Shown here: piece by piece, positions 1-64,000 of the stretch
How the letters are laid out: every line of letters starts with the position of its first letter
Numbering within the stretch: position 1 is the first letter of the stretch
Assembly (NCBI GenBank): GCA_034928145.1
Contig: JAYFPE010000010.1
Coordinates: 27,882-91,881, forward strand
Direction of reading: 5' to 3'
DNA: 64,000 nucleotides
DNA from: Candidatus Pelethousia sp.
Lineage (GTDB): Bacteria; Bacillota; Clostridia; Christensenellales; CAG-138
Translations under genes and position numbers: made by a program
Notes under the pieces: generated by a model
Told to the model about the DNA's origin: nothing
The model's input: only the letters and a program-made list of their open reading frames with translations
Database searches by the model: none

Positions 1-669
1 GCGGCGCTGGCCAAAGGCGCGATAAAGAAAATCGGCAAAGCCGGGGATCAGGGGCGTATCCCGCCGGGTGAGGAGGGTTACGGAGGAGCTTACGTCCGGC
101 TGGGGATAGTAATCGGCCGGGGAAAGCTCCATCAGGCGGGCAGGCTCGTAATAATGCTGCGCCAGCACGGCCAGCGGGCCGTACTGGCGGCAGGACGGCT
201 GGGCGAAGAAACGCTCCGCCGCCTCCTTTTGGGCCATCAGCGCCATGCGGGGGATAGGGAGGCCGCAGCTTAAAAGCCGCAGGCAGATGGGCGTGGTAGC
301 ATAATAAGGCAGATTGGCGGCCACGACGAAAGGCCCGCCAAGTTCGGCTTGGATAAAACTAAGGTCTGTTTGGAGGAAGTCCTCACGCAGGATGCGCAGA
401 TCTGGTTCATCGGCAAAGAGGGCCGAGAGGGCTGCGGCCATGGCCGCGTCGATCTCCACAACGCATACCCTGGGCGCTTGGCGCAGCAGGGGGCCGGTGA
501 GCGCGCCGAGGCCAGGGCCGATCTCCAGGGCGGGCAGGCCGCCTTGGCAGGCCGCCGCCGCGATGGCCGCCGCCTTTTCTTCATTGACTAAAAAGTTTTG
601 CCCCAGGGCCTTATTGGGCCTGAGGCTGAAAGCTTGCAAATGTTCTTTGATGCGATCTACGCCGCTCAT
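1..669 (-). CDS. rsmA: 16S rRNA (adenine1518/1519-N6)-dimethyltransferase RsmA/KsgA, 3' end cut by the window edge
   Basis: Absent from the ORF track because it runs off the window. Reverse-strand translation from ATG 669-667 reads MSGVDRIKEHLQAFSLRPNKALGQNFLVNE..LEIGPGLGALT..VVAANLPYYATTP, which carries the KsgA LGQNFL, SAM-binding GPGxGxLT and NLPY motifs. ATGA overlap with the stop of the upstream yabE-like gene. The yabE-ksgA neighbourhood is known from Bacillus. Confidence 0.85.
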   Translation of the reverse strand, partial: MSGVDRIKEHLQAFSLRPNKALGQNFLVNEEKAAAIAAAACQGGLPALEIGPGLGALTGPLLRQAPRVCVVEIDAAMAAALSALFADEPDLRILREDFLQTDLSFIQAELGGPFVVAANLPYYATTPICLRLLSCGLPIPRMALMAQKEAAERFFAQPSCRQYGPLAVLAQHYYEPARLMELSPADYYPQPDVSSSVTLLTRRDTPLIPGFADFLYRAFGQRR

Positions 670-1853
670 TTTTTCACCAGCACGGTTACGTTGTATTTCG
701 TGCCCCAGCGCCTGGCTTCCGCTTCGGTGTTAAACCAGATATCGAGCTGGTTCATAGGCTCGCCCTTGCTGTTTTTATAGTTGCGGAAAGCGCCCGTATC
801 CTCGGCTTTGCCAAAGCCGTATTTGTTGATGTAGATCTGGGTGCCGTATTTGATGTAATAGGGGTTCACAGCGATGGTACCCAGCTTGGGCCGGGTGCCG
901 GTGGCTGTGCGGCTGCCTGTGCAATAGGCGGTGATCTTATCCACCGTCATCTTCACCCAGCCGTTTTCACCCGCGACCGGGGCTTCCCTCCAGCGCCGGG
1001 TCTCGCCCACATAGCTGGTTTGGTATTTGATCTTGGTGCCTACGCGGGTCACCTGATCCACCGCTGCGGAAAGCACGACCTGATCCGCCACCTCGCGGGA
1101 TACCTCAATGCCGTCCTTGACGATAATGCGCTGGATGACCTGCTTTTTTCCGTCCACGCCCTCGACTTCGATCTTTTTGTAATTTTCGTACTCGCGGTCG
1201 TCCTTGATGGTGACTTCGTCGTATTCCAGGGTTTTATAGCTCGTTCGGTAGGATACCTCCACATCCGTGTGGGTGATCTGCATGCCCGGCTCCACATCCT
1301 CAAAGGGCAGGTGGGAGAGCTCGTCGCCGGAGGAATAGGCCACCTTGGCGCGGCTCAAAGCCTCGCCCACAGTGCCCTCGCTCATGTGCAGCACCTGCAC
1401 CTTGCCGCCGGATTTCACGGCCACCGGATAGGCCCGGCTGACCTCCACCCGCAGGCCGGGCGCCAAGGCTTCAGCGGAGCCGGGGGATACGGAATCCCCG
1501 GCGTGGAGCTGCACGCCCGCCACGGCCAAAAGGCCCTCCACCGTATCCGCGTGCACATAGTACGCTGTTTCGATGCCGTCTACGGAGAGGGTCACGCGGA
1601 TGCGGGGATCCGGCATGGTCAGGGCATAGCCGAAACAGCCGCCCGCTACCAAGAGGCCGAAGAGCAGCGGAACCAGCAGCCACGCGGGCGCTGCCGCGGC
1701 CTCTCCCCGGGCCTGCCTGCGCTTGCCCCTGCGGGGCATATGCCCCCCCAAGCCTTGGGTGATATGTAGAAAGAATCCGGCTATGCCCGCGCCGAAGCAC
1801 TGCAGGCCGGACCGCAGATTATAGAAGAAGTTCTTACGCCTTCGTCGTACCAT
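666..1853 (-). CDS. YabE-like cell-wall protein (DUF348 repeats, G5 domain, C-terminal 3D domain)
   Basis: ORF 666..1949. Start placed at ATG 1853 (MVRRRRKNFF..), which is preceded by AAGGAG and followed by one TM segment. G5-like block YRTSYKTLEYDEVTIKDD..RVGTK. 3D-type C-terminus AYCTGSRTATGTRPKLGTIAVNP..AEDTGAF..LDIWF. Confidence 0.8.
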   Translation of the reverse strand: MVRRRRKNFFYNLRSGLQCFGAGIAGFFLHITQGLGGHMPRRGKRRQARGEAAAAPAWLLVPLLFGLLVAGGCFGYALTMPDPRIRVTLSVDGIETAYYVHADTVEGLLAVAGVQLHAGDSVSPGSAEALAPGLRVEVSRAYPVAVKSGGKVQVLHMSEGTVGEALSRAKVAYSSGDELSHLPFEDVEPGMQITHTDVEVSYRTSYKTLEYDEVTIKDDREYENYKKIEVEGVDGKKQVIQRIIVKDGIEVSREVADQVVLSAAVDQVTRVGTKIKYQTSYVGETRRWREAPVAGENGWVKMTVDKITAYCTGSRTATGTRPKLGTIAVNPYYIKYGTQIYINKYGFGKAEDTGAFRNYKNSKGEPMNQLDIWFNTEAEARRWGTKYNVTVLVKK

Positions 1854-2030
1854 GGTTTGCTCCTTTGCTTGCGCGCATATACGCACATATAAGCATGAAT
1901 ATTCTATCAGCATCGTGCCACCCCTGTCAATTTTCCCGCCTGTAAACAAACTGTGGCCCCGATTTACAATAGAAGGGTTACCACGTTATAATATGCGTAT
2001 ACTTATAAATTTGGAAAGGCTATCCATAAG

Positions 2031-4232
2031 ATGAAACGCGTCCTCTGTATCCTCCTGTGTTTTTCCCTGCTTTTCCCTGCCCTTGGCTGCTCCGCCCTGA
2101 GCGGGCGTGAGCTTTGCCTGGATTTCCTCACCGCCATTTCAGAAGGGGAATATGACCGGGCCTACGATATGCTGGATCCGGCCGTGCGGGCCGATCCCGT
2201 ACAGCCGGATAGCGAAAACGAGGCGGATATCGCCGCGGCCAAGCAAGCAGAGGCGGAAAAAGAGGCCAATGGCCGCATCACCAGGGAGCGCTTCAAGCAA
2301 AAATATACAGCCGTGTTCGAGGTGCTTGGCATTACGGCCGTGGCCTATGAGAACGTGGAGATCGAGGAAGGCGAAATCTTTACCACGGCCACCTATATCG
2401 GCATTTATAGCAGCGAACTGGCCGGGGATATGGAAGAGGAATTCAAGCTGGTGGCCGTGCGATCCGGCGGCCGCTGGGTGATCGAATGGGAACCCGGCAT
2501 GATCTTCCCGGATATGGAGTGGGGGGATACGGTGCGCAAGGCGGCGATCCGTGCCCAGCGCGGCGAGATCGTGGCCGATGGCCAGCTTTTGGCGGCCACG
2601 GTGGGCAAGCTCTCGGTTTACGCCGTGCCCAGCCGCATCAAGGATGTGCCTTTGTTCGCATCCCAGGCGGCCATCCTTTTGGGCATGACGGAGAGCGCCG
2701 TGCAAAAGCGCCTGGATAAGGCCTATAACGACCTCGCCGTGCTCAAGCAATTCTATACGGACGAGCTGACCGCCACGGCGCGCGAGCAGTTGCTCTCCAT
2801 CGAGGGTGTGGGCATAGACGAGGGAAACTATGCGGAGGCCCGGCAATACCCCTATGGCGATATGCTGGCCCATATCCTGGGTTATGTGGGCATGGTAAGC
2901 GCGGAAACGGCGGAGGAGGCCGAAGCCCTGGTGGATGAAATGAACCGGGGCCGGAACCCGGACGACGGCCTTTACGCAACGGATTCCCAGGTGGGCAAGC
3001 TGGGCCTGGAAAAGCAATATGAAGAGGTGCTGCGCGGCAAGGATGGCTACCGCGTTTTCATTCAGACCGGCGAGGGGCTGAACCGCCGCACCCTCTATAC
3101 CAAGCCCGTGGAGGATGGCTACGACCTGCATCTCACCATTAACCTGGCCCTGCAGGAACGGCTGGATTTCATTCTGGAGTGCGAATTGATGGATGAGGAA
3201 ACGGCTGGAGCCGTGGTTGTGATGAATCCCAGGACAGGGGCCATAGAAGCCATGGCCAGTTGGCCCAGCTACGACCTCAACCTTTTTGCCCGGGGCATCT
3301 CCAGCACGGCTTACGCCAAGCTCACCGGAAAAAAGAACACCCCGCTCTATAACCGGCTTACCCAGGGCCTTTATCCTCCCGGCTCCGTGCTCAAAGCCTT
3401 TACGGCCGCTGCGGCCCTCGATACGGGCACGTTGGATGAAACCTACGAATTCAAGGGCGAGATCGAGGATGATTACTGGCTGCCCACGGAATTCGGCCCC
3501 TGGACGGGCAGCAAGATCAAGCGCGCGCATACGGAATATCCCAAGCTGCCTACCCTCAACATGCGCCGGGCCATCATTTATTCCGATAACATCTACTTTG
3601 CCAACGCCGCCCTTTTGATGGGCTGGGAGAGGCTGGCTCCCTATATGGAAAAGGCGGGCCTCAACAGCGCTATCCCCTTTGACCTCAACGTGGCACCCCC
3701 CCAGCTTCATAACAAATCCGAAACCGACCTGAGCCTGATGCTCCTGGCGGAAAGCGGCTATGGCCAGGGACAGGTGCTGATCACGCCCTTGCAGATGGCC
3801 GCGATGTTCTGCGCCTTTGCCAACGACGGGGATGTGCCTGCGCCCTATCTGATAGACGGGCTGTATAAGGAGAACGGCATCAAATACGACACCGTGAGCC
3901 TCACCGTGCCCAAGATCTGGCGCGAGGACGTAGTGAGCGCCCACGCGCTGGAGGTTATCCTGCCGTATTTGCAGGATGTCGTTTACAGGCCGATGAACGG
4001 CACGGGCCGCCTCCTGGATGTGACGGATGTGCAGATCGCTGCAAAAACGGGCACAGCCGAGATCGGCAACGACAAGAGCCGGGAGATCGCCTGGTTCGCC
4101 GGCTTCCGCTGCGATGTGGAGCCCGAGCAGGCGCGCTTGGTGCTCGTCATGCTTGAGGTGCCCGCCAACGGCCCCTATTCCAATACCAAGTTCACCATCG
4201 CCAGAAATCTACTGCGCCTGAGCGCGCCCTAA
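2031..4232 (+). CDS. class B penicillin-binding protein (transpeptidase) with NTF2-like MecA_N-type N-terminal domain, lipoprotein
   Basis: 733-aa ORF. Signal peptide plus lipobox MKRVLCILLCFSLLFPALGC. Transpeptidase motifs SVLK (SxxK), SDN (SxN) and KTGTAE (KTG). Confidence 0.9.
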   Translation: MKRVLCILLCFSLLFPALGCSALSGRELCLDFLTAISEGEYDRAYDMLDPAVRADPVQPDSENEADIAAAKQAEAEKEANGRITRERFKQKYTAVFEVLGITAVAYENVEIEEGEIFTTATYIGIYSSELAGDMEEEFKLVAVRSGGRWVIEWEPGMIFPDMEWGDTVRKAAIRAQRGEIVADGQLLAATVGKLSVYAVPSRIKDVPLFASQAAILLGMTESAVQKRLDKAYNDLAVLKQFYTDELTATAREQLLSIEGVGIDEGNYAEARQYPYGDMLAHILGYVGMVSAETAEEAEALVDEMNRGRNPDDGLYATDSQVGKLGLEKQYEEVLRGKDGYRVFIQTGEGLNRRTLYTKPVEDGYDLHLTINLALQERLDFILECELMDEETAGAVVVMNPRTGAIEAMASWPSYDLNLFARGISSTAYAKLTGKKNTPLYNRLTQGLYPPGSVLKAFTAAAALDTGTLDETYEFKGEIEDDYWLPTEFGPWTGSKIKRAHTEYPKLPTLNMRRAIIYSDNIYFANAALLMGWERLAPYMEKAGLNSAIPFDLNVAPPQLHNKSETDLSLMLLAESGYGQGQVLITPLQMAAMFCAFANDGDVPAPYLIDGLYKENGIKYDTVSLTVPKIWREDVVSAHALEVILPYLQDVVYRPMNGTGRLLDVTDVQIAAKTGTAEIGNDKSREIAWFAGFRCDVEPEQARLVLVMLEVPANGPYSNTKFTIARNLLRLSAP

Positions 4233-4253
4233 ATACAGAGGAGGTATCACACC

Positions 4254-4799
4254 ATGCGCTATCCCGTGGCCCTCAAGCAAAACGTTTTCTGCTACCTGGC
4301 CGTTGCCCTAATGGCTGCTGCGGTTATCCTGCGCTGCGCCTACTTCCTGCCCCGCTGGGCGGAAACGGACGCCCTGGCGCTGGCGCTGCAATTCTTTCTG
4401 CCCCTGCTCAGCGGTGTGGTTTACTGCGGGGCCATGCTGGCCAAGGGCGGTAAACTCTATTTGCTCACGATTTTCTCGGTATTTCTGGGGATTACCTTCT
4501 TCATCGCCAAGGCCCAGAGCTTCGAGCATGCCTGGCACACGGTGCTTTGCACCTTGCTCTACCTTGTCGTGTTTATCATCTACACCCTCACGGCCCTGGG
4601 CGTGATGTCCTCGCTGCTCTACCAAAAGCTGGTCTTCGGTCTGCCGCTAATCTTCCACATCATTCAGGATATCTTCTTTCCATCGGCCAATATGCAAATT
4701 AGCCCCCTGCCCGAGCTTTCGGTGCTGTGCATTATGGCCGCTTTGCTCTTTGGCGCCTTTGCCCTGCAGCAAGTTAAGACCGGTTGCCAAAAAGATTAA
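4254..4799 (+). CDS. hypothetical integral membrane protein (about 5 TM segments)
   Basis: 181-aa ORF with GGAGGT 7 nt upstream of the ATG. Strongly hydrophobic segments. No family recognised. Confidence 0.6.
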   Translation: MRYPVALKQNVFCYLAVALMAAAVILRCAYFLPRWAETDALALALQFFLPLLSGVVYCGAMLAKGGKLYLLTIFSVFLGITFFIAKAQSFEHAWHTVLCTLLYLVVFIIYTLTALGVMSSLLYQKLVFGLPLIFHIIQDIFFPSANMQISPLPELSVLCIMAALLFGAFALQQVKTGCQKD

Positions 4800-4814
4800 T
4801 AACCATTCCCGTTC

Positions 4815-4843
4815 TTGACTTTTTCCCTGCTAAACGCTACAAT
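4815..4843 (+). promoter_or_regulatory. sigma-A-type promoter of the small NrdD-like gene
   Basis: TTGACT (4815-4820), 17-nt spacer, TACAAT (4838-4843), located 55 nt upstream of the ATG at 4898. Confidence 0.45.
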
Positions 4844-4897
4844 ATGTGGTATAAAAAGCGGCAGGGCACACGATATATGCCCTGAAAAGGAGTATAT

Positions 4898-5170
4898 ATG
4901 GATATGCAGGTAAACGTAACAGGGGGCGAGCTGCCCCAGGTGGAGATCGAGGCCTATATCGCCCATGGCCGCAAGAGTTATCCGGACCGGCAGATCGAGC
5001 GCATGGATGTAAAGATAGATGGCGAATATGTCGATATCAACTATTTTCTCGCCGATGAGCCCTTTACCCGCATTCGCCGCATCACGGGCTATCTGGTGGG
5101 CGATATGAGCCATTGGAACAACGCCAAGCGGGCCGAGGAAGCGGACCGGGTCAAGCATACGATGGAGTAG
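4898..5170 (+). CDS. stand-alone glycyl-radical module resembling the extreme C-terminus of anaerobic ribonucleotide reductase NrdD
   Basis: 90-aa ORF with AAGGAG 5 nt upstream. Its C-terminal FTRIRRITGYLVGDMSHWNNAKRAEEADRVKH aligns by eye with the E. coli NrdD end RRVCGYLGSPDARPFNAGKQEEVKRRVKH. Has its own promoter and terminator. Confidence 0.7.
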   Translation: MDMQVNVTGGELPQVEIEAYIAHGRKSYPDRQIERMDVKIDGEYVDINYFLADEPFTRIRRITGYLVGDMSHWNNAKRAEEADRVKHTME

Positions 5171-5187
5171 GTAATACAGAATACAAG

Positions 5188-5213
5188 CGGCCCGGCGCAT
5201 TTGCGCCGGGCCG
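5188..5213 (+). terminator. GC-rich hairpin terminator after the NrdD-like gene
   Basis: CGGCCCGGCGC-ATTT-GCGCCGGGCCG, an 11-bp perfect stem 18 nt after the stop codon. The 3' flank TATTGAT is only moderately T-rich. Confidence 0.55.
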
Positions 5214-5566
5214 TATTGATAAAACTATTACGCTATTCTGACCCTATGTTCCTGACGGATGTAGTACTTCTCTACCTTGTAAGCCTTTCATGCGTTTGCA
5301 CTGGATGCCAGGCCCGCCTAAATAGACAAACATTCGGCAATGTGGTATACTTCATAGCAATCTTCTCGGGCCCACTATATTTTTTATGAGTTTTCGCGAT
5401 TCCGGATGCAGGTCGATTGGGCAGGGGAAATACGCCGCTGCCTTGCGTGCAAAAGCATCGTACATGCAAAGAACAGCCTTTGGGCATAAGAAAAAAGAAA
5501 CGATGCCCCTGTACATCGCAGGGAAAACGCGTTGAAGTACTAACCGAATTTTAGGCGGGAGTTGTT

Positions 5567-6958
5567 ATGAGACCGGTTATATTGAATAAGGAGGAGCTTC
5601 TGGAACATTCCTGTAAGGAATTGCGAGGCGTGGTGCTGGATGTGTTGGAACAAACCCTCCTTGAGATGGATTCATACCGATCCTTTCTGAAAAACATAAC
5701 GGTGGAAGAATCGATTCTACGCATCGGCGACCGAAGCTGGGATCTGGATAAGGCGCGCAGCGTATATTTGATCTGCGGCGGCAAGGCGGCCAATGCAACC
5801 GCCATGGCCTTGGAAACCCTGCTCGGCCCCCGGCTTACGGGGGGTGTGGTGATTGTGAAATCCCTGGAAGGCGGCGATCGTTTTTCCAAATGCGAGGTTT
5901 ATGTGGGCGGACATCCCCTATCCAATTTGGAGGGCTATCAGGGCTGCTGCCGCATATTTGAAATGCTCGAAAAGATCGGGCCCGAGGATTTGGTGATCAG
6001 CGCCATTAGCGGGGGCACCTCCGCGCTCATGGCCTGCCCCAAGCCGGGGCTGAGCCTAGAGGCGGATATTCTTACCTCGGATATCCTTTTAAAGAGCGGT
6101 GCAAACATCCATGAAATCAACTCGGTGCGGCGGCATATTTCCCGCACCAACGGCGGCAACCTGGCAAAGCAGATCGAAGCAAAGGGCGCAGAAATGATCC
6201 TGCTCATGCATGTGGACGCCATCGGCAGCGCGCCCACGCAGGAACCTTGGGTGGCAAGGCCGGTGTTCGGCGGACCCATGGCCCCGGACCCCACGACCTT
6301 GCAGGACGCTAAGAATACCATACGCAACTATGGCCTGCAGGATAAGCTGCCCCGCACGGTTGTGGAATTCCTGGAAAACAGCACTGAGGCCGATGAAACA
6401 CCCAAGGAATTAAAGCGCCATACCACCTTTGCCGTGAACACGCTGCCGGATTTAAGCGCCTGCGCGCAGCAAAAGGCTCGGAAGATGGGCATAAACGCGC
6501 ACATCCTCAGCTCCTCCATGGTAGGGGACAGCCAGCAGGCCGGGGCGTTTTTTGCAAGCCTTGCCCGGGAGATTCAAACCTTTGGAAGGCCGTATGCGGC
6601 GCCCTGCCTGCTGATCGCCTCCGGGGAGGTTTATACCATGATCGACGATCCGCGTTCCGTGCGCGGCAGCGGCGGGCCGGGGCAGGAAATGGTGGTGGCC
6701 TTTGCCTTGGCCAACCGAGATATGCCCGGCGTGTGCTTTGCCAGCATAGACAGCGAGGGCACGGATGGCCCCACGCCGGCGGCGGGCGGTATCGTGGATT
6801 CCTGCACCTATGCCTACGCCTTGGAAAAAGGGGTGGATTTGCATAAAGCGCTGCGCCGCCACTCCACCCACCAGGCGTTGGGATCGCTGGGCTGCCTGGT
6901 GTATTCCGGGAATACGGGAACAACCCTTTGCGATTTGCACCTTTTATACATCGTGTGA
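5567..6958 (+). CDS. MOFRL/DUF4147-family kinase (glycerate 2-kinase-like), paralogue 1
   Basis: 463-aa ORF. Blocks VYVGGHPLSN, EINSVRRHISRTNGG, SIDSEGTDGPT and GNTGTTLCDL are typical of MOFRL glycerate kinases, which are often mis-annotated as hydroxypyruvate reductase. Confidence 0.85.
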   Translation: MRPVILNKEELLEHSCKELRGVVLDVLEQTLLEMDSYRSFLKNITVEESILRIGDRSWDLDKARSVYLICGGKAANATAMALETLLGPRLTGGVVIVKSLEGGDRFSKCEVYVGGHPLSNLEGYQGCCRIFEMLEKIGPEDLVISAISGGTSALMACPKPGLSLEADILTSDILLKSGANIHEINSVRRHISRTNGGNLAKQIEAKGAEMILLMHVDAIGSAPTQEPWVARPVFGGPMAPDPTTLQDAKNTIRNYGLQDKLPRTVVEFLENSTEADETPKELKRHTTFAVNTLPDLSACAQQKARKMGINAHILSSSMVGDSQQAGAFFASLAREIQTFGRPYAAPCLLIASGEVYTMIDDPRSVRGSGGPGQEMVVAFALANRDMPGVCFASIDSEGTDGPTPAAGGIVDSCTYAYALEKGVDLHKALRRHSTHQALGSLGCLVYSGNTGTTLCDLHLLYIV

Positions 6959-7019
6959 TTCTTACGCACAAACGGCCGGCTCTTTAGGATGTGCCGGCCA
7001 AACGAATTCGCGGTTTTTT

Positions 7020-7056
7020 GGGAGCCAAGCCGAATGGGCGGGGCTCCTGCTTTTTT
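7020..7056 (+). terminator. rho-independent terminator after MOFRL paralogue 1
   Basis: GGAGCC (7021-7026) pairs with GGCTCC (7042-7047), followed by TGCTTTTTT. Confidence 0.6.
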
Positions 7057-7096
7057 GCGCCGCGGCCGCCTGCGGCCGGGTTATGCAAGGCGGCGC

Positions 7097-7855
7097 TTAG
7101 TCGTTCCCCCAGTAAGGAAGCTCACTGAACTTAACCATGTGCTTGCCGCTGTTGCGGAAATCCAGAGGCCTGCTCCCCGTGATGGTGCGAAAAGCCCTGG
7201 AAAACGAGGACGCGTTGGTGTAGCCGATCTGCAAAGCAATATCGATGATGCGGTATTTTGTGTTGATCAACAGCTCCTTGGCTTTGTTGATGCGCAGCTC
7301 CGTTAAATATTCATTGGGCGTTTTGCCCATGTGGTTGCGGAACCAGGAGATATAGTAATTCGGATTATAGTTTTCTATACTGGCCAGCATTTCAATGGTA
7401 ATAGGCTCGGCATAGTGTGCTTCCAAAAACTGAATCGAAACATATCTGTGCTCCATAATCATTTTGGAATACAGGTATTGGAACAGGTATTGCACGCAGC
7501 GGCCGGTAGGATCGGCAACGGCCTCGCGCTGAAAAAGCTCCACCATGTTATGCAAATAGTCCGGCATGGAAAAAATGGGGGTTTGAATCAGTTCCTTTAC
7601 GTCATCCTCGGTGATCATTTCAGCCGGAATGCTTAGCCATATAACCTTTTTGGTACAAATCACCCGGTGGAATACATCCGGGTGAACATAGGCGATGGAG
7701 TTTGCGTTGAGCCAAAAATCCGTTTCATCGATGCGGATGTAAAGAATGTCGGAGGTGGGGATGAAAATATGGGCGTACTGGTGGGTATGCCCGGTTTGCT
7801 GACTGGGGATAAAGTCGTAATTGCATTCGATCTTCAGCACGGGCGCGCCCTCCAA
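7097..7855 (-). CDS. AraC-family transcriptional regulator
   Basis: 252-aa ORF. C-terminal double HTH ..INKAKELLINTKYRIIDIALQIGYTNASSFSRAFRTITGSRPLDFR. N-terminal cupin-like sensor region. Divergent from MOFRL paralogue 2. Confidence 0.85.
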   Translation of the reverse strand: MEGAPVLKIECNYDFIPSQQTGHTHQYAHIFIPTSDILYIRIDETDFWLNANSIAYVHPDVFHRVICTKKVIWLSIPAEMITEDDVKELIQTPIFSMPDYLHNMVELFQREAVADPTGRCVQYLFQYLYSKMIMEHRYVSIQFLEAHYAEPITIEMLASIENYNPNYYISWFRNHMGKTPNEYLTELRINKAKELLINTKYRIIDIALQIGYTNASSFSRAFRTITGSRPLDFRNSGKHMVKFSELPYWGND

Positions 7856-7886
7856 TTGTGAGTTTATGAATGGAATATATAAGTTT

Positions 7887-7905
7887 TAGCATATGATATA
7901 TGCTA
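7887..7905. promoter_or_regulatory. inverted repeat in the AraC/MOFRL-2 divergent region (candidate operator)
   Basis: TAGCATAT-GAT-ATATGCTA (8-bp arms). A related GAGCATATATGAT copy lies at 7971-7983. Confidence 0.3.
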
Positions 7906-8058
7906 CTGTCAAGCCGCAATACAGATTTATCCATAAAAACATGAATTTACGGAACGATCTGTATGAGTTTGAGCATATATGATTTTCCATAAGTGTGGTA
8001 CCATAGTACTCGCACATAGTATTATCTTTAATTATTACAGAATATTCACAAGGATTGG

Positions 8059-9465
8059 GTGGCGCAGGTGTACGAAATCAAAAAGATTCGCAATTACGAA
8101 CAACTTATTGGAAAGGGCGATTCGATTGCCAGGCAAAAGGTTCTTCAGCTTATGGACGCGGTGCTTCAGGAAGTGGATGCGGGCAAACGCATCCGGGAAA
8201 TTATGCGGCTCGATGGCGACATCCTCACGGTGGGTTGCCGCACGTGGGATCTCGCGAAAAAGCGCAACATCTACCTGATTGGCGCGGGCAAGGCCTGCAA
8301 CGCCATGGCGGAGGCGGTTTGCGATATTCTGGGAGAGCGCATCACCAAGGGCATTATTTCTATCAAAATTCAAGAGGAAACCGATCGCTATTGTAACACG
8401 GAGGTTTACGTGGGCGGGCATCCGCTCCCCAACCGTGAGGGCATGGTGGCGGCCCAGCGCATGATCGAGCTGATCAACGCCGCGGGGCCGGAGGATCTGT
8501 TTGTGGCTGTAACATCGGGCGGCAGCTCGGCGCTTCTGACCTATCCCGTGGATGGCATCACCCTGGAGGAAGAAATCGTAGCCCAAGATTTGCTGCTCAA
8601 GAGTGGCGCGAAGATCGTGGAGATCAACGCAGTTCGCCGGCACATTTCCCGCACGAACGGGGGCAGGCTGGCCGAGCTTATTTGCAACCGGGCGGGCGCG
8701 GAGCTCATCAGCCTCATGGTGAGTGATGGCGTGGGCCTCCCCAGCACGGCGCAAAGGGGTGTTCCCACCACCTTTTCGGGCACGCCGGTGGCGCCGGACG
8801 CCACCACCATTCAGGATGCGCGCAATATGATTATTAACTACGACTTGGCCCAAAAGCTGCCGGCCAGCATTGTGGACTATGTGATGGACGATGCGCGCAT
8901 TCGCGAAACCCCCAAGGCGTTCGATGAAAAACTAACCACTTTCCTGGTGGGGAGCATTGCCGATTCCTGCGAAGCGGCGATTGAGGCGGCTGAAAAGATG
9001 GGCGATTCCATTATGGTGCTCACCACTTTTCTGGAAGGCGAAAGCCGGGAAGCGGGCCACCTTCTCTCCTCCATAGCCCGCGAAATCAAAACGCTCAACC
9101 GGCCCATCAAAGCGCCATGCTTTTTAGTTTGCGCGGGGGAAACCACCACCAGCATCAATACCCCGCCCGCCGGCATGGGAGGCCCCTCACAGGAATTGGT
9201 TCTGGGGTTCAGCATCGGCATCAAGGATTATCCCGGGGTGGCGGCGGCTTCCATCGATACAGAAGGAACGGATGGAACGACGATATACGCCGGCGGCATT
9301 TGCGATAGAACCACCTTCGGCGCGCTGGAAGCAGCCAGCATAAACGTTTACGAAGCGCTTCGGTCCCATGCGAGCGGCAACGCTCTCCTGGCCATTGGAG
9401 ATAACATTTTCACGGGGAACACGGGCACCAACCTATGCGACCTCAATGTGATTTACATTGCGTAA
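8059..9465 (+). CDS. MOFRL/DUF4147-family kinase (glycerate 2-kinase-like), paralogue 2
   Basis: 468-aa ORF with a GTG start at 8059 (GTG 8068 is an alternative). Same conserved blocks as paralogue 1: VYVGGHPLPN, EINAVRRHISRTNGG, SIDTEGTDGTT, GNTGTNLCDL. Confidence 0.85.
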   Translation: MAQVYEIKKIRNYEQLIGKGDSIARQKVLQLMDAVLQEVDAGKRIREIMRLDGDILTVGCRTWDLAKKRNIYLIGAGKACNAMAEAVCDILGERITKGIISIKIQEETDRYCNTEVYVGGHPLPNREGMVAAQRMIELINAAGPEDLFVAVTSGGSSALLTYPVDGITLEEEIVAQDLLLKSGAKIVEINAVRRHISRTNGGRLAELICNRAGAELISLMVSDGVGLPSTAQRGVPTTFSGTPVAPDATTIQDARNMIINYDLAQKLPASIVDYVMDDARIRETPKAFDEKLTTFLVGSIADSCEAAIEAAEKMGDSIMVLTTFLEGESREAGHLLSSIAREIKTLNRPIKAPCFLVCAGETTTSINTPPAGMGGPSQELVLGFSIGIKDYPGVAAASIDTEGTDGTTIYAGGICDRTTFGALEAASINVYEALRSHASGNALLAIGDNIFTGNTGTNLCDLNVIYIA

Positions 9466-9507
9466 ATGTAACTTAATTTCAAATAATCAAAAAAGGGGAT
9501 GTCAATC

Positions 9508-10794
9508 ATGCAAGGGAACAAGATTAAAGCGGTAAAGGCCAGGCAGGTACTCGATAGCAATGGCCGACCAGTGGTTGAAGTGGATATCGTTACCGAAAGC
9601 GGGCATTTGGGCCGGGCAGGCGCCTCCACCGGATCTTCCGTGGGCGCGAACGAATCCTTTGTGCTTAGAGATAACGATCCCAAGATCTTTTTCGGCACGA
9701 GCGTATACAAGGCGGTGGATAACGTGAACCGCGTGATAGCCCCCGCCCTGATCGGCATGGATGTGCACGACCAGGCCGGGATCGACAAGAAGATGATCGA
9801 GTTGGATGGCACCCGCTATAAAACCAACCTGGGCGGGAACGCCATCTTCGCAACATCTTCCGCCGTAGCTTACGCGGCGGCGGCATTTAACCGCAAGCCG
9901 CTTTTCCAGAACGTTGCGCAGGGCCCCGTCAAGTATGTGTTCTCCCTTTCCTCCAATGTGGTAAACGGCGGCACCTACGGGGATAAGACCCTGGCCTTCC
10001 AGGAATTCATGGTATTGCCACACAGCGTGCCCTCTGCGCATGAGGCCGTGCGTATCATCGTGGAAGTGTTCCACCATCTGGGGGAGGTTATCAAGAAATA
10101 CAACGGCAAACCTGCGGCCATGGGCAATTACAGCGGCTATGGCGCCCCCTCGGATGACCCCTTTGTGGTATTCGAAATGATCAGCCAAGCCGTAAAAGAT
10201 TTGGGCTACGAAAAGAATGTGGCCTATGCCATGGATTGCGCGAGCAGCGAGTATTACAACACCAAGGAAGGCGCTTATGAATACCGGGGCGAGCTGGTAG
10301 GCCGGGATAAGATCATTTCCATTCTTGCCGAGCTTTCCAACAAATACCCCATCGCCTTTGTGGAGGATGCGCTGGAGGAGGAGGATTTTGAGGGCTTTAA
10401 GCTGGCCAGCGAAAAAATTAACTCCGTGATCATCGGAGACGACTTCCTGTGTAGCAGCATGGATCGCTCGCAAAAGGCCGTGGAGATGGGCGCGGCCCGG
10501 GGCATGATTTTCAAGCCCAACCAGGCCGGTACCATTACCGAGGCCATGGAAACCGCCCGCTATATGATCGACAAGGGCCTTCTGGTGGTGCCCTCCGGCC
10601 GGGCTGGCGGCACGCTGGATTCCCCGGATAAGGAACTGGGCCTGGGGCTGGGCTGCTACACCGTTAAAAGCGGCGCGCCCCGCAGCGGCGACCGGACGGC
10701 AAACCTGAATTTTGCCATGCGGGTGGAAGAAGAGCTGGGCATCCCCATGATCAACATCGTAGACCTGCCGATTTTCAGCCACTTGAAACGCTAG
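9508..10794 (+). CDS. divergent enolase-family protein (enolase paralogue with altered catalytic residues)
   Basis: ORF 9499..10794. ATG 9508 is preferred because AAGGGG lies 9 nt upstream. Collinear with canonical enolase over its full length (VLDSNGRPVVEVD, GASTG, DQAGIDKKMIELDG, FQEFMVLP, AMDCASSEYY, VEDALEE, IGDDF, FKPNQAG, VKSG, RVEEELG). NGGEHAD is replaced by NGGTYGD, GDEGGYAP by GNYSGYGAP, and SHRSGETED by SGRAGGTLD. Confidence 0.85.
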   Translation: MQGNKIKAVKARQVLDSNGRPVVEVDIVTESGHLGRAGASTGSSVGANESFVLRDNDPKIFFGTSVYKAVDNVNRVIAPALIGMDVHDQAGIDKKMIELDGTRYKTNLGGNAIFATSSAVAYAAAAFNRKPLFQNVAQGPVKYVFSLSSNVVNGGTYGDKTLAFQEFMVLPHSVPSAHEAVRIIVEVFHHLGEVIKKYNGKPAAMGNYSGYGAPSDDPFVVFEMISQAVKDLGYEKNVAYAMDCASSEYYNTKEGAYEYRGELVGRDKIISILAELSNKYPIAFVEDALEEEDFEGFKLASEKINSVIIGDDFLCSSMDRSQKAVEMGAARGMIFKPNQAGTITEAMETARYMIDKGLLVVPSGRAGGTLDSPDKELGLGLGCYTVKSGAPRSGDRTANLNFAMRVEEELGIPMINIVDLPIFSHLKR

Positions 10795-10850
10795 TATAAA
10801 TGCCTGAACGTAAAAGGCTTTTACTAAAAAATAAAAAGGAGAGAAAACAA

Positions 10851-12488
10851 ATGAAGAAGCTACTCAAAAATGGGTTAATGCTGTTCGTATGCGCCATGAT
10901 GCTGCTCACCCTGGTTGCCTGTGCCAAGCAAAGCCAGCCAGCGGCCCCGGGCACCGCACCCGCCGAGCAGAGTGGCAACCCGCTGGCCACCGAAGACGGA
11001 TTCGGCATGATCGTTTCCGCCGACCCCACCGGTATCGTGTCCAGCAAGGATTCCATGACGGTGGTCGTTGCCGCGGATCCCGGTTCGCTGGATCCGCATG
11101 ACAACGTGCAGCAGCAAAAGCACCAGTCCACCCGCCAGATTTATGAGACCCTTGTCGTTTACAATGACAACGGCGAGCTCATTCCCTGGCTGGCTGAAAG
11201 CTGGGAGTATGAGAACGACTTAACGCTGGTGTTCCACATTCGCAAGGGCGTTAAGTTCCACAATGGGGACGAGCTCAAGGCCAGCGACGTTCTCTTCTCC
11301 TTCAAGCGGATGCGTAGCGACAACACGCCCGCCGCCATGCAGGTGAACAAGGTGGATTTTGACAAGTGCGAAGTGGTGGATGATTACACCCTTAAGCTTG
11401 TTACCTCCGAGCCCTATGCCTTGCAGCTTCCCATGCTGGAGAACCCCCTGTGCGGCATCATCAGCGAGCGCAGCTATACGGAAAGCAAGGGCGATTTCAA
11501 CGCTTCCCCCGTGGGCACCGGCCCTTATAAAGTTGTGAAGTTCGTTGCGGGCGATAGCCTTACCCTGGAAGGCTTTGACGGCTACTGGATCGCCGGCCAG
11601 CCCTATGTTAAGCACGTGACCCTGCGCTACATCAACGATTCTTCCTCCCGCGCGATCGAGGCGGAGAGCGGCGGAAGTGATATCGTATACGAGATCAGTG
11701 CGAACGATGTGGACCGCGTGCGGGAAAACCCCAACATCAACCTGGTTTCCGCCATGGGCGCGAACACCAGCTACCTGTATATGAACCTGGCCCATGCCCC
11801 GCTGGATAACATAAAGGTGCGCGAGGCCATATGGTATGCGCTGGATGTCCCCGGTGCGATCGATGTGGCTTACGGCAGCTTCGGCAAACTAGCCGATGGC
11901 GTGATCTCCCCCGGCATCGACGGCCGCCACCCGGATATGAGCGCCTACTTCCCCAAGCAGGATCTGGAAAAGGCCAAGGCGCTTCTCGCGGAAGCCGGCT
12001 TCCCGAATGGTTTCACCACCGAGATTTCCTGCAACAGCTCCGACCAGCAGCGCAAGGATTTTGCTGAGGCCATTCAGGCGCAGTTGGCGCAGGTTGGCAT
12101 TACCCTTAACATCAACGTGATGGATACTTCCACCTTCGCCACCTACCTTTCTGAAGGCAAGGGCAAGATGTGCATCTATGGCCTGACCGCCAGCACCGGC
12201 GAGGCCGGCCGTACCCTGTTCCGCTGGCTGCCGGATACCTCCGAATGGCCCCTGTCAAGCTGGGAGAGCCAAGAGTATTATGATCTAATCAGCAAGGCGC
12301 TGGTTACCACCGATACTGCCGCGCGCAACGAGATGTACTACCGCTGCCAGGAGATGCTGATGGAGAACTTCATCGTTTATCCCGTGTGGCACAAAGAGCT
12401 CAACGCGGCATGCCAGCCCGGCATCGCAGGCTTCCGGATCACGCCCTCTTACGAGCAGCACTATCTGCAGTTCGTATACTTCCAATAA
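10851..12488 (+). CDS. ABC transporter substrate-binding lipoprotein, family 5 (Opp/Dpp/Nik-type)
   Basis: Start placed at ATG 10851 (AAGGAG upstream). Signal peptide plus lipobox MKKLLKNGLMLFVCAMMLLTLVAC. About 545 aa, with family-5 SBP features. Confidence 0.85.
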   Translation: MKKLLKNGLMLFVCAMMLLTLVACAKQSQPAAPGTAPAEQSGNPLATEDGFGMIVSADPTGIVSSKDSMTVVVAADPGSLDPHDNVQQQKHQSTRQIYETLVVYNDNGELIPWLAESWEYENDLTLVFHIRKGVKFHNGDELKASDVLFSFKRMRSDNTPAAMQVNKVDFDKCEVVDDYTLKLVTSEPYALQLPMLENPLCGIISERSYTESKGDFNASPVGTGPYKVVKFVAGDSLTLEGFDGYWIAGQPYVKHVTLRYINDSSSRAIEAESGGSDIVYEISANDVDRVRENPNINLVSAMGANTSYLYMNLAHAPLDNIKVREAIWYALDVPGAIDVAYGSFGKLADGVISPGIDGRHPDMSAYFPKQDLEKAKALLAEAGFPNGFTTEISCNSSDQQRKDFAEAIQAQLAQVGITLNINVMDTSTFATYLSEGKGKMCIYGLTASTGEAGRTLFRWLPDTSEWPLSSWESQEYYDLISKALVTTDTAARNEMYYRCQEMLMENFIVYPVWHKELNAACQPGIAGFRITPSYEQHYLQFVYFQ

Positions 12489-12539
12489 GAGCATAGAACA
12501 TAGGCATTGACATTCGCACGTAGTACTCCTGATAAAAGG

Positions 12540-12578
12540 GCTACGCAGGCTGCCTATCCTGCCTGCGTAGCATCTTTT
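12540..12578 (+). terminator. intercistronic hairpin / partial terminator between the SBP and permease genes
   Basis: GCTACGCAGG (12540-12549) pairs with CCTGCGTAGC (12562-12571), followed by ATCTTTT. Confidence 0.5.
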
Positions 12579-12615
12579 GATATGAAATCGAACTATATTT
12601 AGGTGGTGTGAATCT

Positions 12616-13614
12616 TTGATTCGATATATTTTAAAACGAATTCTTATGATGCTTCCCGTCCTCGTGGGGATAATCACCATCGTGTTTACATTAATGTATT
12701 TCACGCCTGGAGATCCCGCGTTATCCATTCTGGGTGAAAACGCAACCCCGGAGCAGGTGTCGCAGATTCACCAAGAGTTGGGATTAGATGATCCGTACAT
12801 CGTGCGCCTGGGGCGGTATCTTTGGAATGCCGCGCAGGGCGATTTTGGCACCTCCTATAGAACCGGCAACCCGGTTATCCAGGAGATTATGGATCGTTAT
12901 CCCAACACCTTAAAACTGGCTGTTCTGAGCACATTCTTAGGCATCATCATCGGGGTTACGGCGGGCATCATATCCGCTGTGCGCCAATATTCCTTCCTTG
13001 ATAGAGCCCTGACTACCTTTTCCCTTTTCGGTGTGTCCGCGCCTTCCTTCTGGATCGCGATGCTGCTGGTTCTGCTTTTTTCGCTAAATTTTAAGTGGCT
13101 GCCGGCCACGGGAAGCTACGGCCCTATTTATTGGGTGCTGCCGGTGTTTACGCTGGGCCTGCAGGCGAGCGCCTCCATCATGCGCATGACCCGCTCCAGT
13201 ATGCTGGAGGTTATCCGGCAGGATTACGTGCGCACCAGCAAGGCCAAGGGGCAAAGCAGCTTCCTTACCATTATGCGGCACGCCTTCAAAAATGCCCAGG
13301 TGCCCATCGTAACGACCATCGGCATTCGTATTACCGGCTTTTTGGCGGGCGCGGTGCTGGTGGAAACCGTATTTGCGATCCCCGGCCTTGGCAAGTATAT
13401 TGTGGATAGCGTTGGGTTTAAGGATTACCCCGTTGTTCAGGGCGGCGTTTTGTGGATCGGCTTCAACTGCGTGGTGATCAACCTGCTGGTGGATATTATC
13501 TACTGCCTCATTGATCCGCGCGTTAAATCGCAATATGCATCTAAGAAAAAGAAAAAGCCCGCGGCCCTAAGCGCAAGGCCGGCCGAGGAATGCGGAGGTG
13601 AGGATCGTGGTTGA
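12616..13614 (+). CDS. ABC transporter permease (DppB/OppB-like)
   Basis: 332-aa ORF with a TTG start after AGGTGG. N-terminal MIRYILKRILMMLPVLVGIITIVF..FTPGDP is typical of DppB-type permeases. Six TM segments. Confidence 0.85.
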   Translation: MIRYILKRILMMLPVLVGIITIVFTLMYFTPGDPALSILGENATPEQVSQIHQELGLDDPYIVRLGRYLWNAAQGDFGTSYRTGNPVIQEIMDRYPNTLKLAVLSTFLGIIIGVTAGIISAVRQYSFLDRALTTFSLFGVSAPSFWIAMLLVLLFSLNFKWLPATGSYGPIYWVLPVFTLGLQASASIMRMTRSSMLEVIRQDYVRTSKAKGQSSFLTIMRHAFKNAQVPIVTTIGIRITGFLAGAVLVETVFAIPGLGKYIVDSVGFKDYPVVQGGVLWIGFNCVVINLLVDIIYCLIDPRVKSQYASKKKKKPAALSARPAEECGGEDRG

Positions 13615-14485
13615 TACCGTAGAAAAAATCCCTCTAAAAAAGAAAAAGATATCCCTCGCCCAAGAGGTGATCAAGCGGCTCATGCGCAATAAGATGGCTG
13701 TGGCCGGCCTGGTTATTTTGGTTGTGGTGCTGCTTTCCTCCCTGCTTGCGCCCTTGCTTTCGCCCTATGACTATGCCACACAGAATTATGGGGAACGCTT
13801 TGTTTTCCCAAATTGGGCACATCCCTTTGGAACGGATAACTTTGGTCGGGATATTCTGACCAGGGTTCTCTATGGCGGCCGGTATACGCTCTTTATCGCG
13901 TTTGTGGTTACCAGCATCGCGGCCGTGGCCGGGGCGCTTGTGGGGCTGTTCGCGGCCTATTTCCCCAAGAGCGATAACATTCTGATGCGCACCATCGATA
14001 TCTTCATGGGCATTCCCCAGATGATGATGTGCGTGAGCATCATCGCGGCGCTGGGCGGCAGTATGAAAAACATGATGATTGCGCTAACGATTACGGCAAC
14101 GCCCGAGTTCGCCCGGATCATGCGGGCGCAGGTGCTTACCCTTAAGGACCAGGAGTTTGTGGAAGCCGCCCGCTCGATCGGCGGCAGTAATCTGCGCATC
14201 ATGTTCCGCCACATCCTTCCCAATGCGTTGGCGCCCATTATCGTGCAATATACCCTGGGCGCGGTCAATACCATCCTGATGAGCGCATCTTTGAGCTTCG
14301 TGGGCATGGGTGTGCAGCCGCCCACGCCGGAGTGGGGCCTGATGATATCCGCAGGTCGCGCCTACCTGCGTGATTATTGGTATGTGGCCATCCTCCCGGG
14401 CCTGGCCATCATCGTGGCGTCCTATGCGTTGAATCTGCTGGGCGATGGATTGAGGGACGCCCTTGACCCGCGCCTAAAGCGATAA
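13598..14485 (+). CDS. ABC transporter permease (DppC/OppC-like)
   Basis: 295-aa ORF that overlaps the upstream permease by 17 nt. Contains [10 protein letters not shown] and an EAA-like loop ([24 protein letters not shown]). Confidence 0.85.
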
Positions 14486-14498
14486 AGGAGGGATGAAC

Positions 14499-15488
14499 AT
14501 GCACCCGCAAGAACAAACGCTGCTGCAAATCAAAGAATTGGTTGTGCACTATATTGTGGATAAAGATGTTGTGGAATCCGTAAACAACATTACGCTTTCC
14601 CTAAACGAGGGGGAAACGCTGGGCCTAGTGGGTGAAACCGGCGCCGGCAAAACCACCACGGCATTGAGCATTATGGGGCTTATCCCCAACCCGCCGGGCA
14701 AGGTCGTGGGCGGTGAAATCTTCTATAACGGGCTGGACCTGCTCAAAAAAACGGATAAGGAGATGAGAAAGATACGGGGCAAGGATATTGCCATGATCTT
14801 TCAAGACCCCATGACCTCCCTTAACCCTGTTATTACCGTGGGCGATCAGATCATGGAGGCGATCCAGCTCCACGAAAAGAGCAGTAAGGCCGAGGCCGCG
14901 GCCAAGGCAAAGCAAATGCTGGAGCTTGTGGGCATTTCCGGCGAGCGGTATGGGGAATACCCCCATCAGTTCTCCGGCGGCATGAAGCAGCGCGTGGTAA
15001 TTGCCATGGCGCTGGCCTGCAACCCCCGGATTCTCATTGCGGATGAGCCCACCACCGCGCTAGATGTAACCATCCAGGCGCAGGTGCTGGATATGATGAA
15101 GCGGCTCAAGAGCGAATACAACACGGCTATGCTGCTTATTACCCATGACTTGGGCGTGGTGGCCGAGGTGTGCGATAAGGTTGCCATCATGTATGCGGGG
15201 GAGATCGTGGAAAACGGTGCGCTGCGGGATGTGTTCGGCCAGCCTTCCCATCCTTATACCCTGGGCCTGTTCAACTCCATTCCGGATTTGGACTCCACGG
15301 CGGAAAGGCTGCAAGCCATAAGCGGCCTGGTTCCGGATCCTTCCAACCTGCCGAGCGGGTGCAGGTTCCATCCCCGCTGCCAGTATGCGATGGAAAGGTG
15401 CGCACAGCAGAACCCGCCTGCCTTTGAAATGACGCCGGAGCACCATGTGAAGTGCTGGAAATTTGCCAAGGATGAGGGGGCGCGGTAA
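14499..15488 (+). CDS. ABC transporter ATP-binding protein (DppD/OppD-like)
   Basis: Walker [10 protein letters not shown], signature FSGGMKQR, Walker [13 protein letters not shown], and the C-terminal oligopeptide-type extension. ATG 14499 is preferred over 14493 on RBS spacing. Confidence 0.9.
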
Positions 15489-15489
15489 T

Positions 15490-16452
15490 ATGGAAACCTT
15501 ATTGGAAGTTAAGCATCTTAAAAAACATTTTAACACTAAGTCCGGCTTGCTCCACGCGGTGGATGACATCAGCTTCACTCTGGAAAAAGGCAAGACCCTT
15601 GGTGTGGTGGGGGAATCCGGCTGCGGCAAATCCACCCTGGGCCGGGTTATCCTACACCTGTTGGAGGCAACGGAGGGGCAGATCCTGTTCAAGGGGCAGG
15701 ATATATCCAAGCCCGGCAAAAGAGAGCTGCACCATTTGCGCCGGAATATGCAGATGGTGTTCCAGGATCCTTTCTCCTCCCTGAACCCGCGCTTTTCCGT
15801 GGCGGAAATCATCGGGGAGCCCCTACTGATCTATAAGGCCTGCAAAACCAAAGAGAAATACCGGGATAGGGTGCGCAACATAATGGAAACCGTAGGCCTG
15901 CCCGAGCGGTATGAAAACGTATATCCCCATGAGCTGGATGGCGGCCGCCGCCAGCGCATCGGCCTGGGCCGGGCTCTAGCCCTGAACCCGGAGTTTATTA
16001 TTTGCGATGAGCCCGTATCGGCCTTGGATGTATCCATCCAGGCCCAAATTCTTAACCTTTTGCAGGATTTGCAAGCGAAGCGGAACCTGACCTATATTTT
16101 CGTTACCCACGATCTATCCGTGGTCAAGCATATCTCGGATGAGATCATGGTTATGTATCTTGGGGTTATGGTGGAAAAGTGCCCCTCCGCGGATCTGTTT
16201 GCCAAGCAGCTCCACCCTTACACAAAGGCTTTGCTCAGCGCCATTCCGCAGGCCAAGTTGGATATAAAGCGGGATCGCATCCTGCTTAGGGGCGAGTTGA
16301 CTTCCCCCATCAATCCGGCCCCCATATGCCGGTTCGCAGCCCGCTGCAACTATGCCTGCGATGCGTGCCTGCAAAAGCAGCCACCGCTGGAGGAAGTGCT
16401 GCCCGGCCATTTTGTGGCGTGCCACAGGGTTCGCGAGATCAACGATTTATAA
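15490..16452 (+). CDS. ABC transporter ATP-binding protein (DppF/OppF-like)
   Basis: Start at METLLEVKHLKK, 1 nt after the upstream stop. Walker A GESGCGKST, Walker B FIICDEPVSALD, and a Cys-rich C-terminal tail. Confidence 0.9.
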   Translation: METLLEVKHLKKHFNTKSGLLHAVDDISFTLEKGKTLGVVGESGCGKSTLGRVILHLLEATEGQILFKGQDISKPGKRELHHLRRNMQMVFQDPFSSLNPRFSVAEIIGEPLLIYKACKTKEKYRDRVRNIMETVGLPERYENVYPHELDGGRRQRIGLGRALALNPEFIICDEPVSALDVSIQAQILNLLQDLQAKRNLTYIFVTHDLSVVKHISDEIMVMYLGVMVEKCPSADLFAKQLHPYTKALLSAIPQAKLDIKRDRILLRGELTSPINPAPICRFAARCNYACDACLQKQPPLEEVLPGHFVACHRVREINDL

Positions 16453-16478
16453 ATTTATAAATAGAGGAGACTGTTAAA

Positions 16479-17654
16479 ATGCACGTTACAGAGGTAAATG
16501 TTTACCTGGTTGATACAGGCAGTTTTCGCCCGGTCGTTGTGGAGCTAGTTACGGATGAAAACATTGTAGGCATAGGCGAGGGTGCCGTAGGCTTTGGCGT
16601 GGGTTGCCACGGAGCCGCCCACATGGCTGCAGAACTGGCCGAGCGGTTTGTGATTGGTAAGGATCCTTCTGCCATCGCCTCCATTTGGAACGATTTCTAT
16701 TACGATACCTTCTGGGGCAAGGGCGCGGGCGCCATCTTTTATGCGGCCGTAAGCGCCATAGAGCAGGCGCTTTGGGATATCAAGGGCAAGGCGCTGGGCG
16801 TGCCGGTCTACGAGCTTTTGGGCGGTAAGCAGCGGGATAAAATCCGCGTTTACGCCAACGGCTGGTCCGAGGGCAAGTGCGTAACCGCACAGGATTTTGC
16901 CGACCGGGCGGTAGAGGTGGTGGAGCAGGGCTACACCGCCATCAAGATGTATCCCCTCAGCCAGATCGATCCGATCCGGGGCCTGAACAGGCATCTAAAA
17001 AACCGGGAGGTCAGCAAGGCGGATTTTCGCAGAGCCGTGGATGCGGTGCGCCTAGTTCGTGAGGCCGTTGGACCGGATATCGATATCATGGTGGATGTTA
17101 CGGCGGAGGGCACAACGGACGCCATGTTCCAGTTGGCCCAGGCCATTGAACCCTATGATATTTTCTGGTTTGAAGAGGCCATGGACGCCTTTGATGTAGA
17201 TGCCTACATGACGGTTCGCCAAAAGACCAACCTTACCCTGACGACCGGGGAACGCCTTTATACCCGATATGGCTTCCGCCGCCTGTTTGAAACGCGCGCG
17301 GTGGATATCGTGCAGCCCGATCCCGGCACTTGTGGCGGCATCCTGGAGCTTTTTCACATTGCGGCAACGGCAGAGACCTATAACATGCGCGTGGCGCCCC
17401 ACAACTGCGGCGGCCCGGTACTTTGCGGCGCGGCCCTCCAGCTCGCGGCCTGCGTGAGCAACCTTGCCATCCAGGAGATCTTCCCCTTCCATGGGGATAT
17501 GCACTACTCTATTGTGGAAGAAGCGTTTGAGAAAAAGGTAAATAATGGATATGTGGATGTACCCACGGCCCCCGGCCTGGGCATAACGCTCAACCACAAG
17601 GTGGTGGATCCGTTCCGCATCGCGCACATAACCCTCAAAAACAGGGGCGCTTAA
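16479..17654 (+). CDS. enolase-superfamily (mandelate racemase/muconate lactonizing enzyme) protein, DgoD-like acid-sugar dehydratase
   Basis: 391-aa ORF. [27 protein letters not shown]. Metal-ligand blocks DIMVDV, FWFEEA, TTGERLY. VQPD and VAPHNCGGP align by eye with E. coli DgoD. Confidence 0.8.
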   Translation: [391 protein letters not shown]

Positions 17655-17753
17655 GGGAAACTCAGGACAGCTCGCTTCCGGGGTATTCTCACTTCTACCG
17701 CTTCACTATCCTGCCAAAGGGGCTGTCATGCTAAGCGACAGCTCAGCATAAAA

Positions 17754-17790
17754 ACGAGCCGGGGCAAGTAATGCCAAGGCTCGTTTTTTC
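17754..17790 (+). terminator. rho-independent terminator closing the ABC/dehydratase operon
   Basis: ACGAGCC (17754-17760) pairs with GGCTCGT (17778-17784), followed by TTTTTT. Confidence 0.65.
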
Positions 17791-17805
17791 GTGTAAATTG
17801 GGTAT

Positions 17806-18529
17806 ATGAAAACACCAGTATTACAAGAGAATCATAGCGAAAAATCGAGCGGAGTGCAAGTGGAGATGCCGCTGGATTTGGGAATGCGCATCGAAGCAGG
17901 AAATACGATGAGGACGCTGATCCATGGAAAGGATGGATTACAGCGAATTGACCCAAACATACCAGCGCCGGCCACGCAGGGGCTAGGCGACGCCGAAGCA
18001 GCTGTTTGGGATCGTAGTCCTGGTGTTCGTGAACGGGCAGTTTTTCACGCGAAAAATAGAGATGGCATCCCGAAATGATATTCGGTTCATGTATCTGCTG
18101 AGCGGAAACCGCGCGCCCGATCACAGCAGACTAGTAAGCTTTACCAGTGAACACCTAAAGGATGGAGTGCTGGAGCGATTATTCTATCAGATGGTGGAGA
18201 TGCTCAAGGAACAGGGGGAAATCAGCTTTAAGCACCTGGATGGAACAGAGATCGAGGCGAACGCCAATCGATACAGCTTTGTATGGGCGAAATCCACGAG
18301 CAAATATGTGGCGCGGGCGGATGAAAAGCTTAGTGCGCTGCTCGATCGCCTGACGCTGGAGTACGGGATTGTGCGCGGTGCCGCTAAAGCATACTGGGAA
18401 ACACTGCTGGAGAGAAAGGAAGCGGCAATAGTTAAAGGCTGCCGCGCCTTTCTTAACACGACAGCCCCATTTGTAGGCTATACCGAACTACACGCCCTGC
18501 ATCTTCGGCCTCTTCCAATCATCCCTTGA
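17806..18529 (+). pseudogene. IS1182-family transposase remnant (frameshifted N-terminal part; DDE catalytic region missing)
   Basis: Three frames together read ..EMPLDLGMRIEAGNTMRTLI.. / ..MDYSELTQTYQRRPRRG.. / ..RKIEMASRNDIRFMYLLSGNRAPDHSRLVSFTSEHL..LDGTEIEANANRYSFVWAKS.., blocks typical of the IS1182 transposase N-terminus. There is no intact ORF, and homology stops after about 240 codons. Confidence 0.7.
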
Positions 18530-18596
18530 CAACAATGGTTCTGCTTACTCTTTTATAAGAGTAAGTCGGGGGTTTGGGGGAGGATAGCCACCCAAA

Positions 18597-21500
18597 TCAT
18601 ACCTTCTGTACGCCCAGCGTTACGGCTTCGCCGTTGATATCCCACTCCTTGGCGTAACCCGCGGCTACACCGGCACGAACCTGGTCGGCCAGGGTGTCGG
18701 CGGCGATATCGGCCTCGAAGCGGGCAAAGATATCGGCCAGTTTGGAGCTGGAGGTATGGGTGAGAAGGATGTGGTCCGTCACCTCAAAGCCCGCCTCCTT
18801 GCGCATGGTCTGCACCTTGCTCACAAGCTCCCGCACGAAGCCCTCGTCGATCAGTTCGGGCGTGAGGCGGATATCCAGGGCCACGGAGCGGTCGCGCCCG
18901 GCCTCGGCCACAAAACCTTCCTTTTGGCCGGTGGAAACCAGCACATCCTCCGGGGAGAGGGATACGACCACGCCCTCCAGCTCAAAGGTATAATCATGGC
19001 CCTCGTTATGGGCGGCCACCACCGCGTCGCCAATGCCATCTTGAGCCAGGTAGGCGTTGATCTTGGGCAGGATCTTACCATAGCGCGGCCCTAAGGTTTT
19101 GAGCTGGGGCTTGACGCGGTAGGAGATGAAAGAGGCCGCGTCGCCCACATATTCCACCCGCTTCACATTGAGCTCCTCGCTGATGATGCTGGTGAACATG
19201 GCGGGCAGCTCCTCACCCTGCACGTGCATGGCGGGGATGGGCTGGCGGTTCTTGATGGCCGCGGTGTTGCGGGCGCTGCGGCCCAGCACCACGATGGAAA
19301 GCACCTCGTCCATGTGGGCTTCGAGGTCTTTATTGATGTAGCTTTCATCCACGGCCGGCCAATCGCACAGGTGGATGCTGTCCGGCGCGGTCTTATCCAC
19401 ACTGCGCACGATGTTCTGGTAGATCTCCTCGGTCATGAAGGGGATAAAGGGCGCGGAGATCAGGCAGAGGCTTTTGAGCACAGCGTAGAGGGTCATATAG
19501 GCGGCCTCTTTATCGGCAGTCATCTCCTTGCCCCAGTAGCGCTCGCGGCAGCGCCGCACATACCAGTTGGAAAGGTCGTCCGTAAAGCGCTGCAATTCGC
19601 GGCCCGCCTCGGTGATGCGGATGGCGTCCATGTGGCCGTCCACGGTGCGGATCAGGCTGTTGAGCCGGGAGAGGATCCACAGATCCATGGGCGTGAGGGC
19701 TTCCCTATGCAGGGTATGGGCCGTAGGGTCGAAGCCGTCGATCTCGGCATAGAGCACGTAAAAGGCATAGGTATTCCAGAGGGTGCCCATGAACTTGCGC
19801 TGGGCCTCGGAAACAGCCTCCGGCGAGAAGCGGCTGGGCAGCCAGGGCATGGAGGCAGTGTAGAAATACCAGCGCACCGCGTCGGCCCCTTGGTTATCGA
19901 GCACCGTCCAAGGGTCTACCACATTGCCCTTGTGCTTGCTCATCTTGAGCCCGTCCTTATCCTGCACCAAGCCGAGGACGAGGCAGTTCTGGAAGCTCGG
20001 CTCATCAAACAGGCAGGTGGAGATGGCCAGCAGGGTATAGAACCAGCCACGGGTCTGATCCACGGCTTCGCTGATGAAGTTGGCCGGGTAGCGCCGCTCG
20101 AACAGCTCTTTGTTTTCGAAGGGATAGTGCCATTGGGCAAAGGGCATGGAGCCGCTGTCGAACCAGCAGTCGATCACCGCGCCCTCGCGCTTCATCTCCC
20201 TGCCGCACTTGGGGCAGGGGACGGTCATCGGGTCGAGGAAGGGCTTATGCAGCTCGATATCCGCCGGGGTAGAAGGCGCAAGCTCGCAAAGCTCTTTGCG
20301 GCTGCCCACCACATGGATATGGCCGCAATCCTTGCAGAGCCAAACGGGCAGGGGCGTGCCCCAATACCGCTCGCGGCTGATGCCCCAATCGATCACGTTC
20401 TCGAGGAAGTTGCCCATGCGGCCTTCCTTGATGGTTTCGGGAATCCAGTTGATGCGGCGGTTATATTCGATGAGCTTGTCCTTGATGGCGGTCATCCTGA
20501 TGAACCAGCTCTCCCGGGCGTAGTAGATCAGCGGCGTGTCGCAGCGCCAGCAGAAGGGGTAGCTATGCTCGAACTCCGGCGAGGCGAAAAGCAGCCCCGC
20601 TTCTTTTAGATCGCGCAGGATGAGCTTGTCCGCTTCCTTCACGAACACGCCGTCCCAGGGGGTGCCGGCGGTCATTTCACCGCGGGTGTTGACGAGCTGG
20701 ATAAAGGGCATGTCGTGCTCCTTGCAAACGCGGGCGTCGTCCTCGCCGAAGGCGGGGGCATTGTGCACGATGCCGGTGCCGTCCGTGGTGGTTACGTAGT
20801 CATCCGCAATCACATAATGCCCGCGCTTGCCGGTTTTTTGGCAGGCCGTGGCGGTGCAGTCGAAAAGGGGTGCATAGGAGCGGCCCACGAGGGCGCTCCC
20901 CGGGAATTCGTCCAGGATCACCGCATCCTCGCCCAGCACGTCTTTGGCTAGCTCCTTGGCAAGGATAAAGGTTTCGCCGTTTTTTTGGGCATGGCAATAG
21001 GCCACGTCCGCATTCACGCAAAGGCAGACGTTAGAGGGAAGCGTCCAGGGCGTGGTCGTCCAGGCCAGGTAGGAAGCGTCCTCATCCAGGCAGCGGAAGC
21101 GGACCGTGGCGCTTTCCTCGCGGATATCCTTATAGCCCTGGGCTACCTCGTGGGAGGAAAGGGCCGTGCCGCAGCGGGGGCAATAGGGCACAACCTTGTG
21201 CCCCTTATAGAGCAGGCCCTTTTCGTGAATGGTTTTGAGGGCCCACCATTCGGATTCGATGTAATTATCCTCATAGGTAACGTAGGGGTCGTCCATATCG
21301 GCCCAGAAGGCCACGCGGTCGCTCATCTCTTCCCATTCGCCTTTATATTTCCAAACGGATTCCTTGCACTTTTCGATGAAGGGCATCACGCCGTAGGCTT
21401 CGATCTGCTCCTTGCCGTCGAGGCCCAGCTGCCGCTCCACCTCCAGCTCCACGGGCAGGCCATGGGTATCCCAGCCAGCTTTGCGCAGCACGTCGTAGCC

Positions 21501-21725
21501 CTTCATGGTGCGGTAGCGGGGGATGATATCCTTGATGGCCCGGGTGAGAATATGGCCGATGTGGGGCTTGCCGTTGGCCGTGGGCGGCCCGTCGTAAAAG
21601 GTATAGGCCGGCGCGCCGCGGCGCAGCTCCACGCTCTTTTCAAAAATGCGCTGCTCTTTCCAAAAAGCCAGCGTGGCTTTTTCGCGTTCCGTAAAGTCGA
21701 GGGATGTGGAAACCTTTTTATACAT
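18597..21725 (-). CDS. ileS: isoleucine--tRNA ligase, long (type 2-like, 1042 aa) form
   Basis: HIGH motif PHIGHILTR, KMSKS motif LKMSKHKGN, a CP1 editing insertion, and class Ia architecture. Confidence 0.95.
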   Translation of the reverse strand: MYKKVSTSLDFTEREKATLAFWKEQRIFEKSVELRRGAPAYTFYDGPPTANGKPHIGHILTRAIKDIIPRYRTMKGYDVLRKAGWDTHGLPVELEVERQLGLDGKEQIEAYGVMPFIEKCKESVWKYKGEWEEMSDRVAFWADMDDPYVTYEDNYIESEWWALKTIHEKGLLYKGHKVVPYCPRCGTALSSHEVAQGYKDIREESATVRFRCLDEDASYLAWTTTPWTLPSNVCLCVNADVAYCHAQKNGETFILAKELAKDVLGEDAVILDEFPGSALVGRSYAPLFDCTATACQKTGKRGHYVIADDYVTTTDGTGIVHNAPAFGEDDARVCKEHDMPFIQLVNTRGEMTAGTPWDGVFVKEADKLILRDLKEAGLLFASPEFEHSYPFCWRCDTPLIYYARESWFIRMTAIKDKLIEYNRRINWIPETIKEGRMGNFLENVIDWGISRERYWGTPLPVWLCKDCGHIHVVGSRKELCELAPSTPADIELHKPFLDPMTVPCPKCGREMKREGAVIDCWFDSGSMPFAQWHYPFENKELFERRYPANFISEAVDQTRGWFYTLLAISTCLFDEPSFQNCLVLGLVQDKDGLKMSKHKGNVVDPWTVLDNQGADAVRWYFYTASMPWLPSRFSPEAVSEAQRKFMGTLWNTYAFYVLYAEIDGFDPTAHTLHREALTPMDLWILSRLNSLIRTVDGHMDAIRITEAGRELQRFTDDLSNWYVRRCRERYWGKEMTADKEAAYMTLYAVLKSLCLISAPFIPFMTEEIYQNIVRSVDKTAPDSIHLCDWPAVDESYINKDLEAHMDEVLSIVVLGRSARNTAAIKNRQPIPAMHVQGEELPAMFTSIISEELNVKRVEYVGDAASFISYRVKPQLKTLGPRYGKILPKINAYLAQDGIGDAVVAAHNEGHDYTFELEGVVVSLSPEDVLVSTGQKEGFVAEAGRDRSVALDIRLTPELIDEGFVRELVSKVQTMRKEAGFEVTDHILLTHTSSSKLADIFARFEADIAADTLADQVRAGVAAGYAKEWDINGEAVTLGVQKV

Positions 21726-21762
21726 ATCGTATCTCCTGCCGTGTTTTTATGCTCCATCCTTT

Positions 21763-21791
21763 ATATTAGAGAAAAGCGACGCTTTTGTAAA
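21763..21791 (-). promoter_or_regulatory. candidate sigma-A promoter of ileS (short leader)
   Basis: On the minus strand: TTTACA (21791-21786), 17 nt, TAATAT (21768-21763). This leaves only about 35 nt of leader, containing GGCAGGAG, before ATG 21725. Confidence 0.4.
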
Positions 21792-21834
21792 GCATCCGTC
21801 ACGGATTTTTCACCTTTTTCAACGGAGTTGGGGT

Positions 21835-21863
21835 TTGAAGTAGATATTCTTTTGTGCTACTAT
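21835..21863 (+). promoter_or_regulatory. candidate sigma-A promoter of ftsH
   Basis: TTGAAG (21835-21840), 17 nt, TACTAT (21858-21863). Confidence 0.4.
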
Positions 21864-21939
21864 GATAGGGATACGATATGCTCAAGCGTGGCATGCTTTT
21901 TTTGTGGCCGCGCATTGGCATGCCCATGGAGGTAAGATT

Positions 21940-23955
21940 TTGAAGAGAAACCTATCTACGCCGCTGATATACCTTGTGTTATTGGTGGTTATCATAGCCC
22001 TGGTGTCCGGATTCGACCCTATGGGCAGCCCCACGGAGGAGGTGAGCTATAACGAGTTCATCCAGCTTGTGCGGGAAGGCAAGGTGGCCAAGGCGGAGGT
22101 GACGGACCTCAAGCTCCTGGGCCTTCAAAAAGACAGCAAGCTGAGCGAGGATACGTTCCCGGCCAAGGCCGATTTCTATACCTATATCCCCTCTCTTGAA
22201 GCCTATAAGCAGGATATGGCCATCCTCACCGAGGAGCTAAAAGGCATCCCGGCAGACAAGGTGACCAATGCGGATTACCCCTTCGAATCCCAGGCCAACC
22301 CCACGCCGCCAGCCTCCCTGTGGGAGATGATCCTGCCCTATATCATCATGATGGGCGCTTTCGGGTTGCTGTATTATTTCATGTTCCGTTCGCAGGGCGG
22401 CGGCAGCAATGTGATGAACTTCGGCAAGAGCCGGGCCCGCACCCAGGTGGACCCGGGCCAGAAGGTTACGTTTGACGACGTAGCAGGCGCCGATGAAGAA
22501 AAAGAAGAGCTGCGCGAGGTCGTCGAATTTATGCGCGCGCCCAAGCGCTTTATGGAAATGGGCGCACGCATTCCCAAGGGCGTGCTGCTTATAGGCCCGC
22601 CCGGCACGGGCAAAACCCTATTGGCCAAAGCCGTTGCCGGGGAAGCGGGGGTTTCCTTCTTCTCCATCTCGGGCTCCGATTTTGTGGAGATGTTCGTGGG
22701 CGTGGGCGCGAGCCGCGTACGCGACCTGTTCAGCACGGCCAAAAAGGCCGCTCCGGCCGTGGTCTTTATCGATGAGATCGACGCCGTGGGCCGCCAGCGT
22801 GGCGCGGGCCTGGGCGGCGGGCACGACGAGCGCGAGCAAACCCTCAACCAGCTCTTGGTCGAGATGGACGGCTTTGCCGTGAACGAGGGCATCATCGTGC
22901 TGGCGGCAACCAACCGCCCGGATATTCTAGACCCGGCCCTGTTGCGGCCCGGTCGGTTCGACAGGCAGATCACCGTGAATTACCCGGATGTGAAGGGCCG
23001 TGAGGAGATCCTCAAAGTCCACGCCAAAGGCAAGCCTCTGGCCGAGGAGGTATCCCTTGCGGTGCTCGCCAAGCGTACCAGCGGCTTTACGGGGGCGGAT
23101 CTTGAGAACGTGCTTAACGAGGCCGCCATATTGGCAGCCCGCTATAAGAAAAAGAAGATCTCCATGCTGGAGCTGGAAGAGGCCATCACCCGCACGGTGG
23201 TGGGCCCGGAAAAAAGAAGCCGCGTAGTCACGGAAGACGATAAAAAGATTACGGCCTACCATGAGGCGGGCCATGCCATCGTAGCCCTCAAAATGCCCCA
23301 TTGCGACCCCGTGCACGAGGTATCCATCATCCCGCGCGGCGCCGCAGCCGGCTATACCATGACCATGCCCGATAAGGACGACAGCCATGTGGCCCGGGGC
23401 AAACTGCTCGATCAGATCTGCATGAGCCTGGGCGGCCGCGTGGCCGAGAGCCTGGCCCTTGACGATATCTGCACAGGCGCCATCAGCGACCTTAAGCACG
23501 CCAGTGAGCTGGCGCGGCGGATGGTGATCGAATACGGCATGAGCGAGGCCATCGGCCCGGTGTTCCTGGGCGGGGATACGGAGGTGTTCATCGCCAAGGA
23601 TTGGGGCCACCAGCGCAACTATTCCGAAGAGGTTGCCGCCAAGGTGGATGCGGAGATTCGCCGCATCCTCGAAGAGCAGTTCGAACGGGCCAAGGCGGTG
23701 CTCAGCGAGCACCGCGAAGCCCTGGACCGGGTGGTGGAGGCGCTGCTCGAATACGAACGCATCGACGGCGAGCAGTTCGAGAAGATCTTCAACGGCGAAT
23801 CCATCGAGCTGAGCAGCTTCCGCGAGCGCAGGGAAGCCCTCGAAAAGGCGGACGACGAAGTCCTGGCCGAGGAGGAAGCCCAGCGCCAGGCCGCAAAGGC
23901 CGCGCCGGAAGAGCCGGAAGCCCCCCAGGACGCGCGGGATGGCAGCAACGAATAA
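21940..23955 (+). CDS. ftsH: ATP-dependent zinc metalloprotease FtsH
   Basis: ORF 21862..23955. Start placed at in-frame TTG 21940, 6 nt after GGAGGT ([15 protein letters not shown].. TM1). Walker [17 protein letters not shown] region, and zinc site HEAGHA. Confidence 0.93.
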
Positions 23956-23969
23956 GTAAATACGATAGC

Positions 23970-23997
23970 GGGGCGGCCGGGCCGCCCCCTTTTTTTA
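23970..23997 (+). terminator. rho-independent terminator after ftsH
   Basis: GGGGCGGC-CGG-GCCGCCCC followed by TTTTTTT. Confidence 0.75.
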
Positions 23998-24020
23998 GAA
24001 GATAACTTTATTGGAGCATT

Positions 24021-24848
24021 ATGGATAAATTCGACCTGCATACCCATTCCAACCTATCGGACGGCACGTTGCCGCCCAAGGCCCTGGTGGCAGCGGCCAG
24101 GGCCGCCGGCCTGGCCATGATGTCCCTCACCGATCATGACTGCATCCTGGGCCTGGCGGAGGCCATGGAGGCGGGTAAGGAGCTGGGGGTTCAGGTGATC
24201 CCCGGGCTGGAGATTGATACCGAGCACCCGGCCAAGCTGCATATGCTGGGTTTAGGGATTGACCCCGCGAACGCGGAGATGGCGGCTTTTGCGGAGCAAA
24301 ACGTCCTGCGCCGCGGCCGCCGAAACAGCGCTATGGTGGCGCAGCTGGAGGCGGCGGGGATGCATATCCTGCCACACATGCCGCAAAGCCAGGGGGCTAT
24401 GACCCGGCTGCACGTAGCCGTGGCTTTGGTTGCGGGCGGCTATGCGCAAAACATAAACGAGGCCTTCCAGAATTACCTGCGGCCCGGCCAGGCGGGCTAT
24501 GTGCATAGCCCCCGCATCGAGCCCGAGGCGGCCATCGCGCTGATCCACCGGGCAGGCGGCTTGGCTGTGCTTGCCCACCCCTGCAAGATGAATTGCGATA
24601 TGCACAGCCTGGTGGATAGGCTGGCCGAAGCAGGGATGGACGGCATCGAGGCTTTTTACCCCACCGCCACACCGGGGCAAAAGGAGGCCCACCTCTCGCT
24701 GGCTCGCCAATATGGCCTTCTGGTTTCCTGCGGCAGCGATTTCCACGGTGAGAACCGGGCTGTATCCTTGGGGGACGCCTGGGAGGATCATCCGGCCCTT
24801 GCGCCCATCTACGAACGATTGGCCTTTGCTGGTCAAAAAAGTGTCTAG
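24021..24848 (+). CDS. PHP-domain phosphoesterase (TrpH/YciV-like)
   Basis: 275-aa ORF. N-terminal FDLHTHSNLSDG and SLTDHD are typical PHP metal-binding motifs. Confidence 0.85.
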   Translation: MDKFDLHTHSNLSDGTLPPKALVAAARAAGLAMMSLTDHDCILGLAEAMEAGKELGVQVIPGLEIDTEHPAKLHMLGLGIDPANAEMAAFAEQNVLRRGRRNSAMVAQLEAAGMHILPHMPQSQGAMTRLHVAVALVAGGYAQNINEAFQNYLRPGQAGYVHSPRIEPEAAIALIHRAGGLAVLAHPCKMNCDMHSLVDRLAEAGMDGIEAFYPTATPGQKEAHLSLARQYGLLVSCGSDFHGENRAVSLGDAWEDHPALAPIYERLAFAGQKSV

Positions 24849-24860
24849 CGACACTTTTTT
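24835..24860 (+). terminator. terminator overlapping the PHP gene stop codon
   Basis: AAAAAAGTGTC-TAGC-GACACTTTTTT. The stop codon TAG sits in the loop. Confidence 0.55.
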
Positions 24861-25068
24861 GAGGATTGCGGGAATCGCCTGTACGTTCCGCACGGTCGGC
24901 GCTTCCAGAGAAGAAAGCTTTGCAAGCATGGCTTTCCGCTCGCGGCGCGCATGCGCCCCGGGGCATCCTCTCTTGCCGCTTTGCGGCAATTCACCTTGTT
25001 CACCGCGCGCGAACTAAGCCTCCGGGAGCTGTGGCCCCCGACCCCCCAAGGGGATTTTCGATAAACGC

Positions 25069-25100
25069 AAGGCCCGGCGCATTTTCTGCGCCGGGCCTTT
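25069..25100 (-). terminator. GC-rich hairpin terminator downstream of yccF (possibly bidirectional)
   Basis: GGCCCGGCGCA-TTTTC-TGCGCCGGGCC, 34 nt downstream of the yccF stop. T-containing flanks on both strands. Confidence 0.55.
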
Positions 25101-25133
25101 GTGTGCATTGCCAAATAAGCGTATAAGGCTCGT

Positions 25134-25493
25134 TCACTTCACCTTGGCACCAAAGGGCATGAGCGCCAACTTGGCATATTTAAAAAATTGCAGGCCCCAG
25201 GGGACGCCCACGATGGTAACGCACCAAAGCACGCCGAAAACAAAGGCCTCAATAGCCAAAGGCAGGCCGCTGACCAGCAGCCAGATGATATTGGCCAGCA
25301 GCGAAAATACGCCCCCGCCGTAATCCACCTCTTTGCCGAAAGGCCAAAATATCAGCTTGGCGAATTTGAAGCATTGGCGGCCCCAGGGGATACCGATGAT
25401 GGTGACGCACCACAGCAGCCCTGCCAGCCACCAGCTCAGCCCCAACAAGAAGCCGCCGAATATAAACCATAAAATATTACCGATCATGCGCAC
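25134..25493 (-). CDS. yccF: YccF-family inner membrane protein (two DUF307 repeats)
   Basis: 119 aa. The repeat IIGIPWGRQCFKFAKLIFWPFGKEV / IVGVPWGLQFFKYAKLALMPFGAKV matches the YccF repeat pattern. Confidence 0.85.
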   Translation of the reverse strand: MRMIGNILWFIFGGFLLGLSWWLAGLLWCVTIIGIPWGRQCFKFAKLIFWPFGKEVDYGGGVFSLLANIIWLLVSGLPLAIEAFVFGVLWCVTIVGVPWGLQFFKYAKLALMPFGAKVK

Positions 25494-25799
25494 AGATTAT
25501 CCATCCTCCTTGCAAGCGGTCTGCGTTATTATAACACGATGCACCCTTTTTCGCATCTCTCTCCTGGAAGGAGCCGCATTTTTTCCGCAGATACCTTTTG
25601 CGCTTCAGTTCCCTGCTTTTCTAACATAAGGGCCATAAAAGTTTTTGCTTCTCCCTCGATCTTTTTTTGAGCGGTAAAAGATAGGGAGTGGCGGAAAAGG
25701 CCCGGTTGACTAGGGCATTTGATTAATATCAAGACAGTTTGGCATAAGTTTGCCTTATGTTGACTGAAACGTTTCCTGCAAATTCCGACAGGATGCGCA

Positions 25800-25828
25800 T
25801 TGCTACATGCAGGGCATTCTGCTATACT
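25800..25828 (+). promoter_or_regulatory. candidate sigma-A promoter of prs
   Basis: TTGCTA (25800-25805), 17 nt, TATACT (25823-25828), 58 nt upstream of the ATG. Confidence 0.4.
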
Positions 25829-25885
25829 CAAAGCGGGCCGCAAGGCGCGCAAATATAATACGAAACAATAGGGGGATGACTGAAC

Positions 25886-26920
25886 ATGTCCGGTACAGAC
25901 GGAATAATCCGCATCTTCGCGGGCACGGCGAGCAAGGATTTTGCCCGGCAGATGTGCGATTATCTGGGTACGCAAATGGGCGATTGCACGACCATCGTAT
26001 TTTCCGAAGGGAATACCTTTGTACGCATCAACGAGAGCATCCGCGATAAGGATGTGTTTTTTGTGCAAACGCTGGGGTTGGATCCCAACAACGAATTTGC
26101 GGAGCTGCTGTTTTTCCTAGATGCTTTTAAGCGGGCCAGCGCCAACTCGGTGACGGCGATCATCCCATATTTCAGCTACGCCAAGGGCGATAAAAAAGAC
26201 GAACCCCGGGTATCCATCCGCGCGCGGGTCTGTGCGGAATGCATAGAGCTTGCTGGAGCGGACCGGGTTATCACGATGGATCTGCATGCGGCGCAGGTAC
26301 AGGGCTTTTTCAAAAAGCCGGTGGATCACCTTTACGCCCAGCCCCTGCTTTGCGCCTATGCGCGGCGCATGGGCATTGTGGATGACAACCTGGTGGTCGT
26401 ATCCCCGGATGCGGGCAGCGCCAAGCGGGCGCGGGGGATGGCCAATGAGCTGGGCTGCGCGGTGGCCATTGGCGATAAGATGCGCGCCGGCCACGACGAG
26501 AACGCCAAGGTGCTGGAGATCATCGGCGATGTGAAGGGCAAGAACTGCATCGTGCTGGATGACTTCACCATTTCCGGCGGCACGCTGGTAGATGTGGCCC
26601 ATGGCCTTAAGGATAAGGGCGCTAAGGACGTTTACGCCTTCCTCTCCCATGTGGTTTTGAATGAGAAGGGCGTAAAGAAGATCGAGGAGAGCCCCATTAA
26701 AATGCTGGTTACCACGGATACGGTGGATTGCCCGGCCGCGCGCCAAAGCGAAAAGATCAAAATCCTTTCCGCCGCGCCCATGTTTGCGGAGGCGGTGCGC
26801 CATGTGCACGACCGCATCCCCATGAGCAACCTTTTTGTGAAACCCAGCCGCCGCATGCTGGCCATGAGCTTTGAGCGCCAGCTTTGCCTGGATGATATCA
26901 AAAAGCCCATGCTTGACTAA
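25886..26920 (+). CDS. prs: ribose-phosphate pyrophosphokinase (PRPP synthetase)
   Basis: 344 aa. Contains RIFAGTAS, ITMDLHAAQVQGFF, VVSPDAGSAKRAR and a PRPP-binding loop VLDDFTISGGTL. Confidence 0.9.
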   Translation: MSGTDGIIRIFAGTASKDFARQMCDYLGTQMGDCTTIVFSEGNTFVRINESIRDKDVFFVQTLGLDPNNEFAELLFFLDAFKRASANSVTAIIPYFSYAKGDKKDEPRVSIRARVCAECIELAGADRVITMDLHAAQVQGFFKKPVDHLYAQPLLCAYARRMGIVDDNLVVVSPDAGSAKRARGMANELGCAVAIGDKMRAGHDENAKVLEIIGDVKGKNCIVLDDFTISGGTLVDVAHGLKDKGAKDVYAFLSHVVLNEKGVKKIEESPIKMLVTTDTVDCPAARQSEKIKILSAAPMFAEAVRHVHDRIPMSNLFVKPSRRMLAMSFERQLCLDDIKKPMLD

Positions 26921-26937
26921 AAATTAATGTGCTTGAG

Positions 26938-26964
26938 AGCGCCTCTGCGCGGGGCGCTTTTTTG
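26938..26964 (+). terminator. rho-independent terminator after prs
   Basis: AGCGCC (26938-26943) pairs with GGCGCT (26953-26958), followed by a T-run. Confidence 0.7.
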
Positions 26965-27093
26965 TGTTTTTGGTTGTCGAAAAATGGGGGAAAATGTCAA
27001 AGTTCGTGTCTTTTTTCGACTTTTCTTGCATCTTCCTGTGAATATGACAGAATATAAAAAAAGCTAAATAATGAAGAAAAAGGAAGAAACAGC

Positions 27094-27447
27094 ATGGGAC
27101 GATCTGATTATTTAGAAATCCGTCTTTTGCGGGCAGGCGCAACGCCGGATTATGTGGGCTATCCGTATTTGGTGGAGAGCATTCTGCTGGTTTGGGAGAA
27201 GCCGGAAGCCGGGCGGAACATGTCGCACTTGGTCTACCCGCTGATAGCGGGAAAGTTCGGCGTGAACCCGGCCAGCGTAGAACGGGGCATCCGCACGCTG
27301 ATCGCGGCCCTGTGGCAGACCCCGGATAAAAAAGCGCTCGTGCAGCTGCTGGGCCGGGATTACGACCGGGCGCCGGGAAATTCCAAATTCATTGGCACAA
27401 TCGCCCGGCGCATGAGCATGAATTATAAGGACACGGACGATGCATAA
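27094..27447 (+). CDS. stand-alone Spo0A C-terminal (DNA-binding effector) domain protein without a receiver domain
   Basis: 117 aa. YVGYPYLVESILLV..LVYPLIAGKFGVNPASVERGIRTLIAALW..NSKFIGTIARRM aligns by eye with B. subtilis Spo0A [55 protein letters not shown]. Confidence 0.75.
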   Translation: MGRSDYLEIRLLRAGATPDYVGYPYLVESILLVWEKPEAGRNMSHLVYPLIAGKFGVNPASVERGIRTLIAALWQTPDKKALVQLLGRDYDRAPGNSKFIGTIARRMSMNYKDTDDA

Positions 27448-27463
27448 ATAATGCATAACCCGC

Positions 27464-27487
27464 GGCGTTCTTCGGAACGCCTTTTTT
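27464..27487 (+). terminator. rho-independent terminator after the Spo0A_C gene
   Basis: GGCGTTC-TTCG-GAACGCC followed by TTTTTT. Confidence 0.75.
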
Positions 27488-27703
27488 ATTTGCCTGTAAA
27501 ACCGGGGGCATAATAAACGGCTATCTTCCCAAACAGACGCTGCAAAGGATGAGCCCCAAGTCCACCCCCCGCATAGGATCGCCCCCCCATGTAGGGATTT
27601 TACATGGAATTAACACGGCAAGGATTTTCGATTTAACCCGCGTGCATTAAATTTGTATCATAAGTAAAAAAGAAGAAGGAAGAATACAAGGAGGAAAATG
27701 AAA

Positions 27704-28618
27704 ATGAGGAAATTGTTTGCGTATATCATGGTGGCGGCCCTGCTGGCTACCGGTCTCACAGGCTGCGTCGGCGCCAATACGAATGGCGATGGCGCCGGTG
27801 CAGAAGGTGGCGGCGCCAATGATAGCGGCGCAGAAATCACCGGCAAGATCAACGTGATCTCCCGCGAGGATGGCTCCGGCACCCGGGGCGCTTTCATTGA
27901 GCTGTTCGGGGTGGAGGAAAAAGATGCCGATGGCAAAAAGGTGGATATGACGCTGGATGCCGCGGAGATCACCAACAGCACCTCGGTGATGATGACTTCG
28001 GTGGCGGGCAGCAAAAGCTCCATCGGCTATATCTCCCTGGGTTCCCTCAACGATACGGTCAAGGCCCTGAAGATCGAGGGTGTGGCTCCTAGCGCGGCGG
28101 CCATCAAGGACGGCAGCTATGCCATCTCACGGCCATTCAACATCGCGGTGGGCGCGAATGTGAGCGAAGCAGCCAAGGACTTCATGGCCTTTATCATGAG
28201 CGAGGAAGGGCAAGCCATAGTGGAGGGTAAGGGCTACATCGCCGTGGAGAACAGCGGCGCCTATAGCGCCACCGCCGCGGCGGGCAAGGTGGTAGTGGCC
28301 GGCTCCTCCTCCGTAACCCCGGTCATGGAAGCCTTGAAAGAAGCTTACCAGGCTGTGAATACCAGCGTGGAGGTGGAGATCCAACAGAGCGATTCCACCA
28401 CCGGCATGAACTCGGTGATTGAGGGGATCTGCGATGTCGGCATGGCCTCCCGCGAGCTGAAGGAAAGCGAACTCGCAGCGGGCATCACCCCCACGGTGAT
28501 CGCGCTGGATGGTATCGCGGTGATCGTCAACAAGGATAACCCCTTAGAGAACCTTAGCAAGGAGCAGGTAAAGGGCATCTACACCGGCAGCATCACGGAC
28601 TGGTCCGAGGCGCGATGA
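27704..28618 (+). CDS. pstS: phosphate ABC transporter substrate-binding lipoprotein PstS
   Basis: ORF from 27698. ATG 27704 has better spacing to AAGGAGG. Lipobox LTGC. Contains SREDGSGTRGAF and GSSSVTP, typical of the PstS family. First gene of pstSCAB-phoU. Confidence 0.9.
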   Translation: MRKLFAYIMVAALLATGLTGCVGANTNGDGAGAEGGGANDSGAEITGKINVISREDGSGTRGAFIELFGVEEKDADGKKVDMTLDAAEITNSTSVMMTSVAGSKSSIGYISLGSLNDTVKALKIEGVAPSAAAIKDGSYAISRPFNIAVGANVSEAAKDFMAFIMSEEGQAIVEGKGYIAVENSGAYSATAAAGKVVVAGSSSVTPVMEALKEAYQAVNTSVEVEIQQSDSTTGMNSVIEGICDVGMASRELKESELAAGITPTVIALDGIAVIVNKDNPLENLSKEQVKGIYTGSITDWSEAR

Positions 28619-28628
28619 GCGAACGAAC

Positions 28629-28663
28629 GAAGCCGGAGGTCGCCGGGGACCGGCCCCGGCTTC
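28629..28663 (+). other. intercistronic stem-loop between pstS and pstC
   Basis: GAAGCCGG (28629-28636) pairs with CCGGCTTC (28656-28663), with an inner GGTC/GACC pairing. Confidence 0.4.
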
Positions 28664-28702
28664 CCTGCGCCTGCGGGGAACCAATCCGTTAAAGGAGCTG
28701 CC

Positions 28703-29551
28703 ATGAACCGTTTAAAGGAAACCTGCCTGAAATATGTGTTTTTGCTGTGCGCCTGCGCTTCTATTTTGTGCGTGGTGTTGATATGCCTCTTTCTCTTTGC
28801 CAACGGCCTGCCCGCCATTGCCGAGATCGGCCCGCTGAACTTTTTGCTGGGCACCAGGTGGAAGCCGGGCAATGACATCTATGGCATCGCGCCCATGATC
28901 GTGGGCAGCTTATATGTGACGGCCGGCGCCATATTGGCCGGGGTGCCGCTGGGCATCCTCACGGCTGTATATATGGCCAAATTCGCCTCGCGCAGGGTCA
29001 ACCGGGCGCTATGGCCAGCTATCTCCCTGATGGCGGGCATCCCCTCCATCATCTATGGCTTTTTCGGCCTGGTGGTGCTGGTTCCCCTCATGGAAGCCCT
29101 CTTTGGCGGCGGTAAAAGCGTGCTCACCGCCTCGATCCTCTTGGGCATCATGATCTTGCCCACCATCGTCAACGTATCCGAATCGGCCATTCGTGCCGTG
29201 CCGGAGAGCTATTACGAGGGGGCGCTGGCCCTGGGGGCCAGCCATGAGCGCAGCGTATTTTTCGCCGTGCTGCCTGCCGCTAAATCCGGCCTGCTGGCTG
29301 CGGTGGTGCTGGGCATCGGCAGGGCGGTGGGGGAGACCATGGCGGTGATTATGGTGGCCGGAAACCAGGCGGTGATCCCCGATAGCATTTTTAAAGGCGT
29401 GCGCACCATGACGGCCAACATCGTGCTGGAAATGGGTTATGCGGCGGATCTGCACCGCGAGGCGCTGATCGCCACGGCCGTGGTGCTGTTCGTGTTCATC
29501 CTTCTCATCAACCTGCTGCTCTCGCTGCTTAGAAGGAAGGAGCGGGCATGA
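28703..29551 (+). CDS. pstC: phosphate ABC transporter permease PstC
   Basis: 282 aa, six TM segments, EAA-type loop ESYYEGALALGASHERSVFFAVLPAA. Position in the pst operon. Confidence 0.9.
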   Translation: MNRLKETCLKYVFLLCACASILCVVLICLFLFANGLPAIAEIGPLNFLLGTRWKPGNDIYGIAPMIVGSLYVTAGAILAGVPLGILTAVYMAKFASRRVNRALWPAISLMAGIPSIIYGFFGLVVLVPLMEALFGGGKSVLTASILLGIMILPTIVNVSESAIRAVPESYYEGALALGASHERSVFFAVLPAAKSGLLAAVVLGIGRAVGETMAVIMVAGNQAVIPDSIFKGVRTMTANIVLEMGYAADLHREALIATAVVLFVFILLINLLLSLLRRKERA

Positions 29552-30378
29552 AGAAGGATTATCTATCCATATTGATCAAAGCCGCTGTGCGGCTTGCAGC
29601 GGCGCTGAGCGTGGCCGTAATCGCCTTTCTGGTGGGCTACATCTTGGTGAAGGGCCTGCCGCACCTCAAGCCCTCCCTCTTTGCATGGGAATATAACAGC
29701 ACGAATGTTTCCTTGCTACCGGCGCTGATCAATACCATATTGATGACCATTCTGTCCCTGCTGCTGGCCGGGCCGCTAGGCATTTTCTCGGCTGTGTATC
29801 TTCATGAATACGCCCGCCGGGGCAACAGGCTGGTAAAGGTGATTCGCATGGCCGCGGAGGTGCTCGCGGGCATCCCCTCCATTGTATACGGCCTTTTCGG
29901 CATGATCTTCTTCGTGGTCACGCTGGGTTGGGGCTACTCCCTCCTGGCGGGTACGTGCACGCTTACCATTATGATTTTGCCGCTGATTATGCGCACCACG
30001 GAGGAAGCATTGATGTCCGTTCCGGATGCCTACCGCGAGGGCAGCTTCGGCCTGGGAGCCGGCAAGCTGCGCACGGTGTTCGCCATTGTGCTGCCTGCGG
30101 CTGTGCCGGGCATATTGGCCGGGATTATCCTGGCCATCGGCCGCATCGTGGGGGAAACGGCGGCGTTGATTTTTACCGCGGGCACGCTGGCCAAGCCGGC
30201 TAAGAGCCTGTTCGACTCCACGCGCACGCTGGCGGTGCATATGTACAACCTCTCGAGCGAGGGGCTGTATATCGATCAAACCTATGCCACGGCCGTGGTG
30301 CTGCTGGCGCTTGTGGCGCTGATCAACGCCTGCTCGGCGTGGCTCGCCAAAAGGATGAGCGGAGGACGCAATGGATAA
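29548..30378 (+). CDS. pstA: phosphate ABC transporter permease PstA
   Basis: 276 aa, ATGA overlap with pstC. Loop [26 protein letters not shown]. Confidence 0.9.
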
Positions 30379-31120
30379 GATTACGATACAAGACCTAAAC
30401 CTATATTACGGCAGCTTCCAGGCGCTCAAAAGCGTGGATATGGCCATCGCGCAGGGCGAGGTTACGGCCCTTATCGGCCCCTCGGGCTGCGGGAAATCCA
30501 CCCTTCTTAAAACCCTCAACCGCATGAACGATCTGGTGGAGGGCTGCCGCATCACAGGCTCCGTGGCGCTGGATGGGGCGGATATCTATAACGGTATGGA
30601 CATCAACCTTTTACGCAAGCGGGTTGGCATGGTGTTCCAAAAGCCCAATCCCTTCCCCATGAGCGTTTACGACAACATCGCTTTTGGCCCTCGCACGCAT
30701 GGTGTGCGCTCCAAAATCCGGCTGGATGAGATCGTGGAAAACTCCCTTAAGGCCGCGGCCATTTGGGAGGAGACCAAGGATCGGCTCAAAAAGAGCGCCT
30801 TGAGCCTTTCGGGCGGGCAGCAGCAGCGGCTCTGCATCGCCCGGGCCCTGGCCGTGGAGCCGGAGGTGCTGCTGATGGATGAGCCCACCTCCGCGCTCGA
30901 CCCTATTTCCACCTCCAAGATTGAAGACCTTGTGGCTGAATTGAAAATGAAATATACTATAGCCATCGTTACGCATAACATGCAGCAGGCTGCCCGCATT
31001 GCGGATAAAACAGCCTTTTTCCTATTGGGTGAGCTGATCGAATACGGCGATACGGACCGCATGTTTTCCATGCCCGGGGATAAGCGCACAGAGGACTATA
31101 TTACAGGGAGGTTCGGTTGA
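30371..31120 (+). CDS. pstB: phosphate ABC transporter ATP-binding protein PstB
   Basis: Walker [10 protein letters not shown], signature LSGGQQQRL, Walker [12 protein letters not shown], and C-terminal [10 protein letters not shown] typical of PstB. Confidence 0.95.
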
Positions 31121-31782
31121 TGAGAAGGCGTTTTGACGAGCAGTTGGAACTGCTGCACACCAGCATGATCCGCATGGGCGCCCTCTGCGAGGACGCCATC
31201 GCCAGCGCCACGAAGGCCCTGCTGGAAGGGGACGCTTCCTTTGGCGAAAAGGCCGTGGCTTTGGAGCAGGATATCAACCTGCTGGAGCGGGAAATCGAGC
31301 AGATATGCGTGCGCCTGCTCCTGCACCAGCAGCCCGTGGCTGGGGATTTACGCACCATCACCGCGGCCCAGAAGATGGTAACGGATATGGAGCGCATCGG
31401 CGACCAGGCCGCGGATATCGCCGAGCTTTCCGCCTTCATGCAGGGCAGTTCTGTGGGCAGCGACATACACATTGCGGATATGGCCCGCGCCACCATCAAA
31501 ATGGTTACGGACAGCATCGATTCCTTTGTGGCCGGCAACCAGGTCAAGGCCAGGGCCGTGATCGCCTACGACGACGTGGTGGATGACCTGTTCAGCAAGA
31601 TCAAGGGGGAGCTGATCGAGCAATTGGTGCAGGATAGCAGCCTGGCCGAGGAGTGCCTGGATCTGCTGATGATCGCCAAATACTTCGAGCGTATCGGCGA
31701 CCACGCGGAGAATATCGCCGAGTGGGTGCTCTATGCGCTTACCGGCAGCAAAGCAGGGAACGGACCGGAGGAAAACCGATGA
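31117..31782 (+). CDS. phoU: phosphate signalling complex protein PhoU
   Basis: 221 aa with two PhoU repeats (..[12 protein letters not shown].., ..[12 protein letters not shown]..). Overlaps the pstB stop. Confidence 0.9.
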
Positions 31783-32453
31783 TCTACGTGCTGGAGGATG
31801 ATGCCAGCATCCGCAAGCTGGTCGTCTATACGCTGAACAATTCCGGCCTGGAAGCGCGGGGGGTTGGCGCGGCGGAGGAGTTCTGGCAGGCGATGGGGGA
31901 GCAAAGGCCAAGCATGGCGCTGCTCGATATCATGCTGCCCGGCGAGGATGGGCTCAGCGTTTTGCAAAAGCTGCGTTCCGCCCCCGCCACGGCCCGCCTG
32001 CCCGTGATGATGCTCACGGCCCGGGGCACGGAATACGACAAGGTGACAGGCCTTGATTTGGGCGCGGATGATTACCTGCCCAAGCCCTTTGGCATGATGG
32101 AGCTGGTGGCGCGGGTGCGCAGCCTTTTGCGCCGCGTGGAGCCGGAGGAGAAACAGGAGGAATACCGCCTGGGCGGCCTGTTCGTGAGCATCCCCAGGCA
32201 CCTGGTGTTGGCAAACGGGCAAAGCGTCAGCCTCACCTTGAAAGAATTCGACGTACTTGCCTATCTCTTGCGCAACAGCGGTATCGTTCTCACCAGGGAT
32301 CAGATTATGTCCAACGTTTGGGGCTATGATTTCGCGGGCGAAAGCCGCACGGTGGATGTGCATATCCGCACCCTGCGCGCAAAGCTGGGGGATTGCGCGG
32401 CGCTCATCGAGACCGTGCGCGGCGTGGGCTACCGCGTCGGAGGGGAAGCATGA
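31779..32453 (+). CDS. phoP: OmpR/PhoB-family response regulator (PhoP-like)
   Basis: Start at [14 protein letters not shown], with ATGA overlap to the phoU stop. Receiver Asp in LLDIMLPGEDG. Winged helix ..SRTVDVHIRTLRAKL..VRGVGYR. Confidence 0.88.
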   Translation: MIYVLEDDASIRKLVVYTLNNSGLEARGVGAAEEFWQAMGEQRPSMALLDIMLPGEDGLSVLQKLRSAPATARLPVMMLTARGTEYDKVTGLDLGADDYLPKPFGMMELVARVRSLLRRVEPEEKQEEYRLGGLFVSIPRHLVLANGQSVSLTLKEFDVLAYLLRNSGIVLTRDQIMSNVWGYDFAGESRTVDVHIRTLRAKLGDCAALIETVRGVGYRVGGEA

Positions 32454-34105
32454 AGCGCAAGATCTTCCGCTTTGCGGCCCTGCTGTCCGCGCTGGCCGTG
32501 CTGATCAGCTCCGTTCTGATCACCATCGCCGCCTATAACGATTTTTTCCGCACCATCAAGCGGGAGGTGGAGGCGCAGGCTTCGTATATTCGCTCGGGCC
32601 TGGAGCTGGGGGGCGAAGCTTATATTTCGCGGATTGAGCGCCGCAGCGGCCACAGGCTTACGATGATCGCGGCGGACGGCACGGTGCTTTTTGACAGCGT
32701 GGGCGACCCGGCCCAGATGGATAACCACCTAAACAGGGAAGAGGTGCGGGAGGCCCTGGAAACCGGCTCGGGCGAGAGCACCCGCTACTCAAATACCCGC
32801 AGAGAGCAAACCTATTATTATGCCGTGAAGCTTTCGGATGGCTCCGTCCTCAGAGTGGCCAGTTCGATGGATAGCGTGCTTGCCTCCTACAACCGCCTGC
32901 TCTGGCTGGTGGCGCTTATCGCCCTGGCCGTTACGGCCCTTTCGGCTTTTATCGCCTCGCTGGTAACACGGCGCATCGTTCGGCCCATCAATGCGCTCGA
33001 TCTCGACTACCCTGAAAACAGCCCCGTCTACGACGAGCTGGTGCCCCTGCTAAGCCGCATCAAGGCGCAGCGCGGCGAGATCGGCCACCAGATGACGGAG
33101 CTTGACCAGCGCCGGGCCGAATTCAGCGCCGTCACGGAAAATATGGACGAGGGCTTCCTCATCCTCAACCGCGAGGGCAGGGTGCTTTCGCATAACAAAA
33201 GCGCCCTGCACCTGCTGGATGCGCAGCTATCAAGCCCGGTAGGCGCGCACATCCTGGCGCTCAACCGCAGCGAGGCCTTCCGCGAAGTAACGGAGGCGGC
33301 CCTCGCGGGTGAAGCGCACGAGCGCATCGTAGAGCTTGCCGGGCGGCAGTGCCAGGTTTTCGCAAGCCCTGTAAAAAGCGGAAAAGCCATGCAGGGCGCG
33401 GTGCTGCTGCTGCTTGATGTGACAGAGAAGCAGGAGCGCGAAAAGCTGCGCCGTGAGTTTACAGCCAATGTATCCCATGAGCTGAAAACGCCGCTTACCG
33501 CCATTTCCGGCTATGCGGAGATCATGCTGGGCGGCCTTGCCAAGCCGGAGGACACGCCCGAATTTTTGCAGAGCATCTATAACGAGACCCAGCGCCTCAT
33601 CGCTCTGGTGCGCGATCTGATGCTGCTCTCCAAGCTGGAGGAGGACGGGCCGCCCGCCCGTGAGCGGGTCGACCTGCTTGCGCTGGCCGAGGAAGCGGCA
33701 AGCCGCCTATCCGCCAAGGCGGCGGAGCGGGGTGTAACCGTATCCGTAACCGGCGAAGCGTTGGAAACTATGGGCATGCGCTCCGTGCTGGAGGAAATGG
33801 TCTACAACCTGCTGGAAAACGCCATCAAATACAACAGACCAGGCGGCTCGGCCGCGATCTCAATAAAAAAGGCGGGGGAGCGGGCCGTTCTCACCGTAAC
33901 GGATACGGGCATCGGCATACCCAAGGCCGAGCAGGCGCGCATTTTCGAGCGCTTTTACCGGGTGGAGAAAAGCCGCAGCCGCGCCATCGAGGGCACAGGC
34001 CTGGGCTTGGCTATCGCAAAGCACGCTGCCTTGCTGCACGGCGCACAGATTTCGGTAAAAAGCGGGCCCGCGGGCAGCGCATTTACAGTACGTTTTCCGA
34101 TGTAA
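32450..34105 (+). CDS. phoR: phosphate-sensing histidine kinase (PhoR-like)
   Basis: Start at MKRKIFRFAALL, with ATGA overlap to the regulator stop. Two TM segments, a PAS-like region, H-box SHELKTPLT, and N/G boxes ENAIKYN and GTGLGLAI. Confidence 0.88.
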   Translation: MKRKIFRFAALLSALAVLISSVLITIAAYNDFFRTIKREVEAQASYIRSGLELGGEAYISRIERRSGHRLTMIAADGTVLFDSVGDPAQMDNHLNREEVREALETGSGESTRYSNTRREQTYYYAVKLSDGSVLRVASSMDSVLASYNRLLWLVALIALAVTALSAFIASLVTRRIVRPINALDLDYPENSPVYDELVPLLSRIKAQRGEIGHQMTELDQRRAEFSAVTENMDEGFLILNREGRVLSHNKSALHLLDAQLSSPVGAHILALNRSEAFREVTEAALAGEAHERIVELAGRQCQVFASPVKSGKAMQGAVLLLLDVTEKQEREKLRREFTANVSHELKTPLTAISGYAEIMLGGLAKPEDTPEFLQSIYNETQRLIALVRDLMLLSKLEEDGPPARERVDLLALAEEAASRLSAKAAERGVTVSVTGEALETMGMRSVLEEMVYNLLENAIKYNRPGGSAAISIKKAGERAVLTVTDTGIGIPKAEQARIFERFYRVEKSRSRAIEGTGLGLAIAKHAALLHGAQISVKSGPAGSAFTVRFPM

Positions 34106-34119
34106 CCTTTAAGCGAACC

Positions 34120-34156
34120 AAAAAGCACCGGCCCGCTTGAATGCCGATGCTTTTTT
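34120..34156. terminator. bidirectional terminator between convergent phoR and proB
   Basis: AAAAAGCACCGG..CCGATGCTTTTTT: an 8-bp stem with one mismatch, an A-run on the left and a T-run on the right. Confidence 0.6.
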
Positions 34157-34171
34157 ATATTGTTTACGCGC

Positions 34172-34972
34172 CTAATTTCGTTTGCCCACAAACAGCGTAC
34201 CCACGTTGCCGCCCCGGATAATATCGTAGAGCGCGGCGGGGTTTTTGCCGTTGGTGATGATGGTATCGATGCCTTGGGCCGTGGCCAGCCGGGCGGCCTG
34301 TATTTTGGTACGCATGCCCCCCGTTCCCCTGCGCGAGCCGGCCCCACCGGCCAGGGAGAGCACGCCCTCGTCGATGGCCTCGATGCGCTCGATCAGCTTT
34401 GCGCCCGGATGGAGGCGGGGGTCGCTGTCGTAAAAGCCGTCGATGTCGGATAGGATCACCAGCTTTTGCGCCCTGCATAGCACGGCCACCACGGCGGAGA
34501 GCATATCGTTATCGCCAAAGAGACGGTCTTCCGATTCGATTTCGGTATAGCTGACGGAGTCGTTTTCATTCACCACCGGGATGATGCCCATCTCGAGCAG
34601 GGTATCGAAGGTGTTGGTGAGGTTTTCCTTCTTTTCCTCGATCTCCATATCCTCGGCGTTGAGCAGGATCTGGGCCGTGGTCTTATCATAATCGTTGAAG
34701 AATTTGTCGTATAGGTACATGATGCTGCATTGGCCCACGGCCGCGGCCGCCTGTTTGAGACGCATGCTGGAGGGCCGGGTCTTCATTCGCAGCTTGTTGG
34801 CGCCCACGGCGATGGCCCCGGAGGAGACCAGAATGATCTCATAGCCCATGTTCTGCACATCCGCCAGCACGCAGGCGATGCGGTCAAAGGAGCGCAGGTC
34901 ATTTTGCCCAATGTCGTTGGTCAGCGTGGATGTGCCCACCTTGACCACGATGCGGTTTTGATACAATCCCAT
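34172..34972 (-). CDS. proB: glutamate 5-kinase (short form without PUA domain)
   Basis: Start at ATG 34972 (MGLYQNRIVVKVGTSTLT), 7 nt after GAGGTG. The amino-acid kinase fold motifs VLVSSGAIAVG and GDNDMLSA are present. Confidence 0.9.
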   Translation of the reverse strand: MGLYQNRIVVKVGTSTLTNDIGQNDLRSFDRIACVLADVQNMGYEIILVSSGAIAVGANKLRMKTRPSSMRLKQAAAAVGQCSIMYLYDKFFNDYDKTTAQILLNAEDMEIEEKKENLTNTFDTLLEMGIIPVVNENDSVSYTEIESEDRLFGDNDMLSAVVAVLCRAQKLVILSDIDGFYDSDPRLHPGAKLIERIEAIDEGVLSLAGGAGSRRGTGGMRTKIQAARLATAQGIDTIITNGKNPAALYDIIRGGNVGTLFVGKRN

Positions 34973-34976
34973 AATA

Positions 34977-35516
34977 TTACACCTCAATAATAACCGGCGC
35001 GCGTTTTGTAAAGGGCAAAAAGCTCTCCAAAATATGCGCCGTTTTGATCTTCATATAGCCGGTAGTGGTGCCGTCGCTGCACCCATACCATTCTTCGGCC
35101 GCTACGTCCCGGTCGATAATAATCTCCACGCCCTTGGCGGATTCCAGCAGTGCGCTGAAAACGGTGGCCGCGCCGATCTTGACGCCCAGGATCCCTTCCA
35201 TCAGCGCAGTCGGCGCAAAGGAGACCCGCGCCACCCCTAGGCTGGTGCTGAAATCCTTGGAGCTGAAGGGTTTAGACCCCGGCGTGATGAACAGGTAAAA
35301 GGCCGTTTGTCGCCGGTTGCAGAGGAAGAGGGTCTTTACCATCTTCATATCGAGCCTTTGGTCGATCAACAGGCAATCCTCCATGGTGATGGCCTCGTCC
35401 GTATCCACCCGCTCAAACGGGATGGCCAGCGTTTGCAGCGCTGCGTAAACCTTTTCTTGCAAGGGGTTGGCAAATCGCTGGGGCGGCGCGGTGTAGATGT
35501 TGCTTACGAAAAACAT
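34977..35516 (-). CDS. YbaK/ProX-type prolyl-tRNA editing (aminoacyl-tRNA deacylase) domain protein
   Basis: ORF 34977..35555 (TTG). ATG 35516 is preferred. The block ..VKTLFLCNRRQTAFYLFITPG..SKDFSTSLGVARVSFAPTALMEGILGVKIGAATVF.. is typical of prolyl-tRNA-synthetase-associated stand-alone editing domains. Confidence 0.75.
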   Translation of the reverse strand: MFFVSNIYTAPPQRFANPLQEKVYAALQTLAIPFERVDTDEAITMEDCLLIDQRLDMKMVKTLFLCNRRQTAFYLFITPGSKPFSSKDFSTSLGVARVSFAPTALMEGILGVKIGAATVFSALLESAKGVEIIIDRDVAAEEWYGCSDGTTTGYMKIKTAHILESFLPFTKRAPVIIEV

Positions 35517-35620
35517 GCCACATTTTATCTCTTTTCTTGCAAACCTTTCGGACAATAGTGTATCATAGATTCATGAATCACAAAAACAAATGTTTTGCAT
35601 AAAGAGGATGATAATATAGC

Positions 35621-36487
35621 ATGGATATGAACCTGCAGAAATACATGGCTTTCGTGCGTGTGGTGGAGTATGGCAGTTTCACCAAGGCGGCGCAAATGCT
35701 TAACTATTCCCAATCCGGAATTAGCCGCATGATAAGCGACCTCGAGCAGGAGTGGGGCGTGACCCTGCTGGAGCGCGGTCGCGCGGGCGCGCGGCTCACT
35801 TCCGACGGGTTAAAGCTCCTGCCTTTTGCCAAAAATATGTGCGAGGCATACCGCGAGCTGCAAGCGCGGGTAGAGGAATTGAGCGGCCTGCAATCCGGCC
35901 TGATCCGCATCGGCACCTTTTCCAGCATCGCCACCCATTGGCTGCCCAATATCATAAAGGAATTCCAAAAAGATTACCCCAATATGGATTATGAGCTGCT
36001 CTTGGGCGATTACGTGGAGATCGAAAACTGGATCCTGGAGGGGCGGGTGGATTGCGGCTTTTTGCGCCTGCCCGCGCGGCCGGAGCTTGAAACCGTGTTT
36101 CTCGAGCAGGATAAACTGCTGGTGGTGCTGCCCGAAGGCCATCCCATGGCGGGCTGTGCAGCCTTTCCCGTCAAGGCCTTGTGCGATTACCCCTTCATGC
36201 TGCTCGAGAAGGGCGCGAAATCGGATGTTTCGGAGATGTTCGAGCGTTATGGCATTGCGCCCAACGTGCATTTCACCACCTGGGATGATTACGCCATCCT
36301 CTCCATGGTGGAGAGCGGCCTAGGCATCAGCATCCTGCCGCAGCTGATCCTTCGGCGCATCCCCTACCGCGTCGTAGCCAAGGAGCTGGATGTGCCGGCT
36401 TACCGTAAAATCGGCCTGGCCCTGCGGGATAAAAAGGGGGCGTCCCTGGCCGTTAAGCGGTTTTTGGATTATATAGACTATAGATAG
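35621..36487 (+). CDS. LysR-family transcriptional regulator
   Basis: 288 aa. N-terminal HTH LQKYMAFVRVVEYGSFTKAAQMLNYSQSGISRMISDLE. C-terminal LysR substrate-binding fold. Confidence 0.9.
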   Translation: MDMNLQKYMAFVRVVEYGSFTKAAQMLNYSQSGISRMISDLEQEWGVTLLERGRAGARLTSDGLKLLPFAKNMCEAYRELQARVEELSGLQSGLIRIGTFSSIATHWLPNIIKEFQKDYPNMDYELLLGDYVEIENWILEGRVDCGFLRLPARPELETVFLEQDKLLVVLPEGHPMAGCAAFPVKALCDYPFMLLEKGAKSDVSEMFERYGIAPNVHFTTWDDYAILSMVESGLGISILPQLILRRIPYRVVAKELDVPAYRKIGLALRDKKGASLAVKRFLDYIDYR

Positions 36488-36550
36488 CTAAGCGCATATG
36501 CCGTATAATGGCATAAAAGGCAAACGTATGATAAGGGAGGATGGCTGGCT

Positions 36551-36751
36551 ATGGAAAAAAGCAAAAAGGTATTGAAGGCGCGTTCCTGCTATGGGCATTT
36601 GGGCGGCACGCTAGGCGATCGGCTCTTTACGCAAATGCTGGCCGCGGGGTGGTTGGAGCGCGATGAAAGCAAAACAACCGTTTACAACCTAACCGAAAAA
36701 GGCATGGCGGAATTGACCGCCCTGGGCATAGATATTTACGAAAAAAGATAA
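36551..36751 (+). CDS. small protein resembling the C-terminal part of ArsR-type winged-helix regulators
   Basis: 66-aa ORF with AAGGGAGG 9 nt upstream. ARSCYGHLGGTLGDRLF..GWLE..YNLTEKGMAELTALGID resembles the CYDHLAG-type region of ArsR-family proteins. Followed by a terminator. Confidence 0.5.
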   Translation: MEKSKKVLKARSCYGHLGGTLGDRLFTQMLAAGWLERDESKTTVYNLTEKGMAELTALGIDIYEKR

Positions 36752-36758
36752 GGAATTC

Positions 36759-36784
36759 AAAAAAGTGGCCGAGGCCACTTTTTT
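36759..36784. terminator. bidirectional terminator between the small wHTH gene and convergent araD
   Basis: AAAAAAGTGGCC-GAG-GGCCACTTTTTT. Confidence 0.75.
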
Positions 36785-36833
36785 CGTTCAACGATATGGA
36801 GATACGCGCCGTTCCTGCCCGCGCGGCTGAGCC

Positions 36834-37526
36834 TTAGCCCTGCCCATAATAGGCGTGCGCACCGTGCTTGCGCAGGTAATGTTTATCCAATAGCTCCTGC
36901 TGCATGGGCGGCAGATCCGGCTGCATCTGCATTGCGTGCCAGGCCATGAAGGCCACTTCCTCCAGCACCACCGCGTTGTGCACGGCTTCGTTTGCATCCT
37001 TGCCCCAGGCGAAGGGGCCGTGGCTGGCCACCAGCACGGCCGGGATATCCAGCGGCGAGCGGCCCTGAAAGGTTTCGATGATGACGGCACCGGTCTCCTT
37101 CTCGTATTCGCCCCCGATCTCTTCGGCCGTCATTAGCCGCGTGCAGGGGATTTCGCCGCAGTAATAATCGCCATGGGTGGTGCCCAGCGCGGGGATGCCG
37201 CACCGCGCCTGCGCGTAGATGGTGGCCCAGCGGCTGTGGGTGTGCACCACGCCGCCGACGCCCGCAAAGGCGCGGTATAATTCGAGGTGCGTGGCCGTAT
37301 CGGAGGAGGGGCGCAGCGCGCCTTCGATTTGCTTACCCGTTTCAATCTCCAGCACCACCATGTTTTCGGGGCACAGCTCGTCATATTCCACACCGCTGGG
37401 CTTGATAACCATCAGGCCGGCCTCCCGGTCTACCGCGCTGGCATTGCCCCAGGTAAAGGTGACCAGGCCGTATTTGGGCAGGGCCATGTTGGCCTCGTAT
37501 ACGCTTTGCTTCAACCCTTTCAACAT
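36834..37526 (-). CDS. araD: L-ribulose-5-phosphate 4-epimerase
   Basis: 230 aa, collinear with E. coli AraD ([69 protein letters not shown]). Confidence 0.95.
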
Positions 37527-37536
37527 AGGCTTCTCC

Positions 37537-39012
37537 TTATTTGAGCTTCCAGGCGAGATCCATCATCATCAGCTCGTTTTCCAGTGCCGCCGGGTCTGTG
37601 CCCGCGTGGATGTGAACGAACTCGATATCCATCATCCGCGCCCAATCCCGCATCATCTGCGCGTCGCAATCGTAGCTGAGCACGGTATGGTGCGCGCCGC
37701 CTGCGATGATCCAGGCCTCCGCGCCCACTGCCAGGCTGGGCAGTGGCTTCCACATTACGCGGGCCACAGGCAGGTTGGGCATGGTTTGCGAAGGCTTGAT
37801 GCACTCGAGATCCTGCACGATCAGGCGCAGGCGGCCGCCCATGTCGATGAGGCTCGCGGCGATGGCGGGGCCGGCCTTGCCTTCAAATACCAGCCTGGCG
37901 GGCGCCTCCCGATCGCCAATGCCCAAATCGTGCACCTCGATGCGGGCCCGCTCCGCCCCCACGCTGGGGCAGACCTCCAGCATATGCGCGCCTAAGGAGA
38001 TGCCGTTTTGAAAATCGTAATTGTAATCCTCCATAAAGGAGGTTCCTTTGCCCATGCCCTGGCCCATGACCTTCATGACGGCCGTCATGGCCGCTACCTT
38101 CCAATCGCCCTCGCCGCCATAGCCATAGCCCTGCGCCATCAGATCCTGCGTGGCCAGCCCCGGCAGCTGCTTCATGCCGTATAGATCCTGGAAGGTGTTG
38201 CTAAAGGCCAGGCAGCCCTCGGCATCCAGCAGCTTTTTGAGGGCGGCCTCCTCGCGAGCCTGGTAGCGCACGGTATCCAAATCATCCGTAGCGAGGGTGT
38301 AGCGCTCTTTATATCCCGCCATCATGGCCTCAACTTCGGCCTCGGTTACGGCCTCTATGGCTTCCACCAGCGTGCCGACCGGCCAGGTATTCACCTGCCA
38401 GCCCAGCTTGATCTGCGCCTCCACCTTATCGCCTTCGGTCACGGCCACCTCGCGCATATTATCGCCAAAGCGCATCACCTTAAGGGACTGGCTGAACACG
38501 GCGCCCACGGCCGCGCGCATCCACTTGCCGATTTTTTTCTGCACCTCTGCATTGCCCCAATAGCCTACGACCACCTTGCGGGGCAGGCGCATGCGCGTGC
38601 CGATGAAGCCGTGCTCCCGGTCGCCATGGGCGCTCTGGTGCAGGTTCATATAATCCATATCGATCTCTTCGTTAGGGATGATCTCGTTGAACTGCGTGTG
38701 GAAATGCAGGTAGGGCTTTTGCAGCAGATTCAAGCCGTTGATCCACATTTTGCTGGGAGAAAAGGTATGGCAGAAGGTGATGACGCCCGCGCAGCACGCG
38801 GCGTAATTCGCCTCGCGAATTACGCTCGCGATGCCCTCGTTGGTTTTCATGGTCCCCTTGTAGACTACGGGGAAGGGCAGGTTGCCGGAGGCGTTGAGCC
38901 CGGCGATGATGGCGAGGCTATCCGCCTCCACCTGCCTGAGCGTTTCTTCCCCATAGAGGAACTGGGAGCCCGTGATAAACCAGAATTCATATGCATTGTT
39001 CTTCATAGCCAT
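37537..39012 (-). CDS. araA: L-arabinose isomerase
   Basis: ORF reaches 39147, but ATG 39012 ([29 protein letters not shown]) is preceded by AAGGAAAGGA and matches the AraA N-terminus. About 491 aa. Confidence 0.93.
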
Positions 39013-39028
39013 ATATCCTTTCCTTTGC

Positions 39029-40648
39029 TCAGTCGAGATGTTGCACGGCGGCCCGCTCGATGGCAAGGCCCTTTTCATAGCGCCGCATATAGGCGGCGAA
39101 GCCGGCCCGCTCTTGTTCGTTGGGATCCAGGCGGGTACTGGCGGCATTTACAAAGACCTTGTTTTGCAAATAGTCTTCCAGGGGTTCATCCTGCGCCCGC
39201 GCGTGCATGTACATGCTGAGCAGGGCGATGCCCCAGGCCCCGCCCTCGCCGGCGGTCTGCATCACGGCCACGGGCACATCGAGCGAGGTGGCCAGCAATT
39301 GCTGGGCTACGCCCTCCACCTTAAACAGGCCGCCGTGACCCAATAGCGTCTCCATCCGCACCTGTTCCTTTTCAACGAGGATATCCATGCCCAGCTTGAG
39401 GGTGGCCAGGGCCCCGTAAAGGTGCGCGCGCATGAAGTTGGCAAGGCTAAGCTTGCTCTCGGGGAGCCTTGCGAACAAGGGCCGCCCCTGGTCGAAGCCG
39501 GTGATCGTTTCGCCGGCATAATAGTTGTAAGCAAGCAAGCCGCCGCAGTCCGCATCCCCGCACAGCGCCTGATGATAGAGCGCGCTGTAGAGGGCGGACT
39601 TATCCGGCTTGACGCTGAGGGCAGCCATCGCCTCGCCAAAGAGGCCCACCCATGCGTCCAGATCGGAGGTGCAGTTGTTGCAGTGCACCATGGCCACAGG
39701 CGCACCCGCGGGGGTGGTTACCATATCGATCTCTTCGTATACGTTAGAGAGGCCATGCTCGAGCACCACCATGGCGAATACGGAGGTGCCGGCGGATACG
39801 TTGCCCGTGCGCACCTTCACGCTGTTGGTGGCGACCATGCCCGTGCCCGCGTCGCCTTCCGGCGGGCAAAGGGGGATGCCCGGCTGCAAATTGCCGCTGG
39901 GGTCGAGCAGCTTCGCGCCTTCCACGCTCAGGCGGCCCGCAGGCTCCCCGGCAAGCAGCACCTTGGGCAGGATGCCATCCAGCTTCCAGGGGAAGCCCCG
40001 CGAAGCGATGCGCTGGTTAAAAGCGCCCATCATAGCGGCGTCGTAATCGTTTGTTTTGCTGTCGATGGGGAACATGCCGGAGGCGTCGCCTACGCCCAGC
40101 ACAAATTTGCCGGTCAGTTTCCAGTGCACATAGCCGGCCAGGGTGGTTAAATAAGCGATATCCTTAACGTGCGCTTCGTCGTTTAAAATGGCCCGATATA
40201 GGTGCGCGACGCTCCAGCGCTGGGGAATGTTGAGACCGAAATCCGCGGTCAGCAGCCGTGCCGCCTCTTCCGTCATGGTGTTGCGCCAGGTACGGAAGGG
40301 GGTCAAAAGCGCCCCGTCCTTGCCGAAGGCCAGATAGCCGTGCATCATGGCGGAAATGCCTAGCGAGCCCACAGCCGTTAGGCGCAGGCCGAAATCCTTT
40401 TGCACGTTATCCGAGAGATCTTGGAAGCAGGCCGCGAGGCCCGTCCAAACATCCTCCAGAGGATACGTCCAAATGTTGTTTTCCAGCGTGTTCTGCCATT
40501 CATATCCACCCGAAGAGATAGGCGCATGATCTTCCCCGATCAGCACCGCCTTGATGCGCGTGGAACCAAGCTCAATGCCCAGCGCGGTCTTGCCCGCCCC
40601 GATGGCGCTCCTTATTTCTTGCTTCCTATCTTGTGCGATTTTTTCCAT
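39029..40648 (-). CDS. araB: FGGY-family carbohydrate kinase, probable ribulokinase by operon context
   Basis: 539 aa. N-terminal FGGY phosphate-1 motif [15 protein letters not shown]. Sits directly upstream of araA-araD. Confidence 0.75.
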
Positions 40649-40689
40649 GTAAAGCTCCTTTCGTCAGTTCAGACCATACGCTTTATTTT

Positions 40690-41802
40690 TTATGATGATA
40701 CATCTTGCTTCCGCTCATGCCCCTTGCTTCGCAGCCATTCCGGCAGCAGTAAACCGAAGCCGCCCTTTTTGCCGGCCGCGGCAAAGACGCTTTGCAGCAC
40801 GATAAACACGAAGAGGAAGGCCGAGGTGATGATCCTGGGCCAGGATGCGTCCACAATGCCCAGAAGCGGCACGATGCGCTCGATCAGCGCGTTGATCAGC
40901 ACGCCGAAGAGCGTGCCGATGGGCAGGCCCACGCCGCCGCTGAGCATGGCGCCGCCGATCACACTGGAGGAAATGGCGTCGATCTCATAGCCCTGGCCGT
41001 TCCCCGGGTTGCCGGAGGGGGAGAGGAGGGTAAAGAGCAGGCCGCCGATGCCCGCCAATAGGCCGCAAAGCACATGCGCCATGAATTTGGTTCGCCTAAC
41101 GTTGACGCCCATGAGCAGCGCGCTTTGCGGGTTGCCGCCGACAGCGTAGAGGGAGCGGCCGAACTTGGTTTTTTTGAGGGTAATGATGAGGATGACCAGC
41201 ACCACCAACGCCACGATGGCCGCCGGGGTGAGGTAGGCTACGTCATGCGTGCCGTTCTTGCGCTCGTTGAAGAGAAAGGGGATATACATCTTGGCGCTCG
41301 ACCAGCCCATAAAGACCGCATCCGAAATGGGCACGGACTTGGCGTTGATTACGCTGATCATGCCGCGCGCGAAGAACATGCCTGAGAGCGTAACGATGAA
41401 GGGCTGTATCTCCAAATAAGAAACGAGGTAGCCCTGCACGACGCCAAAGGCGATGCCGATGCCCAGGGAGACAGGAATCGTCCAAATGGCGCTCACCTTG
41501 CCATCCATCAGCATTACGGCGATGACCATGCTCACAAGGCCCGTAACGCCGCCTACCGAGATATCGATGCTGCCGGTAATCAAAACCACCGTCAGCCCCA
41601 GGGACAGCATCAGCAAATAGGCCTTGTTGTTGAAAAGGTTAAAGAACACCGAATATTTGGCAAAGTTGCTGCTTTTGAACAGGATGACGGAGACCACATA
41701 TAGCAGCACGAACAGCGAGATCGTGATCAGCAGCAATATGACGGCGTTGCTCGGGCCCCTGCGCTTTGTGAAGGGGGCGGGGGGTGTATTTCTATCTTTC
41801 AT
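40690..41802 (-). CDS. sugar ABC transporter permease (YjfF-like)
   Basis: Start at ATG 41802, 8 nt after GGGAGG. Multi-TM BPD_transp_2-type permease. Fourth gene of a YtfQRT-YjfF-like set. Confidence 0.85.
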   Translation of the reverse strand: MKDRNTPPAPFTKRRGPSNAVILLLITISLFVLLYVVSVILFKSSNFAKYSVFFNLFNNKAYLLMLSLGLTVVLITGSIDISVGGVTGLVSMVIAVMLMDGKVSAIWTIPVSLGIGIAFGVVQGYLVSYLEIQPFIVTLSGMFFARGMISVINAKSVPISDAVFMGWSSAKMYIPFLFNERKNGTHDVAYLTPAAIVALVVLVILIITLKKTKFGRSLYAVGGNPQSALLMGVNVRRTKFMAHVLCGLLAGIGGLLFTLLSPSGNPGNGQGYEIDAISSSVIGGAMLSGGVGLPIGTLFGVLINALIERIVPLLGIVDASWPRIITSAFLFVFIVLQSVFAAAGKKGGFGLLLPEWLRSKGHERKQDVSS

Positions 41803-41806
41803 CGCC

Positions 41807-42898
41807 TTAACCTCCCACGGACGCATTCCCGGCGAATACTTTTTGGCTTAGCTTTTTGACGTTTGCTTTGAAAACATCGCTGCTGGCCACGATGATGACG
41901 ATGATGATGACCGCCTTGAATACGTTGAGCTGGTCCGCCCGCACGCTCATGGCATAGAGCGTGGTCGTGATCGCCTGGATAGTATAGGCGCCGATCACCG
42001 AGCCCGCGATGCTGAATTTACCACCGCCCAGCATGTTGCCCCCTAGGGCCACGGCGAGGATGGCGTCCATCTCGATGGCAAGGCCCAGTTCGCCCGCGTT
42101 TACGCTGCCCACGCCGCTCGAACCAACCAGCCCCGCCACACCCGCCAATATACCGCAGATGACGAAGGCCATGAACTTGATGACCGGGGAGTTGAGGCCC
42201 ACCAGGCGGGAGGCGGCGCCGTTGATGCCCACGCTCTGCACGTATAGGCCCAAACTCGTCAGCTTGGTGAGCAGCACCACCAGCACGATGATTAAAATCG
42301 AGACCAGGATGGTCGTGCGGATGGGAATGCCGGGGATCTGCACCCCTAACCATTTATAAACCGGGTTCATGATATACACGGTTTGGCCATGCGTGATCTG
42401 CTTGGCGATGGAGCGCCCGGCCGTATAGAGGATCAGCGAGGCGATCATCGGCTGGATCTTCAGCACAGCTACCAGGAAGCCGTTGAACGCGCCGCATAGC
42501 GCGCCGCCCAGAAGGCCCACGAAGAGGGCCAGCAGATAGGGGCTGTGGAAAACGGCGGTTCGATATTCGGGGCCATTGAGCAAGAGACCGCAAAAGCTGG
42601 CCGAGATGGCCATGATGGAGCCCACGCTGATATCCTGGCCGCCGGAGGCGGCTGTGACCAGCGTCATGCCGAGCGTCACGATGATCAGCTCGCTGGCCTC
42701 GTCGAGGATGTTGGGGATATAGCCTGAAATCAGGCCGTTGGCGATGGAGATTTTGAAAAACGTGGGGGTGGTGATGATATTCTGCACCACCACGATCAGC
42801 AGCACGGCCAGGGAGAAGGCCAGCCTGCTGCCGAGCAGGCGCTTGATCCAAGGCTCCTGAAGTTTGATGGGTTTGTTTTTGGTATCGTAATCAGGCAT
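41807..42898 (-). CDS. sugar ABC transporter permease (YtfT-like)
   Basis: 363 aa, multi-TM ribose/galactofuranose-type permease. Overlaps the upstream ATPase gene by 8 nt. Confidence 0.85.
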   Translation of the reverse strand: MPDYDTKNKPIKLQEPWIKRLLGSRLAFSLAVLLIVVVQNIITTPTFFKISIANGLISGYIPNILDEASELIIVTLGMTLVTAASGGQDISVGSIMAISASFCGLLLNGPEYRTAVFHSPYLLALFVGLLGGALCGAFNGFLVAVLKIQPMIASLILYTAGRSIAKQITHGQTVYIMNPVYKWLGVQIPGIPIRTTILVSILIIVLVVLLTKLTSLGLYVQSVGINGAASRLVGLNSPVIKFMAFVICGILAGVAGLVGSSGVGSVNAGELGLAIEMDAILAVALGGNMLGGGKFSIAGSVIGAYTIQAITTTLYAMSVRADQLNVFKAVIIIVIIVASSDVFKANVKKLSQKVFAGNASVGG

Positions 42899-44432
42899 GG
42901 TCGGCCTCCCCTCCCGCGATTGTGCGCATGATCGTGTTTTGATTGAGATCGCCCGCTGTCAGCTCACCGACCTTGCGCCGGTCCCGCATGACCACCATCT
43001 TGGAGCAGGTGCGCAACATCTCTTCCATTTCCGAGGAGATGAAGGCCACGCTCTTGCCCTCGGCCGCGAGCTTTAGGATCAGCTTTTGGATCTCCGTTTT
43101 GGTGCCGATGTCGATGCCGCGGGTGGGCTCGTCGAGAATCATGAACGCGGGGTTGGTCAGCAGCCAGCGCGCCAGGATGACCTTTTGCTGGTTGCCGCCA
43201 GAGAGGCTCTTGACGGGCGTTTCGCTGCCGGCTGTTTTGATGTTGAGCAGCTGGATGTATTCATCCGCGTACTGCTCCATTTCCTTGTGGGTCAAGCGCC
43301 TGAAAAGGCCGCGCTTAGCCTGCAGGGCGATGATGATGTTTTCCCGAACGGAAAGCTCGGGCAGGATGCCGTCCGCCTTGCGGTCTTCCGGCAAATAAGC
43401 CATGCCCTGCTGCATGGCGTCCAACGGACGCTTGATCTTAATGTTTTTGCCCCGTATGCGCAGCTGGCCCTGAATGGCCTTATCCGCGCCGTAGACGGCG
43501 CGCATCAGCTCGCTGCGGCCGCTGCCCAATAGGCCGCTGAAGCCTACGACCTCGCCCCTGTGCATTTGCAGGTTGAAGGGGGCCACCTTTGAAGCGCCGC
43601 TTGAGAGACCCACGGCCTCAATCAGCGGCTGTTCGTCCTCGAGAGCGGCCGCGGCCCGGCCGCCGCCAAGATCGGAAAGGTTTTCGATCTCCTTGCCCAG
43701 CATTTTGGTGACCAGTTCCAGGCGGGGCAGGTTTTCTAGCTCATAGTCGCCCACGAGTTCACCGTTTCTAAGCACGGTGATGCGGTCGCATACTTCGTAG
43801 ACCTGCTCGAGGAAATGGGTGATGAAGATGATCCCCACACCGTTTTCCTTGAGCTGGCGCATGAGCGAAAAGAGCTTTTGCACCTCATCCGCATCGAGGG
43901 AGGAGGTGGGTTCATCCAGAATCAGAAATTGGCATTTGGTATCTACGGCGCGGGCGATGGCGATCATTTGCTGGATAGCGATCGAGCAGCTGTCCAGCTG
44001 CGCCGTAGGATCGGCCGCGATGTTGAGCTCTTGCAGCAATTCCGTGGCATTGCGGCTCATCTGCCGCCAGTTGATCAGGCCCATAGAGCGAGGCTCGCGC
44101 CCCAGGAAGAGGTTTTCCATTACCGTAAGGTTGGGGCAGAGGTTTACCTCCTGGTAAACGGTGCTGATGCCCAGTTTTTGCGCATCCTGCGGCGAACGTA
44201 TCACGACAGGCTTTCCATCCAGCTCGACGATTCCTTCGTCCATGGCATAAACGCCGGTCAGCACTTTGACGAGCGTCGATTTCCCCGCGCCGTTTTCCCC
44301 CATCAGGGCGTGTATCTCGCCGCGGCGCAGCTTGAAATCAACCTGGTTGAGCGCGCGAACGCCGGGAAACGATTTGCCGATGCCGGTCATCGTCAGCGCG
44401 GGGCCGCTTTGCTCCTGTGTTATCGTACCCAT
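42891..44432 (-). CDS. sugar ABC transporter ATP-binding protein with duplicated ATPase domains (YtfR/AraG-like)
   Basis: 513 aa. Walker A GENGAGKST, signature and Walker B FLILDEPTSSLD in the first half. LSGGNQQK and MILDEPTRGID in the second half. Confidence 0.92.
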   Translation of the reverse strand: MGTITQEQSGPALTMTGIGKSFPGVRALNQVDFKLRRGEIHALMGENGAGKSTLVKVLTGVYAMDEGIVELDGKPVVIRSPQDAQKLGISTVYQEVNLCPNLTVMENLFLGREPRSMGLINWRQMSRNATELLQELNIAADPTAQLDSCSIAIQQMIAIARAVDTKCQFLILDEPTSSLDADEVQKLFSLMRQLKENGVGIIFITHFLEQVYEVCDRITVLRNGELVGDYELENLPRLELVTKMLGKEIENLSDLGGGRAAAALEDEQPLIEAVGLSSGASKVAPFNLQMHRGEVVGFSGLLGSGRSELMRAVYGADKAIQGQLRIRGKNIKIKRPLDAMQQGMAYLPEDRKADGILPELSVRENIIIALQAKRGLFRRLTHKEMEQYADEYIQLLNIKTAGSETPVKSLSGGNQQKVILARWLLTNPAFMILDEPTRGIDIGTKTEIQKLILKLAAEGKSVAFISSEMEEMLRTCSKMVVMRDRRKVGELTAGDLNQNTIMRTIAGGEADHA

Positions 44433-44504
44433 AAAGTTTGCCCACCTTCATTGAGATGCTGTTTTTTCCATTATATCATAATTATATATCGTCTTATTAT
44501 AGAT

Positions 44505-44543
44505 TTCGGTTCGGGGAGATTCCAGGAATCTCCCCGAACCGAA
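44505..44543 (-). other. long perfect hairpin between the SBP gene and the ATPase gene
   Basis: TTCGGTTCGGGGAGATTCC-A-GGAATCTCCCCGAACCGAA: 19-nt perfect inverted repeat arms. Confidence 0.6.
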
Positions 44544-44592
44544 TATGGGATTCCGCTTTACGATTTAAAAATCCCGCTTATGTGCAGGCCAA

Positions 44593-45639
44593 TTAATACG
44601 GGCGGGCGTCCACGATATCCTGGGTGATGGTGTCGTAGTAGAAGGCGGCCTCGTCTACAACTTCGACCTTGGCGGGGGAGCCGCCGCCCTGGATCAGGTT
44701 GATCAGCTCGGCGACCTTGGGCCCGTGCAGCGGGTTGCACTCGACGTTGCAGTTGATCTTGCCTTCCAGCGTCATCTGGAGGTAAGCCCTGTTGGCGTCG
44801 AAGGAGATGATAGCCACGCCATCCTTGCCACCCACGGCAATGCCGGCCTCTTCGAGGGCCTGGATGGCGCCGTCGGCCATGTTATCGTTCTCGGCGTAGA
44901 CCACGTTGATATCCTTGTGCTGCTGGATCCAGGAAGCCATGATTTCCTTAGCCGTATCGGTGCTCCAGTCCGCGGTCTGCTGCTCGAGCAGGGTCCAGTT
45001 GGCGTTGGCTGCCACGGCCTCGGTCAGCGCCTCGCTGCGGCCTACCTGCGCGGAGGAACCGAGCTGGCCCTGCAGGTTGACGATGTTGACCGGCTGGTCG
45101 CTGGTGAAGCGGGTGGCGATCCAATCGGTAGCCTTCACGCCCTCGGCTTTGAAATCGGAGCCGACCCAGCAGGTGAAGAGGTCTTCGCTGGCGTTAATGG
45201 TACGGTCTACCAGGATCACGGGGATGCCGGCGTCCTTGGCATTCTTAAGCACGGTGTCCCAGCCATCCATGTTGACGGCGGCGATCACGATGTAGTCGAC
45301 CTCCTGGTCTATGAAGCCCTGCACATCGGCTACCTGCTTGGCTGCGTCGTTGTTGGCGTCGGCCAGGATCAGGTTGAAGCCATTCTCCGCGCTAAGGGCT
45401 TCCTGCATGGACTTGGTGTTCGCCTTGCGCCAGTCGGATTCATCCGCTTTGCACTGGGCAAAGCCTACGGTAATGAGGTCAGCGCCCGCCTCGGCGGCTG
45501 GGGCCGCGGGTTGTGCGGCGGGGGCTGCGGGTTCGGCGGGAGCCGCGGCAGGTGCCTCCGTAGTCGCCGCGGGCGCGCCGCAGGCAACCAGGCTCAGCGC
45601 CAGTACCAAAGTAAGGGCCATCGCAAGAAGTTTCTTCAT
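44593..45639 (-). CDS. sugar ABC transporter substrate-binding lipoprotein (YtfQ-like, furanose/arabinose-type)
   Basis: 348 aa. Lipobox LSLVAC, a Pro/Ala-rich tether, then ITVGFAQCKADESDWRKA..VDYIVIAAV..GWDTVLKNAKDAGIPVILVDR, which aligns by eye with E. coli YtfQ. Confidence 0.88.
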   Translation of the reverse strand: MKKLLAMALTLVLALSLVACGAPAATTEAPAAAPAEPAAPAAQPAAPAAEAGADLITVGFAQCKADESDWRKANTKSMQEALSAENGFNLILADANNDAAKQVADVQGFIDQEVDYIVIAAVNMDGWDTVLKNAKDAGIPVILVDRTINASEDLFTCWVGSDFKAEGVKATDWIATRFTSDQPVNIVNLQGQLGSSAQVGRSEALTEAVAANANWTLLEQQTADWSTDTAKEIMASWIQQHKDINVVYAENDNMADGAIQALEEAGIAVGGKDGVAIISFDANRAYLQMTLEGKINCNVECNPLHGPKVAELINLIQGGGSPAKVEVVDEAAFYYDTITQDIVDARPY

Positions 45640-45742
45640 TTTTCCTCTCTCCTTTTCTTTTTTCGATCTCTGCGATCATTGTGGACAGGATAGATTGACT
45701 CGAAAGCTCATTGAAGATATGACAGGATGCTTTCTTAGGGTC

Positions 45743-45771
45743 AGTATAATACGCGCAAAGGTATCTGTCAA
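45743..45771 (-). promoter_or_regulatory. candidate sigma-A promoter of the ABC-araBAD operon
   Basis: On the minus strand: TTGACA (45771-45766), 17 nt, TATACT (45748-45743). A TTGTATGGAACAA inverted half-site motif lies just upstream at 45776-45788. Confidence 0.5.
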
Positions 45772-45845
45772 CCATTTGTATGGAACAACTTGCTATAACT
45801 TTTTCTTTTACGATACAATTAATTCGGGAGGGTTCGGATAAAAAA

Positions 45846-45861
45846 ATACAAATTTTGTTTT
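45846..45861. promoter_or_regulatory. candidate AraR operator copy 1
   Basis: ATACAAATTTTGTTTT: a near-palindromic ACAAA(T)TTTGT core, repeated at 46013-46028. Confidence 0.35.
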
Positions 45862-46001
45862 AATTACGACGAAATGCGCCTGACTTCGGGCGGTTTTTCG
45901 CAGACATATCGAGCGGACGACCTTCACGCGGCCTGCCCACACATGCACATATTAATGAAAGACAAGCCCTTACCTAGATAAAATACAAGTTTAGATACCA
46001 C

Positions 46002-46030
46002 TTGAAAAGATGATACAAATTTGTTATGAT
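46002..46030 (+). promoter_or_regulatory. candidate sigma-A promoter of araR
   Basis: TTGAAA (46002-46007), 17 nt, TATGAT (46025-46030). The spacer contains the palindrome ACAAATTTGT. Confidence 0.5.
46013..46028. promoter_or_regulatory. candidate AraR operator copy 2 (overlaps the araR promoter spacer)
   Basis: ATACAAATTTGTTATG with the perfect 10-bp palindrome ACAAATTTGT (46015-46024). Confidence 0.35.
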
Positions 46031-46061
46031 GAACATAGAGTTTGAGGGTGGGGTGACGTAG

Positions 46062-47132
46062 TTGCTTAAATATCAGGAAATCGCCAATACATTGCGCAGG
46101 CAGATCGAGGATAATATTTTTACCGAAACCAAGAAGTTCCCCAGCGAACAGGCCCTTTGCCTGGAACATGGGGTCAGCCGCCAAACCATCCGGCACGCCC
46201 TGTCCGTATTGGTGCAGGAAGGGCTGCTTGAGCGGCAGCATGGCAGCGGTTCACGCGTGCGCGGCAAGGCGCAGCCCCTTCCGCCGCCACAGCGCTCCAT
46301 CGCGGTGATCACCACCTATATCAGCGATTATATCTTCCCCAGCATCCTGCGCGAAGTGGAAACCGTTTTATCCCGCAACAACTGCACCACCATGCTTTAT
46401 GCCACGCAAAACCAGGTGGTAAACGAGCGCCGCGTTCTGCAAGGCCTCTTGGCCCTGCCTAAGCTAGACGGCGTGCTGGTGGAGGGCACAAAAACGGCTT
46501 TGCCAAACCCCAACCTGGATTTATACCGCAAACTGATGGAGCGCAACATCCCCTTGGTATTCATGAACGGCAACTACCGGGAGCTGACGGACGCTATCTC
46601 TGTGCTGGATGATAACTATAACGGCGGCCGCCAGCTGGTGCAATATCTAACGGCAAAGGGCCATGCCCGCATCGCCGGCATGTTCAAAAGCGACGATATC
46701 CAGGGCCACCAGCGCTACGCCGGCTATGCCGCGGCCCTCTTGGACGCCGGCTTGCCCATGGAGGATAGCCAGCTTTACTGGTACAATACCGAAACCAAGG
46801 ACGCGCTGGCCAACGGCAACCTTATTTATACCGAACAGATGCTATCGGCTACCAAGGGCTGCAGCGCGGTGGTCTGCTATAACGATGAGATCGCCAGCCA
46901 ACTGCTGCTGGCCCTGCTAAACGCAGGGGTCAAGATTCCCGAAAAGATGGCTTTGGTCAGCTTCGACAACAGCCGCTACAGCGACCTCGGCCCCATCACC
47001 ATCACCTCGCTCTCCCACGGAGATCACAACGTGGGCAGGCTGGCAGCGCAAACCTTGATCAAGCTGCTTAGCGGCGAGCAATGCGAATCCCAGCTCGCGC
47101 CCTGGACGCTGATCGAAAAAGCAAGCAGCTAA
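46062..47132 (+). CDS. araR: arabinose-operon repressor AraR (GntR-type HTH fused to a LacI/PBP-type sugar-binding domain)
   Basis: 356 aa with a TTG start. N-terminal GntR HTH ..[22 protein letters not shown]... The block [21 protein letters not shown] is almost identical to B. subtilis AraR [21 protein letters not shown]. Divergent from the ara operon. Confidence 0.9.
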   Translation: [356 protein letters not shown]

Positions 47133-47149
47133 GCGGTGCAGGGCAACAT

Positions 47150-47187
47150 AAAAGGGCCGGATAATGATCGTCCGGCCCTTTTCTTTT
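47150..47187. terminator. bidirectional terminator between araR and convergent ptsI
   Basis: AAAAGGGCCGGA-TAATGATCG-TCCGGCCCTTTTCTTTT. Confidence 0.75.
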
Positions 47188-47205
47188 CATGCCGCGCCGC
47201 GCGGC

Positions 47206-48915
47206 TTAGCCCGCAGCGTTTGCCAGCAGCGCCTTGACGGCTGCTTCCGTATCCAGGTTAATGACCTTTTGGCTAAGAGCCTGCGCTTCTTCAAGGGTGT
47301 ATTGGGCGAGCGCGCGCTTCACATCCGCGATGCAGGCCGCATTCATGCTGAACTTGCGCAGGCCCAGCCCGGCCAATGCGGGCGCGGCCAGGGCGGAGCC
47401 AGCCATCTCGCCGCATACGGAGACCGGCTTGCCCCTTGCGTTGAAGGCGTCCAACACCATCTTGATGGCGCGGAACATAGCTGGGGAAAAGCTTTGGTAA
47501 TAGCCGGCGACCTGGGCGTTCATGCGGTCCGCCGCGTGCAGGTATTGGCACAGGTCATTGGTGCCGATGCTGGCAAAATCGCACGCGGCAGCCACGACGT
47601 CCGCAAGGAGGGCGATGGAGGGGATCTCGATCATGATGCCTACAGGCATGCTTTCGTCAAAGGGGATCTGCTGGCCGCGCAGCTGCGCCCTGGCTTCTTC
47701 CAGGACCTCCTTGGCGGCGCGCAGGTCATCCAGTGAGCCGACCATGGGGAACATGATCTGCAGCTTGCCGTAAGCGGAGGCCCGCAAGGCGGCCCGCAGC
47801 TGGGTGAGGAAGAGCTCGCGCTTTTCGAGGCACAACCGCAGGGCGCGGCAGCCCAGGAAAGGGTTATCCTCCTTGGGCAGGGGCAGGGCGGGCAGGGTCT
47901 TATCCCCGCCCACATCCAGCGTGCGCAAGGTCACGGGGCGGCCCTTGGCCTGCTCGAGCACAGCGCGGTATACGGCGAACTGCTCCATTTCCGCCGGCAG
48001 GCGCTCGCTCTCCATATAGAGGAACTCCGTACGGAAAAGCCCCACGAAGCTGCATACCTCGATGGCGTCCTTATCCATGCGCGCGCCGATGTTGAGGCCG
48101 ATCTCCACAGGCGTGCCGTCTTTGAGGCGGGGCTCCTGGGCAAAATATTGGGCGGCGTCGCGCCGATCCGCCTGGTAGGCCGCGCGCTTTTCTTCATATT
48201 GGCGCAGGGCGGAAGCATCCGGATCGAGCAGCACCTCGCCGTTTAGCGCATCCACGATGACCGCGGCCCCGTGGGGCAGGGCCTTGGTGGCGTCCGGCAC
48301 GCCCAGCACGGCGGGGATGCCGAAGGCGCGGGCCAAGATGGCGGAGTGGGAGGTGGAGCCGCCTACTTCGGTAATGATGGCCAGTACATTCGCCCTATCC
48401 ATGGTAGCGGTATCGCTGGGCAGAAGGTCGTGGGCGACGACCACCACGGGGCAGCCGAGGCGAGAGAGGTTGCGCTCCGGCTCCCCGTGGAGGATGCGCA
48501 CCAAGCGGTTGCGCACATCCCGAAGGTCCATCGCCCGCGAGGCGATCAGCGGGTCCTTGGCGGCGCTCAAAAGGGCCGCGTATTCCGTAAATACCCGGTT
48601 CACGGCAAAATCCGGCGCCTGGCGGCGCTCCAGGATGGCCGCGCGGATCTCCTCATCCATCTCCTCGTCCCCGAGAAAGGCCCGGTGCGCCGAAAATATC
48701 TTGGCCTTATCCGCATCCCTCTGCGAGAAGGAGGCGATGATATCGCGCAGCTCCTTATCCGCCAGGCCTACGGCTTCCTGGTATTTGGCCACAGCGCCCA
48801 GCTCTTGGCCGGGCTGCACATAGGCTTCGAACACATCGCACGCATAGGCCTTGTATTGGTATACGCTGCCTGTGGATAGGCCCGGGGAAACGGGGTTTCC
48901 CTTGAAAATGCGCAT
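47206..48915 (-). CDS. ptsI: phosphoenolpyruvate--protein phosphotransferase (PTS enzyme I)
   Basis: Start at MRIFKGNPVSPGLSTG, 5 nt after the ptsH stop. Active-site His in GGSTSHSAILAR. PEP-utilising C-terminal TIM domain (GTNDLCQY). Confidence 0.95.
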   Translation of the reverse strand: MRIFKGNPVSPGLSTGSVYQYKAYACDVFEAYVQPGQELGAVAKYQEAVGLADKELRDIIASFSQRDADKAKIFSAHRAFLGDEEMDEEIRAAILERRQAPDFAVNRVFTEYAALLSAAKDPLIASRAMDLRDVRNRLVRILHGEPERNLSRLGCPVVVVAHDLLPSDTATMDRANVLAIITEVGGSTSHSAILARAFGIPAVLGVPDATKALPHGAAVIVDALNGEVLLDPDASALRQYEEKRAAYQADRRDAAQYFAQEPRLKDGTPVEIGLNIGARMDKDAIEVCSFVGLFRTEFLYMESERLPAEMEQFAVYRAVLEQAKGRPVTLRTLDVGGDKTLPALPLPKEDNPFLGCRALRLCLEKRELFLTQLRAALRASAYGKLQIMFPMVGSLDDLRAAKEVLEEARAQLRGQQIPFDESMPVGIMIEIPSIALLADVVAAACDFASIGTNDLCQYLHAADRMNAQVAGYYQSFSPAMFRAIKMVLDAFNARGKPVSVCGEMAGSALAAPALAGLGLRKFSMNAACIADVKRALAQYTLEEAQALSQKVINLDTEAAVKALLANAAG

Positions 48916-48919
48916 ATGC

Positions 48920-49198
48920 TCAGCCCTCGCCAAAGCCGCTGTTGATCAGCGCGGCGAGCTGGTTCACAGCCGCCTGCTCGTCGCCGCCCTCGGCGGAAAT
49001 TTCGATGTTGGTGCCGGCGTTGAGCCCTGCGGAAAGCAGGCGAACGATGGACTTTGCGTTTACCGCTACGGCGTCCGGGTCGTCCACGTTGCGGATGAGC
49101 ACCTGGGATTCAAAGCTCTTGGCAAGCGCCACCAGCTCGGAGGCCGGCCGCGCGTGCAGGCCGGAGGTGTTTTTGATCAGCACGTTTTGTACGTACAT
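48920..49198 (-). CDS. ptsH: phosphocarrier protein HPr
   Basis: 92 aa. His15 context NTSGLHARPAS. Ser46 context VNAKSIVRLLSAG. Confidence 0.93.
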   Translation of the reverse strand: MYVQNVLIKNTSGLHARPASELVALAKSFESQVLIRNVDDPDAVAVNAKSIVRLLSAGLNAGTNIEISAEGGDEQAAVNQLAALINSGFGEG

Positions 49199-49213
49199 GG
49201 CGAATGCTCCTTT

Positions 49214-50470
49214 CTATCCTTTCCAGTTCGCAAGAAGATAGGCTTCCGCCTGGGCGCACCATAAGCCCCGGTGCGCCTTGGTGATGGCGTGCAGCTCGCC
49301 AAAGCGCGCGTCCTTCTCAGCCAGGCTTGAAAAATCCTCGATCGCCGTGAGCGGCATGGCAATGTGGTTGTAGATGAGCTTTTTGCCGCCGGGTATCTTC
49401 GGCAGGTTGAGGATGGCGTTCGCTGCGCTGTTTAGCCCGCCGATGTGGGTCACCATAACGGCGGGTTCCGTGGCCCCGGCTTCGGAAAGGCGCAGGGCCT
49501 CCTTAAGATCGTCCGTATTGCCGCCTGTGGTGCCCATGATATGGGTGGAATTATAATGCGCGTCATAAAGGTTGATGCTGGCGCTGAAGGCGGGATCCAT
49601 GGGCCCGGCGAAGATGTTCATGCATCCGTCCCGGCCTAAAATAGCGTTGCCCAGCTCCGCCACGGCGGTCACGGGCGCAAAGACGAACACATCGTCGAAG
49701 CCGCCGCCTGCAAGCGCCCTCAAATGCACGGCCGGATCCGCCAGATCGGCGGTATTGACGAAGCGTACGTCCACGCCACTTTTTGCGGCCTTTTCGCGGA
49801 AGATCTCTTCCGCCCGGGCGAGGCGGGATTGGTCGATGTCGGCAATGACCAACAGACCCGGTCGCCTATCGCAACTGATGGCGTAATCCAGCGCGCCCAA
49901 GCCCATGGGTCCGGCGCCGGCCACAATGGCCGCCTTACCGCCCGGCACGATGCCCATCTCATGGTGGTAATCGCCCATGCGGGTGTGGTAAGCCGCGTGG
50001 AACGCGCCGATGTTGCAGCTCATCGGCTCGGCCAGGGAGGCCTCGAAATAAGCCTCGCCGCCGTATTCGAGGAAGCAGCCCAACTCCATCACCTCGGGCG
50101 GGATGATGCAATAGGTGGCGTTGCCGCCGAAATAGGGATAGGAATACCCGGGCGACCACATCGTGCCCTTGTAATTAAGCGCGGGCTGCAGGGTGAACTT
50201 GCCGCCTTCGCGGAATTTGCCCTTGTGCTTGGCCCCTACGGCCACGATATTGCCCGCCATTTCATGGCCCATGATGGTGGGGTTGTTTTCTAAATCCTTG
50301 GGTACGCGCTTGTGCTCCTGGCCCAGCATGGCGCATTTGTAGGTAGACATGCAGACGCTGTCCGAAATCACCTCAACCAGAATTTCATCGTCTTTCATCT
50401 CCGGCAGCTCGAATGTTTCCAGGCGCAAGTCGCCCGCGCCATAGAGCCGCACCGCGGTCGTTTTCATCAA
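49214..50470 (-). CDS. long (418 aa) zinc-dependent medium-chain dehydrogenase/reductase, SorE (ketose-1-phosphate reductase)-like
   Basis: N-terminal GroES-like fold with ..ILVEVISDSVCMSTYK..GHEMAGNIVAVG.. and Rossmann motif AIVAGAGPMGLGA. Its length and N-terminal sequence resemble proteins I recall being annotated as L-sorbose-1-phosphate reductase. Confidence 0.7.
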   Translation of the reverse strand: MMKTTAVRLYGAGDLRLETFELPEMKDDEILVEVISDSVCMSTYKCAMLGQEHKRVPKDLENNPTIMGHEMAGNIVAVGAKHKGKFREGGKFTLQPALNYKGTMWSPGYSYPYFGGNATYCIIPPEVMELGCFLEYGGEAYFEASLAEPMSCNIGAFHAAYHTRMGDYHHEMGIVPGGKAAIVAGAGPMGLGALDYAISCDRRPGLLVIADIDQSRLARAEEIFREKAAKSGVDVRFVNTADLADPAVHLRALAGGGFDDVFVFAPVTAVAELGNAILGRDGCMNIFAGPMDPAFSASINLYDAHYNSTHIMGTTGGNTDDLKEALRLSEAGATEPAVMVTHIGGLNSAANAILNLPKIPGGKKLIYNHIAMPLTAIEDFSSLAEKDARFGELHAITKAHRGLWCAQAEAYLLANWKG

Positions 50471-50485
50471 AACATCCCTCCCATC

Positions 50486-51415
50486 TTATAGCCGCGTGAT
50501 TTTCACGCCCGATACATAAGCCTCCGCCTGCGCGCGGGTAGGGGGGCTGCTGCCCGGGCGGGTGACCTTGGCCGCGGCCGCAGCCATAGCAAATCGCACG
50601 GCCTCTTCCTTGCCCAGGCCCCGCTCCTTGGATAAGAGCAGGCCGGCGATAAGGGTATCCCCGGCGCCCACCGTGCTCACGGCCTCTACCTTAGGGGCTT
50701 CGGCAAAGAGCATGCCCGCTTCATCCGCAAAGATCGCTCCCTTTGCGCCCATGGAAACCGCCACCATGGCGATGCCGCCATCAACCAGGCGGCCGGCCGC
50801 GGCGGCCAGGGTCTCCAGCCGTGTATCGGCCAGGCCGCAAAGCTCGGCCATCTCCTGCGCGTTGGGTTTGATGAGGAAGGGCTTGCTTTTGGCCATGGCC
50901 TTAAGCAGAGCCCCATCCATATCGGCGGCCACCCGCACGCCCCGGGCTGCCAGGGCTACTGCCCAGCGGGCCGGCAGATCCGCCGCCACGCCCTCTGGCG
51001 CGCTGCCTGCAAACAGCAGCGTATCGCCACTCTGCACCCGGGCGGATATCCGCCCGAACAGTTCGTCGAGCGCGGCAGGGGGGACGGGGGAGCCCGGCTC
51101 GTTAATATCCGTATAGGTATGGTGCAGGGGGTCGAACACCTTGAGGTTGGTGCGCGTTTGCCCGGGCACGGATACGAAATCACATAGAACGCCCATTTCC
51201 GCCAGCGCAGCGAGAAGCGTTTCGCCGGAGCCGCCGCCAGCAAACCCCATGGCGATGGATTCGCAGCCAAAGCTCTTAAGCGCCTTGCTCACATTTACGC
51301 CCTTGCCGCCCGCGTCTATGCGCATATGGGAAACGCGGTTGACCGCATCCAGCGTAAAGCCGCTTATCGTTACGGATTTATCCAGCGCGGGGTTGAGCGT
51401 TACGGTAAAGATCAA
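50486..51415 (-). CDS. fruK: PfkB-family sugar-phosphate kinase (1-phosphofructokinase / tagatose-6-phosphate kinase type)
   Basis: 309 aa. MIFTVTLNPALDKS..DAGGKGVNVSKAL and C-terminal GAGDTLIAG. Cannot be separated from LacC by eye. Confidence 0.8.
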   Translation of the reverse strand: MIFTVTLNPALDKSVTISGFTLDAVNRVSHMRIDAGGKGVNVSKALKSFGCESIAMGFAGGGSGETLLAALAEMGVLCDFVSVPGQTRTNLKVFDPLHHTYTDINEPGSPVPPAALDELFGRISARVQSGDTLLFAGSAPEGVAADLPARWAVALAARGVRVAADMDGALLKAMAKSKPFLIKPNAQEMAELCGLADTRLETLAAAAGRLVDGGIAMVAVSMGAKGAIFADEAGMLFAEAPKVEAVSTVGAGDTLIAGLLLSKERGLGKEEAVRFAMAAAAAKVTRPGSSPPTRAQAEAYVSGVKITRL

Positions 51416-51888
51416 GTCCGCTCACCTCCGCCGGTCAGCCGGGCATAGATGAAGGCCGGATCCGTGGCGTGGCGAAGCTGGTCAAAGGATTCCTCATCCA
51501 GCATCATATTGGCCAGGGCTTGCAGGATGGGCAGATGCTCATCCTCCTTGCCGGCGATGCCCACCACGAGATACGCAAGCTCATCCCCAAAGGGCACGCC
51601 TGCGGGGAATTGCAGCACGCAAAGCCCGGTGCTGTGAATCAGGGACTTGGCCTCGCCTACGCCATGGGGGATGGCCACGCCCTCGCCGATGTAGGTGGTC
51701 ACCACGTTTTCGCGCTCGATCATGGCCTCTATATAACCCGCATCCACGCAGCCGCGCTCTGTTAACAGTTCGCCTGCCATGCGGATGGCTTCGTATTTAT
51801 CCGCCGCGCGAAGGCCCGTGCGAACGTCCTGTGGGCGCAGGGCTGCGAGGCGGGAAGGTTTCTGTGGCACGGTTGCCAGCTTTTCCAT
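51412..51888 (-). CDS. mtlF: PTS EIIA component, mannitol/fructose class
   Basis: 158 aa. TYIGEGVAIPHGVGEAKSLI..LVVGIAGKEDEHL aligns by eye with the EIIA domain of E. coli MtlA (TYLGESIAVPHGTVEAKDRV..LVIGIAARNNEHI). Confidence 0.88.
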   Translation of the reverse strand: MEKLATVPQKPSRLAALRPQDVRTGLRAADKYEAIRMAGELLTERGCVDAGYIEAMIERENVVTTYIGEGVAIPHGVGEAKSLIHSTGLCVLQFPAGVPFGDELAYLVVGIAGKEDEHLPILQALANMMLDEESFDQLRHATDPAFIYARLTGGGERT

Positions 51889-51898
51889 AAAGTTCTCC

Positions 51899-53956
51899 TT
51901 ATTGATTGATTATTTCACAATAATATGTGTTCAATATTCTCTCCACCGCATGATGGCAGGATTGCGCATCACCGCGGCAGAGTGTCTTGATGAAGGCGGG
52001 TTCCTCAACCAGGGCGCGGGAGATGGCGCCCAACGTTTCCAGGGTTTGCTTTTGCGCTTCCCTTTGCGCCAGCATGACCAGCGCCAGCTTGGGCAGGCCC
52101 GCGGGCTGATCCTCTTTGGCGCGGATAATGCCCAGCCAGGCCTGGGATACGCCCTCGGTGCGGCAATGCAGCAGCATGGTCTCCCCATCCGGGGTGATGG
52201 TGCTGCCCAGCTTCTCACGCTCGCAGAGATCCGCCCGCACGGCGGCCGTCTGCTCAGGCGTGCCCGCCGTATGCCGCGCGATGCGGGCGATGAGGCCGGG
52301 CATATCCGCCAGATCGCCATCCTCCCATAAAAACAGGCCGGAGAGGATTTGCAAAATGGTATCGATCGCCGTGCGCGTGCGGGCCAGGGTGGTTACCAAG
52401 TCGCTGAGCTGTACGCCCGCGCTCGTTTTGGGCGGCTCGCTTTTGCAGGCCTTGAGCAATTGCCACACGGCGTCCTTTTCCGGGTCCGTGAGGAAGGGGG
52501 AGACCTGTACGCTGGGCAGGTCGACCTGCGGCAGCTGCACGGTGGAAATGATCATCTCGATGCTATCACGCTCAAGCTGGGCGGAATCCAGCTTGGCTGT
52601 GGAAACGACGTCTTTAACTTCGATATCGGAAAATTCGCGTTTGATGCGCAGGGCCAAAAGCTGCGCCGTAACCATGCCGCTGGGGCAGCAGATGATGGCC
52701 CGGCAGCGCCGGGAGGAATAGCTGCGGCTGTCTTCCAGGGCTACGCCCAGGTGCACGGCCAGGTAGCCGATCTCGGAATCCGGCACCTCGGTGTGCAGCT
52801 CGTCTACCAGCTCCTTCGCGCATTCCTGCGCCAAGTCGTAGAGCTCGCCGTAATGGGCCTTCACATCCTCCAAGATGGGGTTGCGGATATCCAGCCCCAT
52901 AGAGAGGCGGGCGATGGTGGGCACAAGGTGGCGCTGCAGCGCCTCGGTAAAGCCCGCGGCCGGGTCGATCATCACGCCGGTGCGCGCCTGCGCGCGCAGG
53001 ATCATGCGCTCTGCGATACGCGCGGCCTGGCGCTCGGATTCCCGGTCGGAAATGCCGCTCAGGCCCTGGGAGCTTTGCAGCACGGAGGAAAGGTAAAAGC
53101 GCTCGCCATTGGGGATGCGTATGGAAAAATGCGCTTCCAGCGCGCAGATCAGGATATTGGCCAGGCTGCCTGCCGCCGCATAGGTGCAAACGCCGTCCTG
53201 CTCCTCGATACCCGCGCCCTGGGATACCCTAAGCAACAGCAGGTATAGATGCAGGGCCAGGGCCTTGCGGCCGCGGTCGTTTTGGATCATGCCCGCAAGC
53301 TCGGGGATGCTGTCCAGCAAGCGCTCGATCTGGCCCAAGAAGGCGGGCGGGAAGAGCTTGCGCGAATCGAAGGCGTCCTGTATGCCGTTAAGAGCCGGGG
53401 CCATGTTATCCAATTTATGTTTATGGCTTTCGGCCTGCTCATAATAGAGCCGCACCAACGCCCGCCTGCGCAACCATTCGTCCGCTTCCACGTAGATGCC
53501 TACGCCGGGCTTACGCACCAGGGGGACGCCGTTTTCAGCCAGCCATTTTTCGCAATGATTAAGATCGGAACCAACGGTGGTATCCGTAATGCCAAGGTTT
53601 CGGGTAAAGGAATAAATTTTTTGGGGCTGGGCTTCCATCAGCAGCCGCATAAGAATGGCGGCGACTCGCTCTTCCTGCGAGAATACGGGCCGCAGCTTTT
53701 CCGGACCGCCCATTTTTTTAAGCAGATTCATGCGCTGCTCCCTGCCGCCGCAAAAGCGCACGCCGCTGCCGCTTTTCACTTCGATCAGGCGCCCATCCTC
53801 GCCAAGGCAGGCGGTGAGCGCTTCCAGCTCGCGCTGGATGGTGCGCTTGCTAAGGCCGAGGCGCTCCGCGAGGGAGGCCATGGTTTTATAGCCATCGCCT
53901 TCCAGCGCCAGGTTTAGCAATTCATATTGGCGGGTCGTAAGCGTCAAGACTTGCAC
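51899..53956 (-). CDS. mtlR: MtlR/LicR-type PRD-domain transcriptional activator (HTH, Mga-like, 2x PRD, EIIB-like, EIIA-like)
   Basis: 685 aa. N-terminal HTH TRQYELLNLALEGDGYKTMASLAERLGLSKRTIQRELEAL. PRD-type His-containing repeats. EIIB-like RAIICCPSGMVTAQLL. C-terminal EIIA-like region. Confidence 0.85.
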   Translation of the reverse strand: MQVLTLTTRQYELLNLALEGDGYKTMASLAERLGLSKRTIQRELEALTACLGEDGRLIEVKSGSGVRFCGGREQRMNLLKKMGGPEKLRPVFSQEERVAAILMRLLMEAQPQKIYSFTRNLGITDTTVGSDLNHCEKWLAENGVPLVRKPGVGIYVEADEWLRRRALVRLYYEQAESHKHKLDNMAPALNGIQDAFDSRKLFPPAFLGQIERLLDSIPELAGMIQNDRGRKALALHLYLLLLRVSQGAGIEEQDGVCTYAAAGSLANILICALEAHFSIRIPNGERFYLSSVLQSSQGLSGISDRESERQAARIAERMILRAQARTGVMIDPAAGFTEALQRHLVPTIARLSMGLDIRNPILEDVKAHYGELYDLAQECAKELVDELHTEVPDSEIGYLAVHLGVALEDSRSYSSRRCRAIICCPSGMVTAQLLALRIKREFSDIEVKDVVSTAKLDSAQLERDSIEMIISTVQLPQVDLPSVQVSPFLTDPEKDAVWQLLKACKSEPPKTSAGVQLSDLVTTLARTRTAIDTILQILSGLFLWEDGDLADMPGLIARIARHTAGTPEQTAAVRADLCEREKLGSTITPDGETMLLHCRTEGVSQAWLGIIRAKEDQPAGLPKLALVMLAQREAQKQTLETLGAISRALVEEPAFIKTLCRGDAQSCHHAVERILNTYYCEIINQ

Positions 53957-53972
53957 CTCCCCCCGCCGCCAG

Positions 53973-54006
53973 CCGGAGGAAGGGCGGCTTGCGGCCCTTC
54001 CTCCGG
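53973..54006 (-). other. 13-bp perfect GC-rich hairpin between mtlA and mtlR
   Basis: CCGGAGGAAGGGC-GGCTTGCG-GCCCTTCCTCCGG. No U-run on either strand. Confidence 0.6.
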
Positions 54007-54029
54007 GAGACGGTTATTGGGAATTAACG

Positions 54030-55409
54030 CTATTGGGTGAGTTCCGTGATGAACGAATCATATTCGGAAGCGTTCATAAAGCTGTTGATGGGAAAGATCT
54101 TCGCAGCCGGTACCTTGGCGCGCACACGGTCCACCAGCGAGTTCTGAGTCAGCACATACTGCGCGTCCGTGGGGATCTCCTCGATGGAGCTGTGCTGCAC
54201 CTTGGCGTCAAAGCCCAGCGAATTGAGGCGCTTGCGCAGCGTGGTCGCGCCCATGGCGCTCGAGCCCATGCCGGCGTCGCAGGCAAAGACGATTTTGGCG
54301 CTCAGAGCCTGAACCTGGCCTTTGCTCTCCAGCTTTCTAGACTTGACATCCTGCTGGGCAGCCAGCAGGGCGTCCTCATCCGTTTCCCTGCGGGCGGAGA
54401 GTTTTACGAAAACGGAGGCTACTAGGAAGGAGATGGCGCAGGAGGTGAGCACGCCCAACAATACGATCAGGGTGTCGCCCTTGGGCGCCATGGCCAGCAG
54501 GGCAAAGATGCTGCCCGGGGAGGGCGTGGCCACAAGGCCCGCGCCGGTGATAACATAGGTAAGCACGCCGGTCGCGCCGCCGGCGATCACGGCCAGCAGC
54601 AGCGCGGGATTCATTAGTACGAAGGGGAAGTAGATCTCATGGATGCCGCCCAGGAAATGGATGACGGCCGCGCCGGGCGCGGTGCTCTTGGCCTGGCCCT
54701 TGCCAAAGAGCCAATAGGCCAGGATAATGCCCATGCCGGGGCCGGGGTTGGTCTCGATGAGGAACATGATGGATTTACCCAGCGCGGCGGCCTGTTCCAT
54801 GCCGATGGGGCCCATGATACCATGATTGATGGCGTTGTTCAAGAAAAGGATCTTGGCGGGCTCCACGAAGATGGAGATTAGGGGCAGAAGGCCCGCGTTG
54901 TAGATGAGGTTTGCGCCGCCGGTGAGGATGGCGGTGATGGCCGCGACAAAGGGCCCTACGAGATAGTAGCCGATGATGGCCAGGATGGTGCCGATGATGC
55001 CGAGCGAGAAGTTGTCGACCAGCATTTCAAAGCCGGCCTTGACCTTGCCTTCGATGGCGGCGTCGAACTTTTTAAGGATCCAGCCGGAAAGCGGCGCATA
55101 CATCATGATGCCGAGGAACATAGGGATGTCTGAGCCTACGATGAGGCCGATGGCGGCCACGCAGGCGATAACCGCGCCGCGCTGGCCGTGGATGTTTTTG
55201 CCCGCGGTATAGGCTACCAGCAAGGGCAGCAGGTTAGAGAGCATCGGGCCTACCAGCGTGGCCAGTTTTTCGTTGGGCAGCCAGCCGGTTCCAATGAACA
55301 AGGCCGTGATCAGGCCCCAAGCCACGAACGCGCCAATGTTCGGCATAACCATTGCGCTAAGGCTGCGGCCTACCCTCTGTACAGTTGCTTTTAAGTTACT
55401 GTTTGACAA
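54030..55409 (-). CDS. mtlA: PTS mannitol-class EIICB transporter
   Basis: 459 aa with a TTG start 7 nt after GGGGGT. Collinear with E. coli MtlA EIICB (VQRVGRSLSAMVMPNIGAFVAWG, FVEPAKILFLNNAINHGI, LIETNPGPGMG, HFLGGIHEIYFPFVLMNP, EIIB Cys in VFACDAGMGSSAMG). Confidence 0.93.
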   Translation of the reverse strand: MSNSNLKATVQRVGRSLSAMVMPNIGAFVAWGLITALFIGTGWLPNEKLATLVGPMLSNLLPLLVAYTAGKNIHGQRGAVIACVAAIGLIVGSDIPMFLGIMMYAPLSGWILKKFDAAIEGKVKAGFEMLVDNFSLGIIGTILAIIGYYLVGPFVAAITAILTGGANLIYNAGLLPLISIFVEPAKILFLNNAINHGIMGPIGMEQAAALGKSIMFLIETNPGPGMGIILAYWLFGKGQAKSTAPGAAVIHFLGGIHEIYFPFVLMNPALLLAVIAGGATGVLTYVITGAGLVATPSPGSIFALLAMAPKGDTLIVLLGVLTSCAISFLVASVFVKLSARRETDEDALLAAQQDVKSRKLESKGQVQALSAKIVFACDAGMGSSAMGATTLRKRLNSLGFDAKVQHSSIEEIPTDAQYVLTQNSLVDRVRAKVPAAKIFPINSFMNASEYDSFITELTQ

Positions 55410-55485
55410 TGTGATTACCCCCTTTTTATTTGTTTCGACTGGGTATAAGAAGTGTTAAACAGATCCCGGGGTCTTGGTTGCTTAT

Positions 55486-55515
55486 ATTATAGGTGGTGCC
55501 GGAAAGCAATTGCAA
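55486..55515 (-). promoter_or_regulatory. candidate sigma-A promoter of the PTS operon
   Basis: On the minus strand: TTGCAA (55515-55510), 18 nt, TATAAT (55491-55486), about 75 nt upstream of the TTG start. Confidence 0.4.
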
Positions 55516-55713
55516 TCTTAAGAAGATGCGTCTTGGCCGCTGCCAAACGTGACAAATCCTGGATAATACGTTTATGTCCACATCCGTTTTGACAGGTTTT
55601 TGCCAGCGGGGGGAAGGCTCAAATACGAAACGCGTGAGAGAACGATCAGAAAAATAGCTTACGGAGTGCCCTAATTTACGTTGTGCGCTTCTATGCGCGC
55701 CTACTATTGGGTA

Positions 55714-55739
55714 GAAAAAAAGCCGGACAGACGCCGGCT
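55714..55739 (-). terminator. rho-independent terminator (minus strand) downstream of the hydantoinase gene
   Basis: The minus strand reads AGCCGGC-GTCTGT-CCGGCT followed by TTTTTTT. Confidence 0.7.
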
Positions 55740-55875
55740 TGATCCTGTTGATGCTTTGACGGTAGGTAGAATGCTCTTCCAACTTTATGGGGGCCAGATT
55801 CGACTAACTTTGCATTTGAACGGGGTTCGCTTTGTATTTTCCTGTGTTGCCTTAACCGGGATTTTGGGAAGCAAT

Positions 55876-57225
55876 TTATGGCCGACGATATCGCGCGCTC
55901 TTTGTACGAGGCAGATACCGGCCTATGCCGGGGCACAGCAATTTGCCATTGCGGACGACCTGGCGCCCGCCGATTAGAACATCACGGGCGGCGCCTTCGA
56001 CACACAGCCCGGAAAAAATCGAAGCATCGCAGTCATGCGCATGATTGGTATCGGTAATCGTGCTTTTTATAGCGGGATCCCAAATGACGACGTCCGCCGC
56101 GTATCCTTCCCGGATGACGCCATAGTCCGTAAGGCCGAATAGTGCTGCGGCATTTGCGGAAAGCAGCCCAACCATGCGCTCCGGCGTAATACGGTCGGCG
56201 AGGACGCCAAAGGTATGCAGCAATTGCGGGCGATGCTGTATGCTGGCGCAGCCGTTTGGCACCAGGGAGAAGTTGTCGGCATATTCCAGCTTTTGCTCCA
56301 TGGAAAAGGAACAATGGTCTGTTCCGATCACGTCGATTTCACCGCCTTGCAGCGCTGTCCAGAGAGCGGCTTGATCCTCCGGCTTGCGCAGGGGGGGGCT
56401 TAAGATAAATTTGACGCCATCGGCCTGCGCATATTTGGCATCGTTTAGCAGCAGATATTGCATGCAGGTTTCTACGTAGACCTCCTGGCCGCGCGCCCGC
56501 GCCCGGCGGACTTCCTCTAGGCCCTCCATCGTAGAAAGATGCACGATATACGCGGGCGCTTGCGCCAGTTGCGCAATCCGTAAAAAACGCGCCACAGCCT
56601 CAGCTTCCACGGCTGGCGGCCGGCTCAGAGGGTGACCAGACGCGCCTACAACGCCCCTTTTCAGGACCTCCTGTGTAATGCGGAGCAGCACCTCCCAATT
56701 TTCACAATGCACGCCCAGCAAATAATCATACCGGCGCAGCGCGCGCAGCGCGCCGTAAATCTCGCCATCGTCAACCTTGAGCCCATTGTAAACCATATAC
56801 ATTTTGAAGGAAGATATGCCTTTACGCCCAATATGGGGGAGCTCATCTTCCAGGGCATCCGTCCATTCGGTAAGCGCCATGTGGAACCCATAATTCGTAC
56901 TGCTGCCCGCGGCTTTTTTTAGCCAGTCCGCAAGCGCGTCTTCCATCGTGCAGCCGCGCTGCTGATTGGCAAATTCCAATACGGCCGTGGTGCCGCCCAG
57001 CACCGCCGCCTTGGTATCTTGCACAAAAAGGTGGGGCGAGAGTTCCAGGTGGGTATGTGTATCGATAAAACCGGGCATCACATAGCAGCCTTGGGCATCT
57101 AGTACGATATCGGCATCCGGCAATTCGGGGCCGATCCGCGTAATCCGATCGTCCTGAACCAGCAAATCGGTTTTACGCCGACCATCGGCATTGATGATGG
57201 TGCCATTTTGAATCCGAACAGACAT
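55876..57225 (-). CDS. cyclic amidohydrolase of the dihydropyrimidinase / D-hydantoinase family
   Basis: 449 aa. PGFIDTHTHLE metal site, carboxylated-Lys context SFKMYMVYN, VHCEN, GTDHCSF, and the amidohydrolase fold. Confidence 0.85.
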   Translation of the reverse strand: MSVRIQNGTIINADGRRKTDLLVQDDRITRIGPELPDADIVLDAQGCYVMPGFIDTHTHLELSPHLFVQDTKAAVLGGTTAVLEFANQQRGCTMEDALADWLKKAAGSSTNYGFHMALTEWTDALEDELPHIGRKGISSFKMYMVYNGLKVDDGEIYGALRALRRYDYLLGVHCENWEVLLRITQEVLKRGVVGASGHPLSRPPAVEAEAVARFLRIAQLAQAPAYIVHLSTMEGLEEVRRARARGQEVYVETCMQYLLLNDAKYAQADGVKFILSPPLRKPEDQAALWTALQGGEIDVIGTDHCSFSMEQKLEYADNFSLVPNGCASIQHRPQLLHTFGVLADRITPERMVGLLSANAAALFGLTDYGVIREGYAADVVIWDPAIKSTITDTNHAHDCDASIFSGLCVEGAARDVLIGGRQVVRNGKLLCPGIGRYLPRTKSARYRRP

Positions 57226-57249
57226 GCTTGTTCCTTCCCCATACAGTAG

Positions 57250-57858
57250 CTAACGAATGAAATTCACCTTCTTGCAAAGCGCCTCACAGGCAGCTTGCTT
57301 GCGTTGGTTAAAGAGGACTTTATTCTCCTCAAATAAGTTGTCGCCCCGGCTGTCAACGGATACAATCAGCGGCCCCAGTTCTTTGACTCTGCACACCCAT
57401 AGGCTTTCCGGCATGCCGAGATCGGTCCATTCCACCCTTTCGATTTCCTCAACCGCATTGGCGGCCAGAACCGCACACCCCGCAGGGAATACGCAATGCA
57501 GCGCCTGATGATCCCGACAGCCGGCCGATGTGCCTGCACCCATAGCGCCCTTGCCGACAATCAGCCTCACACCGGTTTCCGCAATAAATTGCCGCTCAAA
57601 CTTTTCCATGCGCATGCTGGTCGTCGGCCCGATGGAAACCATCTCATAGGCGCCGTCCGCACTTTTGCGAACGATCGGCCCGGCATGGAAAATAGCGCTG
57701 TCGCGCACGGAAACGGGCAGGGGTATGCCCTCCTCGATTAACCGGCGATGGCCGACATCGCGGCAGGTAACGATGTGCCCGGTATAGTAGATCACATCCC
57801 CGATCCGGATGGACGCGAGATCCTCTTTGCTGATGGGTTCGGTTAAAGTTTTTTTCAT
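57250..57858 (-). CDS. Fe-S hydro-lyase beta subunit (L(+)-tartrate dehydratase TtdB / class I fumarate hydratase C-terminal type)
   Basis: 202 aa. ..[39 protein letters not shown].. is typical of the TtdB/FumA_C family. ATGA overlap with the alpha subunit. Confidence 0.85.
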
Positions 57859-58751
57859 AATGATACCCCCTTGTGGGAAATAACATCATAGCTGCCATCT
57901 GCGTGGAATACGATACGGCCCCGGCGGTGCGACCAACAGCCCGTGCTGACCGCCACGCCTATGGTGGAAGGATGCCTGGCCGCATTCTCGATATGTACGG
58001 CCAGCACGGAGCGCTTGCCGGAAAGGCCCTGTGGGCCCAGGCCGATCGAGTCGATGGCGGCGGCCAGTTCGGTCTCCAAGAAAGCGCCCCGTTCGTTTGG
58101 ATTGTGCGTACCGAGCGGGCGTAGCAGGGCGCGCTTGGATAGCTTTGCGGCTGTTTCTAGGGAGGTGGCAATGCCCAGCCCCACGACCAGCGGCGGACAG
58201 GCGTTGAGCCCATAGGAGGTCATAATATCCAAAACAAATTCCACAACGCCTTCATATCCGGCGCCGGGCATCAGCACCATGCCCCGGCCGGGCAGCGTAC
58301 AGCCCCCTCCCGCCATATAGATATCCAGCGTCAGGTCACTGCTGCCAGGAACCAGTTCCCAATCAACGCAAGGGACGCATAAACCGGTATTATCCCCGGT
58401 GTTATATTCATCAAAGGTTTGCACGGCATTGTGGCGCAGCGGCGCACGTACCGTCGCCTCCCGCACCGCGGCGTCAAAGATGCCGGGCAGCGCCGATAAT
58501 AGTGGATACTCCGTCCCTACGGCAGGGAAGAACTGTATAACGCCGGTATCCTGGCAACACGGGCGATCCAACGCTTTTGCCAGCTCCTGATTGTCGAACA
58601 TGGCGTCATAAACAAGCTTTGGCAGAGGTTCGGTTTCCTGCGCACGCAGTTCCGCCAGTTTTTGGATGATGTCGTCTGGCAGCACCTTAGAGACATGGCA
58701 AATAAACCGGGATAGAATTTCGACTATCACCGCTTCATTGGTTATTGGCAT
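57855..58751 (-). CDS. Fe-S hydro-lyase alpha subunit (TtdA / class I fumarate hydratase N-terminal type)
   Basis: 298 aa. The CCQDTGV cluster-ligand motif, and GGGC.. and ..[10 protein letters not shown].. blocks. Confidence 0.85.
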
Positions 58752-58768
58752 GAAAGTGAATGCTCCTT

Positions 58769-59548
58769 TCAGGTATCGTTATGCGTGGGGTCGGGATAGA
58801 TGCATACTATATCACTGGCTTTCATATGGTCCATATATTCGCTCGGCGGCTCTTTTTCGGCAACTACATAATTCATATCGTCGAAGGATGCGTAGGAGAA
58901 CAATGCGGCTTTGCCATATTTATCCGTATCGGCCAGCAGGGCGATGTGTCCTTTGTTTTGCTGAACCAACTGGCGCTTGATAGCTTCCTCAAAATAGGAA
59001 TTAATGGTTAAGCCGCGATTCAGAGAAACGCCGGTAGCGCTCATCAACACAAGGTCAAAGGTAAGGCTTGAAAGGGTTTCGATCGTGGATGCCCCGATAA
59101 ACGAACTTGTGGCGCTGTCGTAAAATCCCCCCAGAGACACCAGCTCCAAATTTGGGTAATGGGGAATTTCCGTCATGACCTTGAGATTGCTGGTGACGAT
59201 GGTGATATTGTTTTTTTTCTCAAGATACGGCAGCACATTGGTCGTGGTAGTGCCCGTATCGATAAACACGGTGGAATTATCCTGCACAAGCTGCGCAGCC
59301 AGCGCGCCGATGACATGCTTGGAGGAAACGTTTGTTTTTTCACGCTGGCTGATCGGAATCGGAACCGATGAGGAAATAGCCATCACGCCGCCATAAACTT
59401 TTTTGATATGGCCGTTTTTCAAAAGCTCGGAAATATCCCTTCGGATGGTGTTGACCGATACAGAAAAATGGTCGGCTAACTCATTGAGCGAAACATTGCC
59501 GCGCTCTACGATAAAGGCTTCCATCTCATTGATACGATTCAGGCGCAT
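58769..59548 (-). CDS. DeoR-family transcriptional regulator
   Basis: Start at ATG 59548 (MRLNRINEMEAFIVERGNVSLNELADHFSVSVNTIRRDISEL), preceded by AAGGAG. C-terminal DeoR sugar-phosphate-binding domain. Confidence 0.88.
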   Translation of the reverse strand: MRLNRINEMEAFIVERGNVSLNELADHFSVSVNTIRRDISELLKNGHIKKVYGGVMAISSSVPIPISQREKTNVSSKHVIGALAAQLVQDNSTVFIDTGTTTTNVLPYLEKKNNITIVTSNLKVMTEIPHYPNLELVSLGGFYDSATSSFIGASTIETLSSLTFDLVLMSATGVSLNRGLTINSYFEEAIKRQLVQQNKGHIALLADTDKYGKAALFSYASFDDMNYVVAEKEPPSEYMDHMKASDIVCIYPDPTHNDT

Positions 59549-59574
59549 AAATATAAATTCTCCTTTTTTAGATA

Positions 59575-60036
59575 TCAGGGGATGTCGCAGCCGATCGTTC
59601 CATCCCGCTCGATCATGGCGATCATATCGATGCGCTTTTGGTGCTGCTGCCCAAGGAATTTTGCCTCCAACCAAGCGTCAACGATCATTTTTGCAAATTC
59701 CCCGCCCACGACACGCGTGCCGAGGGCCAACATATTGGCGTTATTATGCTCTGTAGCCATCTTGGCCGAATAGGGCTCAGAGCAGCAAGCGCAGCGGATC
59801 CCATTCACTTTGTTGGCAGCGATTGAGATGCCGACGCCTGTTCCACAAAAAACGATGCCGCGCTCGCATTCACCGCTAGCTACGGCATTGGCGGCTTTAA
59901 GCGCATAGATGGGATAGTCGCATACTTCGGTATCATAAGTGCCATAATCTTTGTAAGCAATCCCTTTCTGGTCAAAATAGTCCATGATGATCTTTTTCAA
60001 AGTGATTCCTACAAAATCGCTGGCAAGAGCTAACAT
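59575..60036 (-). CDS. RpiB/LacAB-family sugar-phosphate isomerase
   Basis: Collinear with E. coli RpiB (GIVFCGTGVGISIAANKV, CSEPYSAKMATEHNNANMLALG.RVVG.EFAKMIVDAWL). ATG 60036 is preferred over 60042 on RBS spacing. The N-terminal motif reads SDFVG where E. coli RpiB has CDHVG. Confidence 0.85.
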   Translation of the reverse strand: MLALASDFVGITLKKIIMDYFDQKGIAYKDYGTYDTEVCDYPIYALKAANAVASGECERGIVFCGTGVGISIAANKVNGIRCACCSEPYSAKMATEHNNANMLALGTRVVGGEFAKMIVDAWLEAKFLGQQHQKRIDMIAMIERDGTIGCDIP

Positions 60037-60054
60037 GGGCATCAGTCCCTTCTT

Positions 60055-60882
60055 TTAATGATTATTTATGATTTTATTTAAATAGTCAAGACTGCCGGCC
60101 GCGGCTTTTCCCCCATCCGGAATCGGCAGGCACTCTACGGATACATAACCTTGATAGGCGATATCGGCCAGCGCACGGAGCACGGCGGTGAAATCCAGAG
60201 AGCCCGAGCCGCACGCATGCCGGGTATTATCGGCAAAATGGATGTAACCAAGACGTTTTCTGGTAAGGCGGATCGCAGCGCACATGTCCGCCTCCTCGAT
60301 ATTCATATGGAAGGTATCCAGGTGCACGAAAAGATGCGCAGAGCCGAAGGAGTTTACAAAACGTAGCGTTTCCTCGGCGGTATTGAGATAATTGTTCTCA
60401 TAACGATTGATTGCCTCAAAATAAATTGGCACTGGAGCTGGTTCGTTGTAAACTAAAATCTGCTCAATGCAGGCGCGCATGCGTTCATCGCAGGCAGAGC
60501 GATTATGGATATCGGGAATTTTTCCGCGCAGGCTACCGATGATGATCCCGCTTTCGGTGATGCGAGCCCAGTCGATAAAAGCCCGGATCCGCGCCACGGC
60601 GGCATCCCGTACATCGGGGTCATCGTCGATAAAGCAAAGTTTATCAACGAGATTTGCGAGCCCTGTTGCAATGGCGGAAACCTTGACGCCGGTTTCTTCC
60701 GATAACCGCCGCACCATTTGGGCCGGCGCTTCTTCAGGCTCGCGTAGATGCAGTTCAACGGCGTCGTATCCAATATCCCGCGCGCGGCGAAACTGTTCCG
60801 CCAAATCGCCACGCAGCAATACCGGCGCGCCCTCCAAAGCCCAAGGCGCGGCGGTTACCGCCAGTTGGAACAAGTGATTCAT
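60055..60882 (-). CDS. xylose-isomerase-like TIM-barrel sugar(-phosphate) isomerase/epimerase
   Basis: ORF reaches 60924. ATG 60882 follows AGGGGG by 7 nt. Contains ..GYDAVELH.., ..LVYNEPAPVPIYFEAINRYE.. and ..HLDTFHMNIEE.., typical of the AP_endonuc_2/TIM family. Confidence 0.8.
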   Translation of the reverse strand: MNHLFQLAVTAAPWALEGAPVLLRGDLAEQFRRARDIGYDAVELHLREPEEAPAQMVRRLSEETGVKVSAIATGLANLVDKLCFIDDDPDVRDAAVARIRAFIDWARITESGIIIGSLRGKIPDIHNRSACDERMRACIEQILVYNEPAPVPIYFEAINRYENNYLNTAEETLRFVNSFGSAHLFVHLDTFHMNIEEADMCAAIRLTRKRLGYIHFADNTRHACGSGSLDFTAVLRALADIAYQGYVSVECLPIPDGGKAAAGSLDYLNKIINNH

Positions 60883-60947
60883 TTGAATACCCCCTGCATC
60901 TCTAATTTGGTCATGTTGTACCATTATATAACCGGCATTTTAACGAT

Positions 60948-60976
60948 ATCATACAACAAAATACTAATTTTTGCAA
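60948..60976 (-). promoter_or_regulatory. candidate sigma-A promoter of the TIM-barrel/rpiB/deoR/ttdAB/hydantoinase operon
   Basis: On the minus strand: TTGCAA (60976-60971), 17 nt, TATGAT (60953-60948). Confidence 0.4.
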
Positions 60977-61120
60977 TTATAACTTGCGGAATATTTCAAG
61001 TTTAATAAGTAACGAATCGCTTTAAACGCGTGCTGCAGGCATAAATATATGCTTAAACATTAAATAGGTAGGTAAATTGTGCCTTTCTAGAGAAAAACGG
61101 ATTTTTACCAACAGAACCAT

Positions 61121-61149
61121 TTGACATTTGCGAAAAACGTATATATACT
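61121..61149 (+). promoter_or_regulatory. candidate sigma-A promoter of the amidohydrolase/M20 operon
   Basis: TTGACA (61121-61126), 17 nt, TATACT (61144-61149). This leaves a leader of about 145 nt before ATG 61299. Confidence 0.5.
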
Positions 61150-61298
61150 AGTTAACAAGCAAGAATACATAAACTTGCTTAAATAGCTCAACAAATATTA
61201 TCATTAATTACCCAATATGTTGATTGGGATTCACAGATAGCAAATAACAAATATGATTATGGTACAACATTAAGCAGATTCAAGGAGGAGAGAAACAC

Positions 61299-62651
61299 AT
61301 GAAGATTATTAAAAACGCCATGATTGTTGTTCCAGATGAGAAAAAATGCCTGATCCGTAACGGCTTTATTCGCATCGACGGCAATAAGATCGCCGAAATC
61401 GACTCGATGGAGAAATTGACGGCACAAAAGCTGGAAGGTGCGGAAGTGATAGATGCGAAGGGGAAGATCGCCATCCCGGGGTTTGTTTCCACGCACAGCC
61501 ACCTCTACAGCGCGGTCGTTCGCAGCCTGCCCCATGCGGGTTATGACGATGTGGATTTTTCCTTCGTATCCTGGATGGATCGATTCTGGTTCAAGATGTT
61601 GGAGGACAAGGTCAACCGTAAGGATGTATATGCGGGCACCCTGATTAATTGCATCGAAAACATCAAGCACGGCTATACCACGACTTCGGATACCTGCGAG
61701 GGCTCTTATGCGCTTCCCGGCGCATTGTTCGAAGCGGGCCGTGCGGCGGAAGAATCCGGCATCCGCGGCCTTATGTCTTTTGAAACCACGGGCCGTATCA
61801 GTCCGGAAAACGCCGAGTTGGGGCTTAAGGAAAACGTTGATTTTATCCAGGAGCGCAGGAAGTATCCCGATAGCCGCATCCAAGGCGTCATCGGCGTTCA
61901 TACCACTTATACCTGCTCCGGAGACCTGATTCAAAAATGCCGCGCAGAAGCGACCCGCATTGGTGCGGGGCTGCAAATGCACCTTGCCGACGACCGCTGG
62001 CATAGCTTCGATAGCACACTCAAATATGGCAAGCGGTGCCTTAAATGGCTGGAAGACCTCGAGTTTCTCGGGCCGGACGTGTTGTTTTTCCATTGCAGCT
62101 ATATGAATAATCGCCTGGACCCCGAGATCATGAAAAGGCACGGATGCAATATTTCGCATCAGCCGGTTTCAAACGCGAGCTTCGGATTTTGGCCGAACAT
62201 GGTTCCGTTTATCGACGCGGGCGTAAACGTATCCCTCGGTACGGATGGGCAGACGCAGTCCATGTTTGAGAACATGCGCGCGGCACAGATGATCCACCGC
62301 ATCCGTTATGAGGATCTTGAGCTGCTTCCGGATAAGCAGATGTTCGAGATGGCCACCATTAACGGCGCTCGCTCGCTGCATATGGAGGATCAGATCGGCA
62401 CGCTGGAAGTCGGCAAGAAAGCGGATGTCGTTCTCCTCAAAAACAACAGCCCCGTTCCGGTATTTGAAAACAACGTGATGAACTTTATCGTGACCGTAGC
62501 TGACAGCGCGCATGTTGACACGGTTATCATCGACGGCAACCTGGTGGTCAAGGGCGGCGAATATCTGCTCATGGATGAAGAAGAAGTCCGCGCAAAGTGC
62601 CAGGAGCAGGCTGTAGACTTCTGGAAGCGGAATGATTGGCCCATTCCTTGA
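61299..62651 (+). CDS. amidohydrolase-superfamily protein (ATZ/TRZ, SsnA / nucleobase-deaminase-like)
   Basis: 450 aa with AAGGAGG upstream. ..IAIPGFVSTHSHLYS.. HxH metal site, ..GLQMHLADD.., ..SLGTDG... Overall collinearity with SsnA/MtaD-type enzymes, by eye. Confidence 0.8.
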   Translation: MKIIKNAMIVVPDEKKCLIRNGFIRIDGNKIAEIDSMEKLTAQKLEGAEVIDAKGKIAIPGFVSTHSHLYSAVVRSLPHAGYDDVDFSFVSWMDRFWFKMLEDKVNRKDVYAGTLINCIENIKHGYTTTSDTCEGSYALPGALFEAGRAAEESGIRGLMSFETTGRISPENAELGLKENVDFIQERRKYPDSRIQGVIGVHTTYTCSGDLIQKCRAEATRIGAGLQMHLADDRWHSFDSTLKYGKRCLKWLEDLEFLGPDVLFFHCSYMNNRLDPEIMKRHGCNISHQPVSNASFGFWPNMVPFIDAGVNVSLGTDGQTQSMFENMRAAQMIHRIRYEDLELLPDKQMFEMATINGARSLHMEDQIGTLEVGKKADVVLLKNNSPVPVFENNVMNFIVTVADSAHVDTVIIDGNLVVKGGEYLLMDEEEVRAKCQEQAVDFWKRNDWPIP

Positions 62652-62709
62652 TCCTAGCGCGGCCAGAGCTTTTGAACATATTATTTTGAAAAATAGAGGC
62701 GCAGGTAAA

Positions 62710-63942
62710 ATGAGTGATTATGTACCCAAGTATCAAGGCGAGTACGTAGGCCGCGGCAAGCATGTCGCCAATGAGGAAATATGCGACATCCTGGCGCGCG
62801 TCGTACAGTGCGATAGTACCTTTGGCCGCGAGGGCGATTGCGGGCGGCTGATCGAGTCCATTGCCAAGGAGCACGGGCTGCATGCGGAGATTATGCCTTG
62901 TGGGCAAGATGATCGGTTTAACGTTATCATTACCGAAGGAGCGGAGGGCTATCAAGGCGAAACGCTCGGACTAATGCTCCATGGGCATTATGACACCGTG
63001 CCAGTATTAGATATGCCGGAGCCCTTCCACACGAAAATCCAGGATAACAGGATGTGGGGGCGCGGTATCGTGGATCAAAAGGGCGGTGTGGTCGCATCCC
63101 TCTGTGCGCTGATCGCCATCAAACGCTCCGGCAAAAAGCTGAAAAAGCCGGTTTGCCTTGCAGCTGTGATCGATGAGGAATCGGAACACCGGGGCAGCTA
63201 TACGCTGGCCAAGAGCGGCATCAAGGCCGAATACGCCCTCACGACGGAACCGACCAACACGGTGACGTGCGAGTTCGGCTGCAAGGGAACGACCCCCATC
63301 CGTATTATAGTGGAAGGCAAAACGGCGCATGCCAGCAATCCATGGGTGGGCGTCAACGCCATCGAGAAATCCTTGCAGATTCTCCATGGCCTGTTCGCAA
63401 TGCAATTCCCGCAGATTGACCTTGGTGAATTCGGTGTCAAGCAGGGGACCATCTGTGTAAGCAAGATGGATGCGGGCACAGCGTATAACAATGTGCCCGG
63501 CGAGGCGGTGATCTGGATGGACCGCAGAACCGTGCCCGGCGAAAATACGCCCTTGGCGCTGGAGCAGGTCAAGGCGGTTGTAGAAGAAGCAAAGAAACAG
63601 GATCCCGCCATCGTAGCAACCGTAGAGGTTGCCCGCCCTGACTGGCATTGGGCCCCCATTCGCGAAAGGGGACTCAACCCTACCTGGATGAAGGATGACT
63701 GTGAGCTGTATGATTATCTGAATCAGGCCGCCCGCAAGAGTGGCCTGCAGGACTTGAAAAAATGCTATTCCAACGGCTACAACGACATGGATTTTCTGAT
63801 CAATGATCTGGGGATCCCCACGCTCGTCTATGGCCCGGGCGACGGTAGAATGGCGCACACCCCTTATGAGGAAGTGGATATCGACGACGTCTGCAAAGTG
63901 ACGGAAGTTTATTGCAATCTGATTGAAGAACTCTGCATGTAG
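62710..63942 (+). CDS. M20-family metallohydrolase (ArgE/DapE/YgeY-like deacylase or peptidase)
   Basis: Start at ATG 62710 (MSDYVPKYQ..). ..LMLHGHYDTVP.., ..GRGIVDQKGG.., ..VIDEESE.. and ..GKTAHAS.. are the classical M20 metal and catalytic blocks. Confidence 0.85.
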   Translation: MSDYVPKYQGEYVGRGKHVANEEICDILARVVQCDSTFGREGDCGRLIESIAKEHGLHAEIMPCGQDDRFNVIITEGAEGYQGETLGLMLHGHYDTVPVLDMPEPFHTKIQDNRMWGRGIVDQKGGVVASLCALIAIKRSGKKLKKPVCLAAVIDEESEHRGSYTLAKSGIKAEYALTTEPTNTVTCEFGCKGTTPIRIIVEGKTAHASNPWVGVNAIEKSLQILHGLFAMQFPQIDLGEFGVKQGTICVSKMDAGTAYNNVPGEAVIWMDRRTVPGENTPLALEQVKAVVEEAKKQDPAIVATVEVARPDWHWAPIRERGLNPTWMKDDCELYDYLNQAARKSGLQDLKKCYSNGYNDMDFLINDLGIPTLVYGPGDGRMAHTPYEEVDIDDVCKVTEVYCNLIEELCM

Positions 63943-63964
63943 AAGAGTACAAAGGAGAATAGAT

Positions 63965-64000
63965 ATGCCTTTCGAAGTGGATCTATCGGTCAAAGTGGCC
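63965..64000 (+). CDS. 5' end of an unidentified CDS running off the window
   Basis: ATG 63965 lies 7 nt after AAGGAG and reads MPFEVDLSVKVA... The frame is open to the window end, so the product cannot be called. Confidence 0.4.
   Translation, partial: MPFEVDLSVKVA

Follow-up and report, generated by a model that had tools for sequence, protein, structure and literature searches.

Class II (MOFRL) glycerate 2-kinases act ahead of enolase in the non-phosphorylative Entner-Doudoroff (npED) pathway, the serine cycle and the ttu tartrate operon of Agrobacterium vitis, and the npED enzymes also include an MR_MLE acid-sugar dehydratase (PMC2063504). The locus described here, which lies in a 64-kb window (the whole stretch of DNA analysed), contains the same two families in the same order together with an MR_MLE protein. 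Different from those systems, genes for aldolase, aldehyde dehydrogenase, tartrate dehydrogenase and hydroxypyruvate reductase are missing from it; its kinases are not equivalogs of characterised glycerate kinases, and the place of enolase is taken by an altered, dedicated paralogue. ATP-dependent activation of hydroxy acids before C-O or C-C chemistry occurs in the DUF1537 four-carbon acid-sugar kinase pathways, and PhpH of phosphinothricin biosynthesis gives a precedent for an enolase-family paralogue whose substrate is a modified, 2-substituted glycerate. Both are leads only; compared to them, the locus has another kinase family and is devoid of decarboxylase, isomerase and phosphonate genes.

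Organisation of the locus

As summarised in Table 1, the open reading frames and profile domains confirmed the ten-gene locus of an earlier note on this DNA. The genes, the hairpin behind the SBP gene, the closing terminator and the transposase scrap all lie where that note had placed them, and the terminator folds as it claimed. Its intergenic gaps (42, 56, 127, -17, 13, 1 and 26 nt, the hairpin lying in the 127-nt gap) were reproduced with the likely start codons; an AAGGGG ribosome-binding site is located just 5' of the enolase start, whereas the SBP start gives a lipoprotein signal with a lipobox ending in LVAC. Comparable stem-loops occupy the same position 3' of the orthologous SBP genes in loci L087 and L089. 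The hairpins between K1 and the regulator gene, read from the sequence, are GGCCGGC...GCCGGCC and GGGAGCC...GGGGCTCC, followed by TGCTTTTTTG.

Table 1. Features of the locus, in window coordinates
Feature	Position	Strand	Description
K1	5567..6958	+	MOFRL/DUF4147 kinase paralogue, accessory; predicted own transcription unit
Hairpin pair	6970..7060	.	GC-rich, with T-runs; between convergent K1 and AraC genes; likely terminator region
AraC/XylS-family regulator	7097..7855	-	Divergent from the operon
Candidate operator	7941..7975	+	Direct repeats ATGAATTTACGGA and ATGAGTTTGAGCA, starts 22 nt apart
K2	8059..9465	+	MOFRL/DUF4147 kinase, partner of the atypical enolase
Atypical enolase	9499..10794 (probable start 9508)	+	Non-canonical enolase-family protein; Enolase_N/C
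Family-5 SBP lipoprotein	10800..12488 (probable start 10851)	+	SBP_bac_5
Intra-operon stem-loop	12540..12579	+	3' of SBP gene; 11-bp stem (12540-12571), then AUCUUUUG
Two Opp/Dpp-type permeases	12616..14485	+	17-nt overlap; BPD_transp_1 with BPD_transp_1_N; OppC_N
Two Opp/Dpp-type ATPases	14493..16452	+	ABC_tran with oligo_HPY, both
MR-subgroup enolase-superfamily enzyme	16479..17654	+	2poz-like; MR_MLE_N/C
Intrinsic terminator	17750..17790	+	Operon end; stem AAAAACGAGCC/GGCUCGUUUUU, inner GGCA/UGCC stem; region z = -4.1
Possible transposase fragment	18023..18529	+	Flanking; DUF772 23.0 bits (cut-off 23.1)

K1 and K2 are 44% identical, and the four motifs quoted in the earlier note are present in both. 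Their Pfam scores are 164 (DUF4147) and 80 bits (MOFRL) for K1, and 194 and 86 bits for K2. K1 falls below both glycerate 2-kinase equivalog cut-offs (149 vs 550) and K2 below them as well (170 vs 550).

The regulator matches HTH_18 (76 bits) and HTH_AraC (56 bits); its N-terminal ∼135 residues gave no Pfam match. Orthologues of 41-55% identity occupy the same divergent position in L003, L005, L086 and L087. The pattern ATGARTTTRNGNA, which was picked post hoc, has only two matches in the 64-kb window (ATGAATTTACGGA and ATGAGTTTGAGCA) against 0.18 expected, and ATGAATTTA is also found between the AraC and kinase genes of L003, L005 and L086. As a post hoc pattern, the repeats are only suggestive of an operator.

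The earlier note had also proposed horizontal acquisition. GC3 is 0.70 for the ten locus genes versus 0.74 for the 32 other open reading frames of the window (Mann-Whitney p = 0.012), a shift that is real but modest. The fragment it called an IS remnant is present, yet its DUF772 match is marginal. Resting on this small shift and this fragment, the proposal finds no support in its original form; the evidence for acquisition is weak.

A recurrent cassette with a linked kinase and enolase

All ten genes, in the same order and with 63-79% identity, were found in L086, L087/L088 (at least 24 contigs) and L089, which represent at least three metagenomic lineages besides this one. Recurrence of the complete gene order in these loci puts the arrangement far beyond chance. 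Trimmed forms, in which a regulator accompanies the kinase, the atypical enolase and the MR gene, with or without a K1-type gene, were observed in L003/L006, L005 and L007. Thus the combination recurs, which the earlier note had proposed to test, and its term "orphan" must be dropped, the module being widespread with several subgroups. K1-type orthologues lie 3' of the MR gene in L003/L006 and L086, and are absent from the L005, L007, L087 and L089 cassettes. Owing to this absence from several orthologous cassettes and to its predicted separate transcription, K1 is taken to be accessory, not core.

Judged from these comparisons, the locus is best read as a copy of a catabolic cassette, conserved and self-contained, that occurs in anaerobic Clostridia and relatives. 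Neighbouring regulators (AraC, LysR, IclR, RpiR or GntR) and transporters (ABC, TRAP, TTT, DcuC/YfcC or NhaC) give the module its predicted catabolic character, although the heterogeneity of the transporter types counts against this main reading.

In a neighbour-joining tree of 84 sequences, the 38 enolases that lack Glu211 form one clade. Among the 83 loci scanned, 36 of the 38 atypical enolase genes have a MOFRL gene no more than 400 nt upstream, compared to 0 of the 45 canonical ones (Fisher p = 2e-21). P0242 is a natural DUF4147-MOFRL-Enolase_N-Enolase_C fusion. The kinase and atypical enolase stand alone with a transporter in L091 (RpiR-NhaC-kinase-enolase), and L093 reads GntR-amidohydrolase-TAXI TRAP-kinase-enolase. 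The pairing is almost obligate, and no description of it was found in the searchable literature. Counting against the main reading, group-A-like L090 carries the atypical enolase beside a mannose-family PTS with no kinase. Canonical enolase genes of the same scan had no MOFRL neighbour. The atypical genes are located in predicted substrate-inducible transporter operons. In three representative clusters, a phosphoglycerate-mutase-type His_Phos_1 domain is fused to an atypical enolase, which fits a vicinal-diol phospho-acid substrate.

The active site of the atypical enolase

The AlphaFold model of the atypical enolase (pLDDT 94.9) superimposes on solved enolases with a TM-score of 0.93 at no more than 38% identity. 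With canonical enolase (EC 4.2.1.11; 36-40% identity), it shares the full two-domain fold, the metal ligands D246, E295 and D320, and Ser39, Glu168, Lys345, Arg374 and Lys396 (yeast numbering). All eight residues are invariant in the 121 homologues surveyed, which are 47-100% identical. Different from the canonical enzyme, the family has replaced Glu211 (Tyr in 119 of 121), His159 (Tyr in 115), His373 (Gly in 105), Asp210 (Asn in 108), Ser375 and the Glu of the SHRSGET motif (Gly in all 121). In enolase, the E211Q mutation reduces activity about 10^5-fold. Because the Glu211, His373 and His159 equivalents are replaced family-wide, the protein is, on its residue pattern, not the housekeeping enolase, in agreement with the earlier note; the 64-kb window contains no canonical enolase gene. 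On the other side, it scores above the NCBI enolase equivalog cut-off TIGR01060 (353 vs 300) and its relatives are labelled phosphopyruvate hydratase in databases, both of which count against the main reading.

Could the altered paralogue have lost catalysis and serve in binding or moonlighting, or could the cluster be biosynthetic? Key catalytic residues are missing, and enolase homologues act in phosphonate biosynthesis. However, no surveyed homologue has lost a metal ligand, Lys345 or Lys396, and the residues that replace the others are conserved in turn; in many lineages the gene shares an operon with an importer and predicted substrate-responsive regulators, and no recurring biosynthetic genes were found nearby. 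We consider this extremely improbable.

The TIGR01060 score and the enolase fold would also suit an npED-like glycerate branch, in which a sugar acid is imported, dehydrated by the MR enzyme and turned into glycerate by an aldolase and an aldehyde oxidoreductase whose genes lie elsewhere; K1 and K2 would be ordinary glycerate 2-kinases and the enolase a divergent isozyme. The npED pathway uses precisely this trio of MR_MLE dehydratase, MOFRL kinase and enolase (PMC2063504), and the characterised MOFRL enzymes are all glycerate 2-kinases. Such a branch is nevertheless quite unlikely. The catalytic acid Glu211, His373 and His159 are replaced in essentially the whole clade, the kinases score far under the glycerate-kinase cut-offs, aldolase and aldehyde dehydrogenase genes occur in none of eight cassettes, and the importer is of peptide/opine rather than sugar-acid type. 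One metagenome-assembled genome holds two different kinase-enolase modules (L006 and L008), which is hard to explain if both just make PEP from glycerate.

Substrate and proposed route

The SBP (SBP_bac_5, 317 bits) has GsiB/YliB (190 bits) and AgaA (175 bits) as its best solved relatives. With the Opp/Dpp/Gsi and opine (AgaA, AccA) family-5 importers, the system shares five components, a lipoprotein SBP and oligo_HPY ATPases. It reaches no equivalog cut-off for any known ligand class and, unlike known family-5 systems, it lies between two metabolic genes and is inherited together with them.

Like DgoD, the mannonate dehydratases and 2poz, the MR enzyme belongs to the MR subgroup and keeps three metal ligands (D206/E232/E258) and the H308/D281 dyad, its sole clear base. 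The best PDB match is 2poz (356 bits, 46% identity), a structural-genomics protein of Mesorhizobium whose gene is surrounded by TRAP, C45 peptidase, Xaa-Pro peptidase and HutI-like genes rather than by sugar-acid genes. Compared to E. coli DgoD (32% identity), it has Thr208 in place of the acid His185 and a 14-residue insertion after beta-2, and it scores below the DgoD cut-off (268 vs 311). The earlier label "DgoD-like dehydratase" is therefore retained at family level only; the enzyme may be a dehydratase or an epimerase.

One specific sub-case of the main explanation fixes the role of this enzyme and the substrate class: the MR enzyme, as a true acid-sugar dehydratase, would act on one end of an imported dicarboxylic sugar acid (an aldarate or polyhydroxy diacid), and K2 with the atypical enolase would remove a second water, coupled to ATP, from the 2,3-dihydroxy acid at the opposite end. 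Among characterised families, the MR enzyme is nearest to the galactonate, gluconate and mannonate dehydratases, MR-containing cassettes occur with TTT (L031), DcuC/YfcC (L007) or ABC transporters, and an unrelated dihydroxy-acid dehydratase (IlvD/Edd family) lies beside the kinase-enolase pair on plasmids of Brucella anthropi and Agrobacterium cucumeris. The acidic-to-neutral changes near substrate C3 (D210N, E211Y) would tolerate an anionic substituent. We regard this sub-case as somewhat unlikely: the acid His of DgoD and of ManD has no counterpart in the MR enzyme, 2poz lies among peptidase and amidohydrolase genes, group-A pairs exist with no dehydratase (L091, L093), family-5 SBPs are not known to bind aldarates, and the predicted diketo-diacid end product has no known downstream route.

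The peptide/opine-type importer, with its GsiB and AgaA matches, instead suits a PEP-forming beta-elimination lyase, which we judge unlikely. Here a 3-substituted lactate would be the substrate, either isoserine or an amino acid or peptide that carries an N-, S- or O-linked 2-hydroxy-2-carboxyethyl group. K2 would form the 2-phosphate, the enolase would expel an amine, thiol or alkoxide to give PEP directly, and the MR enzyme would either epimerise C2 or cleave the other isomer, yielding pyruvate. Where the leaving group needs no protonation, a missing general acid is to be expected, and kinase, enolase and transporter would be the whole pathway, as in L091. OCD/SbnB-like, DAO, proline-racemase, oxoprolinase-type and dihydropyrimidinase genes accompany the group-B modules, pointing to nitrogenous substrates, and peptidases and amidohydrolases abound around 2poz. 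This is, however, purely chemical reasoning; losing acidic residues does not help to bind an ammonium leaving group, the phosphoglycerate-mutase-like fusions argue for a vicinal diol and hence an OH leaving group, such conjugates are not known as nutrients, and a literature search for isoserine with kinase and enolase gave no match.

For the main reading, we infer all chemical steps and the regulation from gene content, conservation, linkage and residue patterns. The divergent AraC-type regulator, probably acting at the 7941-7975 repeats, would control a single operon of K2, the atypical enolase, the lipoprotein SBP, two permeases, two ATPases and the MR enzyme, and the stem-loop behind the SBP gene would tilt expression towards the binding protein. 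The ABC system would take up a carboxylic acid; from this compound or from an isomer of it, the 2poz-like feeder would make the kinase substrate, either by epimerising it or by removing water at a remote position. K2 would then use ATP to phosphorylate the 2-OH adjoining the carboxylate of the imported or derived alpha-hydroxy acid, in the way known for every characterised MOFRL enzyme with glycerate. The atypical enolase retains the site for two metals, Lys345 as the base, and Arg374 and Lys396 as clamps for phosphate and carboxylate, with all residues contacting the C3-OH of 2-phosphoglycerate replaced. It would take the alpha-proton off the 2-phospho-acid and eliminate the beta-substituent; with Glu211 gone, help for an OH leaving group would have to come from Tyr211 or Glu168, a point against this reading.

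PEP or a 3-substituted PEP analogue would result, which housekeeping pyruvate kinase could turn into a 2-oxo acid and ATP. No step for the fate of the product is encoded within the cassette, which counts against this reading. No aldolase, aldehyde dehydrogenase (eight cassettes) or KDG-type kinase was found in any MR-containing cassette examined, which speaks for it. Most likely the substrate is a 2,3-dihydroxy acid longer than glycerate, probably with a second carboxylate or an amino-acid-derived part.

The private branch that the earlier note had drawn, from kinase through 2-phospho-acid to an enolase-like step on an imported acid, is upheld by the recurrence, the altered enolase, the 36/38 versus 0/45 linkage and the fusion, though not in its substrate class. 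That the cassette is a catabolic branch in which K2 makes a 2-phospho-acid and the atypical enolase makes PEP or a PEP analogue is, in our view, slightly more probable than not. Taken together, the pairing of a MOFRL kinase with an altered enolase points to an undescribed two-step breakdown route for an imported acid.

Architecture and transcription signals of the locus

All ten ORFs proposed in the earlier note are present with the domains claimed for them, and the four kinase motifs quoted there occur alike in K1 and K2, the two MOFRL/DUF4147 kinases of the locus, which are 44% identical to each other. The intergenic distances also agree with the note, given the likely start codons of the atypical enolase-family protein (Eno*) and of the family-5 solute-binding protein (SBP); the former has an AAGGGG ribosome-binding site in front, and the lipoprotein signal peptide of the latter ends in LVAC. 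The hairpin reported for the 127-nt gap is present as an 11-bp stem-loop, and strong stem-loops were found at the matching place 3' of the orthologous SBP genes in two related loci, L087 and L089. ABC operons often have a stem-loop behind the SBP gene, which increases the amount of binding protein relative to the membrane components. The terminator proposed to close the operon is real as well. K1 has an upstream region to itself, and two T-run hairpins lie behind it; therefore, it is probably transcribed separately.

Features of the locus and its surroundings in the window
Feature	Position	Strand	Remarks
Two ORFs between the PBP gene and K1	4254-5200	plus (181 aa); minus (134 aa)	
Terminator hairpin	5188-5213		11 bp, all GC; bounds the two-ORF stretch
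K1 kinase gene	5567-6958		DUF4147 + MOFRL
AraC-family regulator gene	7097-7855	minus	
Perfect palindrome	7888-7905		AGCATATGATATATGCT
Direct repeats	7941-7953 and 7963-7975		starts 22 nt apart
K2 kinase gene	8059-9465		
Enolase-family gene (Eno*)	9499-10794		likely start 9508
Family-5 SBP gene	10800-12488		likely start 10851
Stem-loop	12540-12571		followed by AUCUUUUG
Two permease genes, then two oligo_HPY ATPase genes			between the SBP and MR genes
MR_MLE protein gene (MR)	16479-17654		
Closing terminator	about 17750-17790		
Low-GC region	55876-64000		

The IS remnant said to follow the operon has a match, but it is only a marginal one to DUF772. The GC3 of the locus is 0.70 versus 0.74 for the 32 other ORFs of the window (p = 0.012), a modest difference, and the 58-62 kb part of the window deviates more than the locus does. 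The low-GC region at the end of the window (GC 0.48-0.55, GC3 0.54-0.66) is markedly below the rest and may be another acquired region. The two ORFs upstream of K1 gave no Pfam match. By its FtsH, which is 84% similar to the FtsH of Oscillospiraceae and Candidatus Pelethousia MAGs, the source of the window belongs with the Clostridia and not with the Synergistota, which the names of some homologues had suggested.

The AraC-family protein carries a C-terminal double HTH (HTH_18 and HTH_AraC). The spacer between its gene and K2 is AT-rich (31% GC) and contains two direct repeats, which are the sole matches in the window to their pattern, one picked post hoc; ATGAATTTA, a partial motif likewise picked post hoc, is also present in four orthologous spacers. 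The direct repeats fit a candidate AraC-type operator. Besides the repeats, the spacer contains a perfect palindrome, which may be the site of a second regulator.

Like class II (MOFRL) glycerate 2-kinases, K1 and K2 possess the DUF4147 and MOFRL domains and the family motifs, but their similarity does not reach the equivalog level: both fall below the glycerate 2-kinase cut-offs, with 149 and 170 bits versus 550 and with 100 and 129 versus 670. Against the solved glycerate kinases (PDB 1x3l and 2b8n) they score 190-250 bits, which singles out neither of them as a plain glycerate kinase. The importer is of Opp/Dpp type, composed of the SBP with its lipoprotein signal, OppB- and OppC-type permeases and two oligo_HPY ATPases. 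The best models for the SBP are GsiB (214 versus a cut-off of 594) and a NikA-type model (194 versus 600), none of which passes, and its matches in the PDB are all about 30% identical.

The description of MR as a DgoD-like dehydratase stands for the MR_MLE fold, the metal ligands and the His/Asp dyad, but not for the DgoD cut-off, which is missed (268 versus 311). In E. coli DgoD, His185 is the general acid, and His285 and Asp258 form the dyad. Residues D206, E232, E258, H308 and D281 of MR align with the DgoD metal ligands and the dyad, whereas His185 is replaced by Thr208; different from DgoD, MR also carries a 14-residue insertion after β2. Judged by its sequence, MR could be either a dehydratase or an epimerase. 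Among solved structures, the best match to MR is 2poz, a Mesorhizobium protein (356 bits). The 2poz gene on Mesorhizobium japonicum pMLa (L099, 7695-11149) follows TRAP DctP and C45 peptidase genes, with Xaa-Pro peptidase and HutI-like amidohydrolase genes divergent and a DMT transporter gene adjoining. These surroundings are not those of a sugar-acid enzyme and suggest an amino-acid-derived substrate.

Active site of the enolase-family protein

Eno* is composed of Enolase_N and Enolase_C domains. It scores 353 bits against TIGR01060, above the cut-off of 300, which is why annotation pipelines label its window-type relatives phosphopyruvate hydratase. The AlphaFold model (pLDDT 94.9) has a TM-score of 0.93 to solved enolases, which confirms the fold only; the identity of Eno* to any solved structure is 38% at most.

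In canonical enolases, Lys345 is the general base, Glu211 is the general acid, and Asp246, Glu295 and Asp320 are the metal ligands; Glu211, His373 and His159 contact the C3 hydroxyl and the phosphate of 2-phosphoglycerate. We aligned Eno* to the M. jannaschii enolase and surveyed 121 family members, using yeast enolase numbering. The three metal ligands are kept in all 121 homologues, as are Ser39, Glu168, Lys345, Arg374 and Lys396. Glu211 is replaced by Tyr in 119 of the 121, His159 by Tyr in 115, His373 by Gly in 105, Asp210 by Asn in 108 and Ser375 by Ala in 116, and the Glu of the SHRSGET motif is Gly in every one. Eno* thus shares the fold, the metal site, the base, Lys396 and Arg374 with canonical enolase but differs from it at Glu211, His373 and His159; with these three replaced across the family, it is not the ordinary housekeeping enzyme, an identity that the earlier note had set against its own proposal. 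The replaced positions are precisely those that touch the C3 hydroxyl of 2-phosphoglycerate and aid its departure, and those responsible for binding the carboxylate, the 2-phosphate and both Mg ions are retained.

Recurrence of the cassette and the kinase-linked clade

Clustered at 90% identity, the Eno* homologues (47-100% identical) fall into at least 120 clusters, nearly all of them metagenomic. The 428-aa form of Eno* is present in two metagenomes, and an exact-sequence lookup with the 431-aa start gave no match. The recurrence for which the earlier note had proposed a test was found: the full architecture of the window is present on other contigs, with all ten proteins at 63-79% identity. 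In L086 a K1-type kinase gene is added after MR; L087/L088 represent at least 24 contigs; in L089 LysR replaces AraC and the enolase-like gene is tandemly duplicated. Shorter forms without the ABC genes were observed in L003/L006 and L005 (AraC / K-Eno*-MR(-K1), K being a kinase gene) and in Paratissierella segnis L007 (IclR / K-Eno*-DcuC/YfcC-MR). In L091 (RpiR-NhaC-K-Eno*) a transporter is all that is added to the kinase and the window-type Eno*, and L093, also with a window-type Eno*, reads GntR-amidohydrolase-TAXI TRAP-K-Eno*. The cassettes vary around the kinase and Eno*; therefore, the pair is the invariant core, and MR, the importer and K1 are peripheral, exchangeable parts. Different from a non-phosphorylative Entner-Doudoroff module, the locus has no KDG aldolase or glyceraldehyde dehydrogenase/oxidoreductase of its own: both are absent within 10 kb on either side of the window locus and of the orthologous cassettes, and may lie elsewhere in the genome.

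Tandem atypical enolase genes behind a single kinase gene were noticed in two loci (L089:8702-11284 and L031:6383-8977); a heteromer or two stereospecificities are possible. In L090 (9125-13033), a group-A-like (that is, window-type-like) Eno* gene lies between an RpiR regulator gene and mannose-family PTS EIIC/EIID genes, without a MOFRL kinase gene, and its motifs are deviant (KPNMIGT, SLRSGG).

With each GTDB species represented by one genome, a scan returned 80 loci. By their motifs, the enolases without Glu211 among them can be divided into at least four groups. The window type makes up group A, whose statistics rest on about 10 independent loci; group B is the commonest, occurring in Clostridia, Treponema, Pseudomonas, Burkholderia, Mesorhizobium, Sinomonas, Holophaga and Thermoleophilia; C and D have fewer members. 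The 38 distinct sequences without Glu211 all fall into a single clade of a neighbour-joining tree, apart from the 46 canonical enolases. For 36 of these 38 enolases, a MOFRL gene is present no more than 400 nt upstream, versus none of 45 canonical ones (Fisher p = 2e-21). A profile search of 1.84 billion representatives gave 3,587 enolase-family representatives at E <= 1e-30, and among the best 150 of them about 40 lack both canonical motifs. One protein from this search, P0242, is an 894-aa natural fusion (DUF4147-MOFRL-Enolase_N-Enolase_C) with a group-B-type enolase part, a putative Rosetta-stone link between the kinase and the atypical enolase activities. In three further clusters (P0249, P0250 and P0253), a phosphoglycerate-mutase-type His_Phos_1 domain is fused to an enolase without Glu211, suggestive of a variant in which a mutase feeds the same chemistry.

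One MAG (CAZHNN01) contains both a group-A module (L006, 75% identity) and a group-B module (L008, 47%); therefore, the groups probably differ in substrate. The neighbours of group B include an OCD/SbnB-like protein (11 loci; NCBI name 'tyramine oxidase subunit B'), RpiR regulators, TRAP transporters, LarA-like racemases, DAO, proline-racemase-family proteins and oxoprolinase-type hydantoinases. A shared role of MR and the LarA-like racemases as 2-epimerases is an attractive idea that the residues neither support nor oppose. In L092 (1-12257), group-B kinase-Eno*-RpiR genes lie directly behind those for an NCS1 transporter, PreT/PreA dihydropyrimidine dehydrogenase and dihydropyrimidinase, with a YgeY-like M20 hydrolase gene and an OCD-family gene upstream; it looks like a reductive pyrimidine-type pathway with kinase-Eno* as its end. 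Brucella anthropi pOANT01 (L096) and Agrobacterium cucumeris pO132a (L097) share a near-identical 20-kb block (about 1-20700), in which PGAP names the pair 'DUF4147 domain-containing protein' and 'enolase C-terminal domain-like protein'. Besides the DUF4147 kinase and Eno*, the block encodes oxoprolinase-type hydantoinase A/B, a sugar-phosphate isomerase-like protein, an amino-acid ABC system, an SDR, an IlvD-type dehydratase, GntR, OCD, a cupin, Glu dehydrogenase, a tautomerase and pyruvate carboxylase; this may represent a hairy-root plasmid's island for opine-type catabolism. Overall, the kinase-Eno* module is present in anaerobes of guts and digesters as well as on plasmids of rhizobia and agrobacteria.

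Proposed chemistry and its meaning

We infer each step of the chemistry of K2 and Eno* as follows. By homology, K2 would phosphorylate the hydroxyl alpha to a carboxylate (PMC2063504). Eno* seems equipped to bind the resulting type of compound, a 2-phospho-carboxylate, and to take its alpha-proton, with a C3 pocket that is predicted to have been remodelled into a larger and less acidic one. The simplest interpretation is a beta-elimination whose substrate is a 2-phospho-acid different from 2-PG; the product would be PEP or a 3-substituted PEP, usable by pyruvate kinase.

The preferred candidate for the substrate is a 2,3-dihydroxy acid that exceeds glycerate in size and may bear a second carboxylate, because of the PGM-like fusions, because two unrelated acid-sugar dehydratase families recur nearby, and because sister cassettes use dicarboxylate- or tricarboxylate-type transporters. 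A nitrogen-containing conjugate, or a non-hydroxyl leaving group, is also in play, since the importer is of peptide/opine type, the 2poz context is peptidase-rich and the group-B neighbours belong to nitrogen metabolism. Tartrate, sulfolactate, pantothenate, hydroxyectoine and Amadori/opine substrates were weighed, and the data single out none of them.

A bolder reading, which we consider unlikely, would make the MOFRL-linked clade the first branch of the enolase family proper to have diverged in function: a Mg-dependent lyase acting on a 2-phospho-3-substituted propanoate, from which it would expel an amine, thiol or alkoxide instead of water, with release of PEP. If it were true, the kinase and Eno* would be a portable two-gene funnel to PEP, used in Clostridia, Spirochaetes, Actinobacteria and Proteobacteria behind varied upstream enzymes, among them MR, LarA-like, OCD, oxoprolinase-type, dihydropyrimidinase and IlvD-type proteins.

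In the searchable full-text literature, outside which most subscription journals lie, we found no description of the pairing of a MOFRL kinase with an enolase paralogue, nor was one found by way of DUF4147, 'tyramine oxidase subunit B', 2POZ, or isoserine in connection with a kinase and an enolase. Each part comes from a known family. The apparent novelty lies in the altered enolase clade, in how nearly obligate its coupling to the kinase is, and in the cassette built around the pair. To our knowledge, the enolase family proper is generally regarded as isofunctional. A conserved clade with a rebuilt leaving-group pocket, encoded nearly always behind, and sometimes fused to, a glycerate-kinase-like gene, implies an unrecognised reaction and an unrecognised two-step entry to central metabolism. 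Identification of the substrate would put right a systematic misannotation, extend two well-studied families by a new specificity, assign a function to the structural-genomics orphan 2poz, and probably uncover the catabolism of at least one abundant but overlooked acid.

Follow-up and report, generated by a model that had tools for sequence, protein, structure and literature searches.

The enolase-like gene at positions 9508..10794 (+) of the window, as we call the whole 64-kb stretch of DNA analysed here, would encode an active Mg2+-dependent enzyme of an uncharacterised sister clade of enolase, and would carry out the second of two steps in a module that begins with the MOFRL kinase encoded directly upstream. 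We give this reading, which is drawn from residue conservation, a modelled fold and gene context, roughly even odds. If it holds, the clade would be a second ancient and widespread family within the enolase subgroup, with a reaction of its own. With a dedicated MOFRL kinase or, in one branch, with a fused mutase-type domain, it would form an unrecognised two-step route from a 2-hydroxy acid other than D-glycerate to phosphoenolpyruvate (PEP) or a PEP-like enol phosphate; the acid might be a sugar acid, L-glycerate, or a 3-amino- or 3-sulfo-lactate. The family is widespread, uncharacterised and routinely labelled as ordinary enolase in databases. Our search of the literature found no published characterisation of the clade, nor of a link between MOFRL kinases and enolase-like enzymes.

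A full-length member of the enolase subgroup

ORF calling and translation established that 9508-10794 (+) is a genuine open reading frame with a 428-aa product, preceded by a ribosome-binding site (AAGGGG) whose end lies 9 nt 5' of the ATG at 9508. The protein matches Pfam Enolase_N (3.6e-44) and Enolase_C (6.9e-60), and solved enolases align with it from end to end, which bears out the collinearity with enolase claimed in the initial annotation. It scores 353 bits against TIGR01060, the eno equivalog model (cutoff 300), and its AlphaFold model (pLDDT 95.5) superposes on solved enolases with a TM-score of 0.93. The superfamily's metal ligands at the ends of barrel strands 3, 4 and 5 (D243, E286 and D311) and its acid/base residue for taking a proton alpha to a carboxylate (K336) are conserved, and the superfamily fold is confirmed. 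Against the MR/MLE models the protein reached 21.4 bits with MR_MLE_C, below the cutoff of 29.4, and gave no match with MR_MLE_N; judged by its sequence, it clearly belongs to the enolase subgroup and not to the MR/MLE subgroups. The GC content of the cluster genes (0.48-0.58, vs 0.572 for the window) and their composition carry no signal of a genomic island.

Conserved substitutions in the active site

Residue equivalences were taken from MAFFT and HMMER alignments with yeast ENO1, verified against PDB 1ebg, as the reference, and residue counts were made over 120 relatives. The metal ligands, the base, the second Lys and the phosphate-binding Arg are all kept, as had been read from the sequence initially. 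The Mg(I) ligands of yeast, D246, E295 and D320, correspond to D243, E286 and D311, and the Mg(II) ligand S39 to S44, each of them invariant in 120/120 relatives. Also invariant are K396 (here K387), the phosphate-binding R374 (R365) and the proton-abstracting Lys345, which is Lys336 in the window protein (codon AAG, 10513..10515, +). The Gln167/Glu168 pair of canonical enolase is shared as well. Glu168, which is essential in canonical enolase, had been reported as lost along with the 'GGEHA' motif; the alignment places it instead in a QEFM motif, where it is kept as Glu166 (codon GAA, 10003..10005, +). This position is Glu in 120/120 relatives and in all 83 enolase-like genes of the fetched loci and the window. 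The Glu of the E. coli 'GGEHA' motif itself varies among canonical enolases, being Ser in yeast and Lys in M. jannaschii. Nor is the GASTG lid loop four residues longer, as had been proposed: both HMMER and MAFFT align the region without gaps, TGSSVG pairing with SGASTG, and the 'GASTG' upstream is an out-of-register coincidence.

Three catalytic positions are substituted, and for these (E211, H159 and H373) the loss noted earlier withstood proper alignment. The catalytic general acid of yeast, Glu211, is replaced by Tyr208 in the motif GNYSG (codon TAC, 10129..10131, +; Tyr in 118/120 relatives), and His373 by Gly364 in SGRAGG (codon GGC, 10597..10599, +; Gly in 104/120 relatives and Ser in 10/120). 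His159, which we take to contact the phosphate or the hydroxyl from the closing loop, is replaced by Tyr157 in NGGTYGD (codon TAC, 9976..9978, +; Tyr in 114/120 relatives). In addition, E377 has become Gly in 120/120 relatives, and the window protein further departs from canonical enolase at Ser375 (Ala), Ser293 (Phe) and Thr40 (Val). In the enolase of M. tuberculosis, Glu204, the equivalent of E211, performs the hydroxyl step, and the substitution E204A abolishes that capacity, while E204A co-crystallised with PEP still holds this ligand; the same enzyme uses Lys335 as the base, Ser42 on MgB and Arg364 on the phosphate (PMC10619443). The broader claim that the dehydration half of the active site is gone therefore stands for E211, H159 and H373 but was overstated, E168 being retained throughout. 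Because E168, one of the two carboxylates of the hydroxyl site, is kept in every member, residual or alternative dehydration chemistry is possible for this enzyme.

Since the substitutions are themselves conserved (in 104 to 120 of the 120 relatives) and S39, E168, D246, E295, D320, K345, R374 and K396 are invariant, the pattern is the one expected of a working enzyme under purifying selection rather than of decay. A catalytically dead protein with a scaffolding or regulatory role towards the kinase would account for the loss of three canonical catalytic residues and for the fusion to the kinase in some lineages, but invariance across phyla of the metal ligands, the base Lys, the phosphate Arg, E168 and K396 is hard to explain without catalysis, and we hold such a pseudoenzyme to be extremely improbable. 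A recent degenerate pseudogene was also considered, and is ruled out by the conserved signature together with the deep monophyly of the clade.

A distinct clade annotated as enolase

Beyond the 120 relatives, we sampled 80 loci from many phyla, with 83 enolase-like genes, and the top 150 representatives of the wider family. The canonical signature is present in 111 of these 150 representatives, all 111 having E211, so the deviation of the active site is specific to the clade. E211 and H373 are absent from all 83 enolase-like genes of the 80 loci, none of which is canonical. The kinase-coupled clade lacking E211 and H373 is defined in the present analysis and is not a published family; its signature is a residue other than Glu at 211 and other than His at 373, usually Gly at 377, and retention of S39, E168, K345, R374 and K396. 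Canonical enolases from the three domains of life are 52-59% identical to one another, members of the clade only 31-42% identical to them, and a neighbour-joining tree recovers the clade as monophyletic. Within it, the enolase-like gene is in places duplicated in tandem. Some relatives are plasmid-borne, on a conjugative plasmid in Brucella anthropi and on plasmids of rhizobia, which argues for an accessory role, and the window protein is probably not the glycolytic enolase of the cell. Canonical eno was found neither within the 64-kb window nor in any fetched flank of the relatives' loci, and a search of E. coli complete genomes for clade members gave no match.

Public records name members of the clade 'phosphopyruvate hydratase' or 'enolase'. 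Three signature groups can be told apart at positions 211-212, which read Y-S in group A (to which the window protein belongs), S-Y in group B and V/L/H/M-S in group C. All three score 347-378 bits against TIGR01060, above its cutoff of 300; since groups B and C pass as well, this model evidently fails to separate the clade from canonical enolase. No consistent replacement of E211 is seen across the groups, and the new chemistry is therefore not defined by the residue at 211.

The same positions bear on the idea that the protein is a racemase or 2-epimerase of a 2-phospho-hydroxy-acid, turning L-2-phosphoglycerate into D-2-phosphoglycerate (2-PG) or interconverting 2-phospho-aldonate epimers. 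Lys336 would then act on one face and the Tyr at 208 or 209 on the other, elimination being suppressed because Glu211 and His373 are gone. In the racemising enzymes of the enolase superfamily, a second acid/base stands at strand 2 (K166 in mandelate racemase, K169 in the muconate lactonising enzyme, MLE), facing the strand-6 Lys, and position 211 lies at the end of barrel strand 2, the site of that second acid/base. Groups A and B do carry a Tyr at 211 or 212; the LarA-type racemase/epimerase homologues that recur near clade members (see below) suggest that stereoisomer pairs matter, and duplicated kinases and enolase-like genes would suit stereoisomeric substrates. Group C, however, has no Tyr at 211 or 212, ATP spent merely on epimerisation would be unusual, and the product, unless it were D-2-PG, would need a further enzyme, none of which is conserved clade-wide. 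We regard a racemase or epimerase as decidedly unlikely.

Linkage and fusion to a MOFRL kinase

The gene directly upstream (8059..9465, +) encodes a DUF4147 and MOFRL protein according to Pfam and ends 42 nt upstream of the enolase-like gene, so the adjacent MOFRL kinase of the initial annotation is indeed there. Among solved structures it comes closest to PH0495 (1x3l) and the TM1585 glycerate kinase (2b8n), and it lies far under the glycerate-2-kinase equivalog cutoffs (170 bits vs 550). A second MOFRL kinase paralogue, 44% identical to it by BLASTP, is encoded at 5567..6958 (+), and two kinases are likewise found in two other loci (L002 and L007). Across the 80 loci, a MOFRL kinase adjoins the enolase-like gene in 64, nine of these being fusions, and in another 5 it is found no more than 4 kb away. 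The fusions are single proteins with the domain order DUF4147, MOFRL, Enolase_N, Enolase_C, an architecture also seen in the representative P0121; one of them is the L047 ORF of Paenibacillus rhizosphaerae. Other carriers of the module are Brucella anthropi ATCC 49188 (pOANT01, OANT_RS23645-23655) and Enterocloster lavalensis. The suggestion that the kinase supplies the substrate is strengthened by this linkage and by the deep monophyly of the clade. No kinase was found in the fetched DNA of 11/80 loci, mostly a Mycobacterium branch, and one locus (L084) has a PTS transporter in place of the kinase. In a distant branch the enolase-like domain is fused to a His_Phos_1 domain of the phosphoglycerate-mutase type. 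For one such fusion (P0128), the contigs are too short to show the gene context.

MOFRL kinases of known function are glycerate 2-kinases (PMC2063504), which favours a genuine 2-PG enolase of a catabolic operon: the kinase would convert D-glycerate to D-2-PG and the enolase-like enzyme would convert this to PEP, with Glu166, perhaps together with Tyr208 or Tyr157, as the acid. The score above the TIGR01060 cutoff and the retention of E168, K345, K396, R374 and both metal sites fit such an enzyme. So does the operon, since the non-phosphorylative Entner-Doudoroff route has five enzymes and an MR/MLE dehydratase, a MOFRL kinase and an enolase are three of them, and the fusion to His_Phos_1, a dPGM-type domain, resembles the glycolytic pair of phosphoglycerate mutase and enolase. 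Yet E211 is invariant in canonical enolases (111/111 of those among the top 150), and without it the hydroxyl step is no longer performed (PMC10619443). H373 and H159 are missing as well, and the residue at 211 is inconsistent between the groups. A housekeeping enolase would make a dedicated copy needless, the linkage or fusion to the kinase and the tandem duplicates are left unexplained, and the distance from the clade to every canonical enolase exceeds that between the canonical enolases of the three domains of life. We consider a genuine 2-PG enolase unlikely; the chemistry or the substrate probably differs from 2-PG dehydration.

Gene neighbourhood and substrate clues

An AraC-family regulator (7097..7855, -; Pfam HTH_18 and HTH_AraC) is divergent from the kinase adjoining the enolase-like gene, and an AraC-family gene occupies the matching place upstream of the kinase in another locus (L001). 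Downstream, a family 5 solute-binding protein (10800-12488, +; SBP_bac_5) is the first gene of a five-gene ABC importer (10800..16452), which continues with two permease ORFs (12616-13614 and 13598-14485, +) and two ATPase ORFs (14493-15488 and 15463-16452, +). Intergenic gaps in the importer range from -26 to 127 nt, and a matching arrangement is found in L085. The closest matches of the binding protein, YliB/GsiB, AgaA and DppA, are binders of glutathione, agropinic acid and dipeptides, an ambiguous clue to the substrate. The last gene of the operon (16479..17654, +; Pfam MR_MLE_N and MR_MLE_C) encodes an MR/MLE-family enzyme homologous to acid-sugar dehydratases. Its best NCBIfam match is galactonate dehydratase (268 bits, below the cutoff of 311), and its nearest solved structure is 2poz, a 'putative dehydratase', this name being all that the closest structures carry by way of annotation. 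Orthologues of this enzyme, with 63-69% identity, occur in L001, L002 and L005, and more MR_MLE genes in L083 and L085, an MR/MLE homologue being a constant partner in group A. MR/MLE genes also recur beside the His_Phos_1 fusions, as in L088, which has a 41%-identical homologue. An Rfam riboswitch scan of window positions 4800-18600 gave no match at E <= 0.1, and predicted promoters and terminators were no more numerous than in shuffled sequence.

No third enzyme is conserved across the whole clade among the 80 loci, and in L083 the trio of kinase, enolase-like and MR_MLE genes stands alone between unrelated housekeeping genes; two enzymes therefore appear to be enough for the pathway. Other genes recur in parts of the clade, among them RpiR-type (SIS-domain) regulators and homologues of the LarA-type 2-hydroxy-acid racemase/epimerase. 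A TRAP binding protein that recurs in group B scored 170-227 bits against 4p47, 7bbr, 4nq8 and 4pdd, vs about 117 against a chain named C4-dicarboxylate DctP. The MR/MLE partner, the RpiR and LarA neighbours and the TRAP scores are hints of a sugar acid, the MR/MLE and TRAP clues being ambiguous. DcuC and DctPQM-type carriers and an OCD/mu-crystallin enzyme distantly related to the iminosuccinate reductase BhcD are also encoded near clade members, and in B. anthropi a tautomerase and a pyruvate carboxylase lie near the locus.

This second set of neighbours invites another explanation, by which the enzyme eliminates phosphate. With a stereoisomer of tartrate or malate, or with beta-hydroxyaspartate, all of them 2-hydroxy-1,4-dicarboxylates, the kinase would activate the 2-hydroxyl, and the enolase-like enzyme would deprotonate the carbon alpha to the other carboxylate and expel the phosphate, with fumarate, enol-oxaloacetate, or an enamine for the neighbouring OCD-family reductase as the product. 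The carriers, LarA (whose family includes a malate racemase), the OCD/mu-crystallin enzyme and the two B. anthropi genes would all be in place, and on chemical grounds pairs of a kinase and a lyase often expel phosphate with no need of a general acid, as would suit an enzyme devoid of E211 and H373. Invariance of Arg374 and of the Mg(II) ligand S39 speaks instead for a phosphate that is still on the alpha carbon, as in enolase, and the group B TRAP binding protein is closer to other solved proteins than to the DctP chain. Such a reaction would also waste ATP, ATP-independent dehydratases existing for these acids, and we know of no precedent for it in the enolase superfamily. Elimination of phosphate thus seems very unlikely to us.

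A proposed reaction sequence

For the two-enzyme module that we favour, we propose the following course. Family membership and gene linkage suggest that a carboxylic acid first receives a phosphate on its 2-hydroxyl from the adjacent MOFRL kinase. The resulting 2-phospho-acid would be bound through the retained two-metal site, for which the residues S44, D243, E286 and D311 are conserved, with Arg365 holding the phosphate and Lys387 and Gln165 the carboxylate. Lys336 would take the alpha proton to give a metal-stabilised enediolate. The further course of this intermediate would not involve Glu211, His373 and His159, by which canonical enolase drives out the 2-phosphoglycerate hydroxyl; most likely it would be a beta-elimination from a C3 position unlike that of D-2-PG, Glu166 being the sole carboxylate that would remain at the hydroxyl site. 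This would yield PEP or a PEP-like enol phosphate, with direct entry to central metabolism.

The substrate class best supported by the gene context is a sugar-acid-like 2,3-dihydroxy acid that is longer than D-glycerate or of another configuration; 3-amino- or 3-sulfo-substituted 2-phospho-acids and L-2-phosphoglycerate are conceivable alternatives. Chemistry involving sulfolactate and sulfite was set aside, as there are no sulfite-handling genes among the conserved neighbours. Retro-aldol or decarboxylative routes to phosphoglycolate were set aside as wasteful and as yielding a toxic product.

Implications

To our knowledge, the enolase subgroup is generally regarded as having one function, and enolase is among the best-understood enzymes. 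If our reading is right, half of the active site has been rebuilt in a conserved sister family, and the central carbon metabolism of gut Clostridia, soil Actinomycetota and plant-associated Pseudomonadota would gain a further reaction and, in all probability, a short catabolic route that is new. MOFRL/DUF4147 kinases would acquire a second physiological role besides that of glycerate 2-kinase. Such a family would also expose a systematic annotation error, since all the signature groups pass the curated eno model and public records call their members enolase; metabolic reconstructions may then credit organisms with enolase copies that they lack. Finally, the clade would be a natural experiment in reprogramming the fate of an enediolate intermediate.

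Comparison with known systems

Relatives in the wider superfamily, such as mandelate racemase, muconate lactonising enzyme and methylaspartate ammonia-lyase, carry out metal-assisted abstraction of an alpha proton with a strand-6 Lys as the base. The strand-2 position is variable across the superfamily and sets the fate of the intermediate, and the leaving group of methylaspartate ammonia-lyase needs no acid. Unlike the MR/MLE-type subgroups, the window protein has the second metal site and the phosphate-binding Arg that are specific to enolase. ComA, the phosphosulfolactate synthase, converts PEP and sulfite to 2-phospho-3-sulfolactate with Mg and with no hydroxide leaving or attacking; it offers a mechanistic analogue for the rebuilt C3 pocket, although its sequence family is unrelated.

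The lower branch of the non-phosphorylative Entner-Doudoroff pathway, known from Thermoproteus and Picrophilus, comprises a gluconate dehydratase of the MR/MLE family, a MOFRL glycerate 2-kinase and enolase (PMC2063504). These three protein families are encoded together in the window, but the cluster has neither the aldolase nor the aldehyde-oxidising enzyme, its kinase and dehydratase score well below the equivalog cutoffs for the characterised enzymes, and the enolase member has no catalytic acid. A close structural relative is canonical enolase (EC 4.2.1.11; yeast ENO1, 1ebg; E. coli Eno; M. jannaschii MJ0232, 2pa6), which has the same two-domain fold, is collinear over the full length with 36-41% identity, and shares the Mg(I) ligands, the Mg(II) Ser, Lys345, Lys396, Gln167/Glu168 and Arg374 with the window protein. 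Canonical enolase, however, is a housekeeping gene, whereas the gene described here lies in a catabolic-type operon and belongs to a separate deep clade whose members are linked or fused to a kinase.

An enolase-like protein without Glu211, His373 and His159

The 428-aa ORF at 9508-10794 (+), which we call E, is a genuine gene. A Shine-Dalgarno sequence (AAGGGG) has its last base 9 nt upstream of the start codon (ATG, 9508), with which the N-termini of homologues line up; a less likely start is the in-frame ATG at 9499, which overlaps the ribosome-binding site. An antisense open frame of 426 aa (9502-10782, -) spans nearly all of E, and other long antisense ORFs shadow genes of the window (e.g. 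2139-3944 and 8035-8853); they are most likely composition artefacts rather than genes. The E protein has Pfam matches to Enolase_N (3.6e-44) and Enolase_C (6.9e-60), aligns over its full length to solved enolases (best, M. jannaschii 2pa6, 1e-87) and reaches 353 bits, against a cutoff of 300, with the NCBIfam 'eno' equivalog model, so that a standard pipeline would call it phosphopyruvate hydratase. An AlphaFold model built from an alignment of 72 sequences is confident (mean pLDDT 95.5, pTM 0.93) and superposes on solved enolases with a TM-score of 0.93. The best identity to a solved chain is only 33-40%, and the group of E is therefore without a solved structure.

Residues are numbered here as in yeast ENO1, our reference, checked against PDB 1ebg (residues 1-436 match, with one conservative difference). 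Equivalences were drawn from MAFFT with the yeast, E. coli and M. jannaschii enolases, from a HMMER alignment and from a codon map, and all agree. We confirmed that E keeps, as the initial annotation had proposed, the metal ligands D246, E295 and D320 (D243, E286 and D311 in E), the two lysines K345 (K336) and K396 (K387) and the arginine R374 (R365); S39 (S44) and Q167/E168 (Q165/E166) are kept as well. The proposed replacement of E211, H159 and H373 was likewise borne out: D210-E211-G212 reads N207-Y208-S209, H159 is Y157 and H373 is G364. S375 and E377 are also changed (A366 and G368). Two further claims had to be corrected: the catalytic glutamate E168, thought lost from 'GGEHA', sits in QEFM and is retained, and the lid loop, described as 4 residues longer, pairs gap-free (TGSSVG with SGASTG), the upstream 'GASTG' string being out of register. 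In M. tuberculosis enolase, Lys335 (K345) removes the C2 proton, Ser42 (S39) holds the second Mg and Arg364 (R374) binds the phosphate; the hydroxyl step is performed by Glu204 (E211), a capacity abolished in E204A, and E163A and E204A still held PEP after co-crystallisation with PEP, while His154 (H159) touches phosphate and hydroxyl and drives loop closure (PMC10619443).

The replacements define an old clade

Among 5.8 billion proteins searched, at least 120 clusters are related to E (48-100% identity). S39, E168, D246, E295, D320, K345, R374 and K396 are each unchanged in 120/120 relatives, and the E377 position is Gly in all 120. Tyr occupies the position of E211 in 118/120 and that of H159 in 114/120; the H373 position is Gly in 104/120 and Ser in 10 more. 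This invariant catalytic core contradicts the view of E as a catalytically dead pseudoenzyme, to which we give hardly any weight.

Scanning one genome per species gave 79 loci, 80 with L001; their 82 enolase-like genes and E itself make 83 audited genes, none of them a canonical enolase. Group A, which includes E (G-N-Y-S-G, Q167), occurs in Clostridia, Enterocloster lavalensis and Paratissierella. Group B, the largest (x-S-S-Y-G, N167), spans Lachnospiraceae, Paenibacillus, Arthrobacter, Mycobacterium, Pseudomonas, rhizobia, Pantoea and Burkholderia. Group C (Acidobacteriota, a Bathyarchaeota MAG, some Bacillota), a residual class that is non-monophyletic in the tree, has Val/Leu/His/Met at 211 and Ile/Val at 373 in 7/8 members, the eighth (L026) having Ser and Gln. 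A racemase or 2-epimerase with Lys336 and the strand-2 Tyr as acid/base pair would be attractive, being analogous to the MR and MLE subgroups; that Tyr is absent from group C, and a further enzyme would be required downstream to handle the epimerised product. We hold this reading to be distinctly unlikely.

Clade-wide changes from canonical enolase comprise N16R/K, T40V/A, E47V, A107G, H159Y, G212S/Y, S293F/Y, L343I, H373G/I, E377G and R402S/N. The yeast, E. coli and M. jannaschii enolases share 52-59% identity with one another, against 31-42% between the clade and any of them. In a neighbour-joining tree with three canonical references, the clade is monophyletic, as are groups A and B. When 1.84 billion representatives at 50% identity were searched with a profile, canonical enolases appeared from rank 7 of the best 150; about 20 of these 150 lack E211 and H373, and 111 carry the canonical signature S-H-Q-E-E-G-D-E-D-K-H-R-E/D-K. 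Taken together, these results describe a clade that is old, distinct and of modest size and that evolves under purifying selection. Another variant class keeps E211 and has E168 changed to Asp and H373 to Ala/Gly (S-H-Q-D-E-G...K-A/G-R-E/D-K; representatives P0212, P0229, P0231, P0250, P0261, P0268 and P0237, the last of 745 aa with its enolase part beginning at residue 334); this class may represent a further enolase family that has diverged in function.

Linkage and fusion to MOFRL kinases

Genes of the neighbourhoods were predicted with a simple ORF heuristic, which errs on some genes in high-GC genomes; kinase adjacency was cross-checked by tblastn. A MOFRL kinase gene adjoins the enolase-like gene in 64/80 loci, nine of them fusions, and lies within 4 kb in 5 more. 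The nine fusion loci and the representative P0121 encode one protein of 894-931 aa in the order DUF4147, MOFRL, Enolase_N, Enolase_C. No kinase was found in the examined DNA of 11/80 loci, ten of which form one Mycobacterium/Actinomycetota branch of group B (L064, L066, L068, L069, L071, L074, L076, L078, L079 and L080); in several (e.g. L071, L074, L079) the gene adjoins a two-component system and a small membrane protein. At L084:7125-13130, a group-A member (51% identical) has no kinase beside it. Its neighbours are an RpiR regulator, a mannose-family PTS EIIC/EIID protein and an SSF transporter, and phosphorylation by the PTS may take the place of the kinase step.

A second, independent fusion joins an N-terminal His_Phos_1 domain of phosphoglycerate-mutase/histidine-phosphatase type to a non-canonical enolase-like domain (P0128, P0131, P0133) on a distant branch of the clade. 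No kinase gene lies near these fusions in their loci (L088, L090 and L091, each at 8001-9854); nearby are an MR/MLE gene 41% identical to M, the MR/MLE gene of the window, and genes for a 2-hydroxy-acid dehydrogenase, an ABC importer, creatinase/M24 proteins and a cucumopine-synthase-like protein. The mutase-type fusion would suit a true 2-PG enolase in which E168 serves as the acid, as would the retention of E168, the score on the eno model and the resemblance of the kinase-E-M trio to non-phosphorylative Entner-Doudoroff enzymes (PMC2063504). Yet E211 is present in 111/111 canonical representatives, three catalytic residues were lost jointly with no consistent replacement, and a kinase-fused copy would be redundant beside a housekeeping enolase; we therefore consider a 2-PG enolase unlikely.

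Gene clusters around the enolase-like gene

In the window, the cluster begins with the MOFRL kinase gene K1 (5567-6958), followed by an AraC regulator gene (7097-7855, -), a second MOFRL kinase gene, K2 (8059-9465; K1 and K2 share 44% identity), E, a five-gene ABC importer (10800-16452) and M (16479-17654). Gaps from K2 on are 42, 5, 127, -17, 7, -26 and 26 nt, which indicates that K2 through M form one operon. Beyond lie a transposase remnant and the housekeeping IleRS and FtsH genes. The short ORF at 18023-18529, between the operon end and the IleRS gene (18597-21725, -), has a weak transposase-domain match (DUF772, 7.9e-5) and may be left from the event that placed the cluster here; gene GC carries no island signal. 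About 10 kb downstream of the cluster (27698-34105) are a pst-type phosphate ABC transporter and a sensor histidine kinase, and L083:1-6329, directly upstream of a kinase-E-M trio, encodes a phosphate ABC transporter, PhoU, a response regulator and a histidine kinase, which suggests conserved regional synteny.

The MR/MLE enzyme is the constant third partner in group A, with M orthologues of 63-69% identity in L001, L002 and L005. In L083 the trio stands alone between unrelated housekeeping genes; L085 has the K-E-ABC-M layout of the window with E duplicated. Tandem duplicates occur at L003:8702-11278 (Enterocloster lavalensis), L004:4231-7083 and L085:6702-9284; in the audited pairs of L003 and L004, one copy has Gly373 and Ser402 and the other Ser373 and Glu402, a residue pattern that suggests two substrate specificities in one operon.

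In group B, an OCD/mu-crystallin enzyme, named 'tyramine oxidase subunit B' by PGAP, occurs in 27/66 loci (cluster c1). At L081:10318-11439 (Brucella anthropi pOANT01) it follows the kinase/enolase-like pair and matches NCBIfam NF004848 of that name with 534 bits, ahead of the SbnB family and archaeal alanine dehydrogenase. Other recurrent neighbours are a TRAP transporter, LarA-type racemase/epimerase homologues, glutamate dehydrogenase, M20 peptidase, hydantoinase A/B, aldehyde dehydrogenase and RpiR or GntR regulators. Group-B genes are carried on the conjugative plasmid pOANT01 and on rhizobial plasmids, annotated as 'DUF4147 domain-containing protein' followed by 'enolase C-terminal domain-like protein' or 'enolase'.

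Proposed function

Part of the classical enolase enzymology used here is general background. Firstly, the residues for two Mg ions, the carboxylate and the alpha-phosphate and the proton-abstracting Lys are invariant in the clade. Secondly, the residues handling the C3 hydroxyl of 2-PG are replaced, E168 excepted. Thirdly, the partner to which the genes are linked or fused is an enzyme that either phosphorylates a hydroxy acid or shifts phosphate on it. We propose that the kinase makes a 2-phospho-hydroxy-acid, which the enolase-like enzyme would enolise via Lys336 and two metals, the intermediate being resolved without Glu211, His373 or His159. The product would belong to central metabolism or lie close to it, in the simplest case PEP or a PEP-like enol phosphate, because no third enzyme is conserved across the whole clade among the loci compared and the trio is able to stand alone. 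Phosphate could instead be the leaving group, on a 2-hydroxy-1,4-dicarboxylate: this would be sensible chemistry for a kinase-lyase pair and some neighbours are consistent with it, but it is hard to reconcile with the invariant alpha-phosphate site and we regard it as very unlikely.

A reshaped, probably roomier C3 pocket is suggested by the Gly at 373, the Phe at 293 and residues at 211 and 212 that are small or bear a hydroxyl. Gene context favours a sugar-acid-like substrate, because of the MR/MLE acid-sugar-dehydratase homologue, the SIS-domain RpiR regulators, the LarA-type epimerase homologues and the TRAP binding protein. The latter scores higher against 4p47, 7bbr, 4nq8 and 4pdd, several of which we take to be sugar-acid binders, than against a chain named C4-dicarboxylate DctP. 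Substrates that come as sets of stereoisomers would fit the duplication of kinases and enolase-like genes; possible alternatives are L-2-phosphoglycerate and 3-amino- or 3-sulfo-substituted 2-phospho-acids. We put the general picture, a kinase-made, sugar-acid-like 2-phospho-acid enolised and resolved without Glu211, His373 and His159, at about even odds (0.5), and any single substrate much lower.

Comparison with known enzymes

The literature searched held no published description of the clade or of the MOFRL/enolase-like module. Groups A, B and C all pass the curated eno model (347-378 bits) and public records name clade members 'phosphopyruvate hydratase' and 'enolase'; the practical consequence is their mis-annotation as ordinary enolase. 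E is ruled out as an MR/MLE member, its MR_MLE_C match being below cutoff. Like canonical enolase, E has the enolase fold and would carry out the first half of that enzyme's mechanism; unlike it, E lacks the defining acid Glu211 as well as His373 and His159. The clade is an uncharacterised sister family inside the enolase subgroup.

Follow-up and report, generated by a model that had tools for sequence, protein, structure and literature searches.

We identified, on the minus strand of a 64-kb stretch of DNA (hereafter the window) from a gut-type Clostridia genome, a predicted operon in which a 1-phosphofructokinase (FruK) and a zinc dehydrogenase occupy the place of MtlD. Judging from its gene content and its relatives, we propose, at a probability of roughly 60%, that it is an inducible and self-sufficient operon for the PTS-based catabolism of mannitol or a very close hexitol, in which mannitol-1-P would be converted to fructose-1-P and then to fructose-1,6-bisphosphate. 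The swap of MtlD for these two enzymes points to an undescribed mannitol catabolic route; our literature search found no paper describing a conversion of mannitol-1-P to fructose-1-P.

Organization of the operon

The preliminary description of this region had listed, in minus-strand order, mtlA (EIICB), mtlR, EIIA, a PfkB kinase, an MDR dehydrogenase, ptsH and ptsI. All seven ORFs were found, and the Pfam and NCBIfam assignments agreed with this order. The features, from the 5′ end of the operon, are as follows.

55720-55740, minus strand: intrinsic terminator of the upstream gene (7-bp stem with 5 G-C pairs, then a T-run)
55530-55555, minus strand: operator-like imperfect inverted repeat, TTGTCAC-N-...-CCAAGAC, directly upstream of the −35 hexamer
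55486-55515, minus strand: predicted sigma-70-like promoter (TTGCAA, 18-nt spacer, TATAAT; 10 of 12 consensus positions)
54030-55409, minus strand: mannitol-class PTS EIICB, 459 aa (PF02378 and PF02302; IIB phosphorylation motif CDAGMGSS with Cys377)
53966-54013, minus strand: intercistronic GC-rich stem-loop without a U-tract, in the mtlA-mtlR gap (13-bp core at 53973-54006)
51899-53956, minus strand: MtlR-type PRD-containing transcription regulator, 685 aa as listed (HTH_11, Mga and PRD, the last at 74 bits)
51412-51888, minus strand: PTS EIIA of the mannitol/fructose class, 158 aa (PF00359, 107.6 bits; IPHG motif with His75)
50486-51415, minus strand: FruK of the PfkB family, 309 aa (TIGR03828 equivalog, 317.7 bits against a cutoff of 292)
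49214-50470, minus strand: YggP/SorE-family NAD-type zinc MDR dehydrogenase, 418 aa (ADH_N and ADH_zinc_N)
48920-49198, minus strand: HPr phosphocarrier, 92 aa (PF00381; TIGR01003, 77.8 bits against 47.9; His15)
47206-48933, minus strand: PTS Enzyme I, 575 aa as listed (all three PEP-utiliser domains; TIGR01417, 551 bits against 341.7; His196 in GGSTSHSAI)
47150-47182, both strands: bidirectional intrinsic terminator, common to ptsI and a convergent araR-like gene

In the ORF listing, the coding span (47206-55409) is densely packed, and the computed intervals of 73, 10, −4, 15, 15 and −14 nt bear out the short gaps or overlaps and the 73 nt mtlA-mtlR spacing reported before. The 4 nt overlap lies between the fruK start and the EIIA stop. 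Comparison with homologues suggests that mtlR probably starts at TTG 53947, making the mtlA-mtlR gap 82 nt. The ptsI gene probably starts at ATG 48915, which yields 569 aa and replaces the overlap by a 4-nt gap, and for the dehydrogenase a start at ATG 50467 is possible, which would shorten it to 417 aa. Position 55515, given earlier as the upper limit of the region, falls in the −35 hexamer and is not coding; the promoter itself is predicted from its match to the consensus only.

The terminator scan revealed only two strong terminators. One follows ptsI and consists of a 13-bp stem (AAAAGGGCCGGA...TCCGGCCCTTTT) with A and T runs on its flanks; the other belongs to the upstream gene, an amidohydrolase ORF (55876-57225), and sets the 5′ boundary of the operon. 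The assertion that a terminator appears solely after ptsI thus holds for strong terminators inside the operon but not for weak consensus matches, which occur on the minus strand within mtlR (53130-53146) in a scan whose overall yield was near chance level (14 sites vs 11.3 expected from shuffles). As read from the sequence, a complete phosphorelay (EI, HPr, EIIA and EIICB) is encoded between promoter and terminator, together with FruK, a YggP-family NAD-type zinc dehydrogenase and an MtlR-type regulator, and MtlD is missing. Within the 64-kb window, we found no mtlD homologue and no second copy of ptsH or ptsI.

Transporter, regulator and phosphocarriers

The EIICB is 54% identical to E. coli MtlA, where the CDAGMGSS motif recurs unchanged at the equal relative position (residue 384), and 49% identical to CmtA. 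It exceeded the cutoffs of NF011663 (618 bits; cutoff 589) and TIGR00851 (499; cutoff 468), but these mtlA family models are also passed by E. coli CmtA and therefore cannot discriminate transporter specificity. The EIIA shares 41% identity with the IIA domain of E. coli MtlA and also matches FruB-type IIA models. The regulator has CCPSG at residue 423, and its PTS_IIB match falls just short of the cutoff (23.2 vs 23.6 bits). MtlR homologues in the equal operon position carry PF00359 at the C-terminus.

Ser50 of the HPr corresponds to Ser46 of other HPr proteins. This HPr scored below the Firmicute HPr equivalog cutoff (55.6 vs 110), and the FPr and NPr models score at least as well. The embedding of ptsH-ptsI had been called unusual, which is fair insofar as it is real and conserved within the window's clade, but precedents exist. 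Sugar-specific clusters with their own EI or HPr include fruBKA of Pseudomonas, the haloarchaeal fructose PTS cluster ptfC-ptsI-ptsH-pfkB and ptsI-fruR-pfkB-ptsF-ptsH of Corynebacterium.

Putative operator and intercistronic hairpin

The operator-like repeat occurs once in the 64-kb window, where 0.04 matches are expected by chance. Related loci L002-L005 and L008 have the same motif in the corresponding place, ~120-140 nt before the EIICB start codon, and related TTGTCA...TGACAA repeats are present in L006, L027 and L034. On this comparison, the repeat is probably an MtlR activator site. The stem-loop between mtlA and mtlR is predicted to fold at −46.6 kcal/mol (z = −4.66), and none of 200 shuffled sequences folded as well. 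Stems of 11-20 bp with differing sequence lie at the same place in L002-L006, L008, L021 and L034, and there may be some attenuation or processing at this site.

Kinase and dehydrogenase

The choice between FruK and LacC for the kinase fell on FruK, which is above its TIGR03828 equivalog cutoff. The FruK family also includes tagatose-1-phosphate kinases, which equivalog models may fail to distinguish. We rejected LacC, PfkB-II and TagK as assignments, since their models score far below the cutoffs.

The similarity of the dehydrogenase to SorE, proposed in the preliminary description, was confirmed: its full-length identity to annotated L-sorbose-1-phosphate reductases of Klebsiella, Citrobacter and Serratia is 46-48%. 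However, E. coli YggP, a neighbour of the cryptic cmtBA mannitol-like PTS, is nearer (54%), and in a neighbour-joining tree, built like all our trees without support values, the dehydrogenase grouped in a YggP/Firmicute clade and not in the SorE clade. Annotated GatD-type proteins are only ~26% identical. The residues aligning with the zinc ligands of sorbitol dehydrogenase (Cys40, His69, Glu70 and Glu148) are invariant, as is Asp211, which aligns with the NAD-specifying Asp. The basic residues K45, H53, K54, K363 and K364 are likewise invariant and common to SorE. Among solved structures, the nearest are sorbitol dehydrogenases, with matches no better than 1e-13. A literature search on yggP found no paper addressing YggP function.

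SorE acts at the carbon adjacent to the phosphate in a ketose-1-P/hexitol-P pair, and in older work on Klebsiella it reportedly accepts fructose-1-P. Because L-sorbose and D-fructose differ only at C5, stereochemical reasoning predicts that the SorE-equivalent reaction on mannitol-1-P would give fructose-1-P. We propose that the window's enzyme is a hexitol-phosphate 2-dehydrogenase.

A candidate route bypassing MtlD

MtlD oxidises mannitol-1-P at the distal C5 to fructose-6-phosphate. In the route proposed here, PEP would phosphorylate EI (His196), and the phosphate would pass via HPr (His15) and EIIA (His75) to EIIB (Cys377), so that mannitol enters through EIIC as mannitol-1-phosphate. The YggP-type dehydrogenase would then use NAD+ to oxidise the C2 hydroxyl, on the carbon adjoining the phosphate ester, to fructose-1-phosphate, which FruK and ATP would convert to fructose-1,6-bisphosphate for glycolysis. 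MtlR, which PTS phosphorylation would control, presumably switches on the promoter by way of the conserved repeat that immediately precedes the −35 hexamer, and the conserved hairpin 3′ of the transporter gene probably tunes the ratio of transporter to downstream mRNA. The ATP and NADH yields would equal those of the MtlD plus Pfk route, which suggests a non-orthologous replacement of MtlD.

Conservation of the FruK-dehydrogenase cassette

Genes for FruK, the dehydrogenase and a mannitol-class PTS are linked in dozens of species, and the swap for MtlD recurs in many gut and rumen bacteria. We surveyed 41 related dehydrogenase loci with at least 5 kb on both flanks, counting FruK within 6 kb. 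FruK was present at 32 and a mannitol-class PTS at 28; 19 had both, none had neither, and nine had the PTS without FruK within 6 kb. MtlD was found at none of these 41 loci. The divergent kinase of Holdemanella is likewise a bona fide FruK (348 bits).

Homologues of the EIICB at 59-75% identity lie in EIICB-MtlR-EIIA-PfkB-MDR operons (one, at 63%, without the kinase), and those at 54-60% lie in EIICB-MtlR-EIIA-MtlD or MtlR-EIICBA-MtlD operons. MtlD-linked and dehydrogenase-linked transporters are interleaved in the transporter tree, which indicates that one type of transporter works with MtlD in some operons and with the FruK-dehydrogenase pair in others. This pair fills the exact slot of MtlD in canonical operons with equally similar transporters. 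In non-PTS variants, the pair was found beside an FGGY sugar kinase and a CUT1 ABC importer, or beside an ABC system with a binding protein similar to phosphonate binders. Both contexts fit a dehydrogenase that acts on a phosphorylated substrate and a FruK that acts after it. The suggestion of an MtlD bypass is thus considerably strengthened by the linkage, by the constant absence of MtlD alongside and by the shared operon slot, but the phenotypes of cultured carriers in a compiled table are divided: Holdemanella biformis is mannitol-positive, sorbitol-negative and fructose-negative, whereas Faecalitalea cylindroides and Faecalicoccus pleomorphus (L055, L062) are mannitol-negative.

These two negative entries among three carriers are one reason to consider that the same operon logic serves another substrate, the transporter importing a different hexitol or ketose whose phosphate ester is processed by the dehydrogenase and the FruK-family kinase. 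Candidates include glucitol phosphorylated at C1, galactitol leading to tagatose-1-phosphate, allitol or a rare sugar. The passing of the MtlA models by cryptic CmtA, which leaves the substrate unfixed, the non-PTS transporters linked to the dehydrogenase-FruK core and the tagatose-1-phosphate kinases within the FruK family agree with such a substrate. We nevertheless consider it unlikely, as the interleaved MtlD- and dehydrogenase-linked transporters are equally similar to the window's EIICB (54-63%), the kinase exceeds a 1-phosphofructokinase cutoff, gene and domain calls revealed no tagatose-bisphosphate aldolase or other downstream enzyme in the operon, and H. biformis is listed as using mannitol and not sorbitol.

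Less probable still is a reductive direction, in which fructose or mannitol would enter through the PTS and the dehydrogenase would turn fructose-1-phosphate into mannitol-1-phosphate, either to dispose of electrons or to make mannitol, leaving catabolism proper to FruK. SorE, the sole named relative, is physiologically a reductase, the fructose and mannitol EII families are related, and the EIIA has FruB-type matches. Yet both regulator and transporter belong to the MtlR/MtlA type and stand in a canonical mannitol skeleton, the dehydrogenase sits precisely in the MtlD slot with the NAD-type Asp conserved, and the mannitol-1-P product would need a phosphatase or MtlD, neither of which is present. 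Mere co-location, with a separate mtlD elsewhere handling mannitol-1-P and FruK, the dehydrogenase and ptsHI serving other sugars or being expressed separately, for instance after the hairpin, is similarly remote: the search for mtlD covered the 64-kb window and a strong conserved hairpin parts mtlA from the remaining operon, but gaps of −4 to 15 nt leave internal promoters no room, no strong terminator precedes ptsI, the internal same-strand matches being weak and inside mtlR, and the linkage is kept across Clostridia, Erysipelotrichia and gamma-proteobacteria despite rearrangements.

Comparison with known systems

The proposed mannitol route shares elements with several systems. GatD (galactitol-1-phosphate 5-dehydrogenase of the gat operon) and the arabitol-phosphate dehydrogenases of Enterococcus and Listeria are also zinc MDR enzymes, and they oxidise a polyol phosphate delivered by a PTS, but annotated GatD-type proteins have ~350 aa and the low identity given above. 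GatD oxidises the distal carbon, giving a ketose-6-phosphate. In the fructose PTS operons (fruRKA, fruBKA), fructose-1-P is the committed intermediate and FruK the exit enzyme, as in the proposed route; there the PTS makes fructose-1-P directly, whereas the window interposes a dehydrogenase step and has a mannitol-type transporter and regulator.

SorE of the sor operon (Klebsiella, E. coli and Lactobacillus) belongs to the same long MDR family (~410-420 aa, 44-48% identity) and has in common with the window's dehydrogenase the zinc-ligand positions and several basic residues that are invariant. It forms a clade of its own, however, and its gene is found with a Man-family (IIA/B/C/D) sorbose PTS and an SDR glucitol-6-P dehydrogenase instead of a mannitol-class PTS or FruK. 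The E. coli K-12 locus cmtB-cmtA-yggP-yggF-fumE(yggD)-yggC and its Photobacterium counterpart directly link a mannitol-class EIICB and EIIA to a YggP dehydrogenase, as the window does (YggP 54%, CmtA 49%; dehydrogenases in one clade). In contrast, the E. coli locus lacks FruK and a PRD-type MtlR, and encodes a type II fructose-1,6-bisphosphatase, a small MtlR-like/FumE protein and the P-loop kinase-like YggC. The cmtBA-yggP genes are regarded as cryptic.

The canonical Firmicute mannitol operon mtlA-mtlR-mtlF-mtlD (Geobacillus, Bacillus and Clostridium type) has the same skeleton of EIICB, MtlR (a PRD activator) and EIIA in equal order, and the putative activator site adjoining the −35 hexamer in the window is a further likeness. 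We found such operons in Priestia abyssalis (L092), Brevibacillus (L093) and Clostridium sp. Cult1 (L091), with transporters 54-60% identical to the window's. Where the canonical operon has MtlD (PF01232/PF08125; product fructose-6-P), the window has FruK and a YggP-family dehydrogenase, and its clade appends ptsH-ptsI.

Organization and boundaries of the operon

Seven minus-strand ORFs lie between two terminators, in the order EIICB (mtlA), mtlR, EIIA, fruK, the zinc dehydrogenase gene (MDR), ptsH and ptsI, with successive gaps of 73, 10, −4, 15, 15 and −14 nt. All seven were confirmed by Pfam and NCBIfam, and the operon, its gene order and its spacing are as the preliminary description stated. 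The upper coordinate which it gave, 55515, falls on the −35 hexamer of a promoter. We classified the operon as a mannitol PTS operon in which the catabolic module has been exchanged.

Features of the operon and its flanks
55720-55740: terminator, upstream flank of the operon
55530-55555: imperfect inverted repeat TTGTCAC...CCAAGAC, directly upstream of the −35 hexamer
55515: −35 hexamer of a sigma-70-like promoter
49214-50470 (minus strand): MDR, zinc dehydrogenase
47150-47182: bidirectional terminator, downstream flank of the operon

The likely start codons of mtlR (TTG 53947) and ptsI (ATG 48915) differ from the mechanical ORF starts, and the dehydrogenase possibly starts at ATG 50467. The terminator scan returned 14 sites against 11.3 expected, and only the two flanking hairpins are therefore convincing. 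The claim that a terminator appears only after ptsI holds for the convincing hairpin on the downstream flank, but weak consensus matches are also present within mtlR on the minus strand.

The TTGTCAC...CCAAGAC repeat occurs once in the window (0.04 expected). Five related loci carry it at the equivalent place ahead of the transporter gene, and others carry the related form TTGTCA...TGACAA. This placement fits an activator-dependent MtlR-type promoter, and the repeat is a putative MtlR site. The mtlA-mtlR spacer contains a 13-bp GC stem-loop without a U-tract (folding energy −46.6 kcal/mol, z = −4.66). As relatives retain an 11-20 bp stem of different sequence at the equivalent position, the stem-loop is a conserved structural element, whose most plausible role is to shield the transporter mRNA at its 3′ end or to act as a partial attenuator of read-through. 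An Rfam scan of the whole window at the gathering threshold detected no known RNA family.

A complete L-arabinose utilization unit adjoins the PTS operon (36834-47132). Its AraR-like regulator (46062-47132, plus strand), composed of a GntR HTH and a LacI-type sugar-binding domain, faces a minus-strand operon for a sugar-binding protein, an ABC ATPase, two permeases, an FGGY kinase, L-arabinose isomerase and a class II aldolase/epimerase. Upstream of the PTS operon, 55876-60924 encodes an amidohydrolase, a two-subunit class I fumarate hydratase (57250-58751), a DeoR regulator and a xylose-isomerase-like TIM-barrel protein, with no evident link to the PTS operon.

PTS components, regulator and kinase

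EIICB harbors EIIC (PF02378) and IIB (PF02302) domains and exceeds the curated mtlA subfamily cutoffs (NF011663, 618.2 bits vs 589; TIGR00851, 498.9 vs 468.4), which places it among the mannitol-class transporters (MtlA/CmtA subfamily, Fru/Mtl family). Its EIIB cysteine, Cys377, lies in the motif CDAGMGSS, which is identical in E. coli MtlA at the equivalent relative position (residue 384). EIIA belongs to the Mtl/Fru class, with an IPHG motif and His75. The cryptic CmtA of E. coli likewise passes the curated mtlA models, and thus the substrate of the transporter is not fixed by homology.

The MtlR-type regulator contains clear HTH_11, Mga and PRD domains, while PTS_IIB scores 23.2 bits against the Pfam cutoff of 23.6. 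The C-terminal EIIA_2 domain recorded in homologues at the equivalent operon position was undetected in the window protein at E ≤ 1e-3. The kinase, for which FruK and LacC had been named as the two options, scores 317.7 bits on the 1-phosphofructokinase equivalog model TIGR03828 (cutoff 292), and far under the cutoffs of the LacC, PfkB-II and ribokinase models; it is placed with FruK.

Enzyme I (TIGR01417, 551 bits vs 341.7) and HPr (TIGR01003, 77.8 bits vs 47.9) carry catalytic His196 and His15, respectively. HPr remains below the Firmicute PtsH equivalog PRK13780 (55.6 bits vs 110), with equal or higher scores on the FPr and NPr models; judged by these scores, it is atypical for a Firmicute.

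The dehydrogenase is of the YggP type

In tblastn searches against annotated plasmid and chromosome records, MDR shared 54% identity along its entire length with E. coli YggP, 46-48% along 99% of its length with the proteins annotated as SorE in Citrobacter, Serratia and Klebsiella, and 44% with a Lactiplantibacillus plantarum protein. An alignment of eight sequences revealed that Cys40, His69, Glu70 and Glu148 are invariant at the zinc-ligand positions of sorbitol dehydrogenase, as is Asp211, which aligns with the NAD-specifying Asp of that enzyme. Five invariant basic residues common to MDR and SorE, K45, H53, K54, K363 and K364, are candidates for phosphate binding.

A neighbor-joining tree separated a SorE clade (Klebsiella and L. 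plantarum) from a clade comprising YggP, the Photobacterium homologue and all Firmicute sequences including that of the window. The sor-type context, a Man-family sorbose PTS with the SDR SorD, was found only around the Klebsiella and L. plantarum proteins. The preliminary assignment of MDR as SorE-like is thus valid at the family level, but its clade is that of YggP and the Firmicutes and its context is not of the sor type. Given its identity to YggP, the shared clade and the adjoining mannitol-class PTS, MDR is, on sequence grounds, a YggP-type orthologue.

The family is compact, with 215 of 1.84 billion 50%-identity cluster representatives matching at E ≤ 1e-30, and its members are common, with >549 confirmed matches in one-genome-per-species GTDB contigs. 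The closest relatives of the window are from an uncultured Oscillospiraceae MAG (L037 in our numbering of the compared loci; 94-96% amino acid identity) and Candidatus Pelethousia (L002; 66-82%). An exact-sequence look-up with the 418-aa and 417-aa forms of the dehydrogenase matched no record. A set of 540-590-aa proteins (P0354-P0390) aligns with the dehydrogenase in two distinct blocks, at 30-33% identity, and these appear to be a related family with a large insertion or extra domain.

MDR reaches no curated NCBIfam cutoff. GatD was rejected as an assignment at only ~26% identity to annotated GatD-type proteins. Sorbitol dehydrogenase and IolM were likewise rejected: the closest solved structures, sorbitol dehydrogenases and a ketose reductase, match at ~1e-13, and no NCBIfam model comes near its cutoff. 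An AlphaFold2 model built from a 20-sequence alignment (mean pLDDT 58.9, pTM 0.54) was too poor for use of the fold or pocket.

FruK and MDR form a conserved pair in loci devoid of MtlD

We scored 80 loci around dehydrogenase relatives, drawn from the >549 matches, with a tblastn panel, and based the counts on the 41 loci flanked by ≥5 kb in each direction. Gene content was assigned from tblastn panels and targeted Pfam/NCBIfam scans; long antisense ORFs corrupted longest-ORF calling in these GC-rich loci. FruK is encoded within 6 kb of MDR in 32 of the 41 loci. A mannitol-class PTS is present in 28; both occur in 19, and no locus lacks both. MtlD was found in none of the 41.

Within the 64-kb window, E. 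coli MtlD and three Firmicute MtlD queries retrieved no mtlD homologue (PF01232/PF08125), in agreement with the earlier reading of the operon as one without MtlD. The sole trace of the Mannitol_dh family among the loci is a fragment at the edge of the Caloramator quimbayensis locus (L027, 3-737), ~9 kb from MDR and 22-26% identical to MtlD proteins; it probably represents a different long-chain oxidoreductase, for polyols or uronates, and not MtlD.

Five architectures recur among the loci.

Architectures of loci encoding FruK and MDR
1: EIICB-MtlR-EIIA-FruK-MDR-HPr-EI; the window, Ca. Pelethousia and Christensenellaceae MAGs, reordered in L034, L069 and L078
2: MtlA(IICBA) divergent from MtlR-FruK-MDR-DeoR; Agathobaculum, Butyricicoccus and Faecalibacterium MAGs
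3: FruK divergent from MDR-DeoR-MtlA(IICBA); Holdemanella, Faecalitalea, Faecalicoccus and Lachnospiraceae
4: DeoR-FruK-MDR, then an ABC importer with a phosphonate/thiamine-like binding protein; Caproiciproducens faecalis
5: DeoR-FruK-MDR, then an FGGY kinase, a PF01663 protein and a CUT1 sugar ABC system

In Holdemanella the kinase reaches 348 bits against the FruK equivalog model. Across these architectures FruK and MDR are the constant core, and what varies is the supply of a presumably phosphorylated substrate.

The ABC system following DeoR-FruK-MDR in C. faecalis (L020, 7992-15315) and a Bacillota MAG (L064, 7711-15492) consists of a TOBE-domain ATPase, a fused 550-aa permease and a binding protein resembling 2-aminoethylphosphonate/thiamine binders, and may import an organophosphate directly. 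The fifth architecture (L012, 8148-18778; also L014, L033, L038, L050 and L064) includes an FGGY kinase nearest to xylulokinase, under its cutoff, and the alkaline-phosphatase-superfamily protein PF01663; this arrangement suggests that a polyol is imported, phosphorylated with ATP and passed on to FruK and MDR.

Directly downstream of MDR, most loci of the Erysipelotrichaceae, Lachnospiraceae and Agathobaculum type carry a DeoR-family gene (L018, L023-L025, L029, L036, L040-L041, L045, L051-L053, L055-L063, L066-L068, L077 and others), and these copies are ~45-57% identical to the C. faecalis regulator used as the probe. The DeoR gene of the window (58769-59674), considered as a candidate for this FruR-like regulator, is 27% identical to the probe and probably unrelated.

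MtlD and FruK-MDR occupy the same slot

Using the window EIICB as a query, we inspected the contexts of its homologues at falling identity. Homologues at 75%, 69%, 61% (Clostridium prolinivorans) and 59% (Halocella sp. SP3-1) reside in EIICB-MtlR-EIIA-PfkB-MDR operons, and one at 63% is accompanied by MDR without the kinase. Those at 60% (Clostridium sp. Cult1), 58% (Brevibacillus) and 54% (Priestia abyssalis) belong to canonical operons ending in MtlD (PF01232/PF08125). In a neighbor-joining tree of the transporters, calculated without support values, the MtlD-linked proteins including E. coli MtlA are nested among the MDR-linked ones. A transporter-regulator-EIIA skeleton completed either by MtlD or by FruK and MDR is the signature of non-orthologous displacement acting on one PTS product. 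The interleaving with MtlD-linked transporters also provides indirect support for mannitol as the substrate transported and phosphorylated by the window PTS.

In Halocella sp. SP3-1 (L090, 6001-13404), EIICB and a separate EIICBA flank MtlR upstream of PfkB-MDR. The two transporters form a sister pair in the tree, suggestive of a recent duplication.

Proposed pathway and alternatives

In the pathway that we consider the best explanation, with a probability of roughly 0.6, the PTS would deliver mannitol-1-phosphate, the YggP-type MDR would use NAD+ to oxidize the hydroxyl adjoining the phosphate ester to yield fructose-1-phosphate, and FruK would convert this product into fructose-1,6-bisphosphate. 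The ATP and NADH balance would equal that of the MtlD/Pfk route. The proposal is well supported at the sequence level by the conserved linkage and the same-slot displacement of MtlD.

The proposed MDR reaction would mirror that of SorE, which reduces L-sorbose-1-phosphate to D-glucitol-6-phosphate. L-sorbose is the C5 epimer of D-fructose, and D-glucitol-6-phosphate differs from D-mannitol-6-phosphate, i.e. mannitol-1-phosphate, only at the distal C2. By this stereochemical reasoning, SorE-type active-site chemistry on mannitol-1-phosphate would give fructose-1-phosphate, which Klebsiella SorE reportedly accepts. A literature search yielded no description of YggP function and no route from mannitol-1-phosphate to fructose-1-phosphate, nor was the step from a hexitol-1-phosphate to a ketose-1-phosphate named.

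A different hexitol or ketose as the substrate is a distinctly less likely possibility, to which the phenotypes of cassette carriers are relevant. The type-strain genomes of Holdemanella biformis, Faecalitalea cylindroides and Faecalicoccus pleomorphus (L055, L062 and L066) all encode MDR-DeoR-MtlA and a divergent FruK. In a compiled phenotype table, a kind of source of uneven reliability, H. biformis is mannitol-positive, sorbitol-negative and fructose-negative, and the other two species are mannitol-negative, which counts against a universal mannitol assignment. A reductive role for MDR would agree with the direction in which SorE works, and is improbable. Mere co-location of these genes, with a separate mtlD elsewhere, is similarly improbable.

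Extended beyond the window, the oxidative mannitol pathway leads to a broader proposition, on which we would place about even odds: the YggP clade would be an unrecognized mannitol-1-phosphate 2-dehydrogenase forming fructose-1-phosphate, and with FruK it would make up a mannitol pathway that needs no MtlD and is widespread among Clostridia and Erysipelotrichia of the gut and rumen. It would also explain the cryptic cmtBA-yggP genes of E. coli, and the ABC and FGGY variants would extend it to non-PTS uptake.

Implications

Mannitol is a common dietary polyol and a FODMAP sweetener. Depletion of cecal sugar alcohols has been reported for gut Clostridia and Erysipelotrichia (PMC8375055). Anaerobes of the gut and rumen widely carry the cassette, which is currently unannotated, its MDR proteins being named only 'zinc-binding dehydrogenase' or 'threonine dehydrogenase-like' in the sources. 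If it works as proposed, annotation based on mtlD would miss mannitol catabolism in many of these taxa. The orphan K-12 gene yggP and the cryptic cmt PTS gain a concrete hypothesis. Fructose-1-phosphate is a known effector of FruR/Cra-type regulators, and polyol catabolism would then pass through it; a DeoR-type regulator adjoins MDR in many related loci.

Comparison with known systems

The gene for SorE proper belongs to sorC-D-F-B-A-M-E operons that also encode a Man-family PTS and an SDR, whereas the window combines its dehydrogenase with a mannitol-class PTS. In this respect it resembles E. coli, in which yggP adjoins a mannitol-class PTS in cmtB-cmtA-yggP-yggF-fumE-yggC. The proteobacterial cassettes of E. 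coli K-12 (L001, 3977-9331) and Photobacterium (L085, 6153-10584) are devoid of FruK and contain YggC, of the P-loop nucleoside/nucleotide-kinase family, and FumE/YggD in its place; E. coli additionally has YggF, a type II fructose-1,6-bisphosphatase. YggC is a candidate counterpart of the kinase.

The canonical mtlARFD operon shares the mtlA-mtlR-mtlF skeleton with the window, where the counterparts of all three genes likewise form one unit, and differs in its MtlD, which the window lacks.

HPr and EI follow MDR in the window and in eight relatives (L002-L006, L008, L037 and L086), are placed elsewhere in the locus in five others (L009, L034, L069, L078 and L081) and are missing from the closely related operons L087-L090. 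The 64-kb window contains no second ptsHI, and the operon looks like a self-contained, portable PTS module. Sugar clusters with their own EI or HPr include Pseudomonas FruB, the haloarchaeal fructose PTS cluster and Corynebacterium ptsI-fruR-pfkB-ptsF-ptsH. The embedded ptsH-ptsI genes, initially regarded as unusual, are notable and retained in several relatives, but in light of these precedents they are not new in kind.
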